64,000 nucleotides of DNA from Candidatus Nomurabacteria bacterium (GTDB taxonomy: Bacteria > Patescibacteriota > Minisyncoccia > Phycocordibacterales > UBA9973). Under the pieces are notes generated by a model. It saw nothing but the letters and a program-made list of their open reading frames with translations. It was not told where the DNA came from and did not search any database. A program made the translations under genes and the position numbers. This document shows, one piece after another, positions 1 through 64,000 of the stretch (the stretch's first letter is position 1; each line of letters opens with the position of its first letter). The stretch lies in NCBI GenBank assembly GCA_023898605.1, contig CP060230.1, forward strand, positions 321,304 to 385,303. The letters are read 5' to 3'.

Positions 1-1147
1 GCGGTTGAGAAACCTGAACTTCATACCCTTCTCTTCTCATATTCTCCAAGAGTACCGCGATGTGCATCTCTCCTCTACCGTAAACTTTGTAACCTTCTAT
101 CTGTCTATCTGGATCTGGTTCAAAGTCCACTCTTAGTCCGACATTCATCTCTAATTCTTTTTCTAGTCTTTCTTTTATCTGTCTTGATGTCACAAACTTA
201 CCCTCTCTACCTGCAAACGGTGAATTGTTAACAAGAAAATCTAGTACGATAGTTGGCTCGTCTATAGAAATCATAGGTAGAGATTCTCCACTTTTGTCTA
301 CAAGAATAGTTTCTCCGATAAATATATCTGGAATACCAGCGAGTATAACTATGTCTCCCGCCATTGCCTCTTTTACTTCTTCTCTTTTCATACCAACAAA
401 AGTAAATAGTTTTGTTATCTTCGCAGATCTTGTTTCTCCGTTTTGATTTTTTACAAAAACTGTTTCTCCTGTTTTTGCCACACCTTCATAAACTCTACCG
501 ACAGCAAGTCTTCCTAGGAAGTTATCGTACGCAAGATTGAAAGCCTGCATCTTGAATGGTTTAGTTATGTCGTTTAGAGCAACTGGCACTTTTTCTAAAA
601 TAGTTTCAAAAAGAGGTTCAAGGTCAACCCTAGGATCATCTTCTTTCTTCATGGCAACTCCGTCTCTACCTATGGCGTATATAGTTGTGAAATCAAGTTG
701 TTCTTCTGTGGCACCAAGTTCCATAAATAGTTCAAAAACTTGATCGTGTGCTTCGCTTGGATTAGCACCGGGCTTGTCTATTTTGTTTAGTACAACGATT
801 GGTTTTAATCCGAGTTCTAGAGATTTTTTCAAAACAAACCTAGTCTGTGGCATTGGTCCTTCTTGTGCATCGACAATCAAAAGAACTGAGTCTATAGATC
901 TCAAAACTCTTTCTACTTCACTTCCAAAATCGGCGTGACCTGGTGTATCGACTATGTTTATTTTTGTTCCCTTATATTCTACAGAGGTGTTTTTGGCATA
1001 TATGGTTATACCCCTTTCTTTCTCTAGCTGATTTGAGTCCATAGAAGAACCCTCTTCTAGAGCACCGCAAAAAGACAACATCTTGTCTGTAAGAGTTGTT
1101 TTACCGTGGTCAACGTGAGCAATTATCGCAATGTTTCTAATCTCCAT
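1..1147 (-). CDS. typA: GTP-binding protein TypA/BipA; partial, the C-terminal part lies beyond the window start
   Basis: The minus-strand translation begins MEIRNIAIIAHVDHGKTTLTD...MDSNQLEKERGITI, a translational GTPase G-domain. The ATG is at 1145-1147 and there is no stop before position 1. Confidence 0.8.
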   Translation of the reverse strand, partial: MEIRNIAIIAHVDHGKTTLTDKMLSFCGALEEGSSMDSNQLEKERGITIYAKNTSVEYKGTKINIVDTPGHADFGSEVERVLRSIDSVLLIVDAQEGPMPQTRFVLKKSLELGLKPIVVLNKIDKPGANPSEAHDQVFELFMELGATEEQLDFTTIYAIGRDGVAMKKEDDPRVDLEPLFETILEKVPVALNDITKPFKMQAFNLAYDNFLGRLAVGRVYEGVAKTGETVFVKNQNGETRSAKITKLFTFVGMKREEVKEAMAGDIVILAGIPDIFIGETILVDKSGESLPMISIDEPTIVLDFLVNNSPFAGREGKFVTSRQIKERLEKELEMNVGLRVDFEPDPDRQIEGYKVYGRGEMHIAVLLENMRREGYEVQVSQP

Positions 1148-1467
1148 TTGATTGATATTATTTATATTTCTAACTTTTATGTACGGCCTTTTCTGTACTG
1201 TTTATACTTGCCCTTCCGTAGCTTTATGCGAAGGAGGGTTTCTAATCTCCATATATTTTGTCCAAAAACAAAAAGGCCAAGGCCTTTCTAATCTAGACCC
1301 AAAATATACTACAAAAACAACATTTTATCAATAAAAGGCAGTTTGAATAAAATTAAAAATAATATAGTATAAAAACCAAGGCCTTAAGCCAATGTGGTCC
1401 CAACGTTTTGCAAAGCAAAAGTACGGGACCCCGACTAAAGCGTCGGGGCTCAGTTGGTCCCATTCGA

Positions 1468-1540
1468 GCCGATATAGCTCAGGTAGTAGAGCATTCCCAT
1501 GGTAAGGGAAAGGTCATCAGTGCAAATCTGATTATCGGCT
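1468..1540 (+). tRNA. tRNA-Thr (anticodon GGT)
   Basis: Cloverleaf read by eye: acceptor GCCGATA/TATCGGC, D-arm AGCTCAGGTAGTAGAGC, anticodon loop ATGGTAA, T-arm GGTCATCAGTGCAAATCTGATT. No CCA is encoded. Confidence 0.7.
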
Positions 1541-1699
1541 CGAACGGGATAAATTACGCACCCCAATAAAGGATTGGTTCAACTTGCCCCGTACAAAATT
1601 TATTTTGTTTGGGGTCCCGGCCATTGGCTCAAAAACCTACCAGAGTAAGATAAAGGTTGAAAAATAGACGTAAAAATGCTATTTTTTGTGTTGCACCAT

Positions 1700-1773
1700 C
1701 TCGGGGTAGCTCAGTTGGTTAGAGCGCAGGACTCATAAGCCTGAGGTCGAGGGTTCGACCCCCTCCCCCGAGA
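1700..1773 (+). tRNA. tRNA-Met (anticodon CAT); elongator type, or Ile2
   Basis: Acceptor CTCGGGG/CCCCGAG with a paired 1:72, D-arm GCTCAGTTGGTTAGAGC, anticodon loop CTCATAA, T-arm GAGGGTTCGACCCCCTC. Confidence 0.7.
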
Positions 1774-1937
1774 CAATCCTAGTATTTTCGTACATATTAT
1801 GATAATCTAGGAAAACACAATTTTTATTGTTGCAGAATTGTTTTGCAGCAGTTCAACTTCTGACTAAACTGCAGCGAGCACCCATCAAGGCGCCAAGTTG
1901 TAGTGATAGTTAAAAATTGATTCTGTAAAATATATAT

Positions 1938-2011
1938 GCAGCGGTAGCTCAACTGGTTAGAGCACCCGCCTGTCACGCGGGAGGTTGCGGGTTCAAGTCC
2001 CGTCCGCTGCG
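1938..2011 (+). tRNA. tRNA-Asp (anticodon GTC)
   Basis: Acceptor GCAGCGG/CCGCTGC, anticodon stem-loop CCCGC-CTGTCAC-GCGGG, T-arm GCGGGTTCAAGTCCCGT. Confidence 0.8.
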
Positions 2012-2070
2012 CACAGAGAAGTTTTTCTTCTCTAAAAAAAATATCGATAGTTTAAAAATATATAGATATA

Positions 2071-2128
2071 GCGGGGTAGAGAAATGGTGTCTCCCTAGGA
2101 GACTAATGCGCTCATAACCTTGAGAAGG
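2071..2128 (+). pseudogene. Truncated duplicate of the downstream tRNA(CAT), carrying a 16-nt palindromic insertion and lacking the T-arm
   Basis: 2071-2093 is identical to the 5' part of the tRNA at 2170 (GCGGGGTAGAGAAATGGTGTCTC). It is followed by GTCTCC-CTA-GGAGAC, then GCTCATAACCTTGAGAAGG, then unrelated sequence. Confidence 0.45.
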
Positions 2129-2169
2129 TGTTGAAAGAATTAATAATTGTGATAGTTTAAAAAGTATAT

Positions 2170-2240
2170 AGCGGGGTAGAGAAATGGTGTCTCGCAAGGC
2201 TCATAACCTTGAGAAGGCGGTTCGATTCCGTCCCCCGCAA
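2170..2240 (+). tRNA. tRNA with CAT anticodon (Met, fMet or Ile2). A 1:72 A-A mismatch suggests it may be the initiator.
   Basis: Anticodon stem-loop CAAGG-CTCATAA-CCTTG, T-arm GGCGGTTCGATTCCGTC, acceptor AGCGGGG/CCCCGCA. Confidence 0.65.
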
Positions 2241-2275
2241 CAACAAAAACAAAACCCCCTTTCGGGGGTTTTGTT

Positions 2276-2854
2276 TTATATAAATCCTAGATCTCTGAAA
2301 ACTGCTTCGAAGTTTCTTATGGCTTCATCTGCAGTGTGTCTCGATAGTTCAAAATTCATACCGTCGTGAGCTATCCTGTTTCTGACTTTGTGTGCCTCCC
2401 ACGCGCTATTTAGATATGGAAAGTCTGATGGTTCTATACTCTTGAGCCTCTCACCCAAATTCTCTCCCTTGTAACCCGCTCTTACAATAAGCTCATCTAG
2501 AATTGTATCTGCTTCAACTATAGCAATTCTCCAATCTGTATCTTTGTCACTTTGCATCAAAGTTTTTATTCTCTCCCATCTTTCGTTTTTATGTATTTCT
2601 GAAGGTTTGCTCTTTATCATTGCGTCATCATGCAAGGACTTTTCTTTCTTTTCTTTTTTTCTATTACCTTCATATATTCTGACAAGTGTGTAGCATATAA
2701 CTGTAATAAGAACGAGAAGTATAACCTTGAATATAAACTCGGCTATAGAAAAATCTCTGTTTTTTGTAAATATAGAAACAACCCACTTGAAAAACAAATA
2801 AAGTTTATAAAAAAGGTATTCAAGATTTAGAAAATTTGGAGAAAATCCTTCCAT
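2276..2854 (-). CDS. Hypothetical membrane-anchored protein with a C-terminal HEPN-like Rx4H motif
   Basis: 192-aa ORF with an N-terminal hydrophobic helix (VILLVLITVICYTLV) and a C-terminal ...AHKVRNRIAHDG... that fits the Rx4-6H HEPN signature. Confidence 0.4.
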   Translation of the reverse strand: MEGFSPNFLNLEYLFYKLYLFFKWVVSIFTKNRDFSIAEFIFKVILLVLITVICYTLVRIYEGNRKKEKKEKSLHDDAMIKSKPSEIHKNERWERIKTLMQSDKDTDWRIAIVEADTILDELIVRAGYKGENLGERLKSIEPSDFPYLNSAWEAHKVRNRIAHDGMNFELSRHTADEAIRNFEAVFRDLGFI

Positions 2855-2856
2855 AA

Positions 2857-4296
2857 TTACTTGATAGAAGACTCTAGGTCTTCTGCTATTTCAAATAAAG
2901 CATCATCTTCATACTTTGGTCCCATAAACTGCACGCCCATTGGTAGATCATTCTTGTTTCTCTCAAACGGTATAGATATTGCTGGAACACCTGCGATGTT
3001 TGCAGGTACGGTAAAGAGGTCTGACATCTTGATCGCAACTGGGTCGTCTATTTTTTCACCACTTCTAAACGGAGGAAACGGAGAAGTTGGTGTAAATATG
3101 ACATCAACATAATCTGGATTGGACTTATCAAATACATCTTCCAATTCTTTTGTTATAGCAAACTGCATATCAAGCGCTTTCCTATAGTATGCATCGTAAT
3201 ATCCATGAGAAAGTATATAAGTTCCAAGAAGAACTCTCCTTCTTGTTTCCATACCGAATCCTTCTCCTCTACTTCTCGCATAAATATCGAAAAGTGTATC
3301 TCCGTCCTTTCTCCTACCGTAACGCATACCGTCATATCTAGAAAGGTTACTAGATGCTTCTGCTGGCATAAGTATATAGTAAACAGCCAGAGAGTACTCT
3401 GTCATAGGAAGTGAGATGTTTACTATTTCGTAACCTTTGTCCTCCAATATTTTTACCGCTTTTTCAAAAGACTCTTTTATGTCAGTACTTACACCCTCAC
3501 CGTTTATCCAGTCTTTTGGAACACCGATCTTTTTTATTTTTCTTGGTTTTATATCTTTTGTATATTCTGGAGAAATAGAGTTGGCATCTTGTTTATCGAA
3601 AAAAGAAAGTGCTTTATACAAAACAAAAGCGTCTTTTACATTTTTGGCTATTGGACCAATTTGATCTAGAGAAGAAGCGAGAGACATGAGTCCGTATCTA
3701 GAAACAAACCCATATGTCGGCTTGAATCCTACAAGGTCACAGAATGCTGCCGGCTGTCTTATAGAACCACCGGTGTCTGATCCTAAGGAAACAAGAGCTC
3801 CATCCATGGCAACAGCTGCTGCTGAGCCACCACTAGAGCCTCCTGGTACATAATCTAGGTTTATAGGGTTTTTTGTTCTTCCAAAAGCAGATGTTTCTGT
3901 AGAAGATCCCATGGCAAACTCGTCCATGTTTGTTCTGCCTAGAAATACAGCGCCTTTGTGTCTTAGTCTTGCAACAACAGAAGAATCGTAGTTTGCTCTG
4001 TAGTGTTCTAGTATCTTTGAAGATGCGCTAGAAATTTTACCTTTGAAAAGTATGTTGTCTTTGAGTGCAATCGGTATACCTGTTATAAGTTCAGCTGTTC
4101 CGTCTTCAAACTTTTTGTCAGCATCTTTTGCTTGAGCTAGAACATCGTCATAAACCTCTAGATAAGCGTTTGTGTCTTTGTTTTTTAGTTCTATGTTTTC
4201 AAGATATGCTTGTGCAAGTTTTACTGCTGTAATCTTCCTAGATTTCATCAGTTCATGAGCAGTTTTTATATCTAGATTTCTAAGGTCTATATCCAT
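2857..4296 (-). CDS. gatA: Glutamyl-tRNA(Gln) amidotransferase subunit A
   Basis: Amidase signature GGSSGGSAAAVA and a Ser-cisSer-Lys type core; 479 aa. Confidence 0.9.
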   Translation of the reverse strand: MDIDLRNLDIKTAHELMKSRKITAVKLAQAYLENIELKNKDTNAYLEVYDDVLAQAKDADKKFEDGTAELITGIPIALKDNILFKGKISSASSKILEHYRANYDSSVVARLRHKGAVFLGRTNMDEFAMGSSTETSAFGRTKNPINLDYVPGGSSGGSAAAVAMDGALVSLGSDTGGSIRQPAAFCDLVGFKPTYGFVSRYGLMSLASSLDQIGPIAKNVKDAFVLYKALSFFDKQDANSISPEYTKDIKPRKIKKIGVPKDWINGEGVSTDIKESFEKAVKILEDKGYEIVNISLPMTEYSLAVYYILMPAEASSNLSRYDGMRYGRRKDGDTLFDIYARSRGEGFGMETRRRVLLGTYILSHGYYDAYYRKALDMQFAITKELEDVFDKSNPDYVDVIFTPTSPFPPFRSGEKIDDPVAIKMSDLFTVPANIAGVPAISIPFERNKNDLPMGVQFMGPKYEDDALFEIAEDLESSIK

Positions 4297-4300
4297 ACAA

Positions 4301-4576
4301 TTACAAAACTTTCTTTACAACAAAATAACCGCTCTCCGACTCTGGAGCTTCTCTCAAAATACCTTCTGTGTATTCACCTTTTGGTCTCGGGTCAGTGTCT
4401 TCTCTTCTTATGTTTGTCATAGGAAATTCCTTCTTGAGACCACTTAGATCAACCTCTTGAATCTGATCTACATAAGAAAGAACCTGGCCTAGATCCTTGG
4501 CGATAGATTCTACCTCGTCTGGAGAAAGCTGTATTCTTGCCAAATCAGCCAAATATTTAACCTTTTCTTTGTCCAT
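4301..4576 (-). CDS. gatC: Glutamyl-tRNA(Gln) amidotransferase subunit C
   Basis: 91-aa protein MDKEKVKYLADLARIQLSPDEVE... lying immediately upstream of gatA. Confidence 0.8.
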   Translation of the reverse strand: MDKEKVKYLADLARIQLSPDEVESIAKDLGQVLSYVDQIQEVDLSGLKKEFPMTNIRREDTDPRPKGEYTEGILREAPESESGYFVVKKVL

Positions 4577-4824
4577 AAGAGAAATTATACATTATTTGAA
4601 CCTTTTTTCGAGTATTTGACAAAAAGAAATATCATGATAATGTAAAGAAAAATTGCACCCATTATGAAAATAAATAAAGAACTTGCCTTGAGATATATAG
4701 GCAACCCAAAATTCTGTTCTTCTTCCGAAGCACTTCAGTACGCCAAGGGGGTTGGAGACTCAGATGTCTGGCAAACTGTCCTTGGGAGAGCTGATGTTCA
4801 GGAGTATCTCCAAGAAGATTAGCA

Positions 4825-4847
4825 AAAAGCGGGTAAACCCCGCTTTT
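4825..4847. terminator. Bidirectional rho-independent terminator downstream of ligA
   Basis: AAAAGCGGGTAAACCCCGCTTTTTTT hairpin with a U-run. Confidence 0.5.
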
Positions 4848-4848
4848 T

Positions 4849-6900
4849 TTATTTTACTAATTTCAAAAATTCTGCTTCCGAGATTGTTTTTACACCCAGT
4901 TTTTTTGCGTCATCAAGTTTGCTTCCAGGATTTTCTCCCAAAAGCACAAAGTCAGTTAGTTTAGAAACAGAACTTGTCACCTTGCCACCATTTTTCTTAA
5001 TCAAATCTTTGGCTTCGTCTCTAGAAAGAGTTGGAAGTGTACCGGTTAGAACAAAAGTTTTTCCAGAAAAAGTTTTTGTCGAACCAGAAAACTTTGTTTC
5101 ATCTATAAATATTTCTATTTCAGAAAACAGATCTTTTAGGAATTCTTGGTTTTTTTTATCAGAGAAATACTCAACAAAACTTCTTGCGCCTTCTTCTCCT
5201 ATGCCATATATAGATTCTATGTCTTCAAACGTAAGACTTGTTAGGATTTTATAATAATCATTGGCTTTACTTCCCCACTTTTGGAATATTTCTTTTTCTA
5301 TTATTTCAGCTCCTTCTTCTCCTATGTGGAGTATCCCTATGGCATAAAGAAGGTTATTTAGTTCTATTTTTCTACTTTCATCGATAGACTTTACGAGGTT
5401 CTCTGCGCTTTTTTCTCCAAATCTTTCTAGTACATCTATATCGCCCGTTTTTAGTCTGTATATACTTTCTGGAGTATCAATAAGACCGAGATCATAAAAT
5501 CTTTCTATTTGTTTTTCTCCAAAACCTACGATATTCGCACCCTTTTTGGAAACAAAATGTTTTAGTCTCTCTATTTCTCTCTTGTAGCAATTTTTATTTG
5601 TGCAGTACCAAGCAGCTGAAACCTTGCCAGAAGTGGTATTTTTCTTTTCTAGTAGAGACCCACATATAGGGCAGTTTTTTGGCATTTTGAATGACTTTTC
5701 TTTGCCAGTCCGTAAGTCCTTTAGGACTGAAACTATTTCTGGTATAACATCGCCTGCTTTTCTCAAGATAACAGTGTCGCCTATCTTTACATCTAGTCTT
5801 TCTATTTCTTCTTCGTTGTGAAGAGTTGCCCTAGAAACAAGTGACCCTGCGATTCTGACAGGTCTTAGTTCCGCTACAGGAGTAATGGCTCCAGTTCTAC
5901 CGACTTGGACCGTTATCTTTTCTAGAACTGTTGTAGTTTCTTCTGCTTTGAATTTATAAGCTATCCCAAATCTTGGTGCCTTGGATGTATATCCTAGAGA
6001 ATCATATTTTTCAACTTCAGAAACTTTTATAACTATTCCATCCACGCCATATTCTTTGTCCTCTCTGAGATCATTTTCTTTTTGATAAAACTTTTCTACT
6101 TCGTCTATATTTTTTGCCACATAAAAGTTTTTGTTTATAGGTAATCCTAGGTCAGAAAGTTTTAGTAGTATATCTTTTTGAGTTTTTATATCTTGGAAAT
6201 CATCAAAATTTTCTATCGAATAGAAGAAAACTTGTATATTTCTCGAACGAGTTACAGACGGATCTAGCTGACGTAAACTTCCAGCTGCAGCATTTCTAGT
6301 ATTGGCAAAAAGTGGAAGCTCTTCTTTTTCTCTTTCTTTGTTTAGTTTCAGAAGATCACTTTTCTTCATCCACGCTTCTCCGACAACTGTAACGTCAACT
6401 TTTTGGTTCAATTTTTTTGGGATAGAATCTATAGCCATAACACTATGTGTTATATCTTCTCCGACTTCACCGTCTCCTCTTGTTGCACCAAGTACCAGCT
6501 CTCCTCCTTTGTAAGTAACTATTATTTTCAATCCGTCTATTTTTTCTTCGCAAACATAACTCATGGAAGTATCTAGATCATCTCCAGATAGAATTTTTTT
6601 CAATCTTTCTTCCCATGCTGTAAGCTCATCAAAATCAAAAACGTTATTGTAAGAATACTGAGGATAGATATGTTTTACCTTGGTGAATTTTTCTACTGGA
6701 GCCCCGCCGACTTTTGAAGTTGGCGAGTTTAGCGCCATGTTAGGATATTTCTCTTCCAATGCCAAAAGCTCAGAAACGAGAGCATCATATGCCTCGTCGC
6801 TTATTTCTGGCGAATCTTTTTCGTGATACAACCCTCTATGATAGTCGATTATACTAGAGAGTTTTTTTGCCCTCTCTTTATCCTTTTTCGGTATATCCAT
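4849..6900 (-). CDS. ligA: NAD-dependent DNA ligase
   Basis: 683 aa. Contains the adenylation lysine motif KIDGLKI, an OB fold, a zinc finger CPICGS...C, HhH repeats and a C-terminal BRCT domain. Confidence 0.9.
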   Translation of the reverse strand: MDIPKKDKERAKKLSSIIDYHRGLYHEKDSPEISDEAYDALVSELLALEEKYPNMALNSPTSKVGGAPVEKFTKVKHIYPQYSYNNVFDFDELTAWEERLKKILSGDDLDTSMSYVCEEKIDGLKIIVTYKGGELVLGATRGDGEVGEDITHSVMAIDSIPKKLNQKVDVTVVGEAWMKKSDLLKLNKEREKEELPLFANTRNAAAGSLRQLDPSVTRSRNIQVFFYSIENFDDFQDIKTQKDILLKLSDLGLPINKNFYVAKNIDEVEKFYQKENDLREDKEYGVDGIVIKVSEVEKYDSLGYTSKAPRFGIAYKFKAEETTTVLEKITVQVGRTGAITPVAELRPVRIAGSLVSRATLHNEEEIERLDVKIGDTVILRKAGDVIPEIVSVLKDLRTGKEKSFKMPKNCPICGSLLEKKNTTSGKVSAAWYCTNKNCYKREIERLKHFVSKKGANIVGFGEKQIERFYDLGLIDTPESIYRLKTGDIDVLERFGEKSAENLVKSIDESRKIELNNLLYAIGILHIGEEGAEIIEKEIFQKWGSKANDYYKILTSLTFEDIESIYGIGEEGARSFVEYFSDKKNQEFLKDLFSEIEIFIDETKFSGSTKTFSGKTFVLTGTLPTLSRDEAKDLIKKNGGKVTSSVSKLTDFVLLGENPGSKLDDAKKLGVKTISEAEFLKLVK

Positions 6901-6913
6901 GTATTTTTAGTAC

Positions 6914-7402
6914 TTAAAACGAGAATAGTGGGTATGTGACCCTGAGGGCCCTTTCTACAACAAGCGGAGAGATCCCCACCTCCTCACAAGACTTATTATA
7001 GCCGAAAGACTCGATTTTTGTATAAAGGCCACCTTCGTCCTCAAAACCCTTGTCTATACGGACATCTGCACACCAAGAATCAGCTGCGAGTTTGAACCTA
7101 TACTGTGTATCTCCTGGATCATCTTTGGTTACAGTTCCAGAAACCCCACCGCAAGTGAGAGATGTGGCAAAAGAGGCCGTAGCAGAAACGGGAAAAGCGC
7201 TCTCTGCTCTATCATGATAGAGCGCACATTCTACACCCCTATCTGCCGCAAAGAAAGACAAGTCTGACTCCTGAGCAACTCTAGAAAGAACAATTTCTTT
7301 ATAAGAGATTCGAGTTATACCAACAACCATGAGAAGTATCACAGATGCTAGAAGTACTGTGTAGAGTGCAATGAATCCAGATTGTTTGTTTTTGTTTTTC
7401 AT
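6914..7402 (-). CDS. Hypothetical pilin-like protein; non-canonical prepilin N-terminus
   Basis: N-terminal KQSGFIALYTVLLASVILL hydrophobic helix preceded by G. It is the first gene downstream of the minor pilin set. Confidence 0.35.
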   Translation of the reverse strand: MKNKNKQSGFIALYTVLLASVILLMVVGITRISYKEIVLSRVAQESDLSFFAADRGVECALYHDRAESAFPVSATASFATSLTCGGVSGTVTKDDPGDTQYRFKLAADSWCADVRIDKGFEDEGGLYTKIESFGYNKSCEEVGISPLVVERALRVTYPLFSF

Positions 7403-7405
7403 AAT

Positions 7406-7963
7406 CTAAAATAATGGATCTATCCAGTTCATCAAAAATGTATAATTTTCTTCAGAGTAAACATTTTCTCCTTGCTTCCAATAAACAGTTGAGAAAACTT
7501 CGACTTCTTGATTCCCCGAACCAATATCTTTGACAGTTATAACTCTAGTAAACGGAGAAATTTCTCCTCCAGAACTATATCCATACGCACCGTTATCTAT
7601 ATATAAAGCTTGGCAACCAAGTTCCGCGTCTGCATCACAAGAAATGACATCTTTTGGAAAATATGGATCTACTGCACAACCAGAAGAACATTCACCCATA
7701 AGAGTTGCAAAATCAGACCAACCAAGAGCTGGATCTATAAGATAGCTATCTCTTATGTTTCTTATCATCTCTACTCCTTCACTTGCCAAGTGGCTCGCGA
7801 TGGCTTTGTTCTTGGCATACCTTAGGTTAGATGCGCCAGCAGAAGAAACGATTATCATACCCGCAACAGAAGACATGAGTATAAGTATTGCAACCAAAGT
7901 TTCTATCAAGGTAAATCCTCTTTGTGAGTTTTTATTTATATTTTTGAAAAGTTTATATTTCAT
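7406..7963 (-). CDS. Type IV minor pilin (prepilin-type N-terminal cleavage/methylation domain)
   Basis: N-terminal QRGFTLIETLVAILILM, a class III signal. Confidence 0.65.
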   Translation of the reverse strand: MKYKLFKNINKNSQRGFTLIETLVAILILMSSVAGMIIVSSAGASNLRYAKNKAIASHLASEGVEMIRNIRDSYLIDPALGWSDFATLMGECSSGCAVDPYFPKDVISCDADAELGCQALYIDNGAYGYSSGGEISPFTRVITVKDIGSGNQEVEVFSTVYWKQGENVYSEENYTFLMNWIDPLF

Positions 7964-8606
7964 AATCTATAAATCTAAGTGAGACTGTTGATTGATAAGA
8001 AAACGGTGAAGTGTAATCTTTGTAAGTTGCATAACCAGAAAGTGTGATTGTCACATATGGCTGTATACCATCTACTCCGGTACCGAAAACCAAGAATCTA
8101 GTCTCCTGTGGATCTAGATAAACATTGTTTGGTAGAAGTGGTAGATATGTATTACCACCGTCTCTAGAACGGTATATTTTTGCATTTTCCCCTTTTGTAA
8201 CTATTTTATAAGAGAATTGATCAAAAGGAGTTTCTTCGTCGCCATAAGCAGATTCGAACGATATACCCCAGTTACCAAAATCCGGATCACAATCAGCGGG
8301 ACTTGGAACAGTTTCGCTATCTAGTATCGGATCAGAAAAACTGGCTGGATAGTCTCCTGTTTCTGGGTAAGAAGCTCCGGAATCACATCTTATATAAAGA
8401 GCTGTTCTTGTATTCCTAGTTATGTCTTCAAGTGTATAAGACACAGCATCTAGAGAACTTTTGATAGACTCGGATCTTCTATAGCTGAAGTTTGAACTAA
8501 GCAGCGCACCGATGGCAGAAATCATGATTATGGTAAACAAAGAAACAGCAACTAGCACCTCTGCCAGTGTAAAACCTTTTTGATTTTTGTTTGCATGATT
8601 TATCAT
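7953..8606 (-). CDS. Type IV minor pilin
   Basis: N-terminal QKGFTLAEVLVAVSLFTIIM. Confidence 0.65.
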   Translation of the reverse strand: MINHANKNQKGFTLAEVLVAVSLFTIIMISAIGALLSSNFSYRRSESIKSSLDAVSYTLEDITRNTRTALYIRCDSGASYPETGDYPASFSDPILDSETVPSPADCDPDFGNWGISFESAYGDEETPFDQFSYKIVTKGENAKIYRSRDGGNTYLPLLPNNVYLDPQETRFLVFGTGVDGIQPYVTITLSGYATYKDYTSPFSYQSTVSLRFIDYEI

Positions 8607-9265
8607 ATTTCCAGTTTTTGTGTATTTATTCTACCAACAAGATCTACAGAAGAAGACCAAGAAAGACTCTGATCAGTATTTGATTTAAGTGTTACAACAA
8701 CGCTGTTACAAGGAAGCTCTAGATCGTCTAAAGAAACACAAGAAATTCTGGGCGCTGGGTCAGGCCTTGTAAAAAGGATGGTAACTTCTTTCAATTTGCA
8801 TTCTGGTTCTGCTGTTCCTCCAAAAAATGCACAGATAGAATCTATCTCAATATCTGGATCATCTATGTTTATATAATCTAGACACTCTCCAGACGAACAT
8901 GACCCTATCGCTCCATCTAGGTCAAAAAGTCCGTTTCTTGGGAAGTTGTCTGCAAATTTATAGAAACCTTTTTTATCTTCGCTGTTGAAATATATCCCAT
9001 AAGAAGGTGCAGAAGCAGAATCGTAAGGAAGCCCATAAGAGAACAAATCACTACCCAAAACCCCAGAAACGGCTTGTAGTTGTGTCTCTCTTATATAAAG
9101 AGAGACTTCTTGCGCCAAGTTTTGAAGTGCAACGTTTCTATCAAAAGTTCTGTAACGAAACAAAACAACAAAACTCATAGAGGCAAATATACTTACCACA
9201 ACGATAAGCTCGATAAAGGTCATACCTTTTTCCTCATTTATGTTTTGTTTCAAAAAATTAAACAT
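8603..9265 (-). CDS. Type IV minor pilin
   Basis: N-terminal EKGMTFIELIVVVSIFASM. Confidence 0.6.
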   Translation of the reverse strand: MFNFLKQNINEEKGMTFIELIVVVSIFASMSFVVLFRYRTFDRNVALQNLAQEVSLYIRETQLQAVSGVLGSDLFSYGLPYDSASAPSYGIYFNSEDKKGFYKFADNFPRNGLFDLDGAIGSCSSGECLDYINIDDPDIEIDSICAFFGGTAEPECKLKEVTILFTRPDPAPRISCVSLDDLELPCNSVVVTLKSNTDQSLSWSSSVDLVGRINTQKLEI

Positions 9266-9266
9266 T

Positions 9267-10055
9267 TTATCTAAAGAAGATCGAAGATATTGTCTGGAAG
9301 TCTACCTGGAAAATCAGAACCACTAGTGTTGCAAATACCAAGAATGGGCCAAACGGTACTTCTGTCTTCATGCCAACTCTAGATCTTGAAAATCCCATCA
9401 TCAGGATAGAAACTATAGCTCCAAACCAAAACGATATAAGTAACGCCGAGAAACCTGAAGAAAGCCCCAAGAAAAATCCCATACCGAGCATATACTTCAC
9501 ATCTCCAAACCCCATAAGCCTACCTTTTGAAAGTAGCCAAAGAAGAGCAAACGGTGCGGCAAGAATAGGTCCAGCTAGAATGTTATCCAATATGTCGAAT
9601 CTTTGTGTGAGAAATATTCCGATAAACGAAAGCATGATGAACGAGTAAACCATTTCGTTTGGAATAATCTTGTGCTTCAAGTCATAAAGAGCTATACAGA
9701 TAAGAATAGACACTATCGTTAGATAATAAGAAAGCGCTATAAATAAGTAAAAAGGATCAAACAAGAATCTTCCTGCGATAGAAAGATATACTCCCATAAA
9801 AGTAAGTCCTGTTAGAACTTCTACTAGAAAATACTGTGGTGAAAGATCTGTTTTACAAGTTCTACACTTCCCACCTTGTGCGCAGAAAGAAAATATAGGT
9901 ATAAGTTCATACCAAGACAAAGTTTTGCCACAACTCATACAACAAGATCTACCGCTTCTTCCTCTTCCTGTATTCCATCTTATAACGACTACATTTAGAT
10001 AACTCCCTATAATAGCTCCAAAGATAAATATGATTATGGCTATTAGTGAATTCAT
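9267..10055 (-). CDS. pilD: Prepilin peptidase (A24 family)
   Basis: Tetra-Cys CMSCGK...CRTCK zinc motif, GFGDVKYM catalytic Asp region and multiple TM helices. Confidence 0.85.
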   Translation of the reverse strand: MNSLIAIIIFIFGAIIGSYLNVVVIRWNTGRGRSGRSCCMSCGKTLSWYELIPIFSFCAQGGKCRTCKTDLSPQYFLVEVLTGLTFMGVYLSIAGRFLFDPFYLFIALSYYLTIVSILICIALYDLKHKIIPNEMVYSFIMLSFIGIFLTQRFDILDNILAGPILAAPFALLWLLSKGRLMGFGDVKYMLGMGFFLGLSSGFSALLISFWFGAIVSILMMGFSRSRVGMKTEVPFGPFLVFATLVVLIFQVDFQTISSIFFR

Positions 10056-10056
10056 G

Positions 10057-10563
10057 CTATTTTAGTATTTTATCGTAACATTTGTTACCACTATCTCCAG
10101 CTTGGCAAGCCGCTGTATCAGCTCCCAGTATAGAATAACTGTTGGCGTTACCACATCTATCGATTATGTTGTCACCAGTAGCTGCTATACCAGTAGCAGT
10201 AGAAGTAAAGTCTCCATCTGTTGTTAGAACGGTATTGTCTTGTTCAAGAGAAACTCCAACATGATAGTAACCACAAGCATTTGTTATACCAGAAACTGTA
10301 TTTAATCCTGTATAGTGTATCTCTCCTGGCTGACTTGATATAAAGTTTGGGATAAGTTGATCCATTGTTTTTGGATAATATCCATTTTGAGAGTAGAAGA
10401 TTGCTAGTGCTTTTTCTACCTCTTCCATTTCGCTAACTCTTTTAGCATCACGCCCTCTTGCTCTTGCTGTACTAAGAACAGCCAAAACAATAGACGCAAG
10501 TAATCCTATTATTGCTATAACAACCAGAAGCTCTATTAAAGTAAATCCTTTTTGTTTTTTCAT
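10057..10563 (-). CDS. Type IV pilin (major pilin candidate)
   Basis: N-terminal MKKQKGFTLIELLVVIAIIGLLASIVLA. Confidence 0.8.
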   Translation of the reverse strand: MKKQKGFTLIELLVVIAIIGLLASIVLAVLSTARARGRDAKRVSEMEEVEKALAIFYSQNGYYPKTMDQLIPNFISSQPGEIHYTGLNTVSGITNACGYYHVGVSLEQDNTVLTTDGDFTSTATGIAATGDNIIDRCGNANSYSILGADTAACQAGDSGNKCYDKILK

Positions 10564-10617
10564 AAAAATGAATTAATATTTATTTATATAAATCTAATTA
10601 TACTACAAGTAGTAAAA

Positions 10618-11070
10618 CTATTCACAAGAAGCAACGTTTGATGTAACGCCAGCTATTCCACTTTGCGCAGCTGTACCCTCGCTATCTATACACCAAGTGT
10701 CTCCGTTGTCAGATTTTAGGGGCACAGATATAGCCCAGCTATCAGCGTATGTTCCAGGTCCAGAAGACACGCAGTCAGCGTCTTCTCCTCCGTTTTTCTG
10801 AACAGAGTCTTTTATGGCCTTGTTTATTACTGAGTCAGCAAATATACCAGCATCGCAATCAGAAGATTCGACTTTTGCACCAAAGTGTCCGTAGTCAGAA
10901 AAGTATATGTTGGTTTGAGCCCTCATGTGATTTAGGTTTCCCTTGATAGCAGTGTCAGATGCTTTATCTCTAGCACCATTTAGTGCTGCAATAACAACAC
11001 TAGCCAAAACACCGATTATAGCGATAACTACAAGTAGTTCGACTAAGGTAAAACCTTTGTTTTCTTTCAT
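10618..11070 (-). CDS. Type IV pilin paralog
   Basis: Internal start MKENKGFTLVELLVVIAIIGVLASVV chosen instead of the longer ORF-track start. Confidence 0.7.
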   Translation of the reverse strand: MKENKGFTLVELLVVIAIIGVLASVVIAALNGARDKASDTAIKGNLNHMRAQTNIYFSDYGHFGAKVESSDCDAGIFADSVINKAIKDSVQKNGGEDADCVSSGPGTYADSWAISVPLKSDNGDTWCIDSEGTAAQSGIAGVTSNVASCE

Positions 11071-11156
11071 ATCAATATTAATTCTACAACAAGTCAAAAA
11101 ATAACAAAAGCCACTTTTGAACAAAGTGGCTTTTGTATAAATCAGACTGAGTCTAA

Positions 11157-11576
11157 CTAGTTAGTACAGTCGATATTTGTATCTGAAGTTCCAGATACTG
11201 TAGAACCTGCAGTTGTTGCAGTTCCTGTGTAGTCTACACAGTAGAATGTTCCAGCCTTAAGCTCTATTTCAGCAACCCACTCATCATCGTCAGAAGCACA
11301 AACTGCAGTGTTTCCTGTTGCGTTTCCAGCAGCAGTTATAGCAGCAGCTATAGTTGAGTCTCCTGTACATGCAGAAGCGTAGCTGTTTGAGTTGTTGTCA
11401 TAGTAAAGCTCAAATTGAGGTCTTGCGTTGTTAAGGTTTGATTTTGCAGCAGCATCTGCTCCTTTGTTTCTCGCTGAGTTTAGTGAAGCAAGAACAACTG
11501 AAGCTAGGATACCGATGATTGCAATAACAACCAAGAGTTCTATCAAAGTGAAACCTTTTTCAAAAGTTTTTTTCAT
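11157..11576 (-). CDS. Type IV pilin paralog
   Basis: N-terminal MKKTFEKGFTLIELLVVIAIIGILASVVLA. Confidence 0.8.
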   Translation of the reverse strand: MKKTFEKGFTLIELLVVIAIIGILASVVLASLNSARNKGADAAAKSNLNNARPQFELYYDNNSNSYASACTGDSTIAAAITAAGNATGNTAVCASDDDEWVAEIELKAGTFYCVDYTGTATTAGSTVSGTSDTNIDCTN

Positions 11577-11707
11577 AATAAATTTTATATTACTAGTTTT
11601 ACTTATTAAGGCACTTGATTAACGGCAAGCACCAACCGCTTCTTATAATAACCTTATTCTAGCATAGACGCTTGAAAAATAAGGCAAATCTTCATTGTGG
11701 AAAACTT

Positions 11708-12910
11708 TTAGGCTATTCCACTCGCAATATTATAGATAGGAACAAGTACTGATGTCAAAAGTACACCAACAGCAAGCCCCAAGAAAACAATCATTATAGG
11801 CTCAATCAATCCAACGATAGTATCGACTGCGTCGTCTACCTCTCTTCTGTAGAATCTAGACATTGTTTTTAGTATCTGTCCTATTGAACCAGTTTCTTCA
11901 CCGACTTGAACCATTTGCACCATTATCTCTGGTATAAACTCTTCTCCTTCTAGAGATTTGGACAAGCTATTTCCACCTTTTACTTCTACAACTGCGTTTT
12001 TCATGATTGCTTCATACACTTTGTTCCCTACAACTTCAGCTGTAACTTCTAGAGAACGAACGATTGGGATACCAGAAGAAAGCATTGTTTCTAGGTTGTC
12101 AGATATACGCGCTAGGTATAGTTTTCTAAACAGTCCGCCAAGTATCGGGAATTGTAGTTTTACGTTATCTAGATATTTCTTTCCAGCTTGTGTCCTAGTA
12201 AGCCTAAAGAGCCACAGTCCACCTATGATCACAATAAATAGTACGAAGATTCCGTAGTTTACAAAGAAGTCCGATATACCAATAACTGCTTTTGTATAAA
12301 GTGGTATATCTTGTCCGGACTCTTTTATGATTTCAGAAAGTTTAGGTATAACTGCTGTAAACATCAAAACCATAACGACGATAAATGTGAAAATAACAAA
12401 CGCAGGATATATAAGAGCGTTTCTTGTTTTTGTAGTCAGCGCGTATTGTCTTTCTAGATAGTCAGCTAGGAACAAAAACGTATCAGAAAGTTTTCCAGAC
12501 TCTTCACCCGCTCTAACCATGTTTACATAAAAGTTTGAGAATATACGTGGATGCTTTTCTAGTGCACCAGAAATCTGATAACCAGCCTGAAGGTCATCTA
12601 CTATTTTGTTTAGAGTATTTCTGAGAAGTGTGTTTTTTGCGGTACCTGAAAGAAGAGAGAACGCCTTGAGTGCAGAAACTTGTGCTTCGAAAAGTGTTGC
12701 GATTTGTCTAGAAACGATAACGATATCTTTTAGCGGAACATGCTCGTATATAGAAAGTTCTAGTACATTTTTTTCTTCTTCACTTTTTATACCGGAAACA
12801 ATAAGACCTCTTTTCTGAAGAGCTTGTATAGCAAGATCTTTGTTGATTGCCTCAACTATACCCTCTTTTGTCTTCCCTGTTTGATCTATTGCTTTATATT
12901 TGAAATTCAT
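11708..12910 (-). CDS. pilC: Type IV pilus assembly platform protein PilC (GspF family)
   Basis: 400 aa with two GspF repeats and three TM segments, following pilT and pilB. Confidence 0.8.
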   Translation of the reverse strand: MNFKYKAIDQTGKTKEGIVEAINKDLAIQALQKRGLIVSGIKSEEEKNVLELSIYEHVPLKDIVIVSRQIATLFEAQVSALKAFSLLSGTAKNTLLRNTLNKIVDDLQAGYQISGALEKHPRIFSNFYVNMVRAGEESGKLSDTFLFLADYLERQYALTTKTRNALIYPAFVIFTFIVVMVLMFTAVIPKLSEIIKESGQDIPLYTKAVIGISDFFVNYGIFVLFIVIIGGLWLFRLTRTQAGKKYLDNVKLQFPILGGLFRKLYLARISDNLETMLSSGIPIVRSLEVTAEVVGNKVYEAIMKNAVVEVKGGNSLSKSLEGEEFIPEIMVQMVQVGEETGSIGQILKTMSRFYRREVDDAVDTIVGLIEPIMIVFLGLAVGVLLTSVLVPIYNIASGIA

Positions 12911-12914
12911 ATTT

Positions 12915-13976
12915 TTATACTAGTTGGTCAAATGCTTTTGGATTTGTAGAGTAAAGTCTAGCATTTTCCATTGTTATTTCTCCCCTTCTAACCAAATCTA
13001 GAAGAGATCTGTTCATATCAACCATGCCTTGCTCATATCCTGTTTCGATCAAAACATCTATCTCATGAGTTCTTTTTTCTCTTATTAGGTTTGATACGGC
13101 GTTTGTATTTATAAGAAATTCGTATGCCGGAACTCTACCGCCAGTTATTTTTGGAACGAGTCTTTGAGAAAAGATTCCTAGAAGAGACGATGCTAGTTGT
13201 GTTCTTATCTGATCTTGTTGACCAGCTGGGAATGAGTCTATGATTCTGTCTATTGTTTGAGAGGCATTGTTTGTGTGGAGAGTCGATAGAACAAGGTGAC
13301 CAGTTTCCGCCGCCGTTACAGCTGCTGCCATAGTTTCGTGTGTTCTCATCTCACCAATCATAAGAACATTTACGTCCTGTCTAAACGCACCCTTGAGTGC
13401 TGATTCAAAATCGTGTGTATCTATACCAACCTCTCTTTGGTCGATGATAGATCTTTTTGATTCGAACATATATTCTACTGGATCTTCGATTGTAACTATA
13501 TGCTCTGCTCTTTCGTTGTTTATAAGGTTAACCATAGAGGCAAGAGTTGTAGATTTACCTTGACCAACAGGACCCACTACAAGGAAGAATCCCTGTTTTT
13601 TTCTAGCGTAGTCTTCTATTATCTTTGGAAGTTGAAGCTCTTCTATAGTTTTTACCTTTGGTATAAGTCTAAGAGCAATGCTTATAGCACCCTTCTGAAA
13701 AAATGCATTACCTCTAAGTCTTGCTTCTCCACTTCTAAAGCTATAAGAAAAGTCCATTTCTTGTTTTTCTAGAAACTCTTCTACTCTTTCTTTTATCAAA
13801 AGAGAAGAAAGGAATCCCATCATGTCTTCATCTGTCAGTTCTTTCTCTGCTACAAGTTGTATCAATTCTCCAGAAACTCTGATAGATGGAAAACGCTTTG
13901 CAGAAAGATGCAGGTCTGATCCGTTTTCAGCTATGAGTGTTTCTATTAGACTTTCGAGTTTTTTGCTGTAATCCAT
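12915..13976 (-). CDS. pilT: Twitching-motility / retraction ATPase PilT
   Basis: 353 aa with Walker A GPVGQGKSTT and Asp and His boxes. Lacks the long N-terminal domain of PilB. Confidence 0.8.
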   Translation of the reverse strand: MDYSKKLESLIETLIAENGSDLHLSAKRFPSIRVSGELIQLVAEKELTDEDMMGFLSSLLIKERVEEFLEKQEMDFSYSFRSGEARLRGNAFFQKGAISIALRLIPKVKTIEELQLPKIIEDYARKKQGFFLVVGPVGQGKSTTLASMVNLINNERAEHIVTIEDPVEYMFESKRSIIDQREVGIDTHDFESALKGAFRQDVNVLMIGEMRTHETMAAAVTAAETGHLVLSTLHTNNASQTIDRIIDSFPAGQQDQIRTQLASSLLGIFSQRLVPKITGGRVPAYEFLINTNAVSNLIREKRTHEIDVLIETGYEQGMVDMNRSLLDLVRRGEITMENARLYSTNPKAFDQLV

Positions 13977-14030
13977 AAAATGATTATATCATGTGTTGTT
14001 TTTAAAAATATACCCGCGCTATTCCACAAA

Positions 14031-15767
14031 CTAATTTGTAGCAAAGTTATAAGTTTCTTTATAAGGAATTTTTCCTTCTGCACTTTTTATAAGTGCGTCC
14101 TCATACATCGTAAGCATGCCTTTTGATCTAGCTAACTTATATATTTCTGGCTCTACTGGATTAGACAATATAAGTTTCTCCATTTCTTTATCAACTTCAT
14201 ACATTTCGAAAACTGCCATTCTACCCTTGATACCACTAGGACAATCTGGAGTAGGAACTGCGTCATAAAGACTTCCTCCTAATGGAATTTTATCTTTGTG
14301 TTCTTTTGGAAGATCTTCGAACTGTTTGTCGATCATTAGCTTCATACTTTCATCTATATCTATCTTTTTTGCCCCGCCGTCACATATAGTTCTAGCTAGT
14401 CTCTGTGCGATTGATAAAACGAGTGTTGGAGCAATAAGGTACGGGTCAATTCCCATGTCTACAAGTCTAGGCACAACACCTATTGCGGAGTTGGTGTGGA
14501 GAGTCGATAGCACAAGGTGACCTGTTAGCGCTGCTTGTATTGCAAGTTGTGCAGTTTCTTTGTCACGAATCTCACCGACAAATATGATGTCCGGGTCTTG
14601 TCTCAAGATAGAACGAAGTCCAGATGCAAAAGTGTATCCGATCTCTGGCATAACTTGTGATTGACTAACTCCGTCGATTCTATACTCGACTGGATCTTCT
14701 AGCGACACAACGTTGCTTTCTTCTCTGTTTAGTTCTTTCAGCATAGAGTAAAGAGTTGTAGATTTACCAGAACCAGTTGGACCAGTTATAAGGATAAGTC
14801 CGTATGGTCTTGAAAGTGCTTCTTTGACCATTTTGTAATTTCTCTCTGAAAGCCCAAGTTCACTGAGTGGCTTCACACCCTTCTCCGAGTCTAGTATTCT
14901 CATCACAACTTTTTCTCCGTTTTGTGTCGGGAATGTCGATACACGGAAATCAATCTTTCTACCTTCTATCTTTGTAGAGAAACTTCCGTCCTGAGGTTTT
15001 CTTTTCTCATCTAGTCTCAATTTAGAAAGTATCTTTATTCTAGCTACAACTCCAGAAGAAGTTGTAGGAGGAAGAGTAATAGAAGTATGGAGTATTCCAT
15101 CTATTCTAAATCTTACGTTTACTTTTTCTCCTGTGTTTTCTATGTGTATGTCAGAAGCGTTTCCTTCGACTGCGTACTTTATGATAACTGCTACGATTTT
15201 TATGATTGGAGCTTCTTCAACTATCTTTTCTTCCTCTTCTTTTGAAAGTTGTTTTTTACCTTTTTCTATTATGACGTCGTCTACGTTGGCTTCTTTTATC
15301 TCTGAGTCTAGTTCAGAAAGTGCAGTATCAACCTCACCAGACAGACCCTTGTATATATCAAATATCTTTTCGTATTCAGAATATGTTATGACAAAAAGCC
15401 TAAACGGCATGTTGACCGACGTAGATATAAACTGAAGTGCATCAGTTGCTTCTATGTTGTCTGGATTTAGTATACCTACTTCCAAAACTCCATCAGTGAC
15501 TCCTATCGGTACAAACCTATAGTGTCTAGCTGAATCCTCTGGTATATATTTTGCGATATTTGTAGAAACTTGTTTTGGGTTGATCTCTTTGTATGGTACG
15601 CCGTAAACTTCTGACTTTGCTTTGGCGACAAGCTTTTCGTCTATGCCCATTTCTACCATAGCCTTGTCTACATCACCTCCGAATTTTTCTTCAGAAATAC
15701 GAAGAACCTCCGAAACCTGTGGTTCGGTGATTATTTGTCGCCGAACTAATTCCTCTAAAAAAATCAT
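14031..15767 (-). CDS. pilB: Type IV pilus assembly ATPase PilB (GspE family)
   Basis: 578 aa with an N-terminal GSPII-like domain, Walker A GPTGSGKSTT and a tetra-Cys region. Confidence 0.85.
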   Translation of the reverse strand: MIFLEELVRRQIITEPQVSEVLRISEEKFGGDVDKAMVEMGIDEKLVAKAKSEVYGVPYKEINPKQVSTNIAKYIPEDSARHYRFVPIGVTDGVLEVGILNPDNIEATDALQFISTSVNMPFRLFVITYSEYEKIFDIYKGLSGEVDTALSELDSEIKEANVDDVIIEKGKKQLSKEEEEKIVEEAPIIKIVAVIIKYAVEGNASDIHIENTGEKVNVRFRIDGILHTSITLPPTTSSGVVARIKILSKLRLDEKRKPQDGSFSTKIEGRKIDFRVSTFPTQNGEKVVMRILDSEKGVKPLSELGLSERNYKMVKEALSRPYGLILITGPTGSGKSTTLYSMLKELNREESNVVSLEDPVEYRIDGVSQSQVMPEIGYTFASGLRSILRQDPDIIFVGEIRDKETAQLAIQAALTGHLVLSTLHTNSAIGVVPRLVDMGIDPYLIAPTLVLSIAQRLARTICDGGAKKIDIDESMKLMIDKQFEDLPKEHKDKIPLGGSLYDAVPTPDCPSGIKGRMAVFEMYEVDKEMEKLILSNPVEPEIYKLARSKGMLTMYEDALIKSAEGKIPYKETYNFATN

Positions 15768-15772
15768 AACAA

Positions 15773-16240
15773 TTATAGACCTTCCGGTATTGCTACTGGT
15801 CCAGTCGTTGATCCAGAAGAAGCTCCAGAAGAACTGCCTCCTGTTGTAGTCGGTACTGTAGTTTGTGTTTGTGTGCTAGTTTCTACTTCTGGCAATTCAG
15901 ATCCTGGCAAAACCACTGGTTCGTCATAACCAATAGGTGCAAACGGATTTGGTCTACCCTGACCTGCATCTGGAACTAAAGTTATAGTGAAATCTTGTAG
16001 TGACTGGAAAGAGTTTGAAGAAAAGATTTTGTCGTCTAGTTTTATAGATTGTAGGTTTAGAAGTGTTACAAGGAAATCCTCTCCAACTGCACCGCTATAA
16101 TCAGAAAGTAGTGTGTCTATCTCACCCGCGGTTGTAGACGAAAGACCAGAACCAGAATTTTTCTTGGAAGAACCAGTGTATGCTAGAACAGCAACGATTA
16201 GTATCAATATTACGAATAGTAGAATTATTTTCTTAGTCAT
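15773..16240 (-). CDS. Hypothetical pilus assembly protein; PilP-like position in the operon
   Basis: N-terminal TM anchor and a Ser/Thr/Gly-rich C-terminus. Located between pilO and pilB. Confidence 0.35.
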   Translation of the reverse strand: MTKKIILLFVILILIVAVLAYTGSSKKNSGSGLSSTTAGEIDTLLSDYSGAVGEDFLVTLLNLQSIKLDDKIFSSNSFQSLQDFTITLVPDAGQGRPNPFAPIGYDEPVVLPGSELPEVETSTQTQTTVPTTTGGSSSGASSGSTTGPVAIPEGL

Positions 16241-16243
16241 ATA

Positions 16244-16843
16244 TTAGTTCTTTAGCCAATAAGTTTTTATAGAAAAACTATACTTGTAACTGTCGTTTAC
16301 GACCCCCGCTTGTGTTGTTGTATAAAGTGATGAGAAAGAAACATCTGTCACGTCAACTACTCTCAAGCTACTTTCTAGGTCAGATAGGAATGCTAGGAAG
16401 TTTTCATATGATCCTTCTGTAGAGAAAGAAAGTGTCGACTCAGAATAATCTCGGTTCAGATATGCTAGTTCCGCAGGAGTGATTTTGCCGATTGGTGCAC
16501 CGTTTGCATCTGTCTCTTCTTTGTCTGGAGAAGCATAAGAAACTTCTTTTACAATCATTCCATACTGAGCTGCGATTCTCTCTATTTCTATGATAAGTCT
16601 TATACTATCTACGTTGTCTGGAAGAAGTTTTTCTACTCGATCTAGGTCACTATCGTTGAAGTTGCTGTATTTTTCTGCGAGTGCGTCTCTTATCTCTTGC
16701 AATTCTCTTGCATTTTGGAGTGCTTCATCATATGCCAAAGCTTCGACTTTCATAGTCTTGATTTCTTCGTACATAGGTCTAGTGAACCCGACAAAGGCTA
16801 GCACTGATCCGACTATAAGTAATATTGGTAAAATAAATCTCAT
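16244..16843 (-). CDS. pilO: PilO-like pilus assembly protein
   Basis: Single N-terminal TM, a coiled-coil and a C-terminal domain. Operon position after pilN. Confidence 0.5.
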   Translation of the reverse strand: MRFILPILLIVGSVLAFVGFTRPMYEEIKTMKVEALAYDEALQNARELQEIRDALAEKYSNFNDSDLDRVEKLLPDNVDSIRLIIEIERIAAQYGMIVKEVSYASPDKEETDANGAPIGKITPAELAYLNRDYSESTLSFSTEGSYENFLAFLSDLESSLRVVDVTDVSFSSLYTTTQAGVVNDSYKYSFSIKTYWLKN

Positions 16844-16845
16844 AA

Positions 16846-17517
16846 TTATTGAACTTCAAAGTTAGTTAAGTCTTCTGTTGATCCACTCTCTACTGTTTCT
16901 GTCATAACATCTCCCCCGTCAAGATTTCTTTCGTAAAGCAAGAACTTCGGATCAACTGTAAAGTCGAGGTCGAAAGTAACGCCACCTTTTGAATCAAGAG
17001 TTGGGTTGTAGAAAATCGGGTCAATAAATGCTCTTTCTTCTTTGAGTGCATCGGACTGAAGTGCAATAGAAGTGTAGCTTTTTGCTTTACCTTTGAGTGT
17101 TACAAGTATTGTTCCTGCGTTTCTTTCTGGTACAGAAAACTTGAAGTCAGTAAACTGAACTGATTGTAGAGTAAGTGCTGAAAGAGTTTCCATGATAGGA
17201 CTTACTGTTATGTGGTTTGCCAGAACTTCACCCGCAGCAGATAGTCTCCTGTCTAGGTCTTGTATCTCTTCGATAAATCCTGGTTCGAAAGATTCTTGTG
17301 CTCTTTTCAAACTGTCAGCTTTGCTTGCGATAGAAGAAGCTACTGAACCCTTGTAGAAATATGTACCAACTGCAAGAAGTATAGAAGCAAAAAATATAAT
17401 AGTAGAAATAACATTCAAAACAGGGACCGGCTTCTCGCGAGTCTTCTTACTACTAGGAGTAGTCAGTGGTTGTTTTGGTATGAATGATGTTTGATAATCT
17501 CTCTCTAGTGGAGGCAT
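16846..17517 (-). CDS. pilN: PilN-like pilus assembly protein
   Basis: Single TM helix ISTIIFFASILLAVGTYFY after a short cytoplasmic N-terminus. Follows pilM. Confidence 0.5.
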   Translation of the reverse strand: MPPLERDYQTSFIPKQPLTTPSSKKTREKPVPVLNVISTIIFFASILLAVGTYFYKGSVASSIASKADSLKRAQESFEPGFIEEIQDLDRRLSAAGEVLANHITVSPIMETLSALTLQSVQFTDFKFSVPERNAGTILVTLKGKAKSYTSIALQSDALKEERAFIDPIFYNPTLDSKGGVTFDLDFTVDPKFLLYERNLDGGDVMTETVESGSTEDLTNFEVQ

Positions 17518-17637
17518 ACTAAAATTGAATTGGGTTTCTTAGAAAAACCTTGATATTAAAACCCTTATATAGAAAATTATAGCATGCAAAAAGAGATATT
17601 ATGCAAAACAAATATAAGAGTTATACACAACGCCCTA

Positions 17638-18756
17638 TTATTCTAGTATTCTTAGTGCCAATCCTGTCGCTACTGCGAACTCTGGACCAGCTTCTTTTAG
17701 AACATCTTTGAGAAAAGCTGGAGATTCTACTTTGTCGAACGCTGCGCCGAGCTCTATATCGCTCTTGAAAACAGCTTTTGCGTATTGGTCTAGTCCTTTC
17801 AATAGTGAACCTGCACCAACAAATATGATTTTTGAAATTGGTCTTTGGTATTTTCTTTCGTAAGTAGTTATAACTGTGTTTACTTCTGAGAAGATATAAT
17901 CTATCGATATCTTGGCAACGTCTGAAACTTTTCTATCTTCTCCGATACCAGTTAGTCCTATATCTCTCTTGGCTTTTTCTGCAGATTCGAAGTTCATAGA
18001 AAGACTTGTAGAAATACTGTTTGTTATGTCATGTGATCCACGATTTATAACGTGGAACAATCTAACTATCCCGTACTCAACTATTGTAAGTTTGCTTTTC
18101 ATCGCACCGATATCTACAAGTAGTACAGTCGAAAGTTCATGATTGAGCGAACTCCTGATAGCAGAAAATACTTCTATCTCTAGTAGTTCTGGTGATATGT
18201 TTGCAGTTTTTGCAACGTTGCTATATTTCTCTAGAGTTTCGTTGTGTATCGCTGCAACTAATATATCTTGCTTTGCACCAGAATCTACAAACTCTGAGTC
18301 ACCTCTTTCGGCTTCTCTTTCTGGTATCTGCCAGAAGTCTAGTGCGACTTCACTTATCGAAACCGGTATGTACTTTCTCGCCTCTGTTTCTATAACAGGT
18401 CTTAATTCTTTTTCTCCGATAGTTTTCGGTAGTGACAAAACGAAAATCAAACTCGCTGAACTTGGCACAGCAAGTCCTGCGCGCTTGGTTGTGACGCCAG
18501 ATTCTCTGATCACGTCAGCAAGAGCTTTGGAAAGAGCTTCTTCTGGAAGATTTGTTAGTTTACCGACTTCGGCGCTCGCATACGGACCAAGCGAAAGAGT
18601 CCCATACGTTTCTAGCAGAGCTTTGCCTTTCTTCTTTTTGATCTGAACAACTTTGATAGAAGAAGATCCTATATCTATACCGACAGCGCTTTCTTCTTTT
18701 GGTTTCGAAAAAGCGGCTTTTCCCAAAGAAAAAATTTTATTAAGTGGATTATCCAT
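17638..18756 (-). CDS. pilM: Type IV pilus assembly protein PilM (actin-like ATPase fold)
   Basis: 372 aa with ...GIDIGSSSIKVVQI... and an FtsA/actin-like fold. Confidence 0.8.
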   Translation of the reverse strand: MDNPLNKIFSLGKAAFSKPKEESAVGIDIGSSSIKVVQIKKKKGKALLETYGTLSLGPYASAEVGKLTNLPEEALSKALADVIRESGVTTKRAGLAVPSSASLIFVLSLPKTIGEKELRPVIETEARKYIPVSISEVALDFWQIPEREAERGDSEFVDSGAKQDILVAAIHNETLEKYSNVAKTANISPELLEIEVFSAIRSSLNHELSTVLLVDIGAMKSKLTIVEYGIVRLFHVINRGSHDITNSISTSLSMNFESAEKAKRDIGLTGIGEDRKVSDVAKISIDYIFSEVNTVITTYERKYQRPISKIIFVGAGSLLKGLDQYAKAVFKSDIELGAAFDKVESPAFLKDVLKEAGPEFAVATGLALRILE

Positions 18757-18802
18757 AAAGCCTTTTGTGCTACGATTGTACCATATAAAGGAGAAAAACT
18801 AT

Positions 18803-19444
18803 ATGAAACTAGGAGGATTTTTTGGAAAAATACTTTTTACAAAACGATGCATTTCCTGCGAGAAAGAAGGCTCTTATTTCTGCAAAACCTGTATAGACAA
18901 AGTCCCGAGATCTATACCACTCGGTAGCGACACCTACCCACTCTTTGAATACAGAGACATATATATGACAAAGGCTTTGTGGCAGATGAAGTATCTCTCC
19001 CGCGACAGTATCGCCGAAACTTTCTCGGAATACATACTCGAAGAAATAGAAAACATAATTCTAGAAAAAGCGTTGTTTGAAAAAATCGGCCAAGTAACGA
19101 TAGTACCGATACCGATGTCCGAGAAAAGAAAAAAGAAGCGTGGTAAAAACCACATAAAAACTCTGGCAGACTTTGTTTCAGAAAAAAGTTCCTACCCCGT
19201 TTCGGATATTTTGATAAAACACAAAGAAACAGATCCGCAGGCGAGAATAAAAAACAGGAGCAAAAGGCTCAGAAATGTTTCTGGTTCGATGAGTTACAAA
19301 AAAGATTCTGAAAAAGATATCGTAGGAAAAACTGTCATTCTGATAGATGACATCATCACAACCGGTGCGACGATAAACGAAGCAAAAAGAGTCCTCAAAA
19401 AACTAAAACCAAAGAGTGTGATTACGATAACGATTGCGCATTAA
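18803..19444 (+). CDS. comFC: ComF family protein (ComFC, phosphoribosyltransferase domain)
   Basis: Start moved to ATG 18803, which follows an AAGGAG RBS. N-terminal CxxC...CxxC zinc finger, C-terminal PRTase motif VILIDDIITTGATINEA. Confidence 0.7.
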   Translation: MKLGGFFGKILFTKRCISCEKEGSYFCKTCIDKVPRSIPLGSDTYPLFEYRDIYMTKALWQMKYLSRDSIAETFSEYILEEIENIILEKALFEKIGQVTIVPIPMSEKRKKKRGKNHIKTLADFVSEKSSYPVSDILIKHKETDPQARIKNRSKRLRNVSGSMSYKKDSEKDIVGKTVILIDDIITTGATINEAKRVLKKLKPKSVITITIAH

Positions 19445-19478
19445 AAAAGAGGGGTCTCATGACCCCTCCGGACTTTTG
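19445..19478 (+). terminator. Rho-independent terminator after comFC
   Basis: GAGGGGTCTCATGACCCCTC hairpin followed by a T-run. Confidence 0.55.
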
Positions 19479-19732
19479 TCGTTTGTTTGTTATTTTCCCA
19501 TACGGCTCACTTAGGGAGGATTAATAAACCTTTACGATTGATAAAAAGGACACCCTCCGGCCTATGCATATTGGCAGTATATATACCACCCAAAGAACAA
19601 AAGTCTTTTTCAATATAACAGAACTTTATTCGAGGAACAATTTGTGCTAAAGTCTCAAGTATTCGAGAGAATATGGAGACCTGCCTACCGGCAGGCAGGC
19701 GTGGCTCAGCCACGTTCAATAAAATAAACATT

Positions 19733-19819
19733 GGAGACGTGGCTGAGTGGTCGAAAGCGCCTCACTGCTAACGAGGTGTCCCGTCAAAAGGACCGTGGGT
19801 TCGAATCCCACCGTCTCCG
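19733..19819 (+). tRNA. tRNA-Ser (anticodon GCT), long variable arm
   Basis: Acceptor GGAGACG/CGTCTCC, anticodon loop CTGCTAA, variable arm TGTCCCGTCAAAAGGACCGT, T-arm GGGTTCGAATCCC. Confidence 0.8.
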
Positions 19820-19849
19820 CAATAAATCTGACCGCACCCCGCCACAATT

Positions 19850-19948
19850 TGTCTGGGGAAAATGAGGCGGAGTGCTAATGCGGACTCGCCCGCGCAGACC
19901 CCCCAGACCCCTCCTCCGCGCGGGCTTCACTTTTTGTTTTTTGGACAC
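19850..19948. repeat. Partial copy of the 200-nt repeat family. Contains a GC-rich hairpin plus the left 31-bp inverted repeat of the SDR cassette.
   Basis: CAATTTGTCTGGGG segment; hairpin GCCCGCGC-AGACCCCCCAGACCCCTCCTCC-GCGCGGGC at 19888-19925; GCGCGGGCTTCACTTTTTGTTTTTTGGACAC is inverted at 21231-21261. Confidence 0.6.
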
Positions 19949-20000
19949 AGGCGCAAAACATGAAAAATCACTTTAAAAAATGTTAATATAAGGGCACGAT

Positions 20001-20867
20001 ATGGATTTTCCTAAACAGACAATTTTAATAACTGGCGCAACAGGGGGATTAGGAAAGGTGCTTGCAAGGGAGCTTGCTAATAAAAGCAGTACTTTAATTC
20101 TAACTGCTCGAGAAAAAGAAAAACTTGAGTCTTTAAAAAAAGAACTTGAACCTTTTTATGAAAAAATTATCATTCAGCCAGCAAACCTTTTAGAAGATGA
20201 AGACCGAAGAAAAATTGAAGAATTAGCAAAGGAAACCACTATTCTTATAAATAACGCAGCAATTTTCGGAACAGACATAAAATCAGTTGGCGAACGAGAT
20301 ATAAACGAAGAATCGAATATAAATAAACTAAATGTCCAAGTGCCGGGCCGATTATCATTTTTTGCTCTTTCTAATATGAGAGATAAAAAATACGGAAGAA
20401 TAATAAACGTTGGATCCACTTCTGGTGTATTTAAATACACTGGTAGAAGTTCATACAGCTGTTCAAAAATAGCATTGTTAAGGCAAACTGAAACTGTTAA
20501 CCAAGAAATAATTGAGAGTATTGGTGGTGATTATAAAGATAAAGAAACTGATAAGTATATTGACGTCTTTGCTTTTTATCTAGCCCCAGGTCCAATGGAA
20601 TCAAGTAAAAGCGCTGAAGAAGTAATATTAAAAAGAGCTGAAAGTTTAAACGTATCAAAAGACGAAATGGCAGAAAAATATAAAATGTATGAAAATGCTA
20701 ATACTGGTGAAAAAACAATGCTTGATTCAAAAGCAGTTGTTGAAAAAGTTATCGAAATATTAAAGCCACTAGGGCAACTTGAATATAAACAACGTAAAGA
20801 GATTAATGAGATCATTACAGATTTTCCCCCATACTCTCTTATTAAAAAGACAAAAAGTCAGAAGTAA
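20001..20867 (+). CDS. Short-chain dehydrogenase/reductase (SDR) family oxidoreductase
   Basis: N-terminal TGATGGLG Rossmann motif and a YxxxK-like catalytic region; 288 aa. Confidence 0.7.
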   Translation: MDFPKQTILITGATGGLGKVLARELANKSSTLILTAREKEKLESLKKELEPFYEKIIIQPANLLEDEDRRKIEELAKETTILINNAAIFGTDIKSVGERDINEESNINKLNVQVPGRLSFFALSNMRDKKYGRIINVGSTSGVFKYTGRSSYSCSKIALLRQTETVNQEIIESIGGDYKDKETDKYIDVFAFYLAPGPMESSKSAEEVILKRAESLNVSKDEMAEKYKMYENANTGEKTMLDSKAVVEKVIEILKPLGQLEYKQRKEINEIITDFPPYSLIKKTKSQK

Positions 20868-21230
20868 ATATTTTTTATGTTAAATTTTGAAAAAAAATAA
20901 AATTGAACAGATAAAGAGAGAAGCACAATCAAAAGATGCTCTGTTAGAAGAACTAGAAAACGTCAAATCCTAAGAGTTATTAAAAAATATACTTTTAGAG
21001 CTTATTGAGTTTAAAGAATGGAAATCAGTTATTGAAAATATAGAAAAGTTCTCAATAGATGATCAAAAAGAAGTGGCCATTAAAATAATCGAAAACGGTG
21101 GAGTGGAACATATTGAATTAAATTTGCCAGTGTTTAATTCTCAAATTCAAGGTGAAATTTAAAAAGCTGTCTTAAAAAACCTTGAATCAAAGTGCGTGCT
21201 AAACTCATTAACTTACTTTTGATTGCGTCT

Positions 21231-21415
21231 GTGCCCAAAAAACAAAAAGTGAAGCCCGCGCAGACCCCCCAGACCCCTCCTCCGCGCGGAACACAGCCGA
21301 GGTTTTGCGAATCCGTGTCCCCAGAAAATTGTTTCGCAAAACCGAGTCCATTTTATTAGTTTTAATCATTTGGATTTTGCTCGAAATAGTTTCGAACTTT
21401 GTCTAGTAAGTACCG
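21231..21415. repeat. Copy of the 200-nt repeat family, same orientation as the 52017-52219 copy, including the right 31-bp inverted repeat of the SDR cassette
   Basis: About 85% identical to 52058-52215. Compensatory changes keep both stems paired: GGTTTTGCGAA/TTCGCAAAACC versus GGCAGGGCGAA/TTCGCCCTGCC. Ends on an ACCGCA core at 21407-21411. Confidence 0.65.
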
Positions 21416-21485
21416 CAGTAAGAACTTATTATCGGCGTGACCCACAGGCTTAAGATTGTGGGGCGACCCGAATACATACAATAAA

Positions 21486-21528
21486 ATCAGCCCCATCACG
21501 CCGAAGCATGATGGGGCTGTGACTTTTT
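21486..21528. terminator. Bidirectional terminator hairpin
   Basis: CAGCCCCATCACGCCGAAGCATGATGGGGCTG with T-runs on both sides. Confidence 0.5.
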
Positions 21529-21542
21529 GGTCGCTGAGGCCG

Positions 21543-21887
21543 CTAATCTTCGTATCCTAAGAGTTTGCGCTCCTCAGGGGAAAACTTTGCAACAGCTTTC
21601 TTCTTGATGTCGAGAGCTTCTGCCTCGTCGTCGAAGAGCTTCACCGGATTCTGGTCTTCGATAACGTAACCGATGGTTCCGTCAGTCAACACCAGAGCTT
21701 GCCCTGTCTTGTGCCAGCTTGCGTTCTTTTGTACCCCGGCGAATGCCGATGCGATATTTGGATCCTTGAAGAATCCGAGCGAGCTGGACTTTAGGCCGTC
21801 ATCGTCCACGCGGTAGACCTCGGTCATCTCGACGATCTTGAAATCTCTGAGATCTTTCCCGACCAATTCTTTGATTTTGGTAGCCAT
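21543..21887 (-). CDS. Hypothetical protein; local GC clearly above the surrounding sequence
   Basis: 114-aa ORF in a GC-richer segment (21420-21900) next to the repeat elements. No recognisable motif. Confidence 0.45.
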   Translation of the reverse strand: MATKIKELVGKDLRDFKIVEMTEVYRVDDDGLKSSSLGFFKDPNIASAFAGVQKNASWHKTGQALVLTDGTIGYVIEDQNPVKLFDDEAEALDIKKKAVAKFSPEERKLLGYED

Positions 21888-22095
21888 AATTACCTCCTTT
21901 GTTTAGGTTGACTGTCTGAACGGGATACTACCAGATATATCCCGATAAGTCTAGAATCTAGAGAAAACTGACCTAGACCCGCATACCTATTTCAAGCTCC
22001 AAAAGTCTGCTAAAATGTCCTTATGGGGTCTCGCCAATTTGGTACTGAACCCCACGTGGTCTACGACGGTAAAAAACTGATGCTATACTACCTTA

Positions 22096-22458
22096 ATGGA
22101 AAACTTGACTGACACGATTAAAAAACTAGAACTATCTCTGCTAAAACCAGAAGTTCGGTCTTCAAAAGATATGTTAGACAAACTTATCGCAGATGACTTT
22201 ATTGAATTTGGAACATCGGGAAACAAATACACAAAAAAAGACATTTTGGATAGATTGCCAAATAGTCCAGAAGACGCAAGATACCAGGCAAGCGATTTTT
22301 CTATTGAGATGTCCCCAGAAAATTTTGTAGTTGTAAAATTTAAAACTAAAAAAATAATAAACAAAAAAGAAACAATCTTTTCATCCCGAGTTTCCTACTG
22401 GAGAAAAACTGATTTGGGTTGGCAAATTTTCTACCACAAATCTACTCCTATTATTTAA
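22096..22458 (+). CDS. Hypothetical protein, SnoaL/NTF2-like (DUF4440-like)
   Basis: 120 aa. Starts within a duplicated 26-nt promoter-plus-start motif (see findings). Confidence 0.45.
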   Translation: MENLTDTIKKLELSLLKPEVRSSKDMLDKLIADDFIEFGTSGNKYTKKDILDRLPNSPEDARYQASDFSIEMSPENFVVVKFKTKKIINKKETIFSSRVSYWRKTDLGWQIFYHKSTPII

Positions 22459-22481
22459 TTTGTTGATGCTATACTACCTTA

Positions 22482-23066
22482 ATGGAAAAACCAAAGGTTA
22501 GATTTATATACGCTTATCCTCTAGATGTATCTAGAAGAAACTTAGCAGAAGAAAGAGGTATAGATTATCCTTCTGTAGAAAAAATAATAGAAACAAAAGA
22601 TAACTGGGAGAGGTTATGGGAATCATTCGAAAAAGAAAATAGTGTAATCAATCTTATACAAGAAATTACAAAAAATACTCCAGACAGGAGCCTAGAGTGT
22701 TTTGTTGTAGGCGGCATGATGAGTTCGATGTCTGCCCCGTTTATCGTAACTACACTAAGAAGGGGTGCCGATCGAAGTGATGAAGACTTTATAGATACAA
22801 TGATTCACGAACTTCTTCATATATTTCTATCTAAAAAGAAAAGTTACTTTTCTTTTCTTGGAAATAAATACGAGGCAGAAACAAAACTGACACAAAACCA
22901 TATACCAATATATGCCATGCTAGAAAAAATTTATGAGGAAGTATTTAAATCTAAACCATTAGATTATTCTAGAAATGATATACCGGTTGATTACCAGAAA
23001 GCAGTAGATATAGTAAAAAAGGAGGGTTATAAAAATATATTGGAAGATTATTACCAAAATATATAA
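22482..23066 (+). CDS. Hypothetical protein with an HExxH motif
   Basis: 194 aa containing ...DTMIHELLHIF..., a possible metallopeptidase-like site. Shares the duplicated 26-nt start-region motif. Confidence 0.4.
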   Translation: MEKPKVRFIYAYPLDVSRRNLAEERGIDYPSVEKIIETKDNWERLWESFEKENSVINLIQEITKNTPDRSLECFVVGGMMSSMSAPFIVTTLRRGADRSDEDFIDTMIHELLHIFLSKKKSYFSFLGNKYEAETKLTQNHIPIYAMLEKIYEEVFKSKPLDYSRNDIPVDYQKAVDIVKKEGYKNILEDYYQNI

Positions 23067-23071
23067 TTAAA

Positions 23072-24115
23072 ATGGAAAAAGAATTTGATCAATCTAATAC
23101 AAAAACATGTCCAGCTGGATTAATTGATCTTTTTAATAAAACATATTCTGAAAGATTAGAAAATTGTATACCACTTGAAGCACATGCATCCACAAGAAGA
23201 TATTACATACTAAAATCAAAAAGTTACGAAACATTGGGTGCTACGGGCGATGACCCACAAGAAAACAAGGCCTTTGTAAAACTTGCGAAACATTTAACAA
23301 AAAATGGTGTTAACGTGCCTAGAGTTATTTCACACACCGATGATTATAAATTCTATATACAAGAACTTTGTGATCAAGTAGATTTATTTTCTCTTGTAAC
23401 AAAATATCCAGAAAAACAAATAGAACTTTTAACAAAAGCGATTGATCTTCTTGTAAATTTTCAAAAAAAAGGAACTATTGGATGGGATTATTCTGATTCT
23501 TATCCATTTAAATCTTTTGATTCAAAAGAAATAAATAATAACTTTAAAAGACTAAGTGAATATTTATTGGGAAGCATAAATATAAGTTTCAATAAAAAAA
23601 TCCTTGATGATTTTGAAAAAATCTTAATAAGAGAAATAGAGTCAATACCGAAAAATGAATATGTACTAATGCATAGGGATTTTCAATCTAGAAACATACT
23701 TATAAACAAAGAAATTTATACACTCATAGACTTTCAAGGATCAAGAAGTGGCCCAAAACATTATGATTTGGCATCTTTACTATTCCAGTCTAGAATAAAT
23801 TGGAAAAAAGAAAGTCAGGAATATCTTTTAAATTATTATTTAAATCTTAATAAAGAAATAGACGATCGAGATCTTTTTATTAAAAATTTCTACTTTTTGG
23901 GAGCTGTGAGAATAATACAAGCACTTGGATCATATGGAATAGCAATTTATTTAAACAATAAAAAATCCTTTCTAGCTAGTATAACGCCAGCCTTAAAAAA
24001 CTTAAGGGAAATTACTGAGGTTTTAAATAAAAGATACAAAATAAATACTGATAAAACAGTAGAATTAATAGACGAATTAATAATATTTTTTTCTAAAAAT
24101 GATACATCTATATAG
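23072..24115 (+). CDS. Aminoglycoside phosphotransferase (APH)/choline-kinase-like kinase; possible anomeric sugar kinase, AmgK-like
   Basis: 347 aa with an HRDFQSRNILI catalytic loop (HxDxxxxN) and a downstream IDFQGS (DFG-like) motif. Confidence 0.6.
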   Translation: MEKEFDQSNTKTCPAGLIDLFNKTYSERLENCIPLEAHASTRRYYILKSKSYETLGATGDDPQENKAFVKLAKHLTKNGVNVPRVISHTDDYKFYIQELCDQVDLFSLVTKYPEKQIELLTKAIDLLVNFQKKGTIGWDYSDSYPFKSFDSKEINNNFKRLSEYLLGSINISFNKKILDDFEKILIREIESIPKNEYVLMHRDFQSRNILINKEIYTLIDFQGSRSGPKHYDLASLLFQSRINWKKESQEYLLNYYLNLNKEIDDRDLFIKNFYFLGAVRIIQALGSYGIAIYLNNKKSFLASITPALKNLREITEVLNKRYKINTDKTVELIDELIIFFSKNDTSI

Positions 24116-24488
24116 CTTTTCTTATAAAAAGAGTGCGAGAGTAGAACATGATCCAGAATCATTGCAATATATTTTTGATTGTAGACCTATACTAAACCCA
24201 GGAAGAATACCGGATCTTTTGCCCAAAAATGGAAAAGATAAGGATGTGATAGAATATTTGGAAACAAAAACAAAAATGCCAAAATTTATTGAGTCAATAA
24301 AAGGTATAGTAGAAATAGCCGTTGAAGAATATTTAGAAAAAAAAGAAAGATACAAAGAATTACATATTTATTTTGGTTGTACGGGTGGACAGCATAGATC
24401 TGTTTACTGTGCAGAAAAAATAAAATCTTATATAGAAGAATATTTTAAATTGGAATTATTATTAACCCATAAAGAATTAAAAAGTTAA
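24099..24488 (+). CDS. RapZ/YvcJ C-terminal-domain-like protein
   Basis: 129 aa containing ...IFDCRPILNPGRIPDL... and ...YFGCTGGQHRSVYCAEKI..., resembling the conserved C-terminal region of RapZ-family proteins. Confidence 0.45.
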   Translation: MIHLYSFSYKKSARVEHDPESLQYIFDCRPILNPGRIPDLLPKNGKDKDVIEYLETKTKMPKFIESIKGIVEIAVEEYLEKKERYKELHIYFGCTGGQHRSVYCAEKIKSYIEEYFKLELLLTHKELKS

Positions 24489-24493
24489 AAATT

Positions 24494-25210
24494 ATGAAAT
24501 TAGTTGTATTGGCAGCGGGAAAAGGATCAAGATTTTACCCCATAACAAAAAAAATACCGAAGGGGCTTGTCCCAATATTAGGAAGGCCGATGCTTGAGTA
24601 TGTATTGGCGCCATATATGGATCATATTTCCGAAATAATAATGGTTGTTAATAGTGACCTCGGACACCTTATAAAAAATCATTTTACAAACGAATACAAA
24701 GGAAAACCAATTACGTATATAGTACAACCAAATGAAGGTCCAAAAGGGACTTTTTCTTCTCTAAGTTTATGCAAAGATCATCTGAGTGATAATGATGTTT
24801 TTTGTGTTTCAAACTGCGATGATTTACTCGAGCCAAAACAAATGAAAGAAGCTCTGAAATCAAAAAAGATAGGCCTTGGTGTTACAAAGTCTAAAATGCC
24901 TTGGTACTATCTTGGTATAAAAACTGACAACGGAATAGTAAAAGGTTTTGAAAGATACTCCAAAGAAAATGGTGAATTTATAACAAACGACTTTGCAAAT
25001 GGATTTTATATTTTATCCAAAGGTGTACTTGATTTTAAACCAGTAGAAACAAGAGATGGTGAACATGGTTTGCCGCAAACAATTTTTGAAAATATTAATT
25101 CTTATGAAATGGAAACCCACCAAGTTGATGAGTGGCAGGCAGTAAACGGACCAGATGACCTAGAAAATGCAGAGTTATTTGTGAAAAAACACTTCAGTGG
25201 ATTAAATTAA
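24494..25210 (+). CDS. Sugar-phosphate nucleotidyltransferase (MurU/GlmU-N-like)
   Basis: N-terminal MKLVVLAAGKGSRFYPITKKIPKGLVPILGRPMLEYV, an NTP_transferase signature; 238 aa. Confidence 0.7.
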   Translation: MKLVVLAAGKGSRFYPITKKIPKGLVPILGRPMLEYVLAPYMDHISEIIMVVNSDLGHLIKNHFTNEYKGKPITYIVQPNEGPKGTFSSLSLCKDHLSDNDVFCVSNCDDLLEPKQMKEALKSKKIGLGVTKSKMPWYYLGIKTDNGIVKGFERYSKENGEFITNDFANGFYILSKGVLDFKPVETRDGEHGLPQTIFENINSYEMETHQVDEWQAVNGPDDLENAELFVKKHFSGLN

Positions 25211-25211
25211 A

Positions 25212-26024
25212 ATGGAAAAAGAACCTACCAAAAATAAAATTATAGAAATAGAGCCTCGCGGTTCGTATTTCGAAGTCGATGAAGAAGGATATCTCATAAA
25301 TCCAGCGAGCGAAGAAAAAATCCAAGAAAAATGGCGTCCCGTGATAGATGATGTAGTAGAACTATACAAAGATGCCTATGGTGACAAACTAAAGCAAGTA
25401 TATATAAGAGGCTCTGTTGCAAAGGGTGAAGCAGTAGAAAACGTGTCAGACATAGACACTTTCGCTATTGTAGATTTATCAAAAGAAGACTTGAATGTAG
25501 CAAAAGAAATAAAAGATGCTAGAAAAGAATTAGAGCAAAAATATCCTTTTGTAAACGGTATAGAATTTGAACCAAGGTTAAAATCTAATTTCAATAAAAA
25601 CGATATAATACTTTCTCAATCTCTTTGCATACATGGAGAACCGCTTGAAACACCAAAAAGAAAACCTGGAAAAGAAATGTCTATACATGCAAGCTATATA
25701 AAACAGAATCTAAGCTGGATTAAAAATTTTCTAGAAAAAGATGAGAGTGAAGAAGAAATAAAAAATGCTTGCACTTGGGTCACAAAAGTAATTCTGCGAA
25801 CTGGTTTTGAAATAACAATGGAAAGATCCAAGAGGTATACTCGTGACTTATATAAATGTTACGAAACTTTTAGAGAATACTATCCGGAAAAAGAAGAAGA
25901 GATGCGAGAAGTCCTACACTACGCTCTGAACCCAACAAGTGACAAAGAAAAGATACGAGAAATAGTTGGTGGTATAGGTCAATGGCTCCTAGAAGAGTCC
26001 AAAGAATACTTCGAGGGCAAATAA
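25212..26024 (+). CDS. Nucleotidyltransferase, ANT(3'')/ANT(9)-like (minimal nucleotidyltransferase plus a C-terminal helical domain)
   Basis: hG[GS]...DhD motif in IRGSVAKGEAVENVSDIDTFAIV; 270 aa. Confidence 0.5.
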   Translation: MEKEPTKNKIIEIEPRGSYFEVDEEGYLINPASEEKIQEKWRPVIDDVVELYKDAYGDKLKQVYIRGSVAKGEAVENVSDIDTFAIVDLSKEDLNVAKEIKDARKELEQKYPFVNGIEFEPRLKSNFNKNDIILSQSLCIHGEPLETPKRKPGKEMSIHASYIKQNLSWIKNFLEKDESEEEIKNACTWVTKVILRTGFEITMERSKRYTRDLYKCYETFREYYPEKEEEMREVLHYALNPTSDKEKIREIVGGIGQWLLEESKEYFEGK

Positions 26025-26025
26025 A

Positions 26026-26052
26026 CAAAAAAACCCATATGGGTTTTTTTGT
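26026..26052. terminator. Rho-independent terminator
   Basis: AAACCCATATGGGTTTTTTT. Confidence 0.5.
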
Positions 26053-26076
26053 TGTTCCGTTTCCAGTGCTAAATAA

Positions 26077-26388
26077 TTAATTAATGTTTGAATCTCTTAT
26101 AACCCATACAGGTGAAGCGAGATCCCATCCAACCAAGTCATTACCAAATTTTCTTTTCAGAGAGTCAGAAGTTTTGTCGAAGTACTCATCATAGGCACTT
26201 TCGTGGTCTTTATCTTCAGATAGTTTGTAAGTAAAACCTACCCCCATCTGATCTTTTGATACTTTTCTAATATAGACTTGAAGGTATCTATCGTCTTCAG
26301 AGAAAGATTCTGCAAGCTCTATTAGTTGTTGTTCTGTTATATTACCACCGAACTTCCAAAGTCCCATAGCTACTGTTGTGTTTTTCAT
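26077..26388 (-). CDS. Hypothetical protein
   Basis: 103-aa ORF with clean boundaries and no recognisable motif. Confidence 0.35.
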   Translation of the reverse strand: MKNTTVAMGLWKFGGNITEQQLIELAESFSEDDRYLQVYIRKVSKDQMGVGFTYKLSEDKDHESAYDEYFDKTSDSLKRKFGNDLVGWDLASPVWVIRDSNIN

Positions 26389-26528
26389 AATTGTGAAAGT
26401 AAATTAAAGTTAATAAAAGGAAAGGAACTTTAATATTATACCATATAATAATTACTCTTGTCAAATATATAAAACCCCCTATTTTCTTCAACTTGTACTA
26501 TTTCCCTATTTATTAGATAATAGAAACT

Positions 26529-26888
26529 ATGAGTAAAGTACTTATCGTAGAAGACGACGCATTCCTACAAGGAATCATGGCTACCAAGCTTTCAAAAGAA
26601 GGTTTTGTTATCGTCACAGCAGACTCTGCCGAAGAAGGCAAAAACAAGCTAGAAGAAAGTCCAGACATCATAATCCTAGACCTACTCCTGCCAGAAGGAG
26701 ATGGTTTCCAAGTCATGGAGGTTATGAGAGAGAAAGGCATGAAAACTCCTGTTATCGTCTTCTCCAACCTAAACACAGAAAAAGATTTCAAGAGAGCACA
26801 AGAATTCGACATGATGCGTGAGTATATGGTCAAGAGTAACTTCACACTAGAAGAATTGATCGAGAAAATGCACGCTATCTTGGGATAA
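26529..26888 (+). CDS. Response regulator receiver-domain protein (CheY-like, single domain)
   Basis: VLIVEDD...DIIILDLLLPEGDG...K: phospho-acceptor Asp and Lys pattern; 119 aa. Confidence 0.75.
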   Translation: MSKVLIVEDDAFLQGIMATKLSKEGFVIVTADSAEEGKNKLEESPDIIILDLLLPEGDGFQVMEVMREKGMKTPVIVFSNLNTEKDFKRAQEFDMMREYMVKSNFTLEELIEKMHAILG

Positions 26889-26892
26889 CTTC

Positions 26893-29055
26893 ATGAACCT
26901 CGGTGATAGTATCGAAAAAAACTTTAGACTAACTGAAGCACAAAAGAAAGCGCTCAAAAGATTGAAGATCTCTAGTATAAAAGATCTTCTTTTTTATTTT
27001 CCAGAAAGGTACAGTGCTATATCAGAACTACACTTCATAAACGAACTAACCGAGGGAGAGAACGCCACAATACTCGGCAAAATAATAGACGCCAAAACAA
27101 AAAAATCTTTCAAGTCGAAAATCCCAATGGGCGAAGCAACTCTCGAAGACCCAACAGGAAAAATCAAAATAGTCTGGTTTAACCAAGCATATCTTGCCAA
27201 GATGTTTGTGGCTGGAGACATAGTTCAAGTTTCTGGAAAAGTAAGTCTCGACAAGAAAGGTGAGAAAACTCTGACAAACCCAGAAATCAAGAAAACTCCA
27301 CTTTCTCCTATCGACCTACACTCTACCCTTTTCTACAAAGAAGAATCTCTAGAAGCCGAAGTTCAGTACCCGATATACAGAGAAACACGAGGCATAACTT
27401 CCAAGTGGATATATCACACAATAGAAAAGATAGTTTCTGCCAAAGTCCTAGACGAGATACAAGAATACATACCAGAAGAAATCCTGACTCGGTACAAACT
27501 CCCCTCTCTCAAAACTGCACTTATATGGATACACCTCCCCAAGAAAGAAGCCGACGCTATAGCCGCTAGGAAAAGATTTGCGTTCGAAGAAGTTTTCTTC
27601 ATACAGCTCGGTAGACATATAGATAGAAAGAACTGGCGAGAAAACAAAACATACGAAATAGAGGTAGACCAAGAACTCCAGAAAAAGTTTGAAAAGAACT
27701 TTGGTTTTTCTCTGACAGAAGGTCAGAACAAAGTGATAAACGATATTTTCTCCGACATAGAGAAAGACTCTCCGATGTCTCGCCTTCTCGAAGGAGATGT
27801 AGGCAGCGGAAAGACTGCAGTTGCAGCGAGCATAACAAAACAAGTTGTCTCGACTAGGCCACCTGGACAAAAGTTTGGAAATCTACAAGTCGCATACATG
27901 GCGCCGACAGAGATATTGGCAAGACAGCTTTTTGACAGCTTCACAGAATATTTCAAAAACGATCCGATACAAGTCGGACTCATAACTGGTAGTGGTGCGA
28001 GAAAATTCCCTTCCAAGGTTTATGGTGAGAAATCTACCAATATCTCTCGCCCACAACTCCAGAAATGGGTAAAGAACGGCGAGATACCAGTTCTGATCGG
28101 AACACATACACTTATACAGAAAAGTGTAGAGTTTCGCGATCTTGCTCTTGTGATCATCGATGAACAACATCGTTTCGGTACCAACCAGAGAGCAAGTCTC
28201 GCGAAAAAGTCTGGCTTTGCGCCACACCTGCTTTCTATGACAGCGACACCTATACCCAGAACTCTTGCTCTTACTATATATGGTGACTTGGACCTTTCTG
28301 TTTTGGATCAAATGCCGATGGGAAGGAAAAGTGTCGTAACAGAAATCGTAAAAGAAAACGACAGAGATGAAGCATATGAAAAGATAAAAGAAGAACTAGA
28401 AAACGGAAGACAACTATATGTCATATGTCCGAGGATAGATGAACCAGACGAAACAAAAGAAAAAGCGCTACAAGTAAAAAGTGTGACAACAGAAACAAGA
28501 AGACTCAAAAAAAATGTTTTTCCGGACTACAACATAGAATACCTTCACTCCAAGATGACAAAAGAAAAGAAAGAAAAGACAATGGAAAGATTCTTGAACA
28601 AAGAAATAGACATACTAGTTTCAACTAGTGTTATCGAGGTCGGGATCAATGTTCCGAACGCATCGGTTATGATCATAGAAGGAGCAGAAAGGTTTGGTCT
28701 AGCACAGCTACACCAGCTCCGCGGAAGAATCATGAGAGGAACGCACCAGCCGTACTGCTACCTTTTTGCAGATGTAAAAAGTGACAAGACACTAGAAAGA
28801 ATGAAAGCTATAAAAGAAGCCAAGAACGGTTTCGAACTAGCGGAGATTGATCTCGCTCAACGTGGTATGGGTATGCTTTCTGGAGAAAAACAATGGGGAC
28901 TATCTGACCTCGGAATGGAAGCGATCAAGAATATAAAAATGGTAGAAGCAGCGAGAGAAGAAGCCAAGAAAATAGTTGAAGAAGATAAACTAGAAAGTTA
29001 TACAAAACTAAAAACAGAATTGGAAAAACGAGATCTCAAAATCCACTTCGAATAA
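26893..29055 (+). CDS. recG: ATP-dependent DNA helicase RecG
   Basis: 720 aa with an N-terminal wedge domain, Walker A DVGSGKTAVA, a DEQH box (VIIDEQHRFG) and a C-terminal helicase domain. Confidence 0.85.
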   Translation: MNLGDSIEKNFRLTEAQKKALKRLKISSIKDLLFYFPERYSAISELHFINELTEGENATILGKIIDAKTKKSFKSKIPMGEATLEDPTGKIKIVWFNQAYLAKMFVAGDIVQVSGKVSLDKKGEKTLTNPEIKKTPLSPIDLHSTLFYKEESLEAEVQYPIYRETRGITSKWIYHTIEKIVSAKVLDEIQEYIPEEILTRYKLPSLKTALIWIHLPKKEADAIAARKRFAFEEVFFIQLGRHIDRKNWRENKTYEIEVDQELQKKFEKNFGFSLTEGQNKVINDIFSDIEKDSPMSRLLEGDVGSGKTAVAASITKQVVSTRPPGQKFGNLQVAYMAPTEILARQLFDSFTEYFKNDPIQVGLITGSGARKFPSKVYGEKSTNISRPQLQKWVKNGEIPVLIGTHTLIQKSVEFRDLALVIIDEQHRFGTNQRASLAKKSGFAPHLLSMTATPIPRTLALTIYGDLDLSVLDQMPMGRKSVVTEIVKENDRDEAYEKIKEELENGRQLYVICPRIDEPDETKEKALQVKSVTTETRRLKKNVFPDYNIEYLHSKMTKEKKEKTMERFLNKEIDILVSTSVIEVGINVPNASVMIIEGAERFGLAQLHQLRGRIMRGTHQPYCYLFADVKSDKTLERMKAIKEAKNGFELAEIDLAQRGMGMLSGEKQWGLSDLGMEAIKNIKMVEAAREEAKKIVEEDKLESYTKLKTELEKRDLKIHFE

Positions 29056-29057
29056 AA

Positions 29058-29083
29058 AAGCCGCACATAAAGTGCGGCTTTTG
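29058..29083. terminator. Bidirectional terminator between recG and the hydroxylase gene
   Basis: AAGCCGCACATAAAGTGCGGCTTTTG. Confidence 0.5.
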
Positions 29084-29091
29084 TTAAAAGA

Positions 29092-29997
29092 TCAAAGTTT
29101 AATTCTCTTTTTCATCTTCGCACCAGTTTTCTTTTCCAGATATTCTGGAAGTTTAACGGTGAGAGATTTTTGAAAATCCTTGAAGCTACCAATAACCCAA
29201 AGGTCATCTTGTTTGTGGTAGATCTCTTTTGGTGTCGAAAGCATGTGATCAAATGTCTCGAAGATTTTTTCGATTTTTATCTCATGGTGTCGAACGTTGG
29301 GACTTTCAAGAGAATAAATACACTCTTCTGGTGAAGATAGAATTCCTGGACCCACGATCCAAAGATTGTCATGTTTGTCGAGATTCAAAATGAACTCAAC
29401 CATATACCAGTGGATAAAATCCATTGCCTGCATAACCTTGATATCAAAGTTAAAGCCCTGCTCCACAGCCAAACCCGCCACCTGACTTACATCAGCAAAC
29501 GGCGTAAGGCTAAGAGCGGCTCCATGACCAAAAGGACCCTCGTGGAAATTGTCAGGCTTCGGAGTATAGTCTCTTTCTTCCCATGACCTTAAGTACAAGG
29601 TAGAAGGAAACATTCTCCTGGCATAACCAGCAAAAAGAACATCGTCTGGAGTCACGTCTTCGCTATAGTAATAACGAAAGTTACTTATCTCCTGAAGTCT
29701 TTTACTGAGAACACTTAATCTTGGAATACGATCTTTTTCCGGCCAGATTTTTTCTGATCCTTTTATAATTTCCGGGTGAACACGACCTGGCCAAACCTCA
29801 TCAATTGCTTTGACAAGATAGGCAAAGGTTTTGTGATCTTGCTCAGAATATCTATTTTCATAGTCCTGAACTTCGTCCCAGTCTATAGAAGCGAGTCTCG
29901 AGACTTCTTCTATAGCATTTGATTGTTTTGCCATAACTATTGTCAATTTTTTATCAATATAGTCTATTATGGAGATATAATCAATCAAAAAGCACAA
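29092..29997 (-). CDS. Aromatic amino acid hydroxylase (phenylalanine-4-hydroxylase-like)
   Basis: Contains ...YTPKPDNFHEGPFGHGAAL..., matching the iron-binding TPEPDxxHExxGH region of biopterin-dependent hydroxylases. Confidence 0.5.
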   Translation of the reverse strand: MCFLIDYISIIDYIDKKLTIVMAKQSNAIEEVSRLASIDWDEVQDYENRYSEQDHKTFAYLVKAIDEVWPGRVHPEIIKGSEKIWPEKDRIPRLSVLSKRLQEISNFRYYYSEDVTPDDVLFAGYARRMFPSTLYLRSWEERDYTPKPDNFHEGPFGHGAALSLTPFADVSQVAGLAVEQGFNFDIKVMQAMDFIHWYMVEFILNLDKHDNLWIVGPGILSSPEECIYSLESPNVRHHEIKIEKIFETFDHMLSTPKEIYHKQDDLWVIGSFKDFQKSLTVKLPEYLEKKTGAKMKKRIKL

Positions 29998-30032
29998 AAC
30001 GCCTTAAAATAAGGCGTTTTGTGCTTTTTTGT

Positions 30033-30105
30033 CCACCCTCTTGGACTCGAACCAAGGACCCCAGAGGTATAAGCTCTGTGCTCTAACCAACTGAGCTAAG
30101 GGTGG
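30033..30105 (-). tRNA. tRNA-Ile (anticodon TAT)
   Basis: Minus-strand cloverleaf: acceptor CCACCCT/AGGGTGG, D-arm GCTCAGTTGGTTAGAGC, anticodon stem-loop CAGAG-CTTATAC-CTCTG, T-arm CTTGGTTCGAGTCCAAG. Confidence 0.65.
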
Positions 30106-30326
30106 AAATATCCTTATAATCTCCACCTGGCAACTTGTGCCTCTAACCCCTGCCTGCCCAATTCTGGCAGGAACTTGAAGCTAAGGGTGGAAATGTTGGC
30201 TATATAGATTGATAATATACATCATTTTTTTGTCTTAGACAATACAAACATTTTACTTGCAAAGACTCACCCCTATACTATAATAGAAAGTAGGAGGGGT
30301 TAAAAGTTTAACCTTATTTTTATTTT

Positions 30327-30803
30327 ATGAACGAATTTATTTCAAAAAAAATCGGTGAAGTGCTAGCTTTCTCCGAGATCGGAATAGAGACAATAGAAAA
30401 AACTCGCGATACTCTAAAGCCTGAAGTTGAAGAAACATTTGTTTTGGACATACTAGAAAAAAACCAACTTCACGCAGAAGAGCTTCGAAAAATCGCAAGT
30501 GAAAACAATATAATAGAAACAGTCGAAGCAAAACAAGGTGAAACCGGTGGCAAGCTGAGACAAATGCGAGACATGTATATCGACGAGAAGTGGAATAGTC
30601 CTTCTCATATATTTGAGTGGATGCTTTTCTTCGAAGGAGCAGCTTATGGACACTGGGCTCTTATAAAAGGCGCCGGAGAATCTGCCAACAGAGAAGATCT
30701 AATCCTTCTAGCAGAAGAAGCTATGAACTTCCATCACGAAACACTAGAAAAAGTAGTGAGTGAACTCGAACAAGTCGGGATGGACAAAGGAGACGAGAAT
30801 TAA
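30327..30803 (+). CDS. Hypothetical protein
   Basis: 158-aa acidic helical protein, followed by a terminator. Confidence 0.4.
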   Translation: MNEFISKKIGEVLAFSEIGIETIEKTRDTLKPEVEETFVLDILEKNQLHAEELRKIASENNIIETVEAKQGETGGKLRQMRDMYIDEKWNSPSHIFEWMLFFEGAAYGHWALIKGAGESANREDLILLAEEAMNFHHETLEKVVSELEQVGMDKGDEN

Positions 30804-30831
30804 AAAAACTCCACGATCGTGGAGTTTTTTT
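30803..30831. terminator. Bidirectional terminator
   Basis: AAAAAACTCCACGATCGTGGAGTTTTTTT. Confidence 0.55.
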
Positions 30832-32743
30832 AATTTTCTTTTTCGTCTTTGAATCTTTGTTTTATATTTACACCATTTTGCACCAAAAGTTCTTCGTATT
30901 CTTTTTGTTCTAGTGTTTCTACTTCTATAAGTTTGTCAGCAAGAGTATCCAGGAGTTTTCTGTTTTCTGTTAGAACTTCTTTTGCTTTTTTCATTGCTTC
31001 AGAAAGTATCTTTCTGACTTCGTTGTCTATTTTGGCAGAGATTTCTTCTGAAACATCTCTGTCTGGAAATCTTCCTCCATCTCCTGCAAAAGCAACTGGA
31101 CCGATATCACTACTCATGCCCCACCTAGAAACCATAGCTCTCGCCATATTTGTAGCAACTTGTAAGTCGTTTGATGGACCTGTTGTTACATCACCAAAAA
31201 CTATTTCTTCTGCTGCATATCCACCGAGAGTCATAGTTATATCATCTAGAAATTCTTTTCTTGATTGCAATCTCCTGTCTTCTGTTGGGATCTTGAGTGT
31301 ATAACCACCAGCATGTCCACGAGAAACGATAGAAACCTTGTGTACAGGATCGGCGTCTGGCAGAAGAGATGCAACGAGTGCGTGACCACCCTCGTGATAA
31401 GCAACTATCTTCTTTTCTTTTTTGCTCATGACATGACTTTTTCTTTCTGGACCAAGCATTACTTTTTCTATCGATCTTATGAGATCATTTTGTGCTATTT
31501 TCTTTCTGTCTTCTCTTGCTGCAAGAATCGCTGCTTCGTTCATAAGAGAGTAAAGGTCTGCACCAGAAAATCCAGAAGTTCTTTCTGCAATAACTTTGAG
31601 ATTGATATCTTGGTCAAACGGTTTTTTTCTAGCGTGTATTCTTAGTATTTCTTCTCTATCACTTCTATCTGGAAGCTCTAGCAAAACTCTACGGTCAAAC
31701 CTACCAGGACGAAGAAGTGCTGGATCCAGAACGTCAGACCTGTTTGTAGCAGCCATAACTATAACTTTTTCTGTTGGCTCAAAACCATCCATTTCTACTA
31801 GTATCTGGTTTAGAGTTTGTTCTCTTTCGTCATTTCCGCCACCGATACCTGTACCTCTTATCCTTCCGACTGCATCGATCTCATCGACAAACACAATAGA
31901 AGGAGACGCTTTTTTCGCCATCTGGAACAAATCTCTTACTCTAGAAGCACCAACACCGACAAACATTTCTACAAACTCTGAACCAGATAGGTGGAAAAAT
32001 GGTACTCCAGCTTCTCCTGCAACAGCTCTAGCAAGCAAAGTTTTACCTGTTCCTGGCTCACCAGTTAGAAGCACTCCTTTTGGAATCTGTGCGCCTATAT
32101 CTAGAAACTTTTTTGGATTACGTAGAAAGTCTACTATTTCTGCTAATTCTAGCTTTGCTTCTTTACAACCAGCGACATCAGCAAATGTTACTTTGTTCTT
32201 TTTGTCATTTGGATTTGTGATTTTTGCTTTTGATTGTCCGAAAGAAAACGCTTGCATCCCTGCACCTTTGACTTGTCTAGACAAAAACCAAAAGATCAAA
32301 AGTATAAATATAATCGGTAGTGCGATAGGAAGAATGTTCAGAAGTATGTATCCGAAACCTGACTCGTTTTTGATAGCAAGTTTTACTGTATCTAGATTTT
32401 CTGGAGTAACGCCGTATATAGAAAGAGTTTCAGAAAGTGAGCTCTCTAATTCTTTTTTGGTTTTGTATTCTGTACCATTTGTATCGATAAATGTAACAGT
32501 GCTACCTGCTACAGTTACTTCTGTTACTTCCCCACTCTTTATCCTAGAAGCAAGGTCCGAAATAGCAACGTCTTCTATTTTTTGTTTGTTTTCAGTAAAA
32601 AGTGAGTATAGAGCACTTATTAGAAGAAAAACAAAAAGAACGTTCATGATATAAGAAACCATACTCCTAGGCTTTTTAGGGCCTTTGCCTTTGATAAAAA
32701 CTATCTTTTTATTTGGTTTTTTCTTGGAATCCTTTTTCTCCAT
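30830..32743 (-). CDS. ftsH: ATP-dependent zinc metalloprotease FtsH
   Basis: Two N-terminal TM helices, AAA Walker A GEPGTGKT, SRH region and the HEGGH zinc site. Confidence 0.9.
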   Translation of the reverse strand: MEKKDSKKKPNKKIVFIKGKGPKKPRSMVSYIMNVLFVFLLISALYSLFTENKQKIEDVAISDLASRIKSGEVTEVTVAGSTVTFIDTNGTEYKTKKELESSLSETLSIYGVTPENLDTVKLAIKNESGFGYILLNILPIALPIIFILLIFWFLSRQVKGAGMQAFSFGQSKAKITNPNDKKNKVTFADVAGCKEAKLELAEIVDFLRNPKKFLDIGAQIPKGVLLTGEPGTGKTLLARAVAGEAGVPFFHLSGSEFVEMFVGVGASRVRDLFQMAKKASPSIVFVDEIDAVGRIRGTGIGGGNDEREQTLNQILVEMDGFEPTEKVIVMAATNRSDVLDPALLRPGRFDRRVLLELPDRSDREEILRIHARKKPFDQDINLKVIAERTSGFSGADLYSLMNEAAILAAREDRKKIAQNDLIRSIEKVMLGPERKSHVMSKKEKKIVAYHEGGHALVASLLPDADPVHKVSIVSRGHAGGYTLKIPTEDRRLQSRKEFLDDITMTLGGYAAEEIVFGDVTTGPSNDLQVATNMARAMVSRWGMSSDIGPVAFAGDGGRFPDRDVSEEISAKIDNEVRKILSEAMKKAKEVLTENRKLLDTLADKLIEVETLEQKEYEELLVQNGVNIKQRFKDEKEN

Positions 32744-32823
32744 ATTTGCAAAAACACTATAACATAAAAGCCAGACTTTTTCGATAAATAAAAAACCGCG
32801 GACCTATAAGATCTGCGGATTGT

Positions 32824-33471
32824 TTACTCTGGGTTTCCTTCCTGTTCATCCAGCGTCGGCTTTGTAGTTGACTTAGAGTAACTCTTCTCTGAAGACTCAA
32901 AGAATTCACTAATTGCCTGGATGCTTAAATTTGACTGAAATAGATCAAAGGCCTGTTTGTTTTTTTGCCTTTGAAATAAATCTGACAGGTATATGACCTT
33001 CTGATACTCTTCAATTATCTGCCTTCTTCTCTTAATCATGGAGCCTAGACGAAGTCTGATAAAATCATCTTTATCAAAACAAAGCTTTTCCAGTTGTTCT
33101 GGTGACAATTTTTCCCAAATCAAAAATCTTTCATTGTCCCAACCATCAAGATATCCTCCGTGAAACACGATCTTTTCGATCTTTTCATGAATTAGTGATC
33201 TCAAAAGACCACCAATGTTGAAACTGTCGTATTCGTCAGGAAGGATGAAATTTCTGTCAGGTAAATCGATGTTTGGATGAAATTCTGCACCACCGCCAAA
33301 ACATACGAGAATTGTTCCCTGCTCCAATTCTGCAACAAGGAGAGGATGACGTTCGATTTTAAAGTCTCCCCTTGGTATTACAGAATCATCTTTAATACAA
33401 AGACTTGGTCCGTAGCCAATGAGCTCAACTGCAAGCTCAAAGGGTACCGCTGTATACAGTTCGGTTTTCAT
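32824..33471 (-). CDS. Hypothetical protein
   Basis: 215-aa ORF; no confident motif. Confidence 0.35.
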   Translation of the reverse strand: MKTELYTAVPFELAVELIGYGPSLCIKDDSVIPRGDFKIERHPLLVAELEQGTILVCFGGGAEFHPNIDLPDRNFILPDEYDSFNIGGLLRSLIHEKIEKIVFHGGYLDGWDNERFLIWEKLSPEQLEKLCFDKDDFIRLRLGSMIKRRRQIIEEYQKVIYLSDLFQRQKNKQAFDLFQSNLSIQAISEFFESSEKSYSKSTTKPTLDEQEGNPE

Positions 33472-33642
33472 AAAATTTACAATATTTTTTCATAGATTAA
33501 CAGATGATTTTGATTCTGTCAAATAGATAATGTTCCTACCATATATAGAAAAGTCTAAGTTGTTGAAGAAAAAACCTCATAACACAAAAGCTTTGAAATA
33601 TCGATAAATAAAAAGGAGACGGTTTCCCGTCTCCTATAGCGT

Positions 33643-34173
33643 TTATCCAATAAGGCCGTAGACTTTTATGGCTGCAATTATTATGGATATAATTTGAAGA
33701 ACCACATAATACTTCGCACTCCTTTTCCAGTAAAAGAAAGCCAACATCAAGTGTGAAACTATCAAAGCTATCCACCCACCCACAAAAATCTTGTATCCCA
33801 GCATTAAAAAAGCCGATATCACAGCAACCGTGATTAGACCCTGGATATGTCCCATTAGTCCACCTTTTCTCGATGTCCTTATGTAAACAAATAGCGCAAA
33901 CACGAAAGTTATGCCCAATACTATGTAGTCCCAAAAGAACAACCCGGCGATCTCGTTTGACCATTTATACCAACCAAAGGCAGACATACCAGCTAATCCT
34001 GTTACTGTCACAGCAAGCATAGTATCTTTCCTCAGTAAATTATAGATCGAGATCAGAACATATCCGATCAGAGAAAAAGGCCAACCGACAATCGAATCAA
34101 AAGCCAGTAAAATCTTGGAAAGAAGTGCGCTTACTGAAGATATGACTTCGATTACCTTCAATTGTTTTTTCAT
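33643..34173 (-). CDS. Integral membrane protein, possibly PnuC-like
   Basis: 176 aa with 5-6 predicted TM helices and Trp-rich loops. Confidence 0.35.
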   Translation of the reverse strand: MKKQLKVIEVISSVSALLSKILLAFDSIVGWPFSLIGYVLISIYNLLRKDTMLAVTVTGLAGMSAFGWYKWSNEIAGLFFWDYIVLGITFVFALFVYIRTSRKGGLMGHIQGLITVAVISAFLMLGYKIFVGGWIALIVSHLMLAFFYWKRSAKYYVVLQIISIIIAAIKVYGLIG

Positions 34174-34523
34174 TGTGCAATTTATTTTTCTAGTTATATT
34201 TTATCACAAAATACTTATTTGTCAATAAAAAACCCGCGCACACGTCACAGGTTTTTGTTTAGCATGTCCAGGAAGAGTCCTGAACAAATAAAAGTTGGAA
34301 GTATCATAGAAAAAAGGAATGCTGACTCGATCCCTTCTTCAAAGAACAATATCGCAGAAACGAGACCTAGTGCTCCCAAAATAGGGGTGTAGTATATTCG
34401 TCTTTTTTTCCTTGCCGTTTCTCCCCAGAGTTTATAGTCCAAAGGTTCTTTCATACTGGATTGATTTTTTAGGAGTATAAACAAAAAACTAGCCAGTGGC
34501 TAGTTTTTTTGTATTTTGTGGAA

Positions 34524-34760
34524 TTAAATCAAATGTCTATTCGCAAAAGCAAAACCAGATCCATGCTTTAAGTATTTTTCAAAATCTAATGCTTTATTTT
34601 TATCTTTAAAAGCTGAATAAAAAATTAATTCAAAATCTCCACTTTTCGTTGTTTTAACAGTCTTATGATTATGACTCTTTAATCTAGATTTCAAATCTCT
34701 AGTAAAACCAACATAACGCTCTTTTGATTCTTTATTTTTTAAAATATAAACGTAATACAC
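34524..34760 (-). CDS. Small GIY-YIG nuclease-domain protein (YhbQ/UPF0213-like)
   Basis: MYYVYILKNKESKERYVGFTRDLKSRLKSHNH..., the GIY-(10)-YIG, R and H pattern; 78 aa. Confidence 0.65.
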   Translation of the reverse strand: MYYVYILKNKESKERYVGFTRDLKSRLKSHNHKTVKTTKSGDFELIFYSAFKDKNKALDFEKYLKHGSGFAFANRHLI

Positions 34761-34827
34761 GATAAAATTATATCAATAAGTTCTTCTTCGCTAAAGCTAC
34801 AAAGAACCACTGCTTCTTTTTTATAAA

Positions 34828-34856
34828 ACAAAACACCCTAACTTTAGGGTGTTTTG
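34828..34856. terminator. Bidirectional terminator
   Basis: AAAACACCCTAACTTTAGGGTGTTTT. Confidence 0.5.
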
Positions 34857-34867
34857 TTTTTGCTTAT

Positions 34868-35010
34868 TGTGCCCTCACTGCGTTATCAAGATTATTCAGT
34901 GCGTGCACTGCGAATTTTTATAAGATAAAAGTGCGTGCACTGCGAATTTTTATAAGATAAAAGTGCGTGCACTGCGAATTTTTATAAGATAAAAGTGCGT
35001 GCACTGCGAA
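34868..35010. repeat. Tandem direct repeat, 32-bp unit in about 4.5 copies, with no spacers
   Basis: The unit GTGCGTGCACTGCGAATTTTTATAAGATAAAA occupies 34899-34930, 34931-34962 and 34963-34994. A partial unit spans 34995-35010 and a degenerate copy lies at 34868-34898. Confidence 0.85.
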
Positions 35011-35025
35011 GCTTTAGCGAAGCAG

Positions 35026-35410
35026 TGGAAATGGGGGGAATCGAACCCCCGTGCAACAACTTCTCTACTATTCGTCTACATGTTTATTTCTATTTCGTAT
35101 CTCGATTACAAACTAAAAAATAGAACAAAACCGATTGTAATCTAACTCAAAATTTTTCGTGTCAGAAAGAGAGTGGCTTCCAGACCTTATCTCAGAAAGT
35201 ATTATACCCGTTATATCCACCCTGAGAAAAAGATATAGGGGCAGCTAGCGATTTATACGCGAGCGTAAGCAAAATCGTTCATACTAAAGTATGGAGATTT
35301 TACTGAAAATGCTTTTGCATTTATGTTTTGTGTCAAACTTTTACGAAAATAGGACACTTATTCGACATGCAAAATAACAAAGACGGCTATTGTCGATACC
35401 GATCATTCCC
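35026..35410 (-). ncRNA. ssrA: Candidate tmRNA (ssrA)
   Basis: The minus strand ends ...GGGGGTTCGATTCCCCC-CATTTCC-A (T-arm plus 3' acceptor strand) and begins GGGAATG-ATCGGTATCGAC, whose first 7 nt pair perfectly with CATTTCC. The gene is about 385 nt and lies immediately downstream of smpB. The tag ORF was not resolved. Confidence 0.5.
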
Positions 35411-35437
35411 CTAAATCATTTTGCTTTGCAAAATGAT

Positions 35438-35610
35438 CGGGCGAACATTTGCTTTATCAAGCAAATGTTTTAGCCATAAATCTTATATCACATTGATATA
35501 AGTCGGGCGAACATTTGCTTTATCAAGTAAATGTTTTAGCCATAAATCTTATATCACATTGATATAAGTCGGGCGAACATTTGCTTTATCAAGCAAATGT
35601 TTTAGCCATA
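35438..35610. repeat. Tandem direct repeat, 66-bp unit in about 2.6 copies, each containing two hairpins
   Basis: Units at 35438-35503 and 35504-35569, with a partial unit from 35570. Internal palindromes AACATTTGC-TTTATCAA-GCAAATGTT and ATATCA-CAT-TGATAT. Confidence 0.8.
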
Positions 35611-35621
35611 TAAGTAACTTC

Positions 35622-35885
35622 TTATGAGTTACTTTGTATATAACTTTTCAAAATTTTACTTTTTTCTCTTGCGCCCCAAAGACTTTTTAGAAACCTTTCT
35701 CGTTTGAAGGCCTCTGATTTATTATCAAAAATTTCTTTTTTAATCAAAACAATAGGTCTTCTGTTTTTGGTTGATTCCACAAAACCTGAATTATGTCTAA
35801 TCAATCTTTTTTCTAAATCAGAAGTACAACCAACATAAAGCTTCTTATCTTTTTCACTAAAAAGTATATATACAAAGTAACTCAT
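35622..35885 (-). CDS. Small GIY-YIG nuclease-domain protein
   Basis: MSYFVYILFSEKDKKLYVGCTSDLEKRLIRHNSG...; 87 aa. Confidence 0.65.
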   Translation of the reverse strand: MSYFVYILFSEKDKKLYVGCTSDLEKRLIRHNSGFVESTKNRRPIVLIKKEIFDNKSEAFKRERFLKSLWGAREKSKILKSYIQSNS

Positions 35886-35886
35886 T

Positions 35887-36330
35887 TTACCTTTTCAAGG
35901 TTCTTCCGAGAGCTCTCTCTGTGTCTCTTTTTTTGATAGTTTCGCGTTTATCGTATTTCTTCTTACCACGACAAATACCAATAGACACTTTGATTACTCT
36001 TCCTTTATTATACAACGAAAGTGGCACTATTGTCAAACCTTTGGTTTTTTCTGTGTTTTCTAGTTTCTTGATCTCATCCTTGGATAGAAGAAGCCTTTTT
36101 ACCCTTTCTGGATCATAGTCTTCTGGAGAATTGTTTGGTTGATATGGGTCTATTTTTAGCCCTAAAACGAACGCTTCTCCACCTCTTATGATAACCCTGC
36201 CTCCTACAAGAGAGCACTTACCACTTTTGACAGATTTGACCTCATATCCAAAAAGCTCGATTCCCGCCTCGATTTTCTCCAGTACTTCATAATCGAAGTA
36301 TGCTTTCTTATTTTGGGCAAAATCAGCCAT
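35887..36330 (-). CDS. smpB: SsrA-binding protein SmpB
   Basis: 147 aa, ...KKAYFDYEVLEKIEAGIELFGYEVKS...LLLSKDEIKKL... with a basic C-terminal tail. Confidence 0.85.
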   Translation of the reverse strand: MADFAQNKKAYFDYEVLEKIEAGIELFGYEVKSVKSGKCSLVGGRVIIRGGEAFVLGLKIDPYQPNNSPEDYDPERVKRLLLSKDEIKKLENTEKTKGLTIVPLSLYNKGRVIKVSIGICRGKKKYDKRETIKKRDTERALGRTLKR

Positions 36331-36373
36331 ATTTATAGGGGTAATTATAGCATTTATATAACATTTTTATTAT

Positions 36374-36402
36374 TTGACATAAAGGCCAAAATGGTTTAGA
36401 AT
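36374..36402 (+). promoter_or_regulatory. Sigma-70-like promoter upstream of infC
   Basis: TTGACA at 36374-36379, a 17-nt spacer, then TAGAAT at 36397-36402. Confidence 0.5.
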
Positions 36403-36430
36403 CCCCTAGTACAAATATTGTCACTCCATT

Positions 36431-36955
36431 GTGCGTAAAGATTTCAGAATAAACAAAGAAATACGAGCAAAAGAACTTAGAGTCTTAGATGAAGAGGACA
36501 ATAATTTGGGTACCCTATCTTTTGAGGAGGCCCTAAAAATGGCCGAGGATAGAGAGCTAGATCTCATAGAAATAGCCCCGAAATCAAATCCTCCCGTAGC
36601 AAAAATAGCTGACTATGGTAAGTTTCTCTACCAACAGAACAAAAAGCTAAAGAAGAGCAAGTCGGGAGCAAAACCAACTGAAACAAAGAATATTCAGATC
36701 AAAGTTGGTACGGGAGATCATGACCTATCTATGAAAGCCAAGATGACTTCAGAATGGCTAGGAGAAGGACACAGGGTAAAAGTTGAGCTTTTTACAAGAG
36801 GAAGAATGAACTATATGGAAAAAGACTTTCTCAAGGAAAGACTCGAGAGAATCCTAAGATACATAACCGTACCCTACAAGATATCAGATGAATTCAAGAA
36901 AAGCGCAAAGGGATACTGTGTAACAATAGAAAGAGATACTTCTAAAAAAGAGTAA
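36431..36955 (+). CDS. infC: Translation initiation factor IF-3
   Basis: GTG start. ...RVLDEEDNNLGTLSFEEALKMAEDRELDLIEIAPKSNPPVAKIADYGKF...; 174 aa. Confidence 0.85.
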   Translation: MRKDFRINKEIRAKELRVLDEEDNNLGTLSFEEALKMAEDRELDLIEIAPKSNPPVAKIADYGKFLYQQNKKLKKSKSGAKPTETKNIQIKVGTGDHDLSMKAKMTSEWLGEGHRVKVELFTRGRMNYMEKDFLKERLERILRYITVPYKISDEFKKSAKGYCVTIERDTSKKE

Positions 36956-36961
36956 TTATAT

Positions 36962-37079
36962 CCCGAACGAAATAGCGAACGACTGAAAGGGATTATAAAA
37001 ACAAGGTCAAATTTACAAGATTTAATTATTAAATATCGAACAAAAACTAGAAACTGGTTCGCGTTCGATTTCGTACGGG
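36962..37079 (+). promoter_or_regulatory. Structured infC-rpmI intergenic element (long-range stem ending at the rpmI start codon)
   Basis: ATCCCGAACGAAATAGCGAACG (36964-36985) pairs with CGCGTTCGATTTCGTACGGGAT (37057-37078), enclosing about 70 nt. Confidence 0.35.
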
Positions 37080-37286
37080 ATGAAAACAAACAAATCAATC
37101 CTAAAAAGACTAAAAGTCTCAAAGAACGGTGTTGTTTCTGGAAGAAAATCCGGATTTAACCATTTCAATGCAAAGCAATCTAGATCAGTTCAGCTAGCAG
37201 GAAGAAACGAGGTTGAAGTAACACTTTCTAACAAGGCAAAAAACAATCTTAAAAATTCTATTAAAAGATCTAGCAAACTTTCATAA
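37080..37286 (+). CDS. rpmI: 50S ribosomal protein L35
   Basis: 68-aa basic protein lying between infC and rplT. Its K/R spacing is consistent with L35. Confidence 0.6.
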
Positions 37287-37291
37287 GGCTT

Positions 37292-37636
37292 ATGACAAGA
37301 GTAAAAAGAGGTGTAATAAAAAACAAGAGAAGAAAAAATGTACTATCGCAAGCAAAAGGTTACAGATTTGGTAGAAGCACAAAAGAAGCACAAGCCAAAG
37401 AAGCGATTAGAAAAGCTGGAACACATGCTTTCGCCCACAGAAAAGACAAAAAAAGCGATAGAAGAAGACTGTGGCAAGTTAGAATAAATGCAGCCGTTAG
37501 ACCACTAGGACTTTCTTATAGTAAATTTATAGACGGTCTAAAGAAAAACAATATAGGGGTAGATAGAAAAATACTCGCAGACCTAGCAGAAAACAACCCA
37601 AAAACTTTCGAAAACATCGTTTCAAAAGTTAAATAA
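37292..37636 (+). CDS. rplT: 50S ribosomal protein L20
   Basis: [29 protein letters not shown]...; 114 aa. Confidence 0.9.
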
Positions 37637-37638
37637 CA

Positions 37639-37662
37639 AAAAGCCCCATCTCGGGGCTTTTT
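37639..37662 (+). terminator. Rho-independent terminator after rplT
   Basis: AAAGCCCCATCTCGGGGCTTTTT. Confidence 0.55.
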
Positions 37663-37677
37663 GATTACCTAAAACAC

Positions 37678-37718
37678 ATTCTAAAAACACACCCGGCGAA
37701 AGTCGGGTGTTTTAGTTT
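37678..37718 (+). repeat. 41-bp direct repeat containing a terminator-like hairpin, copy 1
   Basis: ATTCTAAAAACACACCCGGCGAAAGTCGGGTGTTTTAGTTT; an identical copy lies at 38201-38241. Confidence 0.8.
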
Positions 37719-37731
37719 AAAATAGTACAAC

Positions 37732-38205
37732 TTGACTTTTTTATTAAATTATTATACAATAATGAAAAATAAACAAGCTCTTATGAAAAGATTACTGCTT
37801 TTTATATTATTCCTCTTAATTATTGGAATAATATTTGTACTTCCCAAAATGATTCCAGAAAAGAAAAGTGCTAAATTCAAGGAAGTGGCAAGAATTGTGG
37901 GGGTCGACACGTTGGAAGGGTTCTCTAGTCTGACCACTGGCACTCCCCCAAAAATTGTCATACAAATAGACTTCGACGATGACAACATTGAAGATGTACG
38001 GTCTGTATATGATGTTAGTCAAACTCCTGACCACGTCAAAAATGCCATAGAGTGGTACGAACACACAAGGATACTTCCTGAGCACTATCAATACCCCTGT
38101 ATTGTAAAAGTAAGTGCAACAAGAAATTCTGATTTGGTGGTCATTACTGACCACGCAGAAATACTTACCGACATAGACGGGAACTATGTCGGGTACACAT
38201 TCTAA
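37732..38205 (+). CDS. Hypothetical secreted or membrane-anchored protein
   Basis: 157-aa ORF; the likely start is the internal MKNKQALMKRLLLFILFLLIIGIIFV signal-anchor. Flanked by the 41-bp direct repeats. Confidence 0.4.
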   Translation: MTFLLNYYTIMKNKQALMKRLLLFILFLLIIGIIFVLPKMIPEKKSAKFKEVARIVGVDTLEGFSSLTTGTPPKIVIQIDFDDDNIEDVRSVYDVSQTPDHVKNAIEWYEHTRILPEHYQYPCIVKVSATRNSDLVVITDHAEILTDIDGNYVGYTF

Positions 38206-38241
38206 AAACACACCCGGCGAAAGTCGGGTGTTTTAGTTTGC
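38201..38241 (+). repeat. 41-bp direct repeat, copy 2
   Basis: Identical to 37678-37718. Confidence 0.8.
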
Positions 38242-38823
38242 TAGAGAATTTTCTTGTTTCTTTTTAGTTTTTATAACTTCTAGTATTTTGGAGACAAGTT
38301 CTTTTGGATCTGATTCGAAAATAACATTTTTATTATTTCTTATATCTTCTCCCGAAGCCTCTTTGATAAAACTATCTATTTTATTCTCTCCTTCCAATAT
38401 ACCTATTGGTTTTTCTTCTTGTAGCGCAACAAGAAGTTCTCCCAAAGATGGTACCCTACCGCAGCCCATTATAAGGGCGTCGCAAGATCGTATGAGAAGC
38501 AGACTTCTTCCCGTCATGCCAAAACCTGTATAGATATTCATATCAAGATAGTCTATGGGCATTCTGAAAACTTCTACATGTTCTTTTTCACTAGCTGCTG
38601 GAGAAAAGCCTATCGAAAATCCCCTAACCTCTTTGGCACCCATTGCTGCCCACAAAGGAAAACCTCCGGTAGATGGAGAAAGTAATATAGCCCCAGAAGA
38701 CGCTATTGCTCTACCGAGATCTTTTGCTTTATCTAGAGCATCTACACCACAGTGAGTAGTGTCAGAAGCACCTGATACACAAATCTTCGGTATGATATGA
38801 GAATGTTTGGCAGCTTTTTCCAT
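38233..38823 (-). CDS. LOG/TIGR00725-family Rossmann-fold nucleotide-binding protein
   Basis: 196 aa with PSTGGFPLWAAMGAKE...GFGMTGRSLL... glycine-rich segments. Confidence 0.5.
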   Translation of the reverse strand: MEKAAKHSHIIPKICVSGASDTTHCGVDALDKAKDLGRAIASSGAILLSPSTGGFPLWAAMGAKEVRGFSIGFSPAASEKEHVEVFRMPIDYLDMNIYTGFGMTGRSLLLIRSCDALIMGCGRVPSLGELLVALQEEKPIGILEGENKIDSFIKEASGEDIRNNKNVIFESDPKELVSKILEVIKTKKKQENSLAN

Positions 38824-38825
38824 AA

Positions 38826-40211
38826 CTACAATTCTAACATGAAAGTTTCACCCTTATCTGGAGCAACTGCATCGATAGCGAGATTATCTCTTAGTCTCTG
38901 AACTAGATGAAGAGAAGATCCTGGTTCCCCCATGACAACAAAAACTTTTTTTAGATTATCTGCACCCTCAGAAACAAACTTGAAAAGTCCGTCGCTATCT
39001 TTATGTCCAGAGTAACCGCTGATCTTTTCTATCTTTGCTTTTACTGGGACTTCTTCACCAAGGATATTGATTTTCTTTGCTCCATTTTCTATCTCCCTAC
39101 CCAGTGTTCCCTCTGACTGATATCCGATAAGAAGAAGTGTGTTTTTTGGATTTGGAAGATAATTTTTCTCGTGGTGTATAACCCTGCCACCAGAAGACAT
39201 ACCAGAACCAGCAAGTATTATCTTGGGACCATTGTGTTTCAAGATTTGTTTTGACTCTCTAGTTTCTAGCGTCTTTTGAAGGCCCTTGAACATAAATATG
39301 TCATCACCGCTCGCTATCAGATCTTTGACTGAGTCTTTGAAGTACTTGGAATATCTGCTGTATACAGAGGTAAGCCTTATCGCAAGTGGAGAATCTAGAT
39401 ATATAGGCATAGAAGGTATACGCTTGTTCTCAACAAAGTCATTTATTTCAAACAAAAGTTCTTGCGAACGCTCTAGAGAAAATGTCGGTATAACCAGTAT
39501 TCCGCCTCTTGTATAAGTATCCTCTATAACCTTTTCTAGTTTCTTTTTTCTCTCTGCCCTATCTTCATGGTTTCTGTCTCCGTATACACTTTCCATGATT
39601 AGATAATCTATATCTTTTGCTAGTGCCTCTGTATCTTTGAGTATAGGAGATGGTGAGTTCCCTAGGTCTCCAGTAAATACTATTTTCTTGCCATCAAAAA
39701 CAAAAGTTATCATAGCAGAGCCAAGTATGTGTCCTGCGTCTTTGAAATAGAAAGATAATCTGTCTGTTATTTTGACTTCCTGATGATAGTCAGCTGTCTT
39801 CCACAAGGCCATGACTCCACGAAGAGTTTTTTCTGTATATATTTTGTCTATTTCTTTGTCGTGGACCTTCCCCAGAATTACGTTTGTGTCTTCTAGCATT
39901 ATTTGTGCGATATCTTTAGATGGAATAGTAGAATATATCTCTCCTCTAAAACCTTCATAAACAAGCTTTGGTATTCTACCGACATGATCTATGTGTGAGT
40001 GCGTGACAACAAGATAATCTATTTCTAGTGGATCATATGGAAACTTTTCCCAGTTTTCTTCATCGGCAAGAGACGAACCTTGGAGCATACCGCAGTCAAC
40101 AAGTATTTTCTTATAACCATCTCTATCTGGAAATTCGATTAGAAAGTTAGCACCAGTAACACTACCTGCTCCACTGCAAAAAGTTATTTTTGGCTTATTG
40201 TCCTTGTTCAT
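38826..40211 (-). CDS. MBL-fold beta-CASP ribonuclease (RNA-metabolising metallo-beta-lactamase)
   Basis: VTHSHIDHVGRIP (HxHxDH) and a beta-CASP domain; 461 aa. Confidence 0.75.
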   Translation of the reverse strand: MNKDNKPKITFCSGAGSVTGANFLIEFPDRDGYKKILVDCGMLQGSSLADEENWEKFPYDPLEIDYLVVTHSHIDHVGRIPKLVYEGFRGEIYSTIPSKDIAQIMLEDTNVILGKVHDKEIDKIYTEKTLRGVMALWKTADYHQEVKITDRLSFYFKDAGHILGSAMITFVFDGKKIVFTGDLGNSPSPILKDTEALAKDIDYLIMESVYGDRNHEDRAERKKKLEKVIEDTYTRGGILVIPTFSLERSQELLFEINDFVENKRIPSMPIYLDSPLAIRLTSVYSRYSKYFKDSVKDLIASGDDIFMFKGLQKTLETRESKQILKHNGPKIILAGSGMSSGGRVIHHEKNYLPNPKNTLLLIGYQSEGTLGREIENGAKKINILGEEVPVKAKIEKISGYSGHKDSDGLFKFVSEGADNLKKVFVVMGEPGSSLHLVQRLRDNLAIDAVAPDKGETFMLEL

Positions 40212-40599
40212 ATTTTTTTGCTCTTTTTTTCAAGATTGATAAAAGTAGAAGTGCACTCAATGCTCCTGCTGTGTCAAAAAAAACATCAGAAATACTATCA
40301 AGAAGGCTTGTGAGTTCAGATATCTTTACTATCTTTTCTATGCTTACTTCATAAAGCTCCCATAGAAGTCCGATAAGTACAGTCAAAAGTATGGCTTTGT
40401 TTACGGTAAAACCAGAGCGTTTTATCTTGGCCATTATGTAAACGATAAGCAAGAATACAAAAACTCCACCAACAAAGTGCATAGGCATATCAAACCACCA
40501 ATAGTAAAAATACCAAGAGTATTTGGTGGCCAGAATATTTACAACAAAAAGAAGTATTCCGATAATAGAGGTAGTTATAAGAAGTTTTTTTCTGTTCAT
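40195..40599 (-). CDS. Small integral membrane protein (VanZ-like)
   Basis: 134 aa with 4 TM helices. Confidence 0.4.
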   Translation of the reverse strand: MNRKKLLITTSIIGILLFVVNILATKYSWYFYYWWFDMPMHFVGGVFVFLLIVYIMAKIKRSGFTVNKAILLTVLIGLLWELYEVSIEKIVKISELTSLLDSISDVFFDTAGALSALLLLSILKKRAKKYEQGQ

Positions 40600-40639
40600 T
40601 ATATGAGAAATTATATCATGCGACAGAGTCTAAAAAAAC

Positions 40640-40666
40640 AAAAAATCCGAGAAAATCGGATTTTTT
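40640..40666. terminator. Bidirectional terminator
   Basis: AAAAAATCCGAGAAAATCGGATTTTTT. Confidence 0.5.
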
Positions 40667-40870
40667 GTTTAGGACCATTTGACATAGTGTTTGCCCTAGC
40701 TTTATACCAGGTGAGTGCAGGAGAGAGCACCCCACGGAGTACCCTCATGCCACGCTCTCATACACAAGACGTTCTAGGAAACATCTTTTCAAATGATCCT
40801 ATATTAATTTTAGTTTATATTTTTTTATATACAACTAGACAGGTTTTATATTTGTTGCAAATTGGAAAGA

Positions 40871-41482
40871 TTATTCTGTTAGACCATCCAAATTCACATC
40901 GTAAAGCATTGCTTCAGAAACAAGTCTGTAGTTTAGTATTTCTTTTTCAGAAAACCATACAGAAACTTCGTTGTTGTAAGCATCTTCTCCGTCAGCTGGA
41001 TCTGTACAGTGGATCAAGTTTCTCAAACCTCTAGACTCATCTGTATCACAAAGGAAATATGAATCTAGTGCAAAGTCTCCTCTTATAGTTCCAGTGTCTG
41101 CAGTTGTTGGTTCAGTTCCTCCAACGAGTCTTTTTACTACAGCTTGTGCACTATTACCCTCTACAACCATAACAACTACCGGACTAGCACACATATAGTG
41201 AACCATTGTTCTTATTATATCTTTTCCATACTCTATAGCTTCTTTTTCGACAGGTTTACCAAGTTTTTTTCTATTCTCTACGATACCTCTACCCTTTCTT
41301 TCGTACCAAGCATCATCTTTGTTGTAGTGCTTGAATATAGTTTCTTCGTCAGCTTGTATCATTTTCATGGCTACGATTTTTAGTCCGATTCTCTCAAATC
41401 TCTTGATTACTTCACCAACAAGACCTCTTTGTAGTGTGTCCGGTTTTAGTATTACAAATGTTTTTTCTTTCTTTGGATGCAT
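40871..41482 (-). CDS. ndk: Nucleoside diphosphate kinase, with N-terminal and internal extensions
   Basis: ...TFVILKPDTLQRGLVGEVIKRFERIGLKIVAMKM... and NLIHCTD (active-site His) ...VSVWF. Confidence 0.75.
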   Translation of the reverse strand: MHPKKEKTFVILKPDTLQRGLVGEVIKRFERIGLKIVAMKMIQADEETIFKHYNKDDAWYERKGRGIVENRKKLGKPVEKEAIEYGKDIIRTMVHYMCASPVVVMVVEGNSAQAVVKRLVGGTEPTTADTGTIRGDFALDSYFLCDTDESRGLRNLIHCTDPADGEDAYNNEVSVWFSEKEILNYRLVSEAMLYDVNLDGLTE

Positions 41483-41555
41483 ATATTAGTTATTAGCTTT
41501 TAGATTTCTAGTAAAAACCAAAGACACTATAACAGATATCGATTAAAAAACAAAC

Positions 41556-44279
41556 TTATGATTTTCTATATTTTTCCATGATTTCTTTCTCTACAATCTC
41601 TCTTTCTCTACCGTATTTCAAGCTAGAAAGCTCCTTTATTCTCTCCCCCGCCTCTCTGTCGCCGTTTGGATTATCGACAGTTCTGATAGAAAACGGTCTA
41701 TCTGTCGGTGCACCGCGAACAATCATAGACATATATGCATGCCTATTCTCAAGTTTTATAATATCGCTCGCAGAAAAAGTCGGAGCAAACTTTGGTTCTA
41801 GAAACTCTGCATCTTCTGGCGAAACTCGGAATACGGCCATAGAACCAACGTTACCAAATACAGCATTTTTTATATCATCATCCAATTGAGAAATATATTG
41901 GTGAGCAACGTTTAGAGAAAGCTTGTATTTTCTAGCTTCAGAAAGTATAGAAGAGATAGATGGTGTTGTTACGTTTTGGAATTCATCTATATATAGATAG
42001 AAGTTTGGTATATCAGAACCAACAGAATCTACTCTTGAAAGTGCTGCCATCTGGATTTTTCCTACAAGAATAAGTCCGATGAGAGAAGAGTTTATTTCTC
42101 CTAATTTTCCCTTGGAAAGATTTACTAGAAGTATTTTCTTTTCATCCATAATCTTCCTGAAATCAAAAGCCGATTTCTGTTGACCAATAACTGGTCTCAT
42201 GATGTCGTTTGATATAAGTGGATCAAACTTGCTCGAGATATAAGGCACGAAGTTTGAAAGTCCAGCCTCTCCAGTCGTCGCCTCGGCTGCTCTCCAGAAC
42301 TCTTTGATTATAGGATTTTGGCATTTGGATAGTTTGTAATCTCTGTAACTCTTGTCTTGCAAGACTCTAGTTATTTCCATGAGTGTTGAGCCACTTTCTG
42401 GGTCCTCCATAACCAAAAGTGCACTATTTCTGAAGTATTGTTCAAACTGTGGACCTCCAGCAACCTTCATATCATAAAGTTGGTTGAAGATGTTTATCAT
42501 CTCGTTTACAACAAAAGTTTTTTGTTCTGGCTTACTATAATCATACTCGAGCATGTTGAGACCCATAGGTCTAGATATATCACTAGGATCAAAGTATATG
42601 ACGTCATCATATCTTTCTGGCGGAATATAAGAAAGTATATCTAGAACATCTGATCCGTGTGGATCTATAAAGCAGCAACCTTCACCATTTTTAATATCTT
42701 GATAAACTAGATTCTTTAGAATAGAAGTCTTACCAGTACCCGTCTGACCTATAACATAAAGGTGTCTCAATCTATCTTCCGACGACATAAATACAGGTTT
42801 GTTTGTACCACGATAGGTGTTTTCTCCTATCAGGACCCCTTCTTCTGGCATTCCAGTAGGAACGGGCGCTTCGCCAGACTTTGCAGTTTTTAGGTGGGGG
42901 AGCTTCTCCACTCTCTTTGGGAAGTGTATTATGCTAGATATTTCTTTTAGGTTTAGTGGGAAGGATCTATCTTCTTCGTATTCTCGATAAATAAACTTCT
43001 TGATGAAATCTTTCTCTCCCCTATCTGTTATAGAAACAGGAACGAGTCTGTTTGATCCTGCCTCTCCAAACTGATTAAATGCAGATATTATTTCTTCCAA
43101 AATCTGATTTGATCTAGATTTGCTTGAAGAAGAAGCGATTATTCTTATAGAAACACTGCAGAAACTAGATGCCATTTTTTCTATGACTCTTTCTATACCC
43201 TTTTCGTCTATCTTTTTTTCTTCATTTTCTACTTCTTTTTTGGGAGAAGAAAAAATCTTCTTTACTTCTCTTAATGTGTCTTTTGTTTCGGATCCATATT
43301 CTGGCTTTTTGCCATCTCGTAGATTGTCTAGAACTTTTGAAATCTTTTTCAAAACCTTATCCCCTTCTGGTCTTACTAGTATCTGAACTGCTGCTCCTTC
43401 ACCCTCTTTTTTTAGTTTGGAAAAAACATTCAAGATTATATTGAGTGGATCATATTCCATCTTGTCATAAGTTTTGATAGGAAAAGCAGGTATATTGTCG
43501 AGAGACAAAAACGCGGCTTTTGTCTCACCACCTTCTACAAATATATTGTAGTCATCTACCTCTTCTGTTATTTTTGCATCGGGATGTATACCGAGAACCA
43601 TTTTCTCAAGTAGATCTACTTTTTCTCCGGGAACAGCAACGTAGAAAACCACCTCTTCACCAAAAGAAGACTGTGCGATTTCCAAGCTGTAATAATCTTT
43701 GCCTCGATTACTTCTAACTTCACCCACAGAAGACATGCCAGCTAAAAACTGTTCCATCTTGGCGATAATTTCTCTGTGAGATTTTTCTTTGTCCCCATCA
43801 GAAGATGTGTCTGGAATAGTTATTTCAAAAAGTCTCATATTGAGTCTTTTATATAACTCGGCAGTATTCTTGAGTCCTGGAATTTCTTTTCCACTAACAA
43901 GATACTGGACCAAAAACCTATGAAAATCATCGTATACGTGAGGATTGTTTAGCTTCTCAGCAACTGAAATAGCGTTCTTTATACCCTTTGAAAGAAGCAC
44001 TCCTAGAAGCTCCTCCATTACATTGTCATGGGGTTCTGGAGAAAGTCTGAGCACTATCTCATCTTTACTTTTTTCAGGAATAGACATTTTTGGGTGAAGT
44101 ATGTCGCCCTCATCTACCTGTCTGTATTTTTCTACCAAGTCAGAAGCTATGTACTCTTTTTCTTTTGTGATTCCTCTTTCTCGAAGAGCTCTTTCTGCAA
44201 CCTCTATCCTTTCTCTCAAAAAAGCCAGTTCATCTTCTGGATTCTCGAAAGACTCTTTCTTTTGAAGAAATTTTTCCAT
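41556..44279 (-). CDS. Large P-loop ATPase of the HerA/FtsK/VirD4 (DUF87-type) superfamily
   Basis: 907 aa. The C-terminal half has Walker A VIGQTGTGKTS, FIDPHGSD and Walker B YLYIDEFQN. The N-terminal roughly 450 aa has no recognised motif. Confidence 0.5.
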   Translation of the reverse strand: MEKFLQKKESFENPEDELAFLRERIEVAERALRERGITKEKEYIASDLVEKYRQVDEGDILHPKMSIPEKSKDEIVLRLSPEPHDNVMEELLGVLLSKGIKNAISVAEKLNNPHVYDDFHRFLVQYLVSGKEIPGLKNTAELYKRLNMRLFEITIPDTSSDGDKEKSHREIIAKMEQFLAGMSSVGEVRSNRGKDYYSLEIAQSSFGEEVVFYVAVPGEKVDLLEKMVLGIHPDAKITEEVDDYNIFVEGGETKAAFLSLDNIPAFPIKTYDKMEYDPLNIILNVFSKLKKEGEGAAVQILVRPEGDKVLKKISKVLDNLRDGKKPEYGSETKDTLREVKKIFSSPKKEVENEEKKIDEKGIERVIEKMASSFCSVSIRIIASSSSKSRSNQILEEIISAFNQFGEAGSNRLVPVSITDRGEKDFIKKFIYREYEEDRSFPLNLKEISSIIHFPKRVEKLPHLKTAKSGEAPVPTGMPEEGVLIGENTYRGTNKPVFMSSEDRLRHLYVIGQTGTGKTSILKNLVYQDIKNGEGCCFIDPHGSDVLDILSYIPPERYDDVIYFDPSDISRPMGLNMLEYDYSKPEQKTFVVNEMINIFNQLYDMKVAGGPQFEQYFRNSALLVMEDPESGSTLMEITRVLQDKSYRDYKLSKCQNPIIKEFWRAAEATTGEAGLSNFVPYISSKFDPLISNDIMRPVIGQQKSAFDFRKIMDEKKILLVNLSKGKLGEINSSLIGLILVGKIQMAALSRVDSVGSDIPNFYLYIDEFQNVTTPSISSILSEARKYKLSLNVAHQYISQLDDDIKNAVFGNVGSMAVFRVSPEDAEFLEPKFAPTFSASDIIKLENRHAYMSMIVRGAPTDRPFSIRTVDNPNGDREAGERIKELSSLKYGREREIVEKEIMEKYRKS

Positions 44280-44358
44280 ACTATGAATTATACATCATCG
44301 TGACCCCACAAAAAACAAAAACGCCCCAAATTAGGAGCGTTTTTGAAAAAATGTAAAA

Positions 44359-44880
44359 TTACATTCCAGAAGACATATTCTCTGTAGCCATAGACTGCTC
44401 TTCTTTTGGCATATCTTGTGCTGGTGCACCTCCTTTGTCATGAGAACATGATGATCCGCAACAGTTGTCACTTTTGCACATCATACAATGTCCACCACAT
44501 TTACAGTGTTTTGCCACAGAATACTTTCCAGCTCCTAGTGTAGCCAAAGCCACAGCAGAAGTTAGAGCTAGTACATCTACTTCCATTGCCATAAATCCAA
44601 GCTTCATCTTTACAAAGAAAATAGATCCGAGCATGATAGCCACAACACCATAAGCAGCGTATCTTACGAATACACCAAATGTAAATGCTAGTCCTGCTAG
44701 AACCTCGACAATCATAACTATCCAAGCCAAAAATGCTGGAAGGTTAACGCTTTGGAAAAAAGCGATAGTGTCGCCCATGTTCATAGCCTTGCCAACTCCG
44801 TGGAACAAGAAAACAGCAGCCAAACCAAACCTTAGTATCAAAAGGCCTAGATCGCCACAACTGCAAGATTTTTTCATCAT
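44359..44880 (-). CDS. DoxX-family membrane protein with a Cys-rich C-terminal tail
   Basis: DoxX-like 4-TM core (LRFGLAAVFLFHGVGK...) followed by CKCGGHCMMCKSDNCCGSSCSHD. Confidence 0.6.
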   Translation of the reverse strand: MMKKSCSCGDLGLLILRFGLAAVFLFHGVGKAMNMGDTIAFFQSVNLPAFLAWIVMIVEVLAGLAFTFGVFVRYAAYGVVAIMLGSIFFVKMKLGFMAMEVDVLALTSAVALATLGAGKYSVAKHCKCGGHCMMCKSDNCCGSSCSHDKGGAPAQDMPKEEQSMATENMSSGM

Positions 44881-44962
44881 AATAAAACTTTTACCAGGCC
44901 CAAACGGGCCAATATACTATTAATACATTTATTATACTATAAGTTACTTTTACAGAAAAAGA

Positions 44963-45355
44963 TTACTTTTCCTCTTTTTTGTGTTCAAAATCAAGTGAGC
45001 AAGAATTGACACAGAAGTGTTGGCCCGTCTTTGACTCATCGTCTCCAAAAAGATGTCCCAAGTGTGCTCCGCAGTTTTTGCAAACAATTTCTTCTCTAAC
45101 CATACCGAGAGATCTATCTTCTCTTTTTTCTATTGCATCTGGAAGTGCGTTGTCAAAAGCAGGCCAACCGCGTAATCCCATAGGCCCCTTGCTAGAATCC
45201 ATCTTTGTACTTGAGTCAAAAAGTTTGACTCCGCAGTTTTTACAATGATAAAATCCATCATCATTGTAATCCCAGTATTTGCCAGAAAATGGCGCCTCTG
45301 CTGCACCATCGTGAATAACCTTCTTCTCTTCTTCTGTTAGATCTTTGTTTTGCAT
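44963..45355 (-). CDS. msrB: Peptide-methionine (R)-S-oxide reductase MsrB
   Basis: Two CxxC pairs, GWPAF, HLGHLF and RHCVNS-type motifs; 130 aa. Confidence 0.85.
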   Translation of the reverse strand: MQNKDLTEEEKKVIHDGAAEAPFSGKYWDYNDDGFYHCKNCGVKLFDSSTKMDSSKGPMGLRGWPAFDNALPDAIEKREDRSLGMVREEIVCKNCGAHLGHLFGDDESKTGQHFCVNSCSLDFEHKKEEK

Positions 45356-45356
45356 A

Positions 45357-46673
45357 TTAGTGTTTGTGAGGTTTTACGTTCTGGCTCCACTTGTGCGAAG
45401 TCTTTGATATCTTTGTTATATCTCTAGGATAAAAGACGTTGATAGTCCAATCAAGTGCAATCTTGAATTTCTTGGATTTGGAAATAAACTTGAAAAGATA
45501 AACTGTTCTCCAGATAAACCAAGCAAGTGGACCAACTATAGCAAAACCAAACACATCTCCAGCTGCATGCCACTGACCGAGAGAGATAAGCTCGCCTTTT
45601 AGTTTCAAACTAAATTCTCTTCTTTCTTTTTCTCCTTTTTCCATATTGCTTATCTCTTTTGCAACATGTCTCGCTTCTTTTACTGCAACTTGTGCCAAGT
45701 TCGGATAAAAACTACCCTTCTCATCCTGTGCACCAGAAACATCTCCTATTGCAAAAACATCTGTCTCTCCTACGACACGAAGTGTTTTATCTACCTTGAC
45801 CTTGCCGTTGTCATATGCAAAATCTTGTTTATTTTCAAAATCTGGAGTGTTTGGCAAAACTCCTGCGGTCCAAAGTACAGTTCTAGACCAAATCCTCTCT
45901 CCTGTACTCAAGACGACTCCGTGCTCGTCAACCTTGGAAACCATTTTTCCGAGCATGACATCGACGCCAGACTTGGTCAGTGATTTGTGAGCAAATTTCC
46001 TAACCTTTCTTTTGAAGTACGGTATGAGGTCTGTACTAGAAGAGATAAGGGTTACTTTTATATCTTCATAAGAAATACCCTCTCCACCATATAGCTCTAG
46101 AAATGTCCCGAAACAAAGTTCGGCCATTTCTGCTGCCATCTCAACTCCGGTAGCACCACCTCCAACAATAACAAAAGAAAGCATTTCTCTTTTTGCTTCA
46201 ATGTTTTTTGTTTCGGCAGCTTCTTGAAATATAGATATAAATCTATTCTTTAAGTGTTCTCCGTCGCCTAGTGTTTTCAAAACATATGCGTTTTCTTCTA
46301 CGCCAGATATAGCATAAGAACAAGTCTTGGCTCCAGTTGCTACAACTAGATAGTCGTAGTGAACTTCGTTTGAACCAACCATAAGAGTTTTCTTGCTTGT
46401 ATTTATTTGGCCAGCTTCACCTTGAAGAACCTTGGTGGACTCATAATCAGTTATTGTTCTTATTGGCTCAACTATACTATGAGAATCTAGCGACCCAGTC
46501 GCAACTTCGTGAAGTAGTGGCGTAAAAAGAAAATGATTTTCTGGCGAAACAATCGTATATCTAATGCTTCTACCTAGATATTTGAATAATCTTCTATATA
46601 CATATACACCTCCAAATCCAGAACCGAGTATAACTACGTTCTTTCTATTTTCTCTTTTCATTAGCATATTCAT
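45357..46673 (-). CDS. ndh: Type II NADH dehydrogenase / FAD-dependent pyridine nucleotide-disulfide oxidoreductase
   Basis: N-terminal VVILGSGFGGV plus a second GG motif IVGGGATGVE; 438 aa. Confidence 0.7.
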   Translation of the reverse strand: MNMLMKRENRKNVVILGSGFGGVYVYRRLFKYLGRSIRYTIVSPENHFLFTPLLHEVATGSLDSHSIVEPIRTITDYESTKVLQGEAGQINTSKKTLMVGSNEVHYDYLVVATGAKTCSYAISGVEENAYVLKTLGDGEHLKNRFISIFQEAAETKNIEAKREMLSFVIVGGGATGVEMAAEMAELCFGTFLELYGGEGISYEDIKVTLISSSTDLIPYFKRKVRKFAHKSLTKSGVDVMLGKMVSKVDEHGVVLSTGERIWSRTVLWTAGVLPNTPDFENKQDFAYDNGKVKVDKTLRVVGETDVFAIGDVSGAQDEKGSFYPNLAQVAVKEARHVAKEISNMEKGEKERREFSLKLKGELISLGQWHAAGDVFGFAIVGPLAWFIWRTVYLFKFISKSKKFKIALDWTINVFYPRDITKISKTSHKWSQNVKPHKH

Positions 46674-46707
46674 ATAATACTTTATTTATATTTCAAAAAA
46701 TAGTTAT

Positions 46708-47493
46708 TTATATAAGAGAATTGAGACCATCAAATTTGTCAAAAGGAACTACAATCCTCACAACTCCTAGCGAATAAGATCCGATCTGATAAGGGTTAAA
46801 GAAGAACTCAAATCCATCACTAGTTAGTGTAAATATTTCGAAGTTGTAATCATATGGCTTTATACCATTCTTGTCATAAGAAGAATCCATTTCTCTGAAA
46901 TATTTGTCTAATTCTGACTCCAAAACTTTACTCACCTCTAGTAAATATAGCGACCCCGGCCTAAAGAAATCTTTTAATTCTATGGTTCTACCAGAAGATC
47001 TGTCGAAATTGTATGATTCGAAATAATTGTACTCGTGTGTAGCTCCAGCCTCAAATCCAGAAAAAGAAAGTAGTAAACTTATAACGTCGCTATTCATATA
47101 CGGCTCTTCATAAGATATATAGAGCGAACTATTTTCTTCTCCTATTACAGTTCCTCCCTCATAAGAAAGATTATTTTCGATGAAGTTGTCTATCTTTTCT
47201 GTTACAACGGCTTCTATTTTCTGATTTATATTATCTTCAACTTCTTTGTCCAGTCCAGAAAAAGATGGATATTTTACATCTATAACGTAACCGTCTCCGG
47301 AAGACACGGCGACCATTTCTGTCACAAGAACTTCTTGGTCAGAATCTTGTTTTTGGTTATTAGCGTCCTCATGTTCTATCTTATATTCTTCTGTTATGAG
47401 TTTGGTTTTGTAATACAAAAAACCAGCCAAAACAACGAAGAAAGTCGTCAAAAAGGCAATAAAACTATAGATGAATTTAGTTTTCTTGTTCAT
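46708..47493 (-). CDS. Hypothetical membrane-anchored protein (DUF3298/DUF4163-like)
   Basis: Start moved to the internal MNKKTKFIYSFIAFLTTFFVVLAGFLYY signal-anchor to avoid overlap. Paralogous in architecture to the next gene. Confidence 0.4.
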   Translation of the reverse strand: MNKKTKFIYSFIAFLTTFFVVLAGFLYYKTKLITEEYKIEHEDANNQKQDSDQEVLVTEMVAVSSGDGYVIDVKYPSFSGLDKEVEDNINQKIEAVVTEKIDNFIENNLSYEGGTVIGEENSSLYISYEEPYMNSDVISLLLSFSGFEAGATHEYNYFESYNFDRSSGRTIELKDFFRPGSLYLLEVSKVLESELDKYFREMDSSYDKNGIKPYDYNFEIFTLTSDGFEFFFNPYQIGSYSLGVVRIVVPFDKFDGLNSLI

Positions 47494-47545
47494 CAACCAA
47501 ATTATACCACTATTTGTATTTTTGGGATTTTGTTTTGTACAGGTG

Positions 47546-48271
47546 TTATGATCCCCTTTCTTCTTCTGGTACAAGGTACAAGATTTTGACTCCGTTTTCC
47601 TTTGAATACTCAAAAGCAAATGTTGCTTTTTCTCTTATATGTCCATCTTCGTATATAACAGTTCCCACTCTTTCTCTTGGGTCTACAAATGTAGAAACGG
47701 TATAAAACTCTCCTCCCAAAACTCCACTTCCAGCAAGTTCACCTATGTTTTCTTGTATATACTCTGCAACATCTGTTTTTGTATCCAGATCAAAACAATC
47801 TATAGAGTCTAATGACATAGAGTAAGATAGAGTTTCTGGACTTGAATAGAAGTATTCTCCATTTCTTTCTTCCATTTCACCAGCAGCTAGTTCTATATGA
47901 TCATAATACATCTTCATATATAATTCTTCGTCCACATTCATACCCTCGGCAGAAGAGCTCCATACTGATTTTATAAAATCATACGAAGTCGCATCAGAAA
48001 GTGTTCCGCTTATGGATCCCGTTTTTTTATCTTTCTCAGACGGCAAGAAGCTAACTTCTCCAGATATATCACCTTCGTCGTTTGTCAGATCTACTATATA
48101 CCTATCGTACAAATCACCACTCTGTGTTTCGTTCAAGAAACAGTATCTTTGTGGCTGTGGTTTTTCTACAACCTCACTTTGTGGTTCTGGTTTTAGTACA
48201 AAAAACACAACAACCAAAAACGCGATTGCTAAAAATCCTAGAAATATATTGAGTGTTTTTTTATTTTCCAT
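47546..48271 (-). CDS. Hypothetical membrane-anchored or secreted protein
   Basis: 241 aa with an N-terminal anchor LNIFLGFLAIAFLVVVFFVL. Confidence 0.4.
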   Translation of the reverse strand: MENKKTLNIFLGFLAIAFLVVVFFVLKPEPQSEVVEKPQPQRYCFLNETQSGDLYDRYIVDLTNDEGDISGEVSFLPSEKDKKTGSISGTLSDATSYDFIKSVWSSSAEGMNVDEELYMKMYYDHIELAAGEMEERNGEYFYSSPETLSYSMSLDSIDCFDLDTKTDVAEYIQENIGELAGSGVLGGEFYTVSTFVDPRERVGTVIYEDGHIREKATFAFEYSKENGVKILYLVPEEERGS

Positions 48272-48275
48272 AATA

Positions 48276-48845
48276 TTATATAAGCCCTAGAGCTCTAGCT
48301 ACGAAGCTTGCAAAAGGATCAACATCGACTCCGTAAACTATTATACCACCCAATGCTCCTGTTATAGAAACTAAAATAAGTCCTCCTATAGAAAGAAGGG
48401 TCATCAATACACTGTTTGTACCTATAAAAAGTAGTGCTTTATAAACAAAAGAAAATATTTTTTTCAAAAAAGAAAGTCTTCTTTCTAAAAATCCAAATAT
48501 TTGATTCTTGAGCGCGATTCTTTTTTCTATAAAAAGAACTATATATATCACCAAAATAAAAACGAAGAAGCTTGCTGTAAACTCAGCATAATGTTCGTGG
48601 ACTTTTATAAACTCTATCTTATTTTGCAAATCATCAACTGCGTTTATAGCACTCTCGCCACTCATAAGAGCAAGTCTTGTTCCCAAAAAACCAATCAAAA
48701 GTAAAAATGATTTTATATAAAACCAAGTATTCGAGAATTTTAATCTTCTAATTGTGAAAATCTCTGCTAATGCATATATGGTCAAAAATGCTATAGGCAA
48801 GTGGACCAAAATAGGATGTGTATTCATAACGAAAAGATTATACAC
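48276..48845 (-). CDS. Integral membrane protein
   Basis: 189 aa with 5 predicted TM helices. Confidence 0.45.
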   Translation of the reverse strand: MYNLFVMNTHPILVHLPIAFLTIYALAEIFTIRRLKFSNTWFYIKSFLLLIGFLGTRLALMSGESAINAVDDLQNKIEFIKVHEHYAEFTASFFVFILVIYIVLFIEKRIALKNQIFGFLERRLSFLKKIFSFVYKALLFIGTNSVLMTLLSIGGLILVSITGALGGIIVYGVDVDPFASFVARALGLI

Positions 48846-48933
48846 CCAAAATACTAGTTTGGCGAAGTGCGGAGACGGAGGGATAGTTCGACAGGCTCAC
48901 TATTAAAAAGTTCCGATCTCACACCGTCAACAA

Positions 48934-49206
48934 CTAAGTGCTTTTACTTAGTTGAATTAATAAATCTTTATTTCCATCTATCAACGCTTTCTTTTTTGCT
49001 TTTGACCACCCTTTGATTTGTTTTTCTCTTTTTTCAGCCAGATTTCTAGTGTGTAGATTTTCTGTATACACTAGCTCTACTGAGTTAAATTTACTCGTAA
49101 ATTTTGACTGCTTGTTTTTATGCTGAAAAAATCTCCGTTCAAGATTGTCTGTCATTCCTGTATAATACATTTCTTGGTTGCAAAAAAGTATATATACAAA
49201 CCACAT
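48934..49206 (-). CDS. Small GIY-YIG nuclease-domain protein (third paralog in the window)
   Basis: MWFVYILFCNQEMYYTGMTDNLERRFFQHKNK...; 90 aa. Located between junction 1 and junction 2 of the island. Confidence 0.65.
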   Translation of the reverse strand: MWFVYILFCNQEMYYTGMTDNLERRFFQHKNKQSKFTSKFNSVELVYTENLHTRNLAEKREKQIKGWSKAKKKALIDGNKDLLIQLSKST

Positions 49207-49242
49207 GAATCAATTATACGCAAAGCACTGAGCTTGTCGAAG

Positions 49243-49445
49243 TGCGGTGTTTGTTGGACAAAGTTCGAAGCTATTTCGAGCAAAATCCAAACGATTAAAA
49301 CTAATAAAATGGACTCGGCAGGGCGAAACAATTTGTCTGGGGGAATGGATTCGCCCTGCCTCGGCTGATTTCCCGCCCGCAGGAGGGGTCTGGGGAGGAA
49401 TGCGGGCGGGTTTCGGACTGGGGTTTTTCGGAAATTCAGCGGCTA
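49243..49445 (+). repeat. 203-bp inverted-repeat arm of the island (member of the 200-nt repeat family)
   Basis: Near-identical reverse complement of 52017-52219. Begins with the TGCGG core at 49243-49247 and contains the GC-rich hairpin CCCGCCCGCA...TGCGGGCGGG. Confidence 0.85.
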
Positions 49446-50837
49446 TGATTTTGGTATTGCTGGAAAATCAACAATTTTCCCAACACTATTTTTTATAACA
49501 TCTCGGCAACTTTTTGCAAAAACTTTATTGTTTGATTCTTTTATATATTTTGCAACACGAAAAAGGTCAGTTGTTCTTACCAAAGCACAATTTGAAGATT
49601 TTGCTGTAGTTATACATTTGGTTGTAAACTGTTCTGCTCGCTCGGATGGTTTTGTGAGTCGAAAGCCATTTCCAAATAGAATACCGACCGCAGGGTTTTC
49701 CACTTCATCTCTTTGCAAGTCTTCCTGAATATTTACTGCAAGTTGTCTAAACTTATCAATATTGACTGCGGAAGTGTCTTTACCCTCTGCTTCGCCGATA
49801 AAACGATCTCCCTCTGGCGAGGTGATAACATGATCTAATTCAAGATTTCCGTCATTATAATTTTCTGCCTTATAACCTAAAATCTCTAAGGCGGTAGTGA
49901 TTGCAGTTTCAAGCACTTTTCCTTTTTCAAATAGTAAATCTCTTAACTTAATTTCTTCATCAATCTTTGTTAGTAGCTCATTCTTTTGTAAAATCAGTTT
50001 CTCAATTTCTTTTGTTTTCTTTTCAACTTCATTTTTTAAAATCTGCTCTTGTGCTAATTGGTAATCCGTTTCATTCGTCCAATCTGGTGGCGGGGTTTTA
50101 TCTCCTCCTTTACGGAGAGCTTTATCAATATCAACAAGCGCCTTAACTAAAGATTTTCCAAATTGCGTTGCTTCTTTTGTCCAATATTCTTTTTTATCCT
50201 TGCCTTTAATTTCAGTAAACTTTTTCTCATCATAATTTATGTAGGGCAAAACAATTATGTTTCCATTTTTGACTTTATAAATTGCACCTAAAATCTTTGT
50301 TTTATCCTTGCCCGTAAAAAGAACCTGTGCACCTGTTGCGTTTTCTATATAAAGCTGGTACTCCAAACTTTTCTTGAATTTTTCATTAAAATCACTAAAC
50401 ACTGTATTTCCCGAAAATTCAACATGTTTTCCAGAGGCGGAAGTTAATGAGCCAATATTGATCGGCAAAAAAGCGTAGTTGTTATACATTTCCGTATGAA
50501 AAGTATTTTGCCCCTTTCTTTCCGATGAAACGCTACTGGCAAGCTGATATTCTTCTTTATTCGTTAAAAGAATAAAAACATTTTTCCCCGCATTTAAATA
50601 ATCTTCAATCTCTTTTCTTAAACGTGATATTTTTTGTTTGTAAGCTTGCGAAGCCGAAACATTGTAGCAACCTCCATCGCTTGTAGTGAAGCTAACCCAA
50701 TCTCCTCTTGGCACTAATGAATCAGGCGAAATCAATAGAATATCAGCATCCATCAAAGACTTACCATCGTAAAAATCAACGAGATTTGTGTCGAATGTTG
50801 GTATCGTATATCCAATTGTGAATATCTGATTTTCCAT
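49443..50837 (-). CDS. Hypothetical island cargo protein: unknown N-terminal domain, coiled-coil and possible PD-(D/E)xK-like C-terminus
   Basis: Start set at MENQIFTIGY (ATG 50835-50837), two nucleotides after the EamA stop. The central region is K/E-rich and helical. The C-terminus ...ELDHVITSPEGDRFIGEAEGKD... fits a D...ExK pattern. Confidence 0.45.
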   Translation of the reverse strand: MENQIFTIGYTIPTFDTNLVDFYDGKSLMDADILLISPDSLVPRGDWVSFTTSDGGCYNVSASQAYKQKISRLRKEIEDYLNAGKNVFILLTNKEEYQLASSVSSERKGQNTFHTEMYNNYAFLPINIGSLTSASGKHVEFSGNTVFSDFNEKFKKSLEYQLYIENATGAQVLFTGKDKTKILGAIYKVKNGNIIVLPYINYDEKKFTEIKGKDKKEYWTKEATQFGKSLVKALVDIDKALRKGGDKTPPPDWTNETDYQLAQEQILKNEVEKKTKEIEKLILQKNELLTKIDEEIKLRDLLFEKGKVLETAITTALEILGYKAENYNDGNLELDHVITSPEGDRFIGEAEGKDTSAVNIDKFRQLAVNIQEDLQRDEVENPAVGILFGNGFRLTKPSERAEQFTTKCITTAKSSNCALVRTTDLFRVAKYIKESNNKVFAKSCRDVIKNSVGKIVDFPAIPKS

Positions 50838-50839
50838 AG

Positions 50840-51730
50840 CTATACCAGTAAAATATAAACACCTGCAAACATAATTACTGCCCCGATAGATTTCTTTATC
50901 AGCACAGAAGTAGAAATATCCTCTTTGATAATGTGCGGAATAAAGAGTGTTAGTAGTATGCCAATTAGTATTGCGTAAAAGGACTGAACCTGCATAACAA
51001 CAGTAACTAACCCAGCAGATGGAGCTATAGCAAGAGCTTTCTTGATACTCATTTGACCGAAAAAGTCCAAGACATTGTTCCATGAAAACCAAATGTATTT
51101 TCCTGCTCTTGCAGTTCTAATTCCTTCAATGACTTGTTTGCGTATTGACGGAATAATAAACATTGTTAGTCCTGCTAAAGCAGAACCCAAATTGTCGAGC
51201 ATAAAATAATCCCAAAATGACATTTTCGTTAGCCCGTAATCTATGAGCAAAGTCATTATTGACCACATCAAAATCGCTATCAGTATCATCCCGAAACCCT
51301 TTATGAATATGCCTTTACTTTTTTCAAACGAGACAATCGTTGCGCCAACTAGAACAATCACGAATCCCAAAAGTTCATTTGAGGATAGTGTTTGACCCAA
51401 AAAAGTAAAGGCGAGTATTACAGTAATGACAGGAATGAGTTTAAAAAGAATCACAAGGGAAGATGTATCACCTTGTTCGAGAGCTTTTCCATAGAAGCCA
51501 TAGGAATAAATAAGTATCATTCCTGTTGCGATTGATATCAAAGAAAAAATATCGAGTTCTGGTCTTCCTGCAAAAATGAATATTCCCGCAAAGAATATCC
51601 AGCTAGTTATTGTTGAAAAGAAAACGAAATCAAAAATCCCTTTTGTATATTTACCGAGAATATATTTGTCCACAAAATTAGATGAAGCCCAAAATAGTGG
51701 CGCGAGTAGTGAGAGAAAAATCCAGCTCAT
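50840..51730 (-). CDS. EamA/DMT-family transporter
   Basis: 296 aa with 10 TM helices and a duplicated EamA pattern. Confidence 0.7.
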   Translation of the reverse strand: MSWIFLSLLAPLFWASSNFVDKYILGKYTKGIFDFVFFSTITSWIFFAGIFIFAGRPELDIFSLISIATGMILIYSYGFYGKALEQGDTSSLVILFKLIPVITVILAFTFLGQTLSSNELLGFVIVLVGATIVSFEKSKGIFIKGFGMILIAILMWSIMTLLIDYGLTKMSFWDYFMLDNLGSALAGLTMFIIPSIRKQVIEGIRTARAGKYIWFSWNNVLDFFGQMSIKKALAIAPSAGLVTVVMQVQSFYAILIGILLTLFIPHIIKEDISTSVLIKKSIGAVIMFAGVYILLV

Positions 51731-51731
51731 A

Positions 51732-51935
51732 TTATTTAATTAGCTCCTCAATATCAACATTGAGAGCTTTGGCTATTTTACTCACCACAAAAACCGAAGG
51801 TTTTTTGATGACACCTGTTTCGACCTTTGTAAGCGTTGTATAGGGGACATCCGCTTTACGAGCAAAATCGTCTTGAGAAAGACCTAATTTTGTCCGTAGT
51901 TTCTTGATTTTCTGTCCTAGTTGGTTACTTTCCAT
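51732..51935 (-). CDS. XRE-family helix-turn-helix transcriptional regulator
   Basis: ...LGQKIKKLRTKLGLSQDDFARKADVPYTTLTKVETG...; 67 aa. Confidence 0.75.
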   Translation of the reverse strand: MESNQLGQKIKKLRTKLGLSQDDFARKADVPYTTLTKVETGVIKKPSVFVVSKIAKALNVDIEELIK

Positions 51936-52016
51936 ATATTGATAACATAATACTGTTGCTTGTTTTCGCTTGCAGTATTATAATAACAAATATGAGAGAT
52001 TTATTCAATAATTTTG

Positions 52017-52219
52017 TAGCCGCTGAATTTCCGAAAAACCCCAGTCCGAAACCCGCCCGCATTCCTCCCCAGACCCCTCCTGCGGGCGGGAAATCAGCCG
52101 AGGCAGGGCGAATCCATTCCCCCAGACAAATTGTTTCGCCCTGCCGAGTCCATTTTATTAGTTTTAATCGTTTGGATTTTGCTCGAAATAGCTTCGAACT
52201 TTGTCCAACAAACACCGCA
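52017..52219 (-). repeat. 203-bp inverted-repeat arm, the partner of 49243-49445
   Basis: Reverse complement of 49243-49445. Ends on an ACCGCA core at 52214-52219 that is shared with the next repeat. Confidence 0.85.
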
Positions 52220-52333
52220 TCAAATCGGAATTCAAATTTCCGCCCAAAATATGGTCGGCGCGAAGCGCCGTCTGTTCTGAATTCCCCCCAAAAAATCCTG
52301 AATCTGCAAGGATTCGCCACGCTCCGCGTGGCT
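52215..52333 (-). repeat. 120-bp inverted-repeat arm, the partner of 53734-53853
   Basis: Reverse complement of the sequence immediately left of the tRNA-Ser junction. Contains the hairpin GCCACGC-GGAG-CGTGGC. Confidence 0.85.
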
Positions 52334-52353
52334 CCTCGTTTGCCAATACAATT

Positions 52354-53916
52354 ATGAAAAATCAAACCAAAAAGTTTTTTATTTATACTCGCAAGTCTAC
52401 GGACGACAAAGACAGACAAGTTCGCAGTATTTCTGATCAGTTAGCAGAACTGAAAGATTTGGCGTTAAAAGAACAACTGGAAATTGTTGATGTCTTTGTC
52501 GAAAAACAGACCGCCAAAATACCAGGTCGCCCAGTATTTAACGAAATGTTGGAAAGAATGGAAAAAGGCGAAGCATCTGGTATTTTGGCGTGGCACCCCG
52601 ATAGACTTGCAAGAAACAGCGTTGATGGTGGAAAAATTATTTATCTTGTTGATACCGAGATTATTCAAGATTTGAAATTCTCAACTTTTTGGTTTGATCC
52701 GACACCGCAAGGAAAATTCATGCTCTCAATTGCTTTTTCGCAATCCAAGTATTATGTGGACAACTTATCCGAAAACATAAAGCGAGGTCATCGCAACAAA
52801 GTGAAAGATGGAATATGGCCTCAAATGGCTCCACTTGGATATGTAAATAAAAATAGAAAGATTGTTCCCGATGAGAATATTGCACCTTTAATCAAGAAAA
52901 CATTTGAGGCATATTCTTCTGGATCTTTCACTTTGCGACAACTTCGCGACAAATTTAATGAACTTGGATTGAAGCGAAAAAGCGGAAAGGAGCTTGCGGT
53001 GTCGAATTATCAAAAACTTTTGAAAAATCCTATATACACAGGGCTAATGCTTTACAATGGCGAAATCCACGAGGGTAAGCACGAACCGATTATTACAAAG
53101 AAACTTTTTGACTCCGTTCAGGAAGTGATGATGAGAAAATCTAAACCTCACTCGAAAGGTCTAAAACCATTTTTATATAGAGGATTTTTCCGTTGCGGAG
53201 AATGTGGCTGTTTTATCACTACCGAAACACAAAAGGGTCATAACTATTTGCGATGTACCAAACGGAAAAATCCTTGCTCGCAAAAATACACTCGTGAGGA
53301 AATCATCACTTCCGAAATTCAAAAAGAAATCAAAAAAGTTTCTTTGCCAGACAATTGGGCTAAATGGATGTTAGCTGAAAACGAAAAGGATAAATTGGTT
53401 GAAGCCCAATCGTCTACGCTTTTTGCGGATTCAACAAAAGCCGATATTTCTCTTTTGGATTCCAAGATTGAGAAGCTGATGAACGCTTACCTAGAGAACG
53501 CACTTTCACTAGACGAATATCGAGATATGAAAAACAAACTTGTGAACGAAAAACAGCTTCTCAAAGAGAAATTATCAGCTTTTGAGCAAAAAGCGAATAA
53601 TCGGTTCGAACTTACCGAAAAGTTTTTGAAATACAATATAGAATTGGCAAACGAGGGAATAAATGAAGAGAAACTTCATTTATTCAAAAAAGTCGGTTCG
53701 AACTTTATTATTGAAGCTCGAACCGTACTTTTTGAGCCACGCGGAGCGTGGCGAATCCTTGCAGATTCAGGATTTTTTGGGGGGAATTCAGAACAGACGG
53801 CGCTTCGCGCCGACCATATTTTGGGCGGAAATTTGAATTCCGATTTGATGCGGAGACGGAGGGATTCGAACCCTCGAAGGCTTTCACCTTGCCACCTTTC
53901 CAAGATGGTGCACTAG
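52354..53916 (+). CDS. Large serine recombinase (resolvase/invertase N-terminal domain, recombinase domain, zinc ribbon and coiled-coil)
   Basis: Start set at MKNQTKKFFIYTRKSTDDKDRQ... (ATG 52354). ...ILAWHPDRLARN... is the resolvase catalytic domain; CGECGCF...C is the zinc ribbon. The last roughly 60 codons run through the right 120-bp repeat and into the tRNA, so the true C-terminus is uncertain. Confidence 0.75.
   Translation: MKNQTKKFFIYTRKSTDDKDRQVRSISDQLAELKDLALKEQLEIVDVFVEKQTAKIPGRPVFNEMLERMEKGEASGILAWHPDRLARNSVDGGKIIYLVDTEIIQDLKFSTFWFDPTPQGKFMLSIAFSQSKYYVDNLSENIKRGHRNKVKDGIWPQMAPLGYVNKNRKIVPDENIAPLIKKTFEAYSSGSFTLRQLRDKFNELGLKRKSGKELAVSNYQKLLKNPIYTGLMLYNGEIHEGKHEPIITKKLFDSVQEVMMRKSKPHSKGLKPFLYRGFFRCGECGCFITTETQKGHNYLRCTKRKNPCSQKYTREEIITSEIQKEIKKVSLPDNWAKWMLAENEKDKLVEAQSSTLFADSTKADISLLDSKIEKLMNAYLENALSLDEYRDMKNKLVNEKQLLKEKLSAFEQKANNRFELTEKFLKYNIELANEGINEEKLHLFKKVGSNFIIEARTVLFEPRGAWRILADSGFFGGNSEQTALRADHILGGNLNSDLMRRRRDSNPRRLSPCHLSKMVH
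53734..53853 (+). repeat. 120-bp inverted-repeat arm abutting tRNA-Ser(GGA)
   Basis: See 52215-52333. Confidence 0.85.
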
Positions 53917-53935
53917 ACCGCTATGCGACGTCTCC
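53851..53935 (-). tRNA. tRNA-Ser (anticodon GGA), long variable arm
   Basis: Minus strand: acceptor GGAGACG/CGTCTCC, D-arm GCATAGCGGTCTAGTGC, anticodon stem-loop CCATC-TTGGAAA-GGTGG, variable arm, T-arm GAGGGTTCGAATCCCTC. Confidence 0.8.
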
Positions 53936-54110
53936 TAGTCCTGTCCCGAAGGACAGGACAGGCCAATTCTACCCAAAAGGTAGAAAAAACCCGGTATTCC
54001 CTACTATAAAATTTCGAAAATACCAATTTATACCCCACACATAAAAATATGATGGGGTAAAAAAGAACATTCGCACGATACTATACTAGAGTTCTAAATT
54101 ATTTGCAAAA

Positions 54111-54986
54111 TCACTTTCCTAGAAGTGCTTTTATCCTCGCCTCTACTGGTGGATGTGTTGCAAACAAACCTTTTATTTTTGATCCACCAAAAGGATTTGC
54201 GATAAACATATGAGCTGTTGCTTTGTGTGTGACCTTCATGGGACTACTATGCTGACTTATCTTCTGAAGTGCGTTTGCCAAACCTTCTGGATATCTGGTA
54301 AGCAACGCTCCAGATGCATCAGCAAGAAATTCTCTTTTTCTAGATATCGCTAATTGGACTAAAGTAGCAAATATAGGAGCAAGTATAGCTAGTACTATAC
54401 CGATCAGTACTAAGATGTTGCCCTTGCTGTTTCTATCACTTCCACCTCCATATATACGTGACCTTAAAAAAGCATCGGCTATAAGAGAGATAAATCCAGC
54501 CAGTACTACAGCCACAGTGGAAACCAAAATATCTTTGTTACCTATGTGAGAGAGTTCATGAGCAGCCACCCCTTCGAGTTCACTTCTGTCTAAAATAGAA
54601 AGTATTCCTGTAGTAAAAGCTATAGCAGCATGCTCTTTGTTTCTACCAGTAGCAAAAGCGTTGGGAACTGGGTCGTCGATGATGTATATTTTTGGTTTTG
54701 GTAAACCAGCTGTTATTGCTAGATTCTCTATAATATTATGCAGATCACGATACTGAACTTCGTCTGCCAGTCTAGCTCCAGAAACTCTAAGAGCTATGTT
54801 TGCACTATTCCAATATGAAAAAATATTCATAAATAAAGCAAAGATAAAAAATATATACAGTATAGAAGGGTCACCATATATTTGGGAAAAGACAAAACCG
54901 ATAGCTACCACAAGCACAAAAAAAGTACTCATGAGTAGCCATGTCTTTCTTATGTTTTTATCTTGTTGTGTATAGAGTGTGGCCAT
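54111..54986 (-). CDS. htpX: Zinc metalloprotease HtpX (M48 family)
   Basis: Start moved to the internal MATLYTQQD.... Contains HELSHIGNKD (HExxH) and 4 TM helices. Confidence 0.75.
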   Translation of the reverse strand: MATLYTQQDKNIRKTWLLMSTFFVLVVAIGFVFSQIYGDPSILYIFFIFALFMNIFSYWNSANIALRVSGARLADEVQYRDLHNIIENLAITAGLPKPKIYIIDDPVPNAFATGRNKEHAAIAFTTGILSILDRSELEGVAAHELSHIGNKDILVSTVAVVLAGFISLIADAFLRSRIYGGGSDRNSKGNILVLIGIVLAILAPIFATLVQLAISRKREFLADASGALLTRYPEGLANALQKISQHSSPMKVTHKATAHMFIANPFGGSKIKGLFATHPPVEARIKALLGK

Positions 54987-55132
54987 AGTATTATTCAAAA
55001 ATTTCTGTCCCGACAGATGGTAACTCCAAATCCGGTATATCCTTAGCAGCTTTGTTAATAGAATATGCAAAAAACACGAGTACAAAAAGTGATACAACTA
55101 TTAAAACATTCGTTAACCAATTCATGTATGTT

Positions 55133-55666
55133 TTATAAAAATCCAAAGTAGTCTAGATATTCTTGGTTTGTAGTAGATATGTCATACAAAAATCCGTCTA
55201 TCTCAATGATATAGTAATTACTTTCTCCGAATTCACCTGGTAATGTCCAATGTTCAAAAGTAAGATTACCGTTTGAAACTTCACCTATATATGTACGAGA
55301 AGATATAAGTGTTCTCCACTCAGAAGGGTTCCCTGGTATAGTTATAAGCATCTTCTCACTATTCTCATAAATAATTTCATATGACACGGCGGCGTACTTC
55401 CCTGTAGACATTTCTCTTTTTGTAACAGAAATATTGGGTGTATCAACATAAAAACCGTATTCTGAGTTTTCGTATTCCATAGGATGTTCTCCTAAAAAAC
55501 TATCTGAAGCATCTTCGCCTTCTGGCAAATTATATACCGTCTTTTCTTCTTCTAAATTATTTACAATATCGTTTTTAAATAATCTGCAAATATATATACC
55601 TAAAAACACAAAGAATAGTACAAATATAATTAATAATATTTTTTTTGTTTTATTATCCATATACAA
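55133..55666 (-). CDS. Hypothetical secreted protein
   Basis: 177 aa with an N-terminal signal anchor. Confidence 0.4.
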   Translation of the reverse strand: MYMDNKTKKILLIIFVLFFVFLGIYICRLFKNDIVNNLEEEKTVYNLPEGEDASDSFLGEHPMEYENSEYGFYVDTPNISVTKREMSTGKYAAVSYEIIYENSEKMLITIPGNPSEWRTLISSRTYIGEVSNGNLTFEHWTLPGEFGESNYYIIEIDGFLYDISTTNQEYLDYFGFL

Positions 55667-55683
55667 TTAATCTATCCAATAAT

Positions 55684-56241
55684 TTAAAATTTTACTTCTA
55701 CCGGCTGGTTTTCTACTCCATCGTCTGGAATATCAAAGAATTCCATTTTTTTAAAATGAAATATACCTGCAAAAACATTTCCTGGAAACATTTCTATTTT
55801 TGTATTTAGATCACGAACGTTTGTGTTATAGAATCTTCTAGCTGACTGAATCTTGTTCTCTGTGTCAGAAAGTTCACGCTGAAGTTCCAAAAAGTTTGTG
55901 TTGGCTTTTAGTTCTGGGTACGCTTCTGCGATACCAAAAATTCCAGTTATGGCTTGCCCTAGAGCAGCTTCTGTTTTTGCATGTTCGCCTGCTGATCTTG
56001 CACTCATGGCACTAGCTCTAGCTTCTGTAACTTTTTCAAAAGCAGTAGATTCATGAGTAGCGTAACCTTTTACAGTATTTACAAGGTTTGGGATTAGGTC
56101 ATAACGACGCTTTAGCTGGACCTCTATATCTGCCCAAGCCTCCTTGGTTCTGTTTATAAGACGTATAAATCCGTTGTACATACCGATAAAAGTACCGATT
56201 AGCACAACAAGTATGATTAGTGTTATTCCTCCAATTGACAT
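55684..56241 (-). CDS. lemA: LemA-family protein
   Basis: An N-terminal TM helix followed by ...EAWADIEVQLKRRYDLIPNLV...; 185 aa. Confidence 0.75.
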   Translation of the reverse strand: MSIGGITLIILVVLIGTFIGMYNGFIRLINRTKEAWADIEVQLKRRYDLIPNLVNTVKGYATHESTAFEKVTEARASAMSARSAGEHAKTEAALGQAITGIFGIAEAYPELKANTNFLELQRELSDTENKIQSARRFYNTNVRDLNTKIEMFPGNVFAGIFHFKKMEFFDIPDDGVENQPVEVKF

Positions 56242-56582
56242 ATATAAGTGTTACTCCTAAGAGTAAAGTGAGTTAATTACCGACTGATATCAATTATAAC
56301 AAAAAATCGACCCAAAAACCACGAGATTTTTTCTCCTTGACGAGGATTGATGCTGTGATATAAATAAGAAAAATCGCTAGAAAATGGATAAACAAAGGTG
56401 GATTGGTGTTTACATCAACCACAAAAAAGACACCGCTTATCTACGGAGCGGAGAAGACCCTTTTGATCTTCTCCAGAGGCTCACAATTGGCAAAAAAATA
56501 CTCGGGATAACCACAATAAACAAAAGAAGACGAAAAAGACTTCATGATTTGTTGAGGTATCTCAAAGAGATAAGTGAGTAAC

Positions 56583-56612
56583 AAAAAACCCTCCAAGTGG
56601 AGGGTTTTTTTT
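56583..56612. terminator. Rho-independent terminator
   Basis: AAAAAACCCTCCAAGTGGAGGGTTTTTTTT. Confidence 0.5.
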
Positions 56613-56731
56613 ATTTGTTCTTTGCGTTTTTGGCAAACACGACAAGTAGTGGTGATGCAATAAATATAGAAGACCCCAGAACAAAAGAACCGCATGAATT
56701 CATGCGGTTCTTTGTACGGGGCGAGAAGTGA

Positions 56732-57640
56732 TTATTTTTTTATCCTTCCAATTCTTTCCAATGTAACCAATAATGGACTTGCGATAAATATTGAAGAGAA
56801 AGTACCAACTATCATACCAACCATCATGGTCATAGAGAATACTTTTGTAGTTTCTGGACCAAACAGTACGAGTGCAAGAAGAACAAGTACAACAGTAAGA
56901 GATGTACTTATAGATCTTGTGATTGTTTCTTTGATACTTACTCCGACAACTTCGTCAAACTTCTTTGGGAAGTTATTTTGTTCGTTGATAAGCAGGTTCT
57001 CTCTTATCCTGTCGAAGACAACAATAGTGTCGTTTACCGATACACCGAGTACAGTTAGAAGAGCCACAACAAATAGTGTGTTTATCTCGGCTCCGGAGAA
57101 CATAGAAAGTAAGACGTAAAATCCAGAAGTTATAATAACGTCATGAAGAAGAGTTATAACAGCAACAACTCCATATTTCCAAGATGAAACTGGTTTTGAA
57201 ACTTTTCGGAAAACATAAGCGATAAATATAATTATTGCTATAACTACAAGTATAAGTGAGTATATAGACTTGGTTTTGAGTTCTTTACCAATACTAGGGC
57301 CTATTGTTGTAAAACTCTCTAGTACAACTTCCCCATCATAAGAAGAAGCTATAGCGTCTAGAAGCTCTCCCTTTTGGTTTTCGTTTAGAGTATTTGTCTT
57401 GATAGAAACGAAGTCGCCTTGTTTTTGAACAAGAGATGAATCTACAAAATCTAGACCAGAAACAACATCTGAAACTACTAGATAGTCTAGTGGTGCGCTG
57501 TTCCCAGAAATAAGAGCCTGTGATCCACCGGCAAACTCAATACTTTTTGGTATTGGTTTTAGGAAAAATCCAACGATAGAAAGTACAACAAGTGCTATCG
57601 AGATAGAAAAGTATATTTTTTTGTTTTTGATTATATTCAT
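56732..57640 (-). CDS. secF: Protein-export membrane protein SecF
   Basis: 302 aa with 6 TM helices and SecD/F family sequence features. Confidence 0.85.
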   Translation of the reverse strand: MNIIKNKKIYFSISIALVVLSIVGFFLKPIPKSIEFAGGSQALISGNSAPLDYLVVSDVVSGLDFVDSSLVQKQGDFVSIKTNTLNENQKGELLDAIASSYDGEVVLESFTTIGPSIGKELKTKSIYSLILVVIAIIIFIAYVFRKVSKPVSSWKYGVVAVITLLHDVIITSGFYVLLSMFSGAEINTLFVVALLTVLGVSVNDTIVVFDRIRENLLINEQNNFPKKFDEVVGVSIKETITRSISTSLTVVLVLLALVLFGPETTKVFSMTMMVGMIVGTFSSIFIASPLLVTLERIGRIKK

Positions 57641-57644
57641 AGGT

Positions 57645-58949
57645 CTAGTTTTTCTTGTGGCTAAATTTTAAGAATCTCGAACCAAGCTTCTCACTCATTG
57701 CGAAAGAAAGTAGGAAGTGTCTTGTGATAGTTATAGCGGTAAGCATAGATACAAGCACACCTATTCCAAATGTAAGAGCAAATCCCTTGATAACAGAAGT
57801 ACCGAACCAGAAAAGAATTGCAGTAGAGATTATAGTTGAAACGTTTGAGTCTCTTATAGATGTCCATGCTCTCTTGAATCCTTCTTCTAGAGCATCCTTT
57901 GGATTGGATCCTTTCTTGAGCTCCTCTTTTGTTCTTTCAAATATAAGTACATTGGCGTCGACTGCAAGACCTATAGATATAATAAATCCGGCAATACCAG
58001 CAGCTGAAAGTGTAACTGGCATGTACTTAAATATAAACATCATGATAGCTGTATATATGATAAGCGAGATAGAAGCCACTGCTCCAGGAAGTCTGTAGTA
58101 GAAAACGAAGAATAGTGTTATCGCGAGTATTCCAAGTAATCCTGAAAATAGTCCTTGATCAACTGCATCACTTCCTAGGCTTGGACCTATTGTTTCTGTA
58201 GAAACAAGTTCTATAGGTATAGGTAGCGCACCAGCGTTTAGTCTAGAAACAAGTTCTTTTGCTTCTTCCCCAGTAAAGTTTCCAGATATTTCTGCTTGTC
58301 CGCCAGAAATGGCATCTCTTATAACAGGACTAGATACAATATCTCCATCTAGAAAAATAGCCAATGTTTTGCCAATATTGTCTTTTGTGATTTCGTAAAA
58401 TAGTTCACTACCTTCAGAATCAAACTGTAGTCCAACGATGTATCCGTTTAGATTATTGCTATCGAAAAGTAGATTTGATCTCTTCAAGTATCGCCCAGTT
58501 AGTTCAGTTCTCTCATAGTAGTCATCCCAATCTATATTTTCTAGATCCACATCTTCTACATTTAGATTTTCAAAAGCTCCTTCTTTTTCTAGTCGGAACT
58601 CAAGTAGAGGAGTTTCTCCTATTGCCTTTATCGCTTCATCTATATCTGTAACACCGGGCAAGTCTATAGCTATTCTATTTTCATCATTTATACCTTTTGT
58701 TACGTGAACAGTTGGTTCTTTGACACCAAGAACGTTGATTCTTTTTTCTAGCAAATCTCTCAATACAGAAAGTTGGTCATCTATGTCTTGATTCCCTTCT
58801 ATCGAAGAAGTGTCAGCTTGATAAAGAAGGTGTGATCCACCCTTGAGATCAAGTCCAAACGTATAGTCTCTACTCCCTGAAAAAGCCAAAAAGCCGAGAA
58901 ATCCCGACAAAACAAGCACTAACAAAGATATTATGATGTGTTTCTTCAT
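57645..58949 (-). CDS. secD: Protein-export membrane protein SecD
   Basis: 434 aa with a periplasmic domain followed by 6 TM helices. Confidence 0.85.
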   Translation of the reverse strand: MKKHIIISLLVLVLSGFLGFLAFSGSRDYTFGLDLKGGSHLLYQADTSSIEGNQDIDDQLSVLRDLLEKRINVLGVKEPTVHVTKGINDENRIAIDLPGVTDIDEAIKAIGETPLLEFRLEKEGAFENLNVEDVDLENIDWDDYYERTELTGRYLKRSNLLFDSNNLNGYIVGLQFDSEGSELFYEITKDNIGKTLAIFLDGDIVSSPVIRDAISGGQAEISGNFTGEEAKELVSRLNAGALPIPIELVSTETIGPSLGSDAVDQGLFSGLLGILAITLFFVFYYRLPGAVASISLIIYTAIMMFIFKYMPVTLSAAGIAGFIISIGLAVDANVLIFERTKEELKKGSNPKDALEEGFKRAWTSIRDSNVSTIISTAILFWFGTSVIKGFALTFGIGVLVSMLTAITITRHFLLSFAMSEKLGSRFLKFSHKKN

Positions 58950-58960
58950 AGGAAATGATA

Positions 58961-59647
58961 TTACTCCTTATTTGCCCTTTTTGCAATAAAGATTTTGTCT
59001 ATAAAATGATAAGTATATTTTGCAATTAAAATACCCCAAATAGAACCAATTACTACGTCTGAAACAAAGTGAACCCCAGAGACAACCCTAAACAAAGAGA
59101 TCAAAATAGCTAGTACAAAATAAAATCTAGAATACTTGGGATAAAATTTGCTCATCATAAACGCCATAGCAAAGAAAAATACAGCGTGTCCAGAAGGAAA
59201 AGATCCTGAACCTATTTTATCTATAATTGGCTCTATGTTTTGGTTTTGGACAAATGGTCTTTCTCTTAGAAAAGAGATCTTGAGAATTAGCGAACTTGTC
59301 CATGCAAAAAGTGAAACAAATATAATAGAGTATGTTGCTTCTATATCTCTTCGTAGTTTTTTCAAGTTAGAAGATAGAGACTCTCCTTCTTCTTTAAGAA
59401 TTTGATTTATATCCTTTTTTCCAAACAAAGAAAAGAAAAACTTTTTTATATCGAAAGAAAAAATACTTATTCCCATGAAGTTCGTAGCAAAGAAGTCTCG
59501 TATTATGTTCCTTATAAGTAACAACAATGTCACAACTATAATTATCGTTCCTAAATCTCGCGCCAAAAAAACAGCCATGGCACGAGAAAAATCAGTAGAA
59601 AAAACACTTTGGAGATTTATTATTATGTCATTTTCTATGTTTCCCAT
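58961..59647 (-). CDS. PAP2-family phosphatase (undecaprenyl-diphosphatase-like)
   Basis: KxxxxxxRP...PSGH...SRxxxxxHxxxD pattern (ERPF...PSGHAVFFF...SGVHFVSDV). Confidence 0.6.
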   Translation of the reverse strand: MGNIENDIIINLQSVFSTDFSRAMAVFLARDLGTIIIVVTLLLLIRNIIRDFFATNFMGISIFSFDIKKFFFSLFGKKDINQILKEEGESLSSNLKKLRRDIEATYSIIFVSLFAWTSSLILKISFLRERPFVQNQNIEPIIDKIGSGSFPSGHAVFFFAMAFMMSKFYPKYSRFYFVLAILISLFRVVSGVHFVSDVVIGSIWGILIAKYTYHFIDKIFIAKRANKE

Positions 59648-59649
59648 AA

Positions 59650-60777
59650 TTAAACTATACCCTCAATTTCTTGTGAGATTTCTGAACGATGAGAGGGTCT
59701 CTTGTATCGCCCCATAGCCAAAACTATACCAAGTAAAATAGATTCAACCAAAATATGTGATCCACCGTAACTCATAAAAGGCAGTGGAATTCCCGTTACA
59801 GGCATAACTCCGAGGTTCATACCTATGTTTACCAAAATGTGTGAGAAGAAAAGTATGGCGACACCACTACAGAAAAGTATCTCAAAATTCGTCTCCCCTT
59901 TTTCTGCCGTATTTATGATCCGCCACAACAAAAGGAAAAAGAAGAAAAGCAAAACCATTACCCCAACAAAACCCCACTCTTCCGAAAATGCCGCAAAAAC
60001 AAAGTCTGTTTCGTATTCTGGCAAAAACTCTAGTCTAGACTGTGTACCGAAACCAAAACCTTTACCCAAAAACTGACCCGAACCGACTGCGATTATAGAT
60101 TGGTATGTGTTATAACCTGCACCCTGAAGATCAGATAGAGGGTTTATAAAAGTAGAAAGCCTTTCTTTTTGATATGGTTGAAAAACAAAAAACCACATAA
60201 CTATAAATGCTGCGAGACAAATTCCGCCAAGTATAGAAAGGTGTTTTCTTGATATACCAGCGACTAGTGCCATACCAGCCCAGATGAAAAACAGTACCAT
60301 AGCAGAACCGAAATCAGGCTGAAGGAATATAAGTCCAAACGGAACTGCCATATATATAAGAGAGATAAATATATGTTTTAGTCTCTTTATTTCTATGTGT
60401 CTTCTAGAAAAATACTTAGAGAGTATGAGTATAAGTGCAAGTTTCGCCAAGTCAGATGGCTGAAAAGATAAAAATCCAAAATCAAACCAGCTCTTTGACC
60501 CCTTTACTGTTGAACCGAAAATCAAAACTCCCACAAGAAGAAACATAGCGATTCCATATACAGTCAAAACAACTCCAGATCTTTTCAAGAAACGCGTATC
60601 GATAAGTGACACAAGGAACGCAATAGATAGTCCTAGAAAAACCCACATAAGTTGTCTTCCGAAAAAATCTGCCTCCCCTCTTATGGAGTGAAGAACGGAA
60701 AGACTAGAAACCATTATCGGAATAACAGACAAAAAAAGGTATATATCAAAATTTTTCTTAGTTTCTCTAAATGTCAT
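59650..60777 (-). CDS. SEDS-family peptidoglycan glycosyltransferase (RodA/FtsW)
   Basis: 375 aa with 10 TM helices and typical FtsW/RodA loops. Confidence 0.8.
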   Translation of the reverse strand: MTFRETKKNFDIYLFLSVIPIMVSSLSVLHSIRGEADFFGRQLMWVFLGLSIAFLVSLIDTRFLKRSGVVLTVYGIAMFLLVGVLIFGSTVKGSKSWFDFGFLSFQPSDLAKLALILILSKYFSRRHIEIKRLKHIFISLIYMAVPFGLIFLQPDFGSAMVLFFIWAGMALVAGISRKHLSILGGICLAAFIVMWFFVFQPYQKERLSTFINPLSDLQGAGYNTYQSIIAVGSGQFLGKGFGFGTQSRLEFLPEYETDFVFAAFSEEWGFVGVMVLLFFFFLLLWRIINTAEKGETNFEILFCSGVAILFFSHILVNIGMNLGVMPVTGIPLPFMSYGGSHILVESILLGIVLAMGRYKRPSHRSEISQEIEGIV

Positions 60778-60778
60778 T

Positions 60779-61570
60779 TTACTGTGAGTAGTAATACAAG
60801 CTCTCGTCGTACAGAGTATAAATCTCGATTCTAGGTGAAACTACATCGATAGGGTTTTGCCAAGAAAAATATATTTTTCTAGAACCAAAACCTTCTATTG
60901 GGTCAGAGTATGTAGAAGACGCCGCAAGAGCGTTTCCATTTTCATCAAACAAAACTGCAACAAACTTTGTTCTAGGAAGTGTCTCTGCTTTCTGGTTTGT
61001 AACAGTTGCCTCGACTCTCGGTCTTGTGGTTAGATCATAAACTCTTTCGTTATCTATTCTAGTTATAGAAACAAGTGATCCTGGATCTACAATCTTTATC
61101 CAACTAGCAGAGTCGAGCCAGTCAAAAGTCGCGCTTTTTGGTATAGAGTTTCCCGTAGCTATTCCTCCTTCAAAAATAGCGATCTCGGAGTTTGGTGGAA
61201 GGTGTGTGTAACCTTGAACTCGTGTTATGAAAAGATTGTCTTTATCATAAAGTCTAAACTCATAAGGTCTAGAATATCCATAAAGATCCAAGTTTGGATT
61301 CTCAACAAGCGCAGCCACACTATAAACTCCAGGCGCTACTTCAAAAAATCTTGTCCAATAAACTTTTGCAGGAGGAACGAGCTCTTCACACATAAGTCTA
61401 CAAGAACCACCGCAGTCTACTCCTTGTTCTCCGCCATTTTTTATACCGTCAGAACATGTAGGCTCTTTTGAAATCCTGGGCCATGCACTCAAAAAAACAA
61501 AAATGCCAAAAACCATAATTATAAGAAAAAGTATAAGTAGTTGCCTCTTGGCAGCCCAAGCTCTAGCCAT
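60779..61570 (-). CDS. Hypothetical membrane-anchored or secreted protein
   Basis: 263 aa with an N-terminal TM anchor. Confidence 0.4.
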   Translation of the reverse strand: MARAWAAKRQLLILFLIIMVFGIFVFLSAWPRISKEPTCSDGIKNGGEQGVDCGGSCRLMCEELVPPAKVYWTRFFEVAPGVYSVAALVENPNLDLYGYSRPYEFRLYDKDNLFITRVQGYTHLPPNSEIAIFEGGIATGNSIPKSATFDWLDSASWIKIVDPGSLVSITRIDNERVYDLTTRPRVEATVTNQKAETLPRTKFVAVLFDENGNALAASSTYSDPIEGFGSRKIYFSWQNPIDVVSPRIEIYTLYDESLYYYSQ

Positions 61571-61652
61571 AGTAAACTTTATTATAGCATGAAAAAAACC
61601 GTTTTAGATAAACAAAAAACCCTTTAATCTAGAGACTATTCTAAAAAACTTT

Positions 61653-61705
61653 GTGCTGGCGACAACCTACTTTTCCCTAAAAGAGTATCATCGGCTCAAC
61701 AAGGC
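61653..61705 (-). pseudogene. Partial 5S rRNA copy (3' half only), downstream of the intact 5S
   Basis: A 53-nt stretch identical to the 3' half of the intact 5S, after which the sequence diverges. Confidence 0.6.
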
Positions 61706-61764
61706 CCATCCAAACTATGTTTGAATGGGTAAACTTAACCCCGAACGAAAAAATTCATTACTTA

Positions 61765-61874
61765 GTGCTGGCGACAACCTACTTTTCCCTAAAAGAGTAT
61801 CATCGGCTCAACAAGGCTTAACTTCTCTGTTCGAAATGGGAAGAGGTGTGACCCTTGTGACAAATCACCAACAC
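61765..61874 (-). rRNA. rrf: 5S rRNA
   Basis: Minus strand GUGUUGGUGAUUUGUCACAAGGGUCACACC...CCGAUGAUACUC...GGUUGUCGCCAGCAC. Helix I ends pair, and the order of conserved segments matches bacterial 5S. Confidence 0.75.
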
Positions 61875-61918
61875 TAAATAATGAATCTAAAATAAAATGG
61901 ATTTTTCGTTCGGGGCAT

Positions 61919-61992
61919 GCTTCTCTCTTGAAATAAGAGGTGCTGCGTCCCGTACTGAGCTTTGCTCTAGTATGGGATGACCCTTGTGACAA
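61919..61992 (-). pseudogene. Partial 5S rRNA-like copy (5' portion), between the 23S and the intact 5S
   Basis: Begins with the same 26 nt as the intact 5S (GUGUUGGUGAUUUGUCACAAGGGUCA), then is divergent but alignable. Confidence 0.5.
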
Positions 61993-62089
61993 ATCACCAA
62001 CACAAAACTTTCTAAAATCTAATCTCTAGATTAAAAGGTTTGTGTTTTTTGCTTTTGTTTTTGGTAAAAATCGTAAAATTATTTCATCT

Positions 62090-64000
<1,911 letters not shown>

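Follow-up and report, generated by a model that had tools for sequence, protein, structure and literature searches.

Perfect inverted repeats at a tRNA-Ser gene of Patescibacteria: probable attachment arms of a small integrative element with a large serine recombinase

Genes and repeats at the locus

The window, as we call the whole 64,000-nt stretch analyzed here, belongs to contig CP060230.1 of a Candidatus Nomurabacteria bacterium. It carries a tRNA-Ser(GGA) gene, a gene for a large serine recombinase (LSR), and a set of cargo genes, arranged among long repeats as follows (evidence in parentheses).

49243..49445, minus strand: arm A', inverted copy of arm A at the far end of the cargo, with hairpin 1 (HP1) at 49317-49360 and hairpin 2 (HP2) at 49372-49410
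49446..52016, minus strand: cargo module, all three genes directed away from the recombinase (Pfam)
49443-50849, minus strand: protein of ~464-468 aa with no Pfam match
50840-51730, minus strand: EamA transporter (Pfam)
51732-51935, minus strand: XRE-type HTH protein (Pfam)
52017..52219, plus strand: arm A, the copy adjoining the recombinase (perfect inverted repeat, sequence, fold)
52052-52090: HP2 of arm A, with loop TTCCTCCCCAGACCCCTCC
52102-52145: HP1 of arm A
52183-52197: HP3, a small palindrome of arm A
52193-52199: TTCGAAC motif of arm A
52215-52218: core CCGC of arm A
52215..52334, plus strand: arm B, directly upstream of the recombinase gene and beginning at the core CCGC (inverted repeat)
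52354..53916, plus strand: LSR (Pfam Resolvase, Recombinase, and Zn_ribbon_recom; PF00239, PF07508, PF13408)
53734..53853, minus strand: arm B', inverted copy of B after the recombinase gene (inverted repeat)
53850..53935, minus strand: tRNA-Ser(GGA), the occupied target (ARAGORN, Rfam)

Arms A' and A, described as near-identical in the earlier note, are 100% complementary over 203 nt. Arm A consists of an inner 35 nt, hairpin 2, hairpin 1, a T-rich spacer, HP3, the TTCGAAC motif, and the core CCGC; all three hairpins quoted by the earlier note are present. Arm A' meets the host flank at its outer end, GCGG (49244-49247). A second perfect inverted repeat of 120 nt, B/B' (52215-52334/53734-53853), which the earlier note did not mention, brackets the LSR gene. 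Arm B holds the hairpins CGGCGCGAAGCGCCG and CCACGCTCCGCGTGG, and the GCGG that ends arm B' (53850-53853) doubles as the 3' end of the tRNA gene, whose terminal ...GTCTCCGC is the left half of the attachment site. Starting from the tRNA, the order is thus tRNA-Ser, CCGC, B, LSR, B', GCGG, A', HTH plus cargo, A, CCGC, and the old downstream flank, with the LSR gene pointing toward the tRNA.

The conserved part of the LSR comprises 460 aa and ends at 53733; the open reading frame continues via B' into the tRNA gene before it meets a stop codon. The catalytic serine lies in the motif YTRKST (residues 11 to 16). The enzyme shares ~26% identity with the TP901-1 integrase and matches the A118 and SPbeta integrase structures. 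Its homologues number more than 7,700, the best 120 of which are 85 to 97% identical and 490 to 625 aa long.

Further copies of the 200-nt repeat lie at another tRNA-Ser gene of the window.

19733..19821, plus strand: tRNA-Ser(GCT), with the core CCGC at 19817-19820
19822..19956, plus strand: mosaic P1, tRNA-proximal remnant of an older, recombinase-less element (inverted repeat, sequence comparison)
20001..20867, plus strand: short-chain dehydrogenase, cargo of the old element (Pfam)
21223..21417, plus strand: arm A2 of the old element, with HP2 at 21254-21289 and HP1 at 21301-21343

Arm A2, for which ~85% identity had been claimed, is 82.6% identical to arm A across 172 nt, rising to 88% in the last 92 nt. 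The partial mosaic was located at 19821-19956, after tRNA-Ser(GCT), and is built of three pieces. The first is an inverted unit resembling hairpin 1 (94% match at 19844-19861); the second is a 36-nt hairpin 2 with the same sequence as that of A2 (19888-19923 = 21254-21289), whose loop is flipped relative to the flanks when compared with A2; and the third is an inverted end of 31 to 42 nt, reverse-complementary over 42 nt to the beginning of A2. The window therefore holds three full copies and one partial copy, and no further ones, where "four or more" had been counted. Each copy is terminated by a core as proposed, but of the TGCGG/CCGCA given in the earlier note, only CCGC is common across loci. 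Beyond CCGCA (21413-21417), where A2 ends, comes the DNA natively downstream of the tRNA; in loci L119 and L210, this flank follows arm A directly.

Recurrence, junctions, and cargo

The same layout is found at ~76 independent loci in many lineages of Patescibacteria, and the order is the same in 14 genome loci and in ~62 of 80 LSR-centered metagenome loci. Two near-complete genomes (L001 and L002) have repeats of 277/204 nt and 120/131 nt. The tRNA-Ser genes at these loci represent five isoacceptors, with anticodons gga, gct, tga, cga, and act. Hybrid junctions of the forms tRNA/CCGC/B and A/CCGC/flank occur in more than 100 loci, and similarity stops at CCGC in them. In a cross-locus comparison, the outer end of arm A is kept in >140 arms; its terminal ...TTCGAACTTTGTCCAACAAACACCGC is conserved, and right after CCGC the similarity gives way to B or to unrelated flanks. 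In other genomes, the arm B sequence is found 3' of intact tRNA-Ser genes, after CCGC(CA). The tRNA-Ser genes are the targets, as the idea that copies abut them implied, but the tRNA adjoins arm B', and arm A adjoins the DNA that formerly followed the tRNA.

A conspecific contig (L206), 99.8 to 100% identical to the window over 7.4 kb, carries the cassette at the other tRNA-Ser flank. The tRNA-Ser(GCT) site is unoccupied by the active element in the window and occupied in L206, where arm A meets AATAAATCTGACC... at CCGC; in the window, AATAAATCTGACC comes after tRNA-Ser(GCT). The end of arm A' is likewise joined to a different flank in L206. That an identical cassette meets, at CCGC, the flank of another tRNA-Ser indicates that the element moves in a site-specific manner. 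Searching for the empty tRNA-Ser(GGA) site through exact matches to the proteins of the neighboring GIY-YIG and HtpX-like genes gave no record. An excised circle was not recovered; its expected junction equals the internal A/CCGC/B junction, so contigs cannot separate the two, and one locus (L127) is compatible with a circle but also with an assembly path error.

The elements measure 4 to 8 kb and contain no phage or conjugation genes, and the arm pattern has no match in 2.9 million viral contigs. An HTH gene of one family (65 to 90 aa) is present in 42 of 45 cassettes, and its neighbors fall into more than 85 unrelated cargo clusters, including restriction-modification genes, copper-resistance genes, transporters, and many unknown genes; one identical HTH was seen with three different cargos. 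We dropped the idea that the HTH protein binds the hairpin loops, as a more convincing operator candidate was seen between the HTH gene and the arm: ATAATACTG-N17-CAGTATTAT, which L204 retains.

Two other readings of the junctions were rejected. The 'GATTCGAA' motifs beyond arm A looked like inverted tRNA fragments, implying a palindromic duplication of the target; longer reads of L101, L114, and L116 place them in a forward-oriented unknown gene of ~150 to 175 nt that usually follows tRNA-Ser. A palindromic crossover dinucleotide (CG/GC in CCGC) would permit orientation-free integration, and the tRNA/A' and B'/flank junctions that it predicts were not seen.

Taken together, the 200-nt repeats are likely arm A of a small integrative element that is moved by an LSR into the 3' ends of tRNA-Ser genes. 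The suggestion of a recombinase-bound att arm made in the earlier note agrees with an outer end at the crossover core and an LSR gene 135 nt away.

Could the inverted repeats have arisen in assembly? Many contigs break at the arms, and short-read assemblers can mis-join inverted repeats; nevertheless, the nested layout recurs in the ~76 independent assemblies, which include a 743-kb chromosome-level record and a 914-kb contig, making an artifact extremely improbable. Of 44 A'/A pairs from other loci (median, 202 nt), 29 are perfect, although short-read assemblies collapse repeats, and assembly may have contributed to the 100% identity between paired arms and to the orientation of some modules. 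A different explanation is that the repeats are the working sites of an inversion switch at which the recombinase or homologous recombination flips the cargo and recombinase modules. Inverted repeats indeed flank both modules, with oppositely oriented cores at their outer ends, and arm pairs are identical within an element and different between elements, as if still recombining. The LSR module has the other orientation in the L188, L131, and L127 assemblies, and the cargo does so in L146 and in L204/L208 versus L207. However, LSR orientation is uniform in ~76 of 79 loci (3 are flipped), and the cargo is directed away from the LSR in ~40 of 45 cassettes. The flipped exceptions may be path errors, since short-read contigs there cross repeats longer than the k-mer. 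Flipping alters no junction, because the arms are identical, and has no evident consequence for expression; LSRs are not known to act on a pair of like sites unless assisted by a partner factor. We therefore regard a switch as unlikely.

Conservation and pairing of the hairpins

Variation differs among the regions of the arm: 0.7% in the HP2 stem, 1.1% in the HP2 loop, 1.9% in the terminal 49 nt, 2.5% in the HP1 stem, and 9.7% in the spacer. Hairpin 2, the most conserved part, is a pyrimidine mirror repeat, TTCCTCCCC-AGA-CCCCTCCT. Its loop is as conserved as the recombinase half-site, so the role of hairpin 2 has to be sequence-specific.

Between A and A2, the stems do differ by compensatory changes, as had been claimed. 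The broader claim, that covariation indicates selection for structure, is weakly supported: 98.8% of cells pair in an alignment of 75 arms, but the double changes, seen in 6 of 27 pairs, come from two lineages only, A2 and a group of 8 with GGCAAGG/CCTTGCC. HP3 is invariant in the arm alignment. Single stem changes produced G.T in 16 cells and A.C in 17, that is, no strand bias. With covariation limited to two lineages and lacking strand bias, a strand-specific RNA is unsupported; more generally, "compensatory" stem changes in a DNA palindrome of a mobile element need not imply RNA.

The possibility that the repeat is a small RNA encoded by a mobile element also found no backing in annotation. 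Rfam gave no match on the arms or recurrent flanks, either at the gathering threshold (window) or at E values of ≤1 to 5 (part of the window plus eight related loci), and no clear promoter with a terminator surrounds the repeat. In a scan for intrinsic terminators, defined by a GC-rich stem, a loop of 3 to 8 nt, and a T run directly after the stem, HP1 and HP2 were not called, their loops being 19 to 22 nt and their T-rich tails weak or interrupted; we thus discarded them as canonical terminators. The sole terminator-like call among the arm hairpins was CGGCGCGAAGCGCCG of arm B. A guide-RNA role like that of the IS110 bridge RNA was discarded as well, as the acceptor stem of the target tRNA changes in sequence but the loops do not.

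Two functional proposals for the hairpins have to be set against these data. An arm that encodes a structured RNA on one strand, either a small RNA with C-rich loops directed at G-rich ribosome-binding sites or a long, structured leader of the recombinase mRNA, could account for several observations: the strand with C-rich loops folds well compared with shuffles (z = -4.3; the other strand is less clear, with z = -2.3), the loops contain CCUCC-like sequence, pairing is kept despite differing stems in A, A2, and the mosaic, and the C-rich strand of type-1 arms is the sense strand in both places, for cargo transcripts in the far arm and for the LSR in the near one. A weak promoter-like sequence, ATAACA-18-AATAAT (51983-52012), would place the start of a transcript at the inner edge of the arm. 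Nonetheless, we hold such an RNA to be quite unlikely: Rfam offers no family, G.T and A.C single changes are equally common, and in type-2 arms the C-rich hairpin apex is on either strand, differing between genomes. The hairpin-1-like unit of the mosaic runs against the local direction of transcription, the supposed RNA unit is not delimited by a canonical terminator, and neither the LSR gene nor the HTH gene has an obvious G-rich ribosome-binding site that C-rich loops could mask. Alternatively, hairpin 2 might be a folded, structure-defined recombination site for the insertion or exchange of cargo, loosely like an integron attC. The dehydrogenase segment (19924-21289; 1,366 nt) lies between two identical direct 36-nt copies of hairpin 2, with inverted ends of 31 to 42 nt, and is precisely missing from L206, where one hairpin is left; hairpin 2 is also the most conserved part of the arm, in elements with highly variable cargo on a constant backbone. 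Yet this is a single case for which slippage or homologous recombination at the 36-nt direct repeats accounts equally well, the cargo boundary of normal elements is ~35 nt inside hairpin 2, and no tyrosine recombinase is encoded in or beside the element, while LSRs act on duplex DNA. We judge this second proposal very unlikely.

Proposed mechanism and related systems

For the integrative element favored here, A plus B (~325 bp), situated between the divergent HTH and LSR genes, has the form of the attP. Inverted copies of the attP-like halves lie at both outer ends, and each module is consequently bracketed by a perfect inverted repeat. The outer ~55 nt of the arm plus CCGC look like a recombinase half-site. 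We infer that the LSR binds the outer ~25 to 55 nt of A and of B, plus the 3' part of the tRNA, and that it cuts within CCGC, with strand exchange as in other LSRs. The TTCGAA motif is 16 nt from the core in arm A and 11 nt from it in the tRNA; in work on the A118/LI integrase, such a 5-bp offset reportedly separates attP from attB half-sites. A functional spare attP within an integrated element should endanger a genome that has about five tRNA-Ser genes, which argues that the extra attP-like copy is either silenced or no true attP.

Recombination alone does not explain arms of 200 nt, as LSRs studied so far, to our knowledge, manage with sites of ~40 to 50 bp and need no accessory arms. The two GC-rich hairpins lie inside the recombinase-proximal part and behave as DNA palindromes that are kept paired. 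As a best guess, they would serve as boundary or structural elements in the attachment region, functioning at the DNA level or through both strands; a strand-specific RNA is less likely. Candidate roles include a transcription barrier between the modules, which is a guess given that HP1 and HP2 are not called as terminators, and a binding or structure-forming site. It is also conceivable, if quite improbable, that the element is a two-module "landing pad" in which the inverted second attachment region and a non-B form of hairpin 2 (a cruciform, a triplex, or a G- or C-rich fold) let the recombinase or host recombination swap or flip cargo; host recombination would then act on DNA taken up by naturally competent bacteria. 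Were this true, the element would amount to an integron-like cassette system built on a serine recombinase, with a constant backbone.

Patescibacteria have tiny genomes and, as far as we know, few recognized mobile elements. The finding of one backbone in many lineages (arms 90 to 100% identical; LSR 85 to 97% for the best 120 of >7,700 homologues) with variable payloads suggests that the element is likely a major route of gene exchange in this group. For work on recombinases, it offers a compact enzyme with a universal and highly conserved target, the 3' end of tRNA-Ser, and an unusual site architecture for which current models with ~50-bp sites do not account. The kind of element is already known, and its layout of nested perfect inverted repeats seems undescribed; a full-text literature search found no description of such an element.

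LSR elements and prophages (TP901-1, A118/LI, phiC31, Bxb1, and SPbeta SprA) share with it the three-domain recombinase, the recombinase gene adjoining the attachment region, and a very short element-target identity (here CCGC) with hybrid junctions around the insert. Unlike these, the element described here has ~26% identity to the nearest characterized enzyme, targets the 3' end of any tRNA-Ser, has both attP-like halves doubled as 120-nt and 200-nt perfect inverted repeats, and is 4 to 8 kb long, free of phage and conjugation genes, and absent from viral contigs. SCCmec/Ccr cassettes are similar in their constant serine-recombinase backbone with very variable cargo, in insertion at the 3' end of a conserved RNA-related gene, and in tandem accretion at one site (here, the old remnant at tRNA-Ser(GCT)). 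They differ in size (20 to 60 kb), usually have two recombinases and short bounding direct repeats, and target rlmH; we know of no long nested inverted repeats described for SCC.

Integron attC sites are likewise imperfect palindromes beside exchangeable cassettes, with structure kept over changing stems. However, attC is folded single-stranded DNA recombined by the tyrosine recombinase IntI, which is lacking here, and the crossover in our element is at CCGC, ~125 to 165 nt from the hairpins. Hairpin-loop inversion in noncoding chloroplast DNA, a mutational pattern rather than a functional system, flips the loop of a short hairpin with a perfect stem relative to its flanks, as in the mosaic versus A2 and in the apices of type-2 arms. 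Finally, in Hin/Gin/Cin and in the yeast 2-micron plasmid, a recombinase gene lies in or beside a segment bracketed by crossover-bearing inverted repeats, and the circle predicted here would, as in 2-micron, be split into two unique segments by two inverted copies of one region. Hin, Gin, and Cin are small serine recombinases that need an enhancer and use 26- to 34-bp sites, and Flp of 2-micron is a tyrosine recombinase with FRT in 599-bp inverted repeats; in contrast to these systems, one orientation is strongly dominant in the element described here.

Nested inverted repeats around a serine recombinase gene

The repeat family proposed in the earlier note was borne out by inverted-repeat and identity comparison, which places its copies at 49243-49445, 52017-52219 and 21223-21417, with a partial mosaic besides. 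Two of its members (arms A and A') enclose a cargo, and a second inverted repeat (arms B and B') brackets the gene of a large serine recombinase (LSR).

Arm copies, hairpins and genes in the window
19821-19956: mosaic, directly after tRNA-Ser(GCT)
21223-21417: A2, third copy of arm A, 82.6% identity over 172 nt (88% within the last 92 nt)
49243-49445 / 52017-52219: arms A' and A, inverted, a 203-nt perfect inverted repeat
52052-52090, 52102-52145 and 52183-52197: hairpins HP2, HP1 and HP3 of arm A
52215-52334 / 53734-53853: arms B and B', inverted, likewise a perfect repeat pair (120 nt)
52354-53916: LSR gene, with Resolvase, Recombinase and Zn-ribbon domains
53850-53935: tRNA-Ser(GGA), whose 3' end is the end of B', the far copy of B

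Arm B begins at the same core where arm A finishes, and the order from the tRNA is tRNA-Ser / CCGC / B - LSR - B' / GCGG / A' - cargo - A / CCGC / flank. The cargo comprises genes for an XRE-type helix-turn-helix (HTH) protein, an EamA transporter, and a protein without a Pfam match, all directed away from the LSR gene. A/CCGC/B separates the HTH and LSR genes, which are divergent, and is the circle junction expected after excision; besides a hybrid site at each end, the integrated element therefore has an internal, intact attP-like site in inverted orientation.

The LSR open reading frame has no stop where its conserved part ends; it extends across B' and takes in 67 nt of the tRNA-Ser gene (53734-53916). 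For this reason the best 120 homologues vary between 490 and 625 aa, according to what the frame meets beyond B'. In the interval from the HTH gene to arm A, a palindrome, ATAATACTG-N17-CAGTATTAT (51952-51986; 51980-52012), overlaps promoter-like sites on both strands; a similar one is kept in the related contig L204, and it is a likely candidate for the operator of an HTH/recombinase switch. Elsewhere in the window, the tmRNA gene (35025-35410) lies between tandem repeats (34866-35016 and 35437-35634), with four 32-nt units on one side and three 66-nt units on the other, and a 58-nt direct repeat (98% identical; 61648-61705 / 61760-61817) overlapping the 5S rRNA gene (61766-61872) in its 3' part suggests a partial 5S duplication.

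Crossover site and movement of the cassette

More than 140 arms end in ...GATTTTGCTCGAAATAGTTTCGAACTTTGTCCAACAAACACCGC. Similarity stops directly after CCGC and is followed by arm B or by unrelated DNA, often a terminator hairpin; in intact tRNA-Ser genes, whose acceptor stems vary between genomes, CCGC(CA) is likewise followed by arm B. From these two breaks, the crossover is predicted to lie within CCGC. The earlier idea that the repeats are att arms proved right; they end at this predicted crossover of an LSR-moved element. The terminal ∼55 nt, common to every arm type, likely form the recombinase half-site. The distance between TTCGAA and CCGC is 16 nt in arm A and 11 nt in the tRNA T-arm. 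In A118/LI integrase work, attP and attB half-sites are reportedly told apart by a zinc-ribbon-domain motif displaced by 5 bp, and by this parallel the TTCGAA spacing offers a lead to a possible attP/attB-type offset. Upstream of the terminal part, the arms belong to several unrelated sequence types, almost all of which are rich in GC and form hairpins; a few arms (L004, L063, L077, L082) have the terminal part alone.

Direct evidence of cassette movement comes from L206, a conspecific contig that matches the window at 99.8-100% identity across 7.4 kb. L206 1-2864 covers the cassette and its far arm (window 52106 to 49243, read in reverse); this arm is joined at CCGC to AATAAATCTGACCGCACC..., found in the window after tRNA-Ser(GCT) (19821 onward). 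Beyond the junction, L206 is syntenic with window 21254-22103 and 25211-29815. Therefore, the same cassette lies at tRNA-Ser(GGA) in one genome and by the tRNA-Ser(GCT) flank in the other, and window 19817-19821 is a target that this cassette leaves unoccupied. A further ∼3.1 kb of the window with several small genes (22104-25210) is missing from L206 (∼3771-3779), so that the strains differ in gene content at a second place.

At the related loci L119 and L210, an arm of the same cargo is joined directly to the flank found after A2 in the window. Together with the L206 junctions, this identifies 19822-21417 as an older element without a recombinase, made up of the mosaic, a dehydrogenase and A2, between tRNA-Ser(GCT) and the original downstream DNA. 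The dehydrogenase segment (19924-21289; 1,366 nt) is flanked by two direct 36-nt hairpin 2 copies, has inverted ends of 31-42 nt, and is absent from L206, where a single hairpin remains (2931-2966); the difference reflects either deletion between the 36-nt repeats or insertion at the hairpin.

Downstream of the insertion point, GTAAGAACTTATTATCGGCGTGACCCACAGGCTTAAGATTGTGGGGCGACCCGA is conserved (window 21418-21470; L119, L085, L028, L031) and apparently represents the native DNA that follows tRNA-Ser(GCT). A gene-like structured sequence of ∼150-175 nt often follows tRNA-Ser genes in other assemblies (L101 1826-1980, minus strand; L116 4137-4312 and L106 ∼100-250, plus strand; L078, L093, L114). 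It starts with GGAG.., a hairpin and GTGAGAGATTCGAAAGCCGGAGCG, contains GAGTGACTGACGA, and has a tRNA-like 3' end (..GACCGAATCTC..CTCCGCA) that also serves as an insertion site; it had no match in Rfam or ARAGORN.

Recurrence, orientation and cargo exchange

LSR homologues number >7,700, the best 120 being 85-97% identical, with source names from several Patescibacteria lineages. An arm-end pattern scan of one genome per species gave at least 120 loci, mostly in Patescibacteria MAGs and a few under other phylum labels (as recorded), and an LSR-centred metagenome scan gave 80 more; the arm-end pattern had no match in 2.9 million viral contigs. A - B - LSR - B' - tRNA-Ser is the order at ∼76 annotated loci, where the LSR is directed toward the tRNA; the anticodons gga, gct, tga, cga and act are represented at annotated loci. 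At three loci where arm A had appeared to be missing, a more diverged version is present. The repeat has a median length of 202 nt in 44 A'/A pairs, 29 of them perfect, although short-read assembly collapses repeats, and perfect identity and some orientations may partly be assembly effects. Two long contigs, both near-complete genomes, are consistent with the remaining loci: L001 has nested repeats A (277 nt, 100%) and B (120 nt, 100%) around copper-resistance genes as cargo, and L002 has A (204 nt, 100%) and B (131 nt, 97%) with restriction-modification genes and an AAA_13 ATPase.

Orientation is nearly fixed, the exceptions (three LSR modules and a few cargos) all being in short-read contigs; thus, frequent flipping is unsupported. 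Opposite orientations of the recombinase module or cargo were seen in L127 (whole contig), L146, L188, and L204/L208 versus L207; in L127, B'/A' leads into the far end of a cargo, as expected of an excised circle. Such contigs may be real isomers or mis-joins at repeats.

The backbone is constant, with an HTH in 42 of 45 cassettes, the cargo falls into >85 unrelated clusters, and an identical HTH protein is accompanied by three different cargos. We conclude that cargos are indeed exchanged while the backbone stays fixed; conserved arms of this length would be well suited to supply the homology.

Hairpins of arm A and relation to known systems

The three hairpins quoted in the earlier note are present, the stems of A and A2 differ on both sides, and the mosaic has a third stem version surrounding the same hairpin 1 loop. 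Against shuffled sequence, the arm fold scores z = -4.3 on the C-rich-loop strand and, more weakly, z = -2.3 on the other; arm G+C is ∼49% versus ∼35% for the genome. In an alignment of 75 arms, 98.8% of cells in the three hairpins are paired, and HP3 is invariant. Over 74 type-1 (window-like) arms, the mean minor-allele fraction is 0.7% in the HP2 stem, 1.1% in its loop, 1.9% in the terminal 49 nt, 2.5% in the HP1 stem, 4.4% in the HP2-HP1 linker, 8.5% in the HP1 loop, and 9.7% in the spacer after HP1. The hairpins are genuine and have been maintained; hairpin 2 is also constrained in sequence.

Covariation had been taken to indicate selection for structure, but this argument is weaker than first thought: double changes affect 6 of 27 pairs and trace to only two lineages, one being A2 and the other a set of eight with GGCAAGG/CCTTGCC. 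Templated correction, too, can alter whole blocks in both halves of a DNA palindrome. A small RNA encoded by the element, the other candidate, is unsupported. Among single stem changes, 16 cells have G.T and 17 have A.C, which argues against a one-strand RNA, for which one class should predominate; related type-2 arms, of a second sequence type, carry the hairpin apex on either strand (head-to-head sequence comparison is weak here), and Rfam had no match to the arms. In the mosaic, the 36-nt hairpin 2 is identical to the A2 one and directly oriented, with the adjoining flank inverted. HP1 and HP2 fail as canonical terminators in a terminator scan, yet T-rich tracts lie inward of HP2 and outward of HP1; the scan did call the hairpin of arm B terminator-like, in either direction. 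The data are more consistent with a role at the DNA level, or on both strands, than with a strand-specific RNA. The HP2 loop, TTCCTCCCC-AGA-CCCCTCCT, is a pyrimidine mirror repeat (window 52062-52080, 49382-49400), type-2 arms have CCCCCC-ACA-CCCCCC or its complement at the apex (L001 ∼9646, L002 ∼9820), and C4-N-C4 motifs are almost confined to arms; sequences of the HP2-loop type can adopt triplex or i-motif/G-rich structures.

The LSR is ∼26% identical to the TP901-1 integrase and matches the A118 and SPbeta integrase structures; judged by sequence, it is a distant relative of characterised LSRs. A literature search found no description of the element. In the features checked, it agrees with an integrative element moved by an LSR; it differs from known ones in its nested perfect inverted repeats, its retained attP-like copy, and its very small size with cassette-like cargo.
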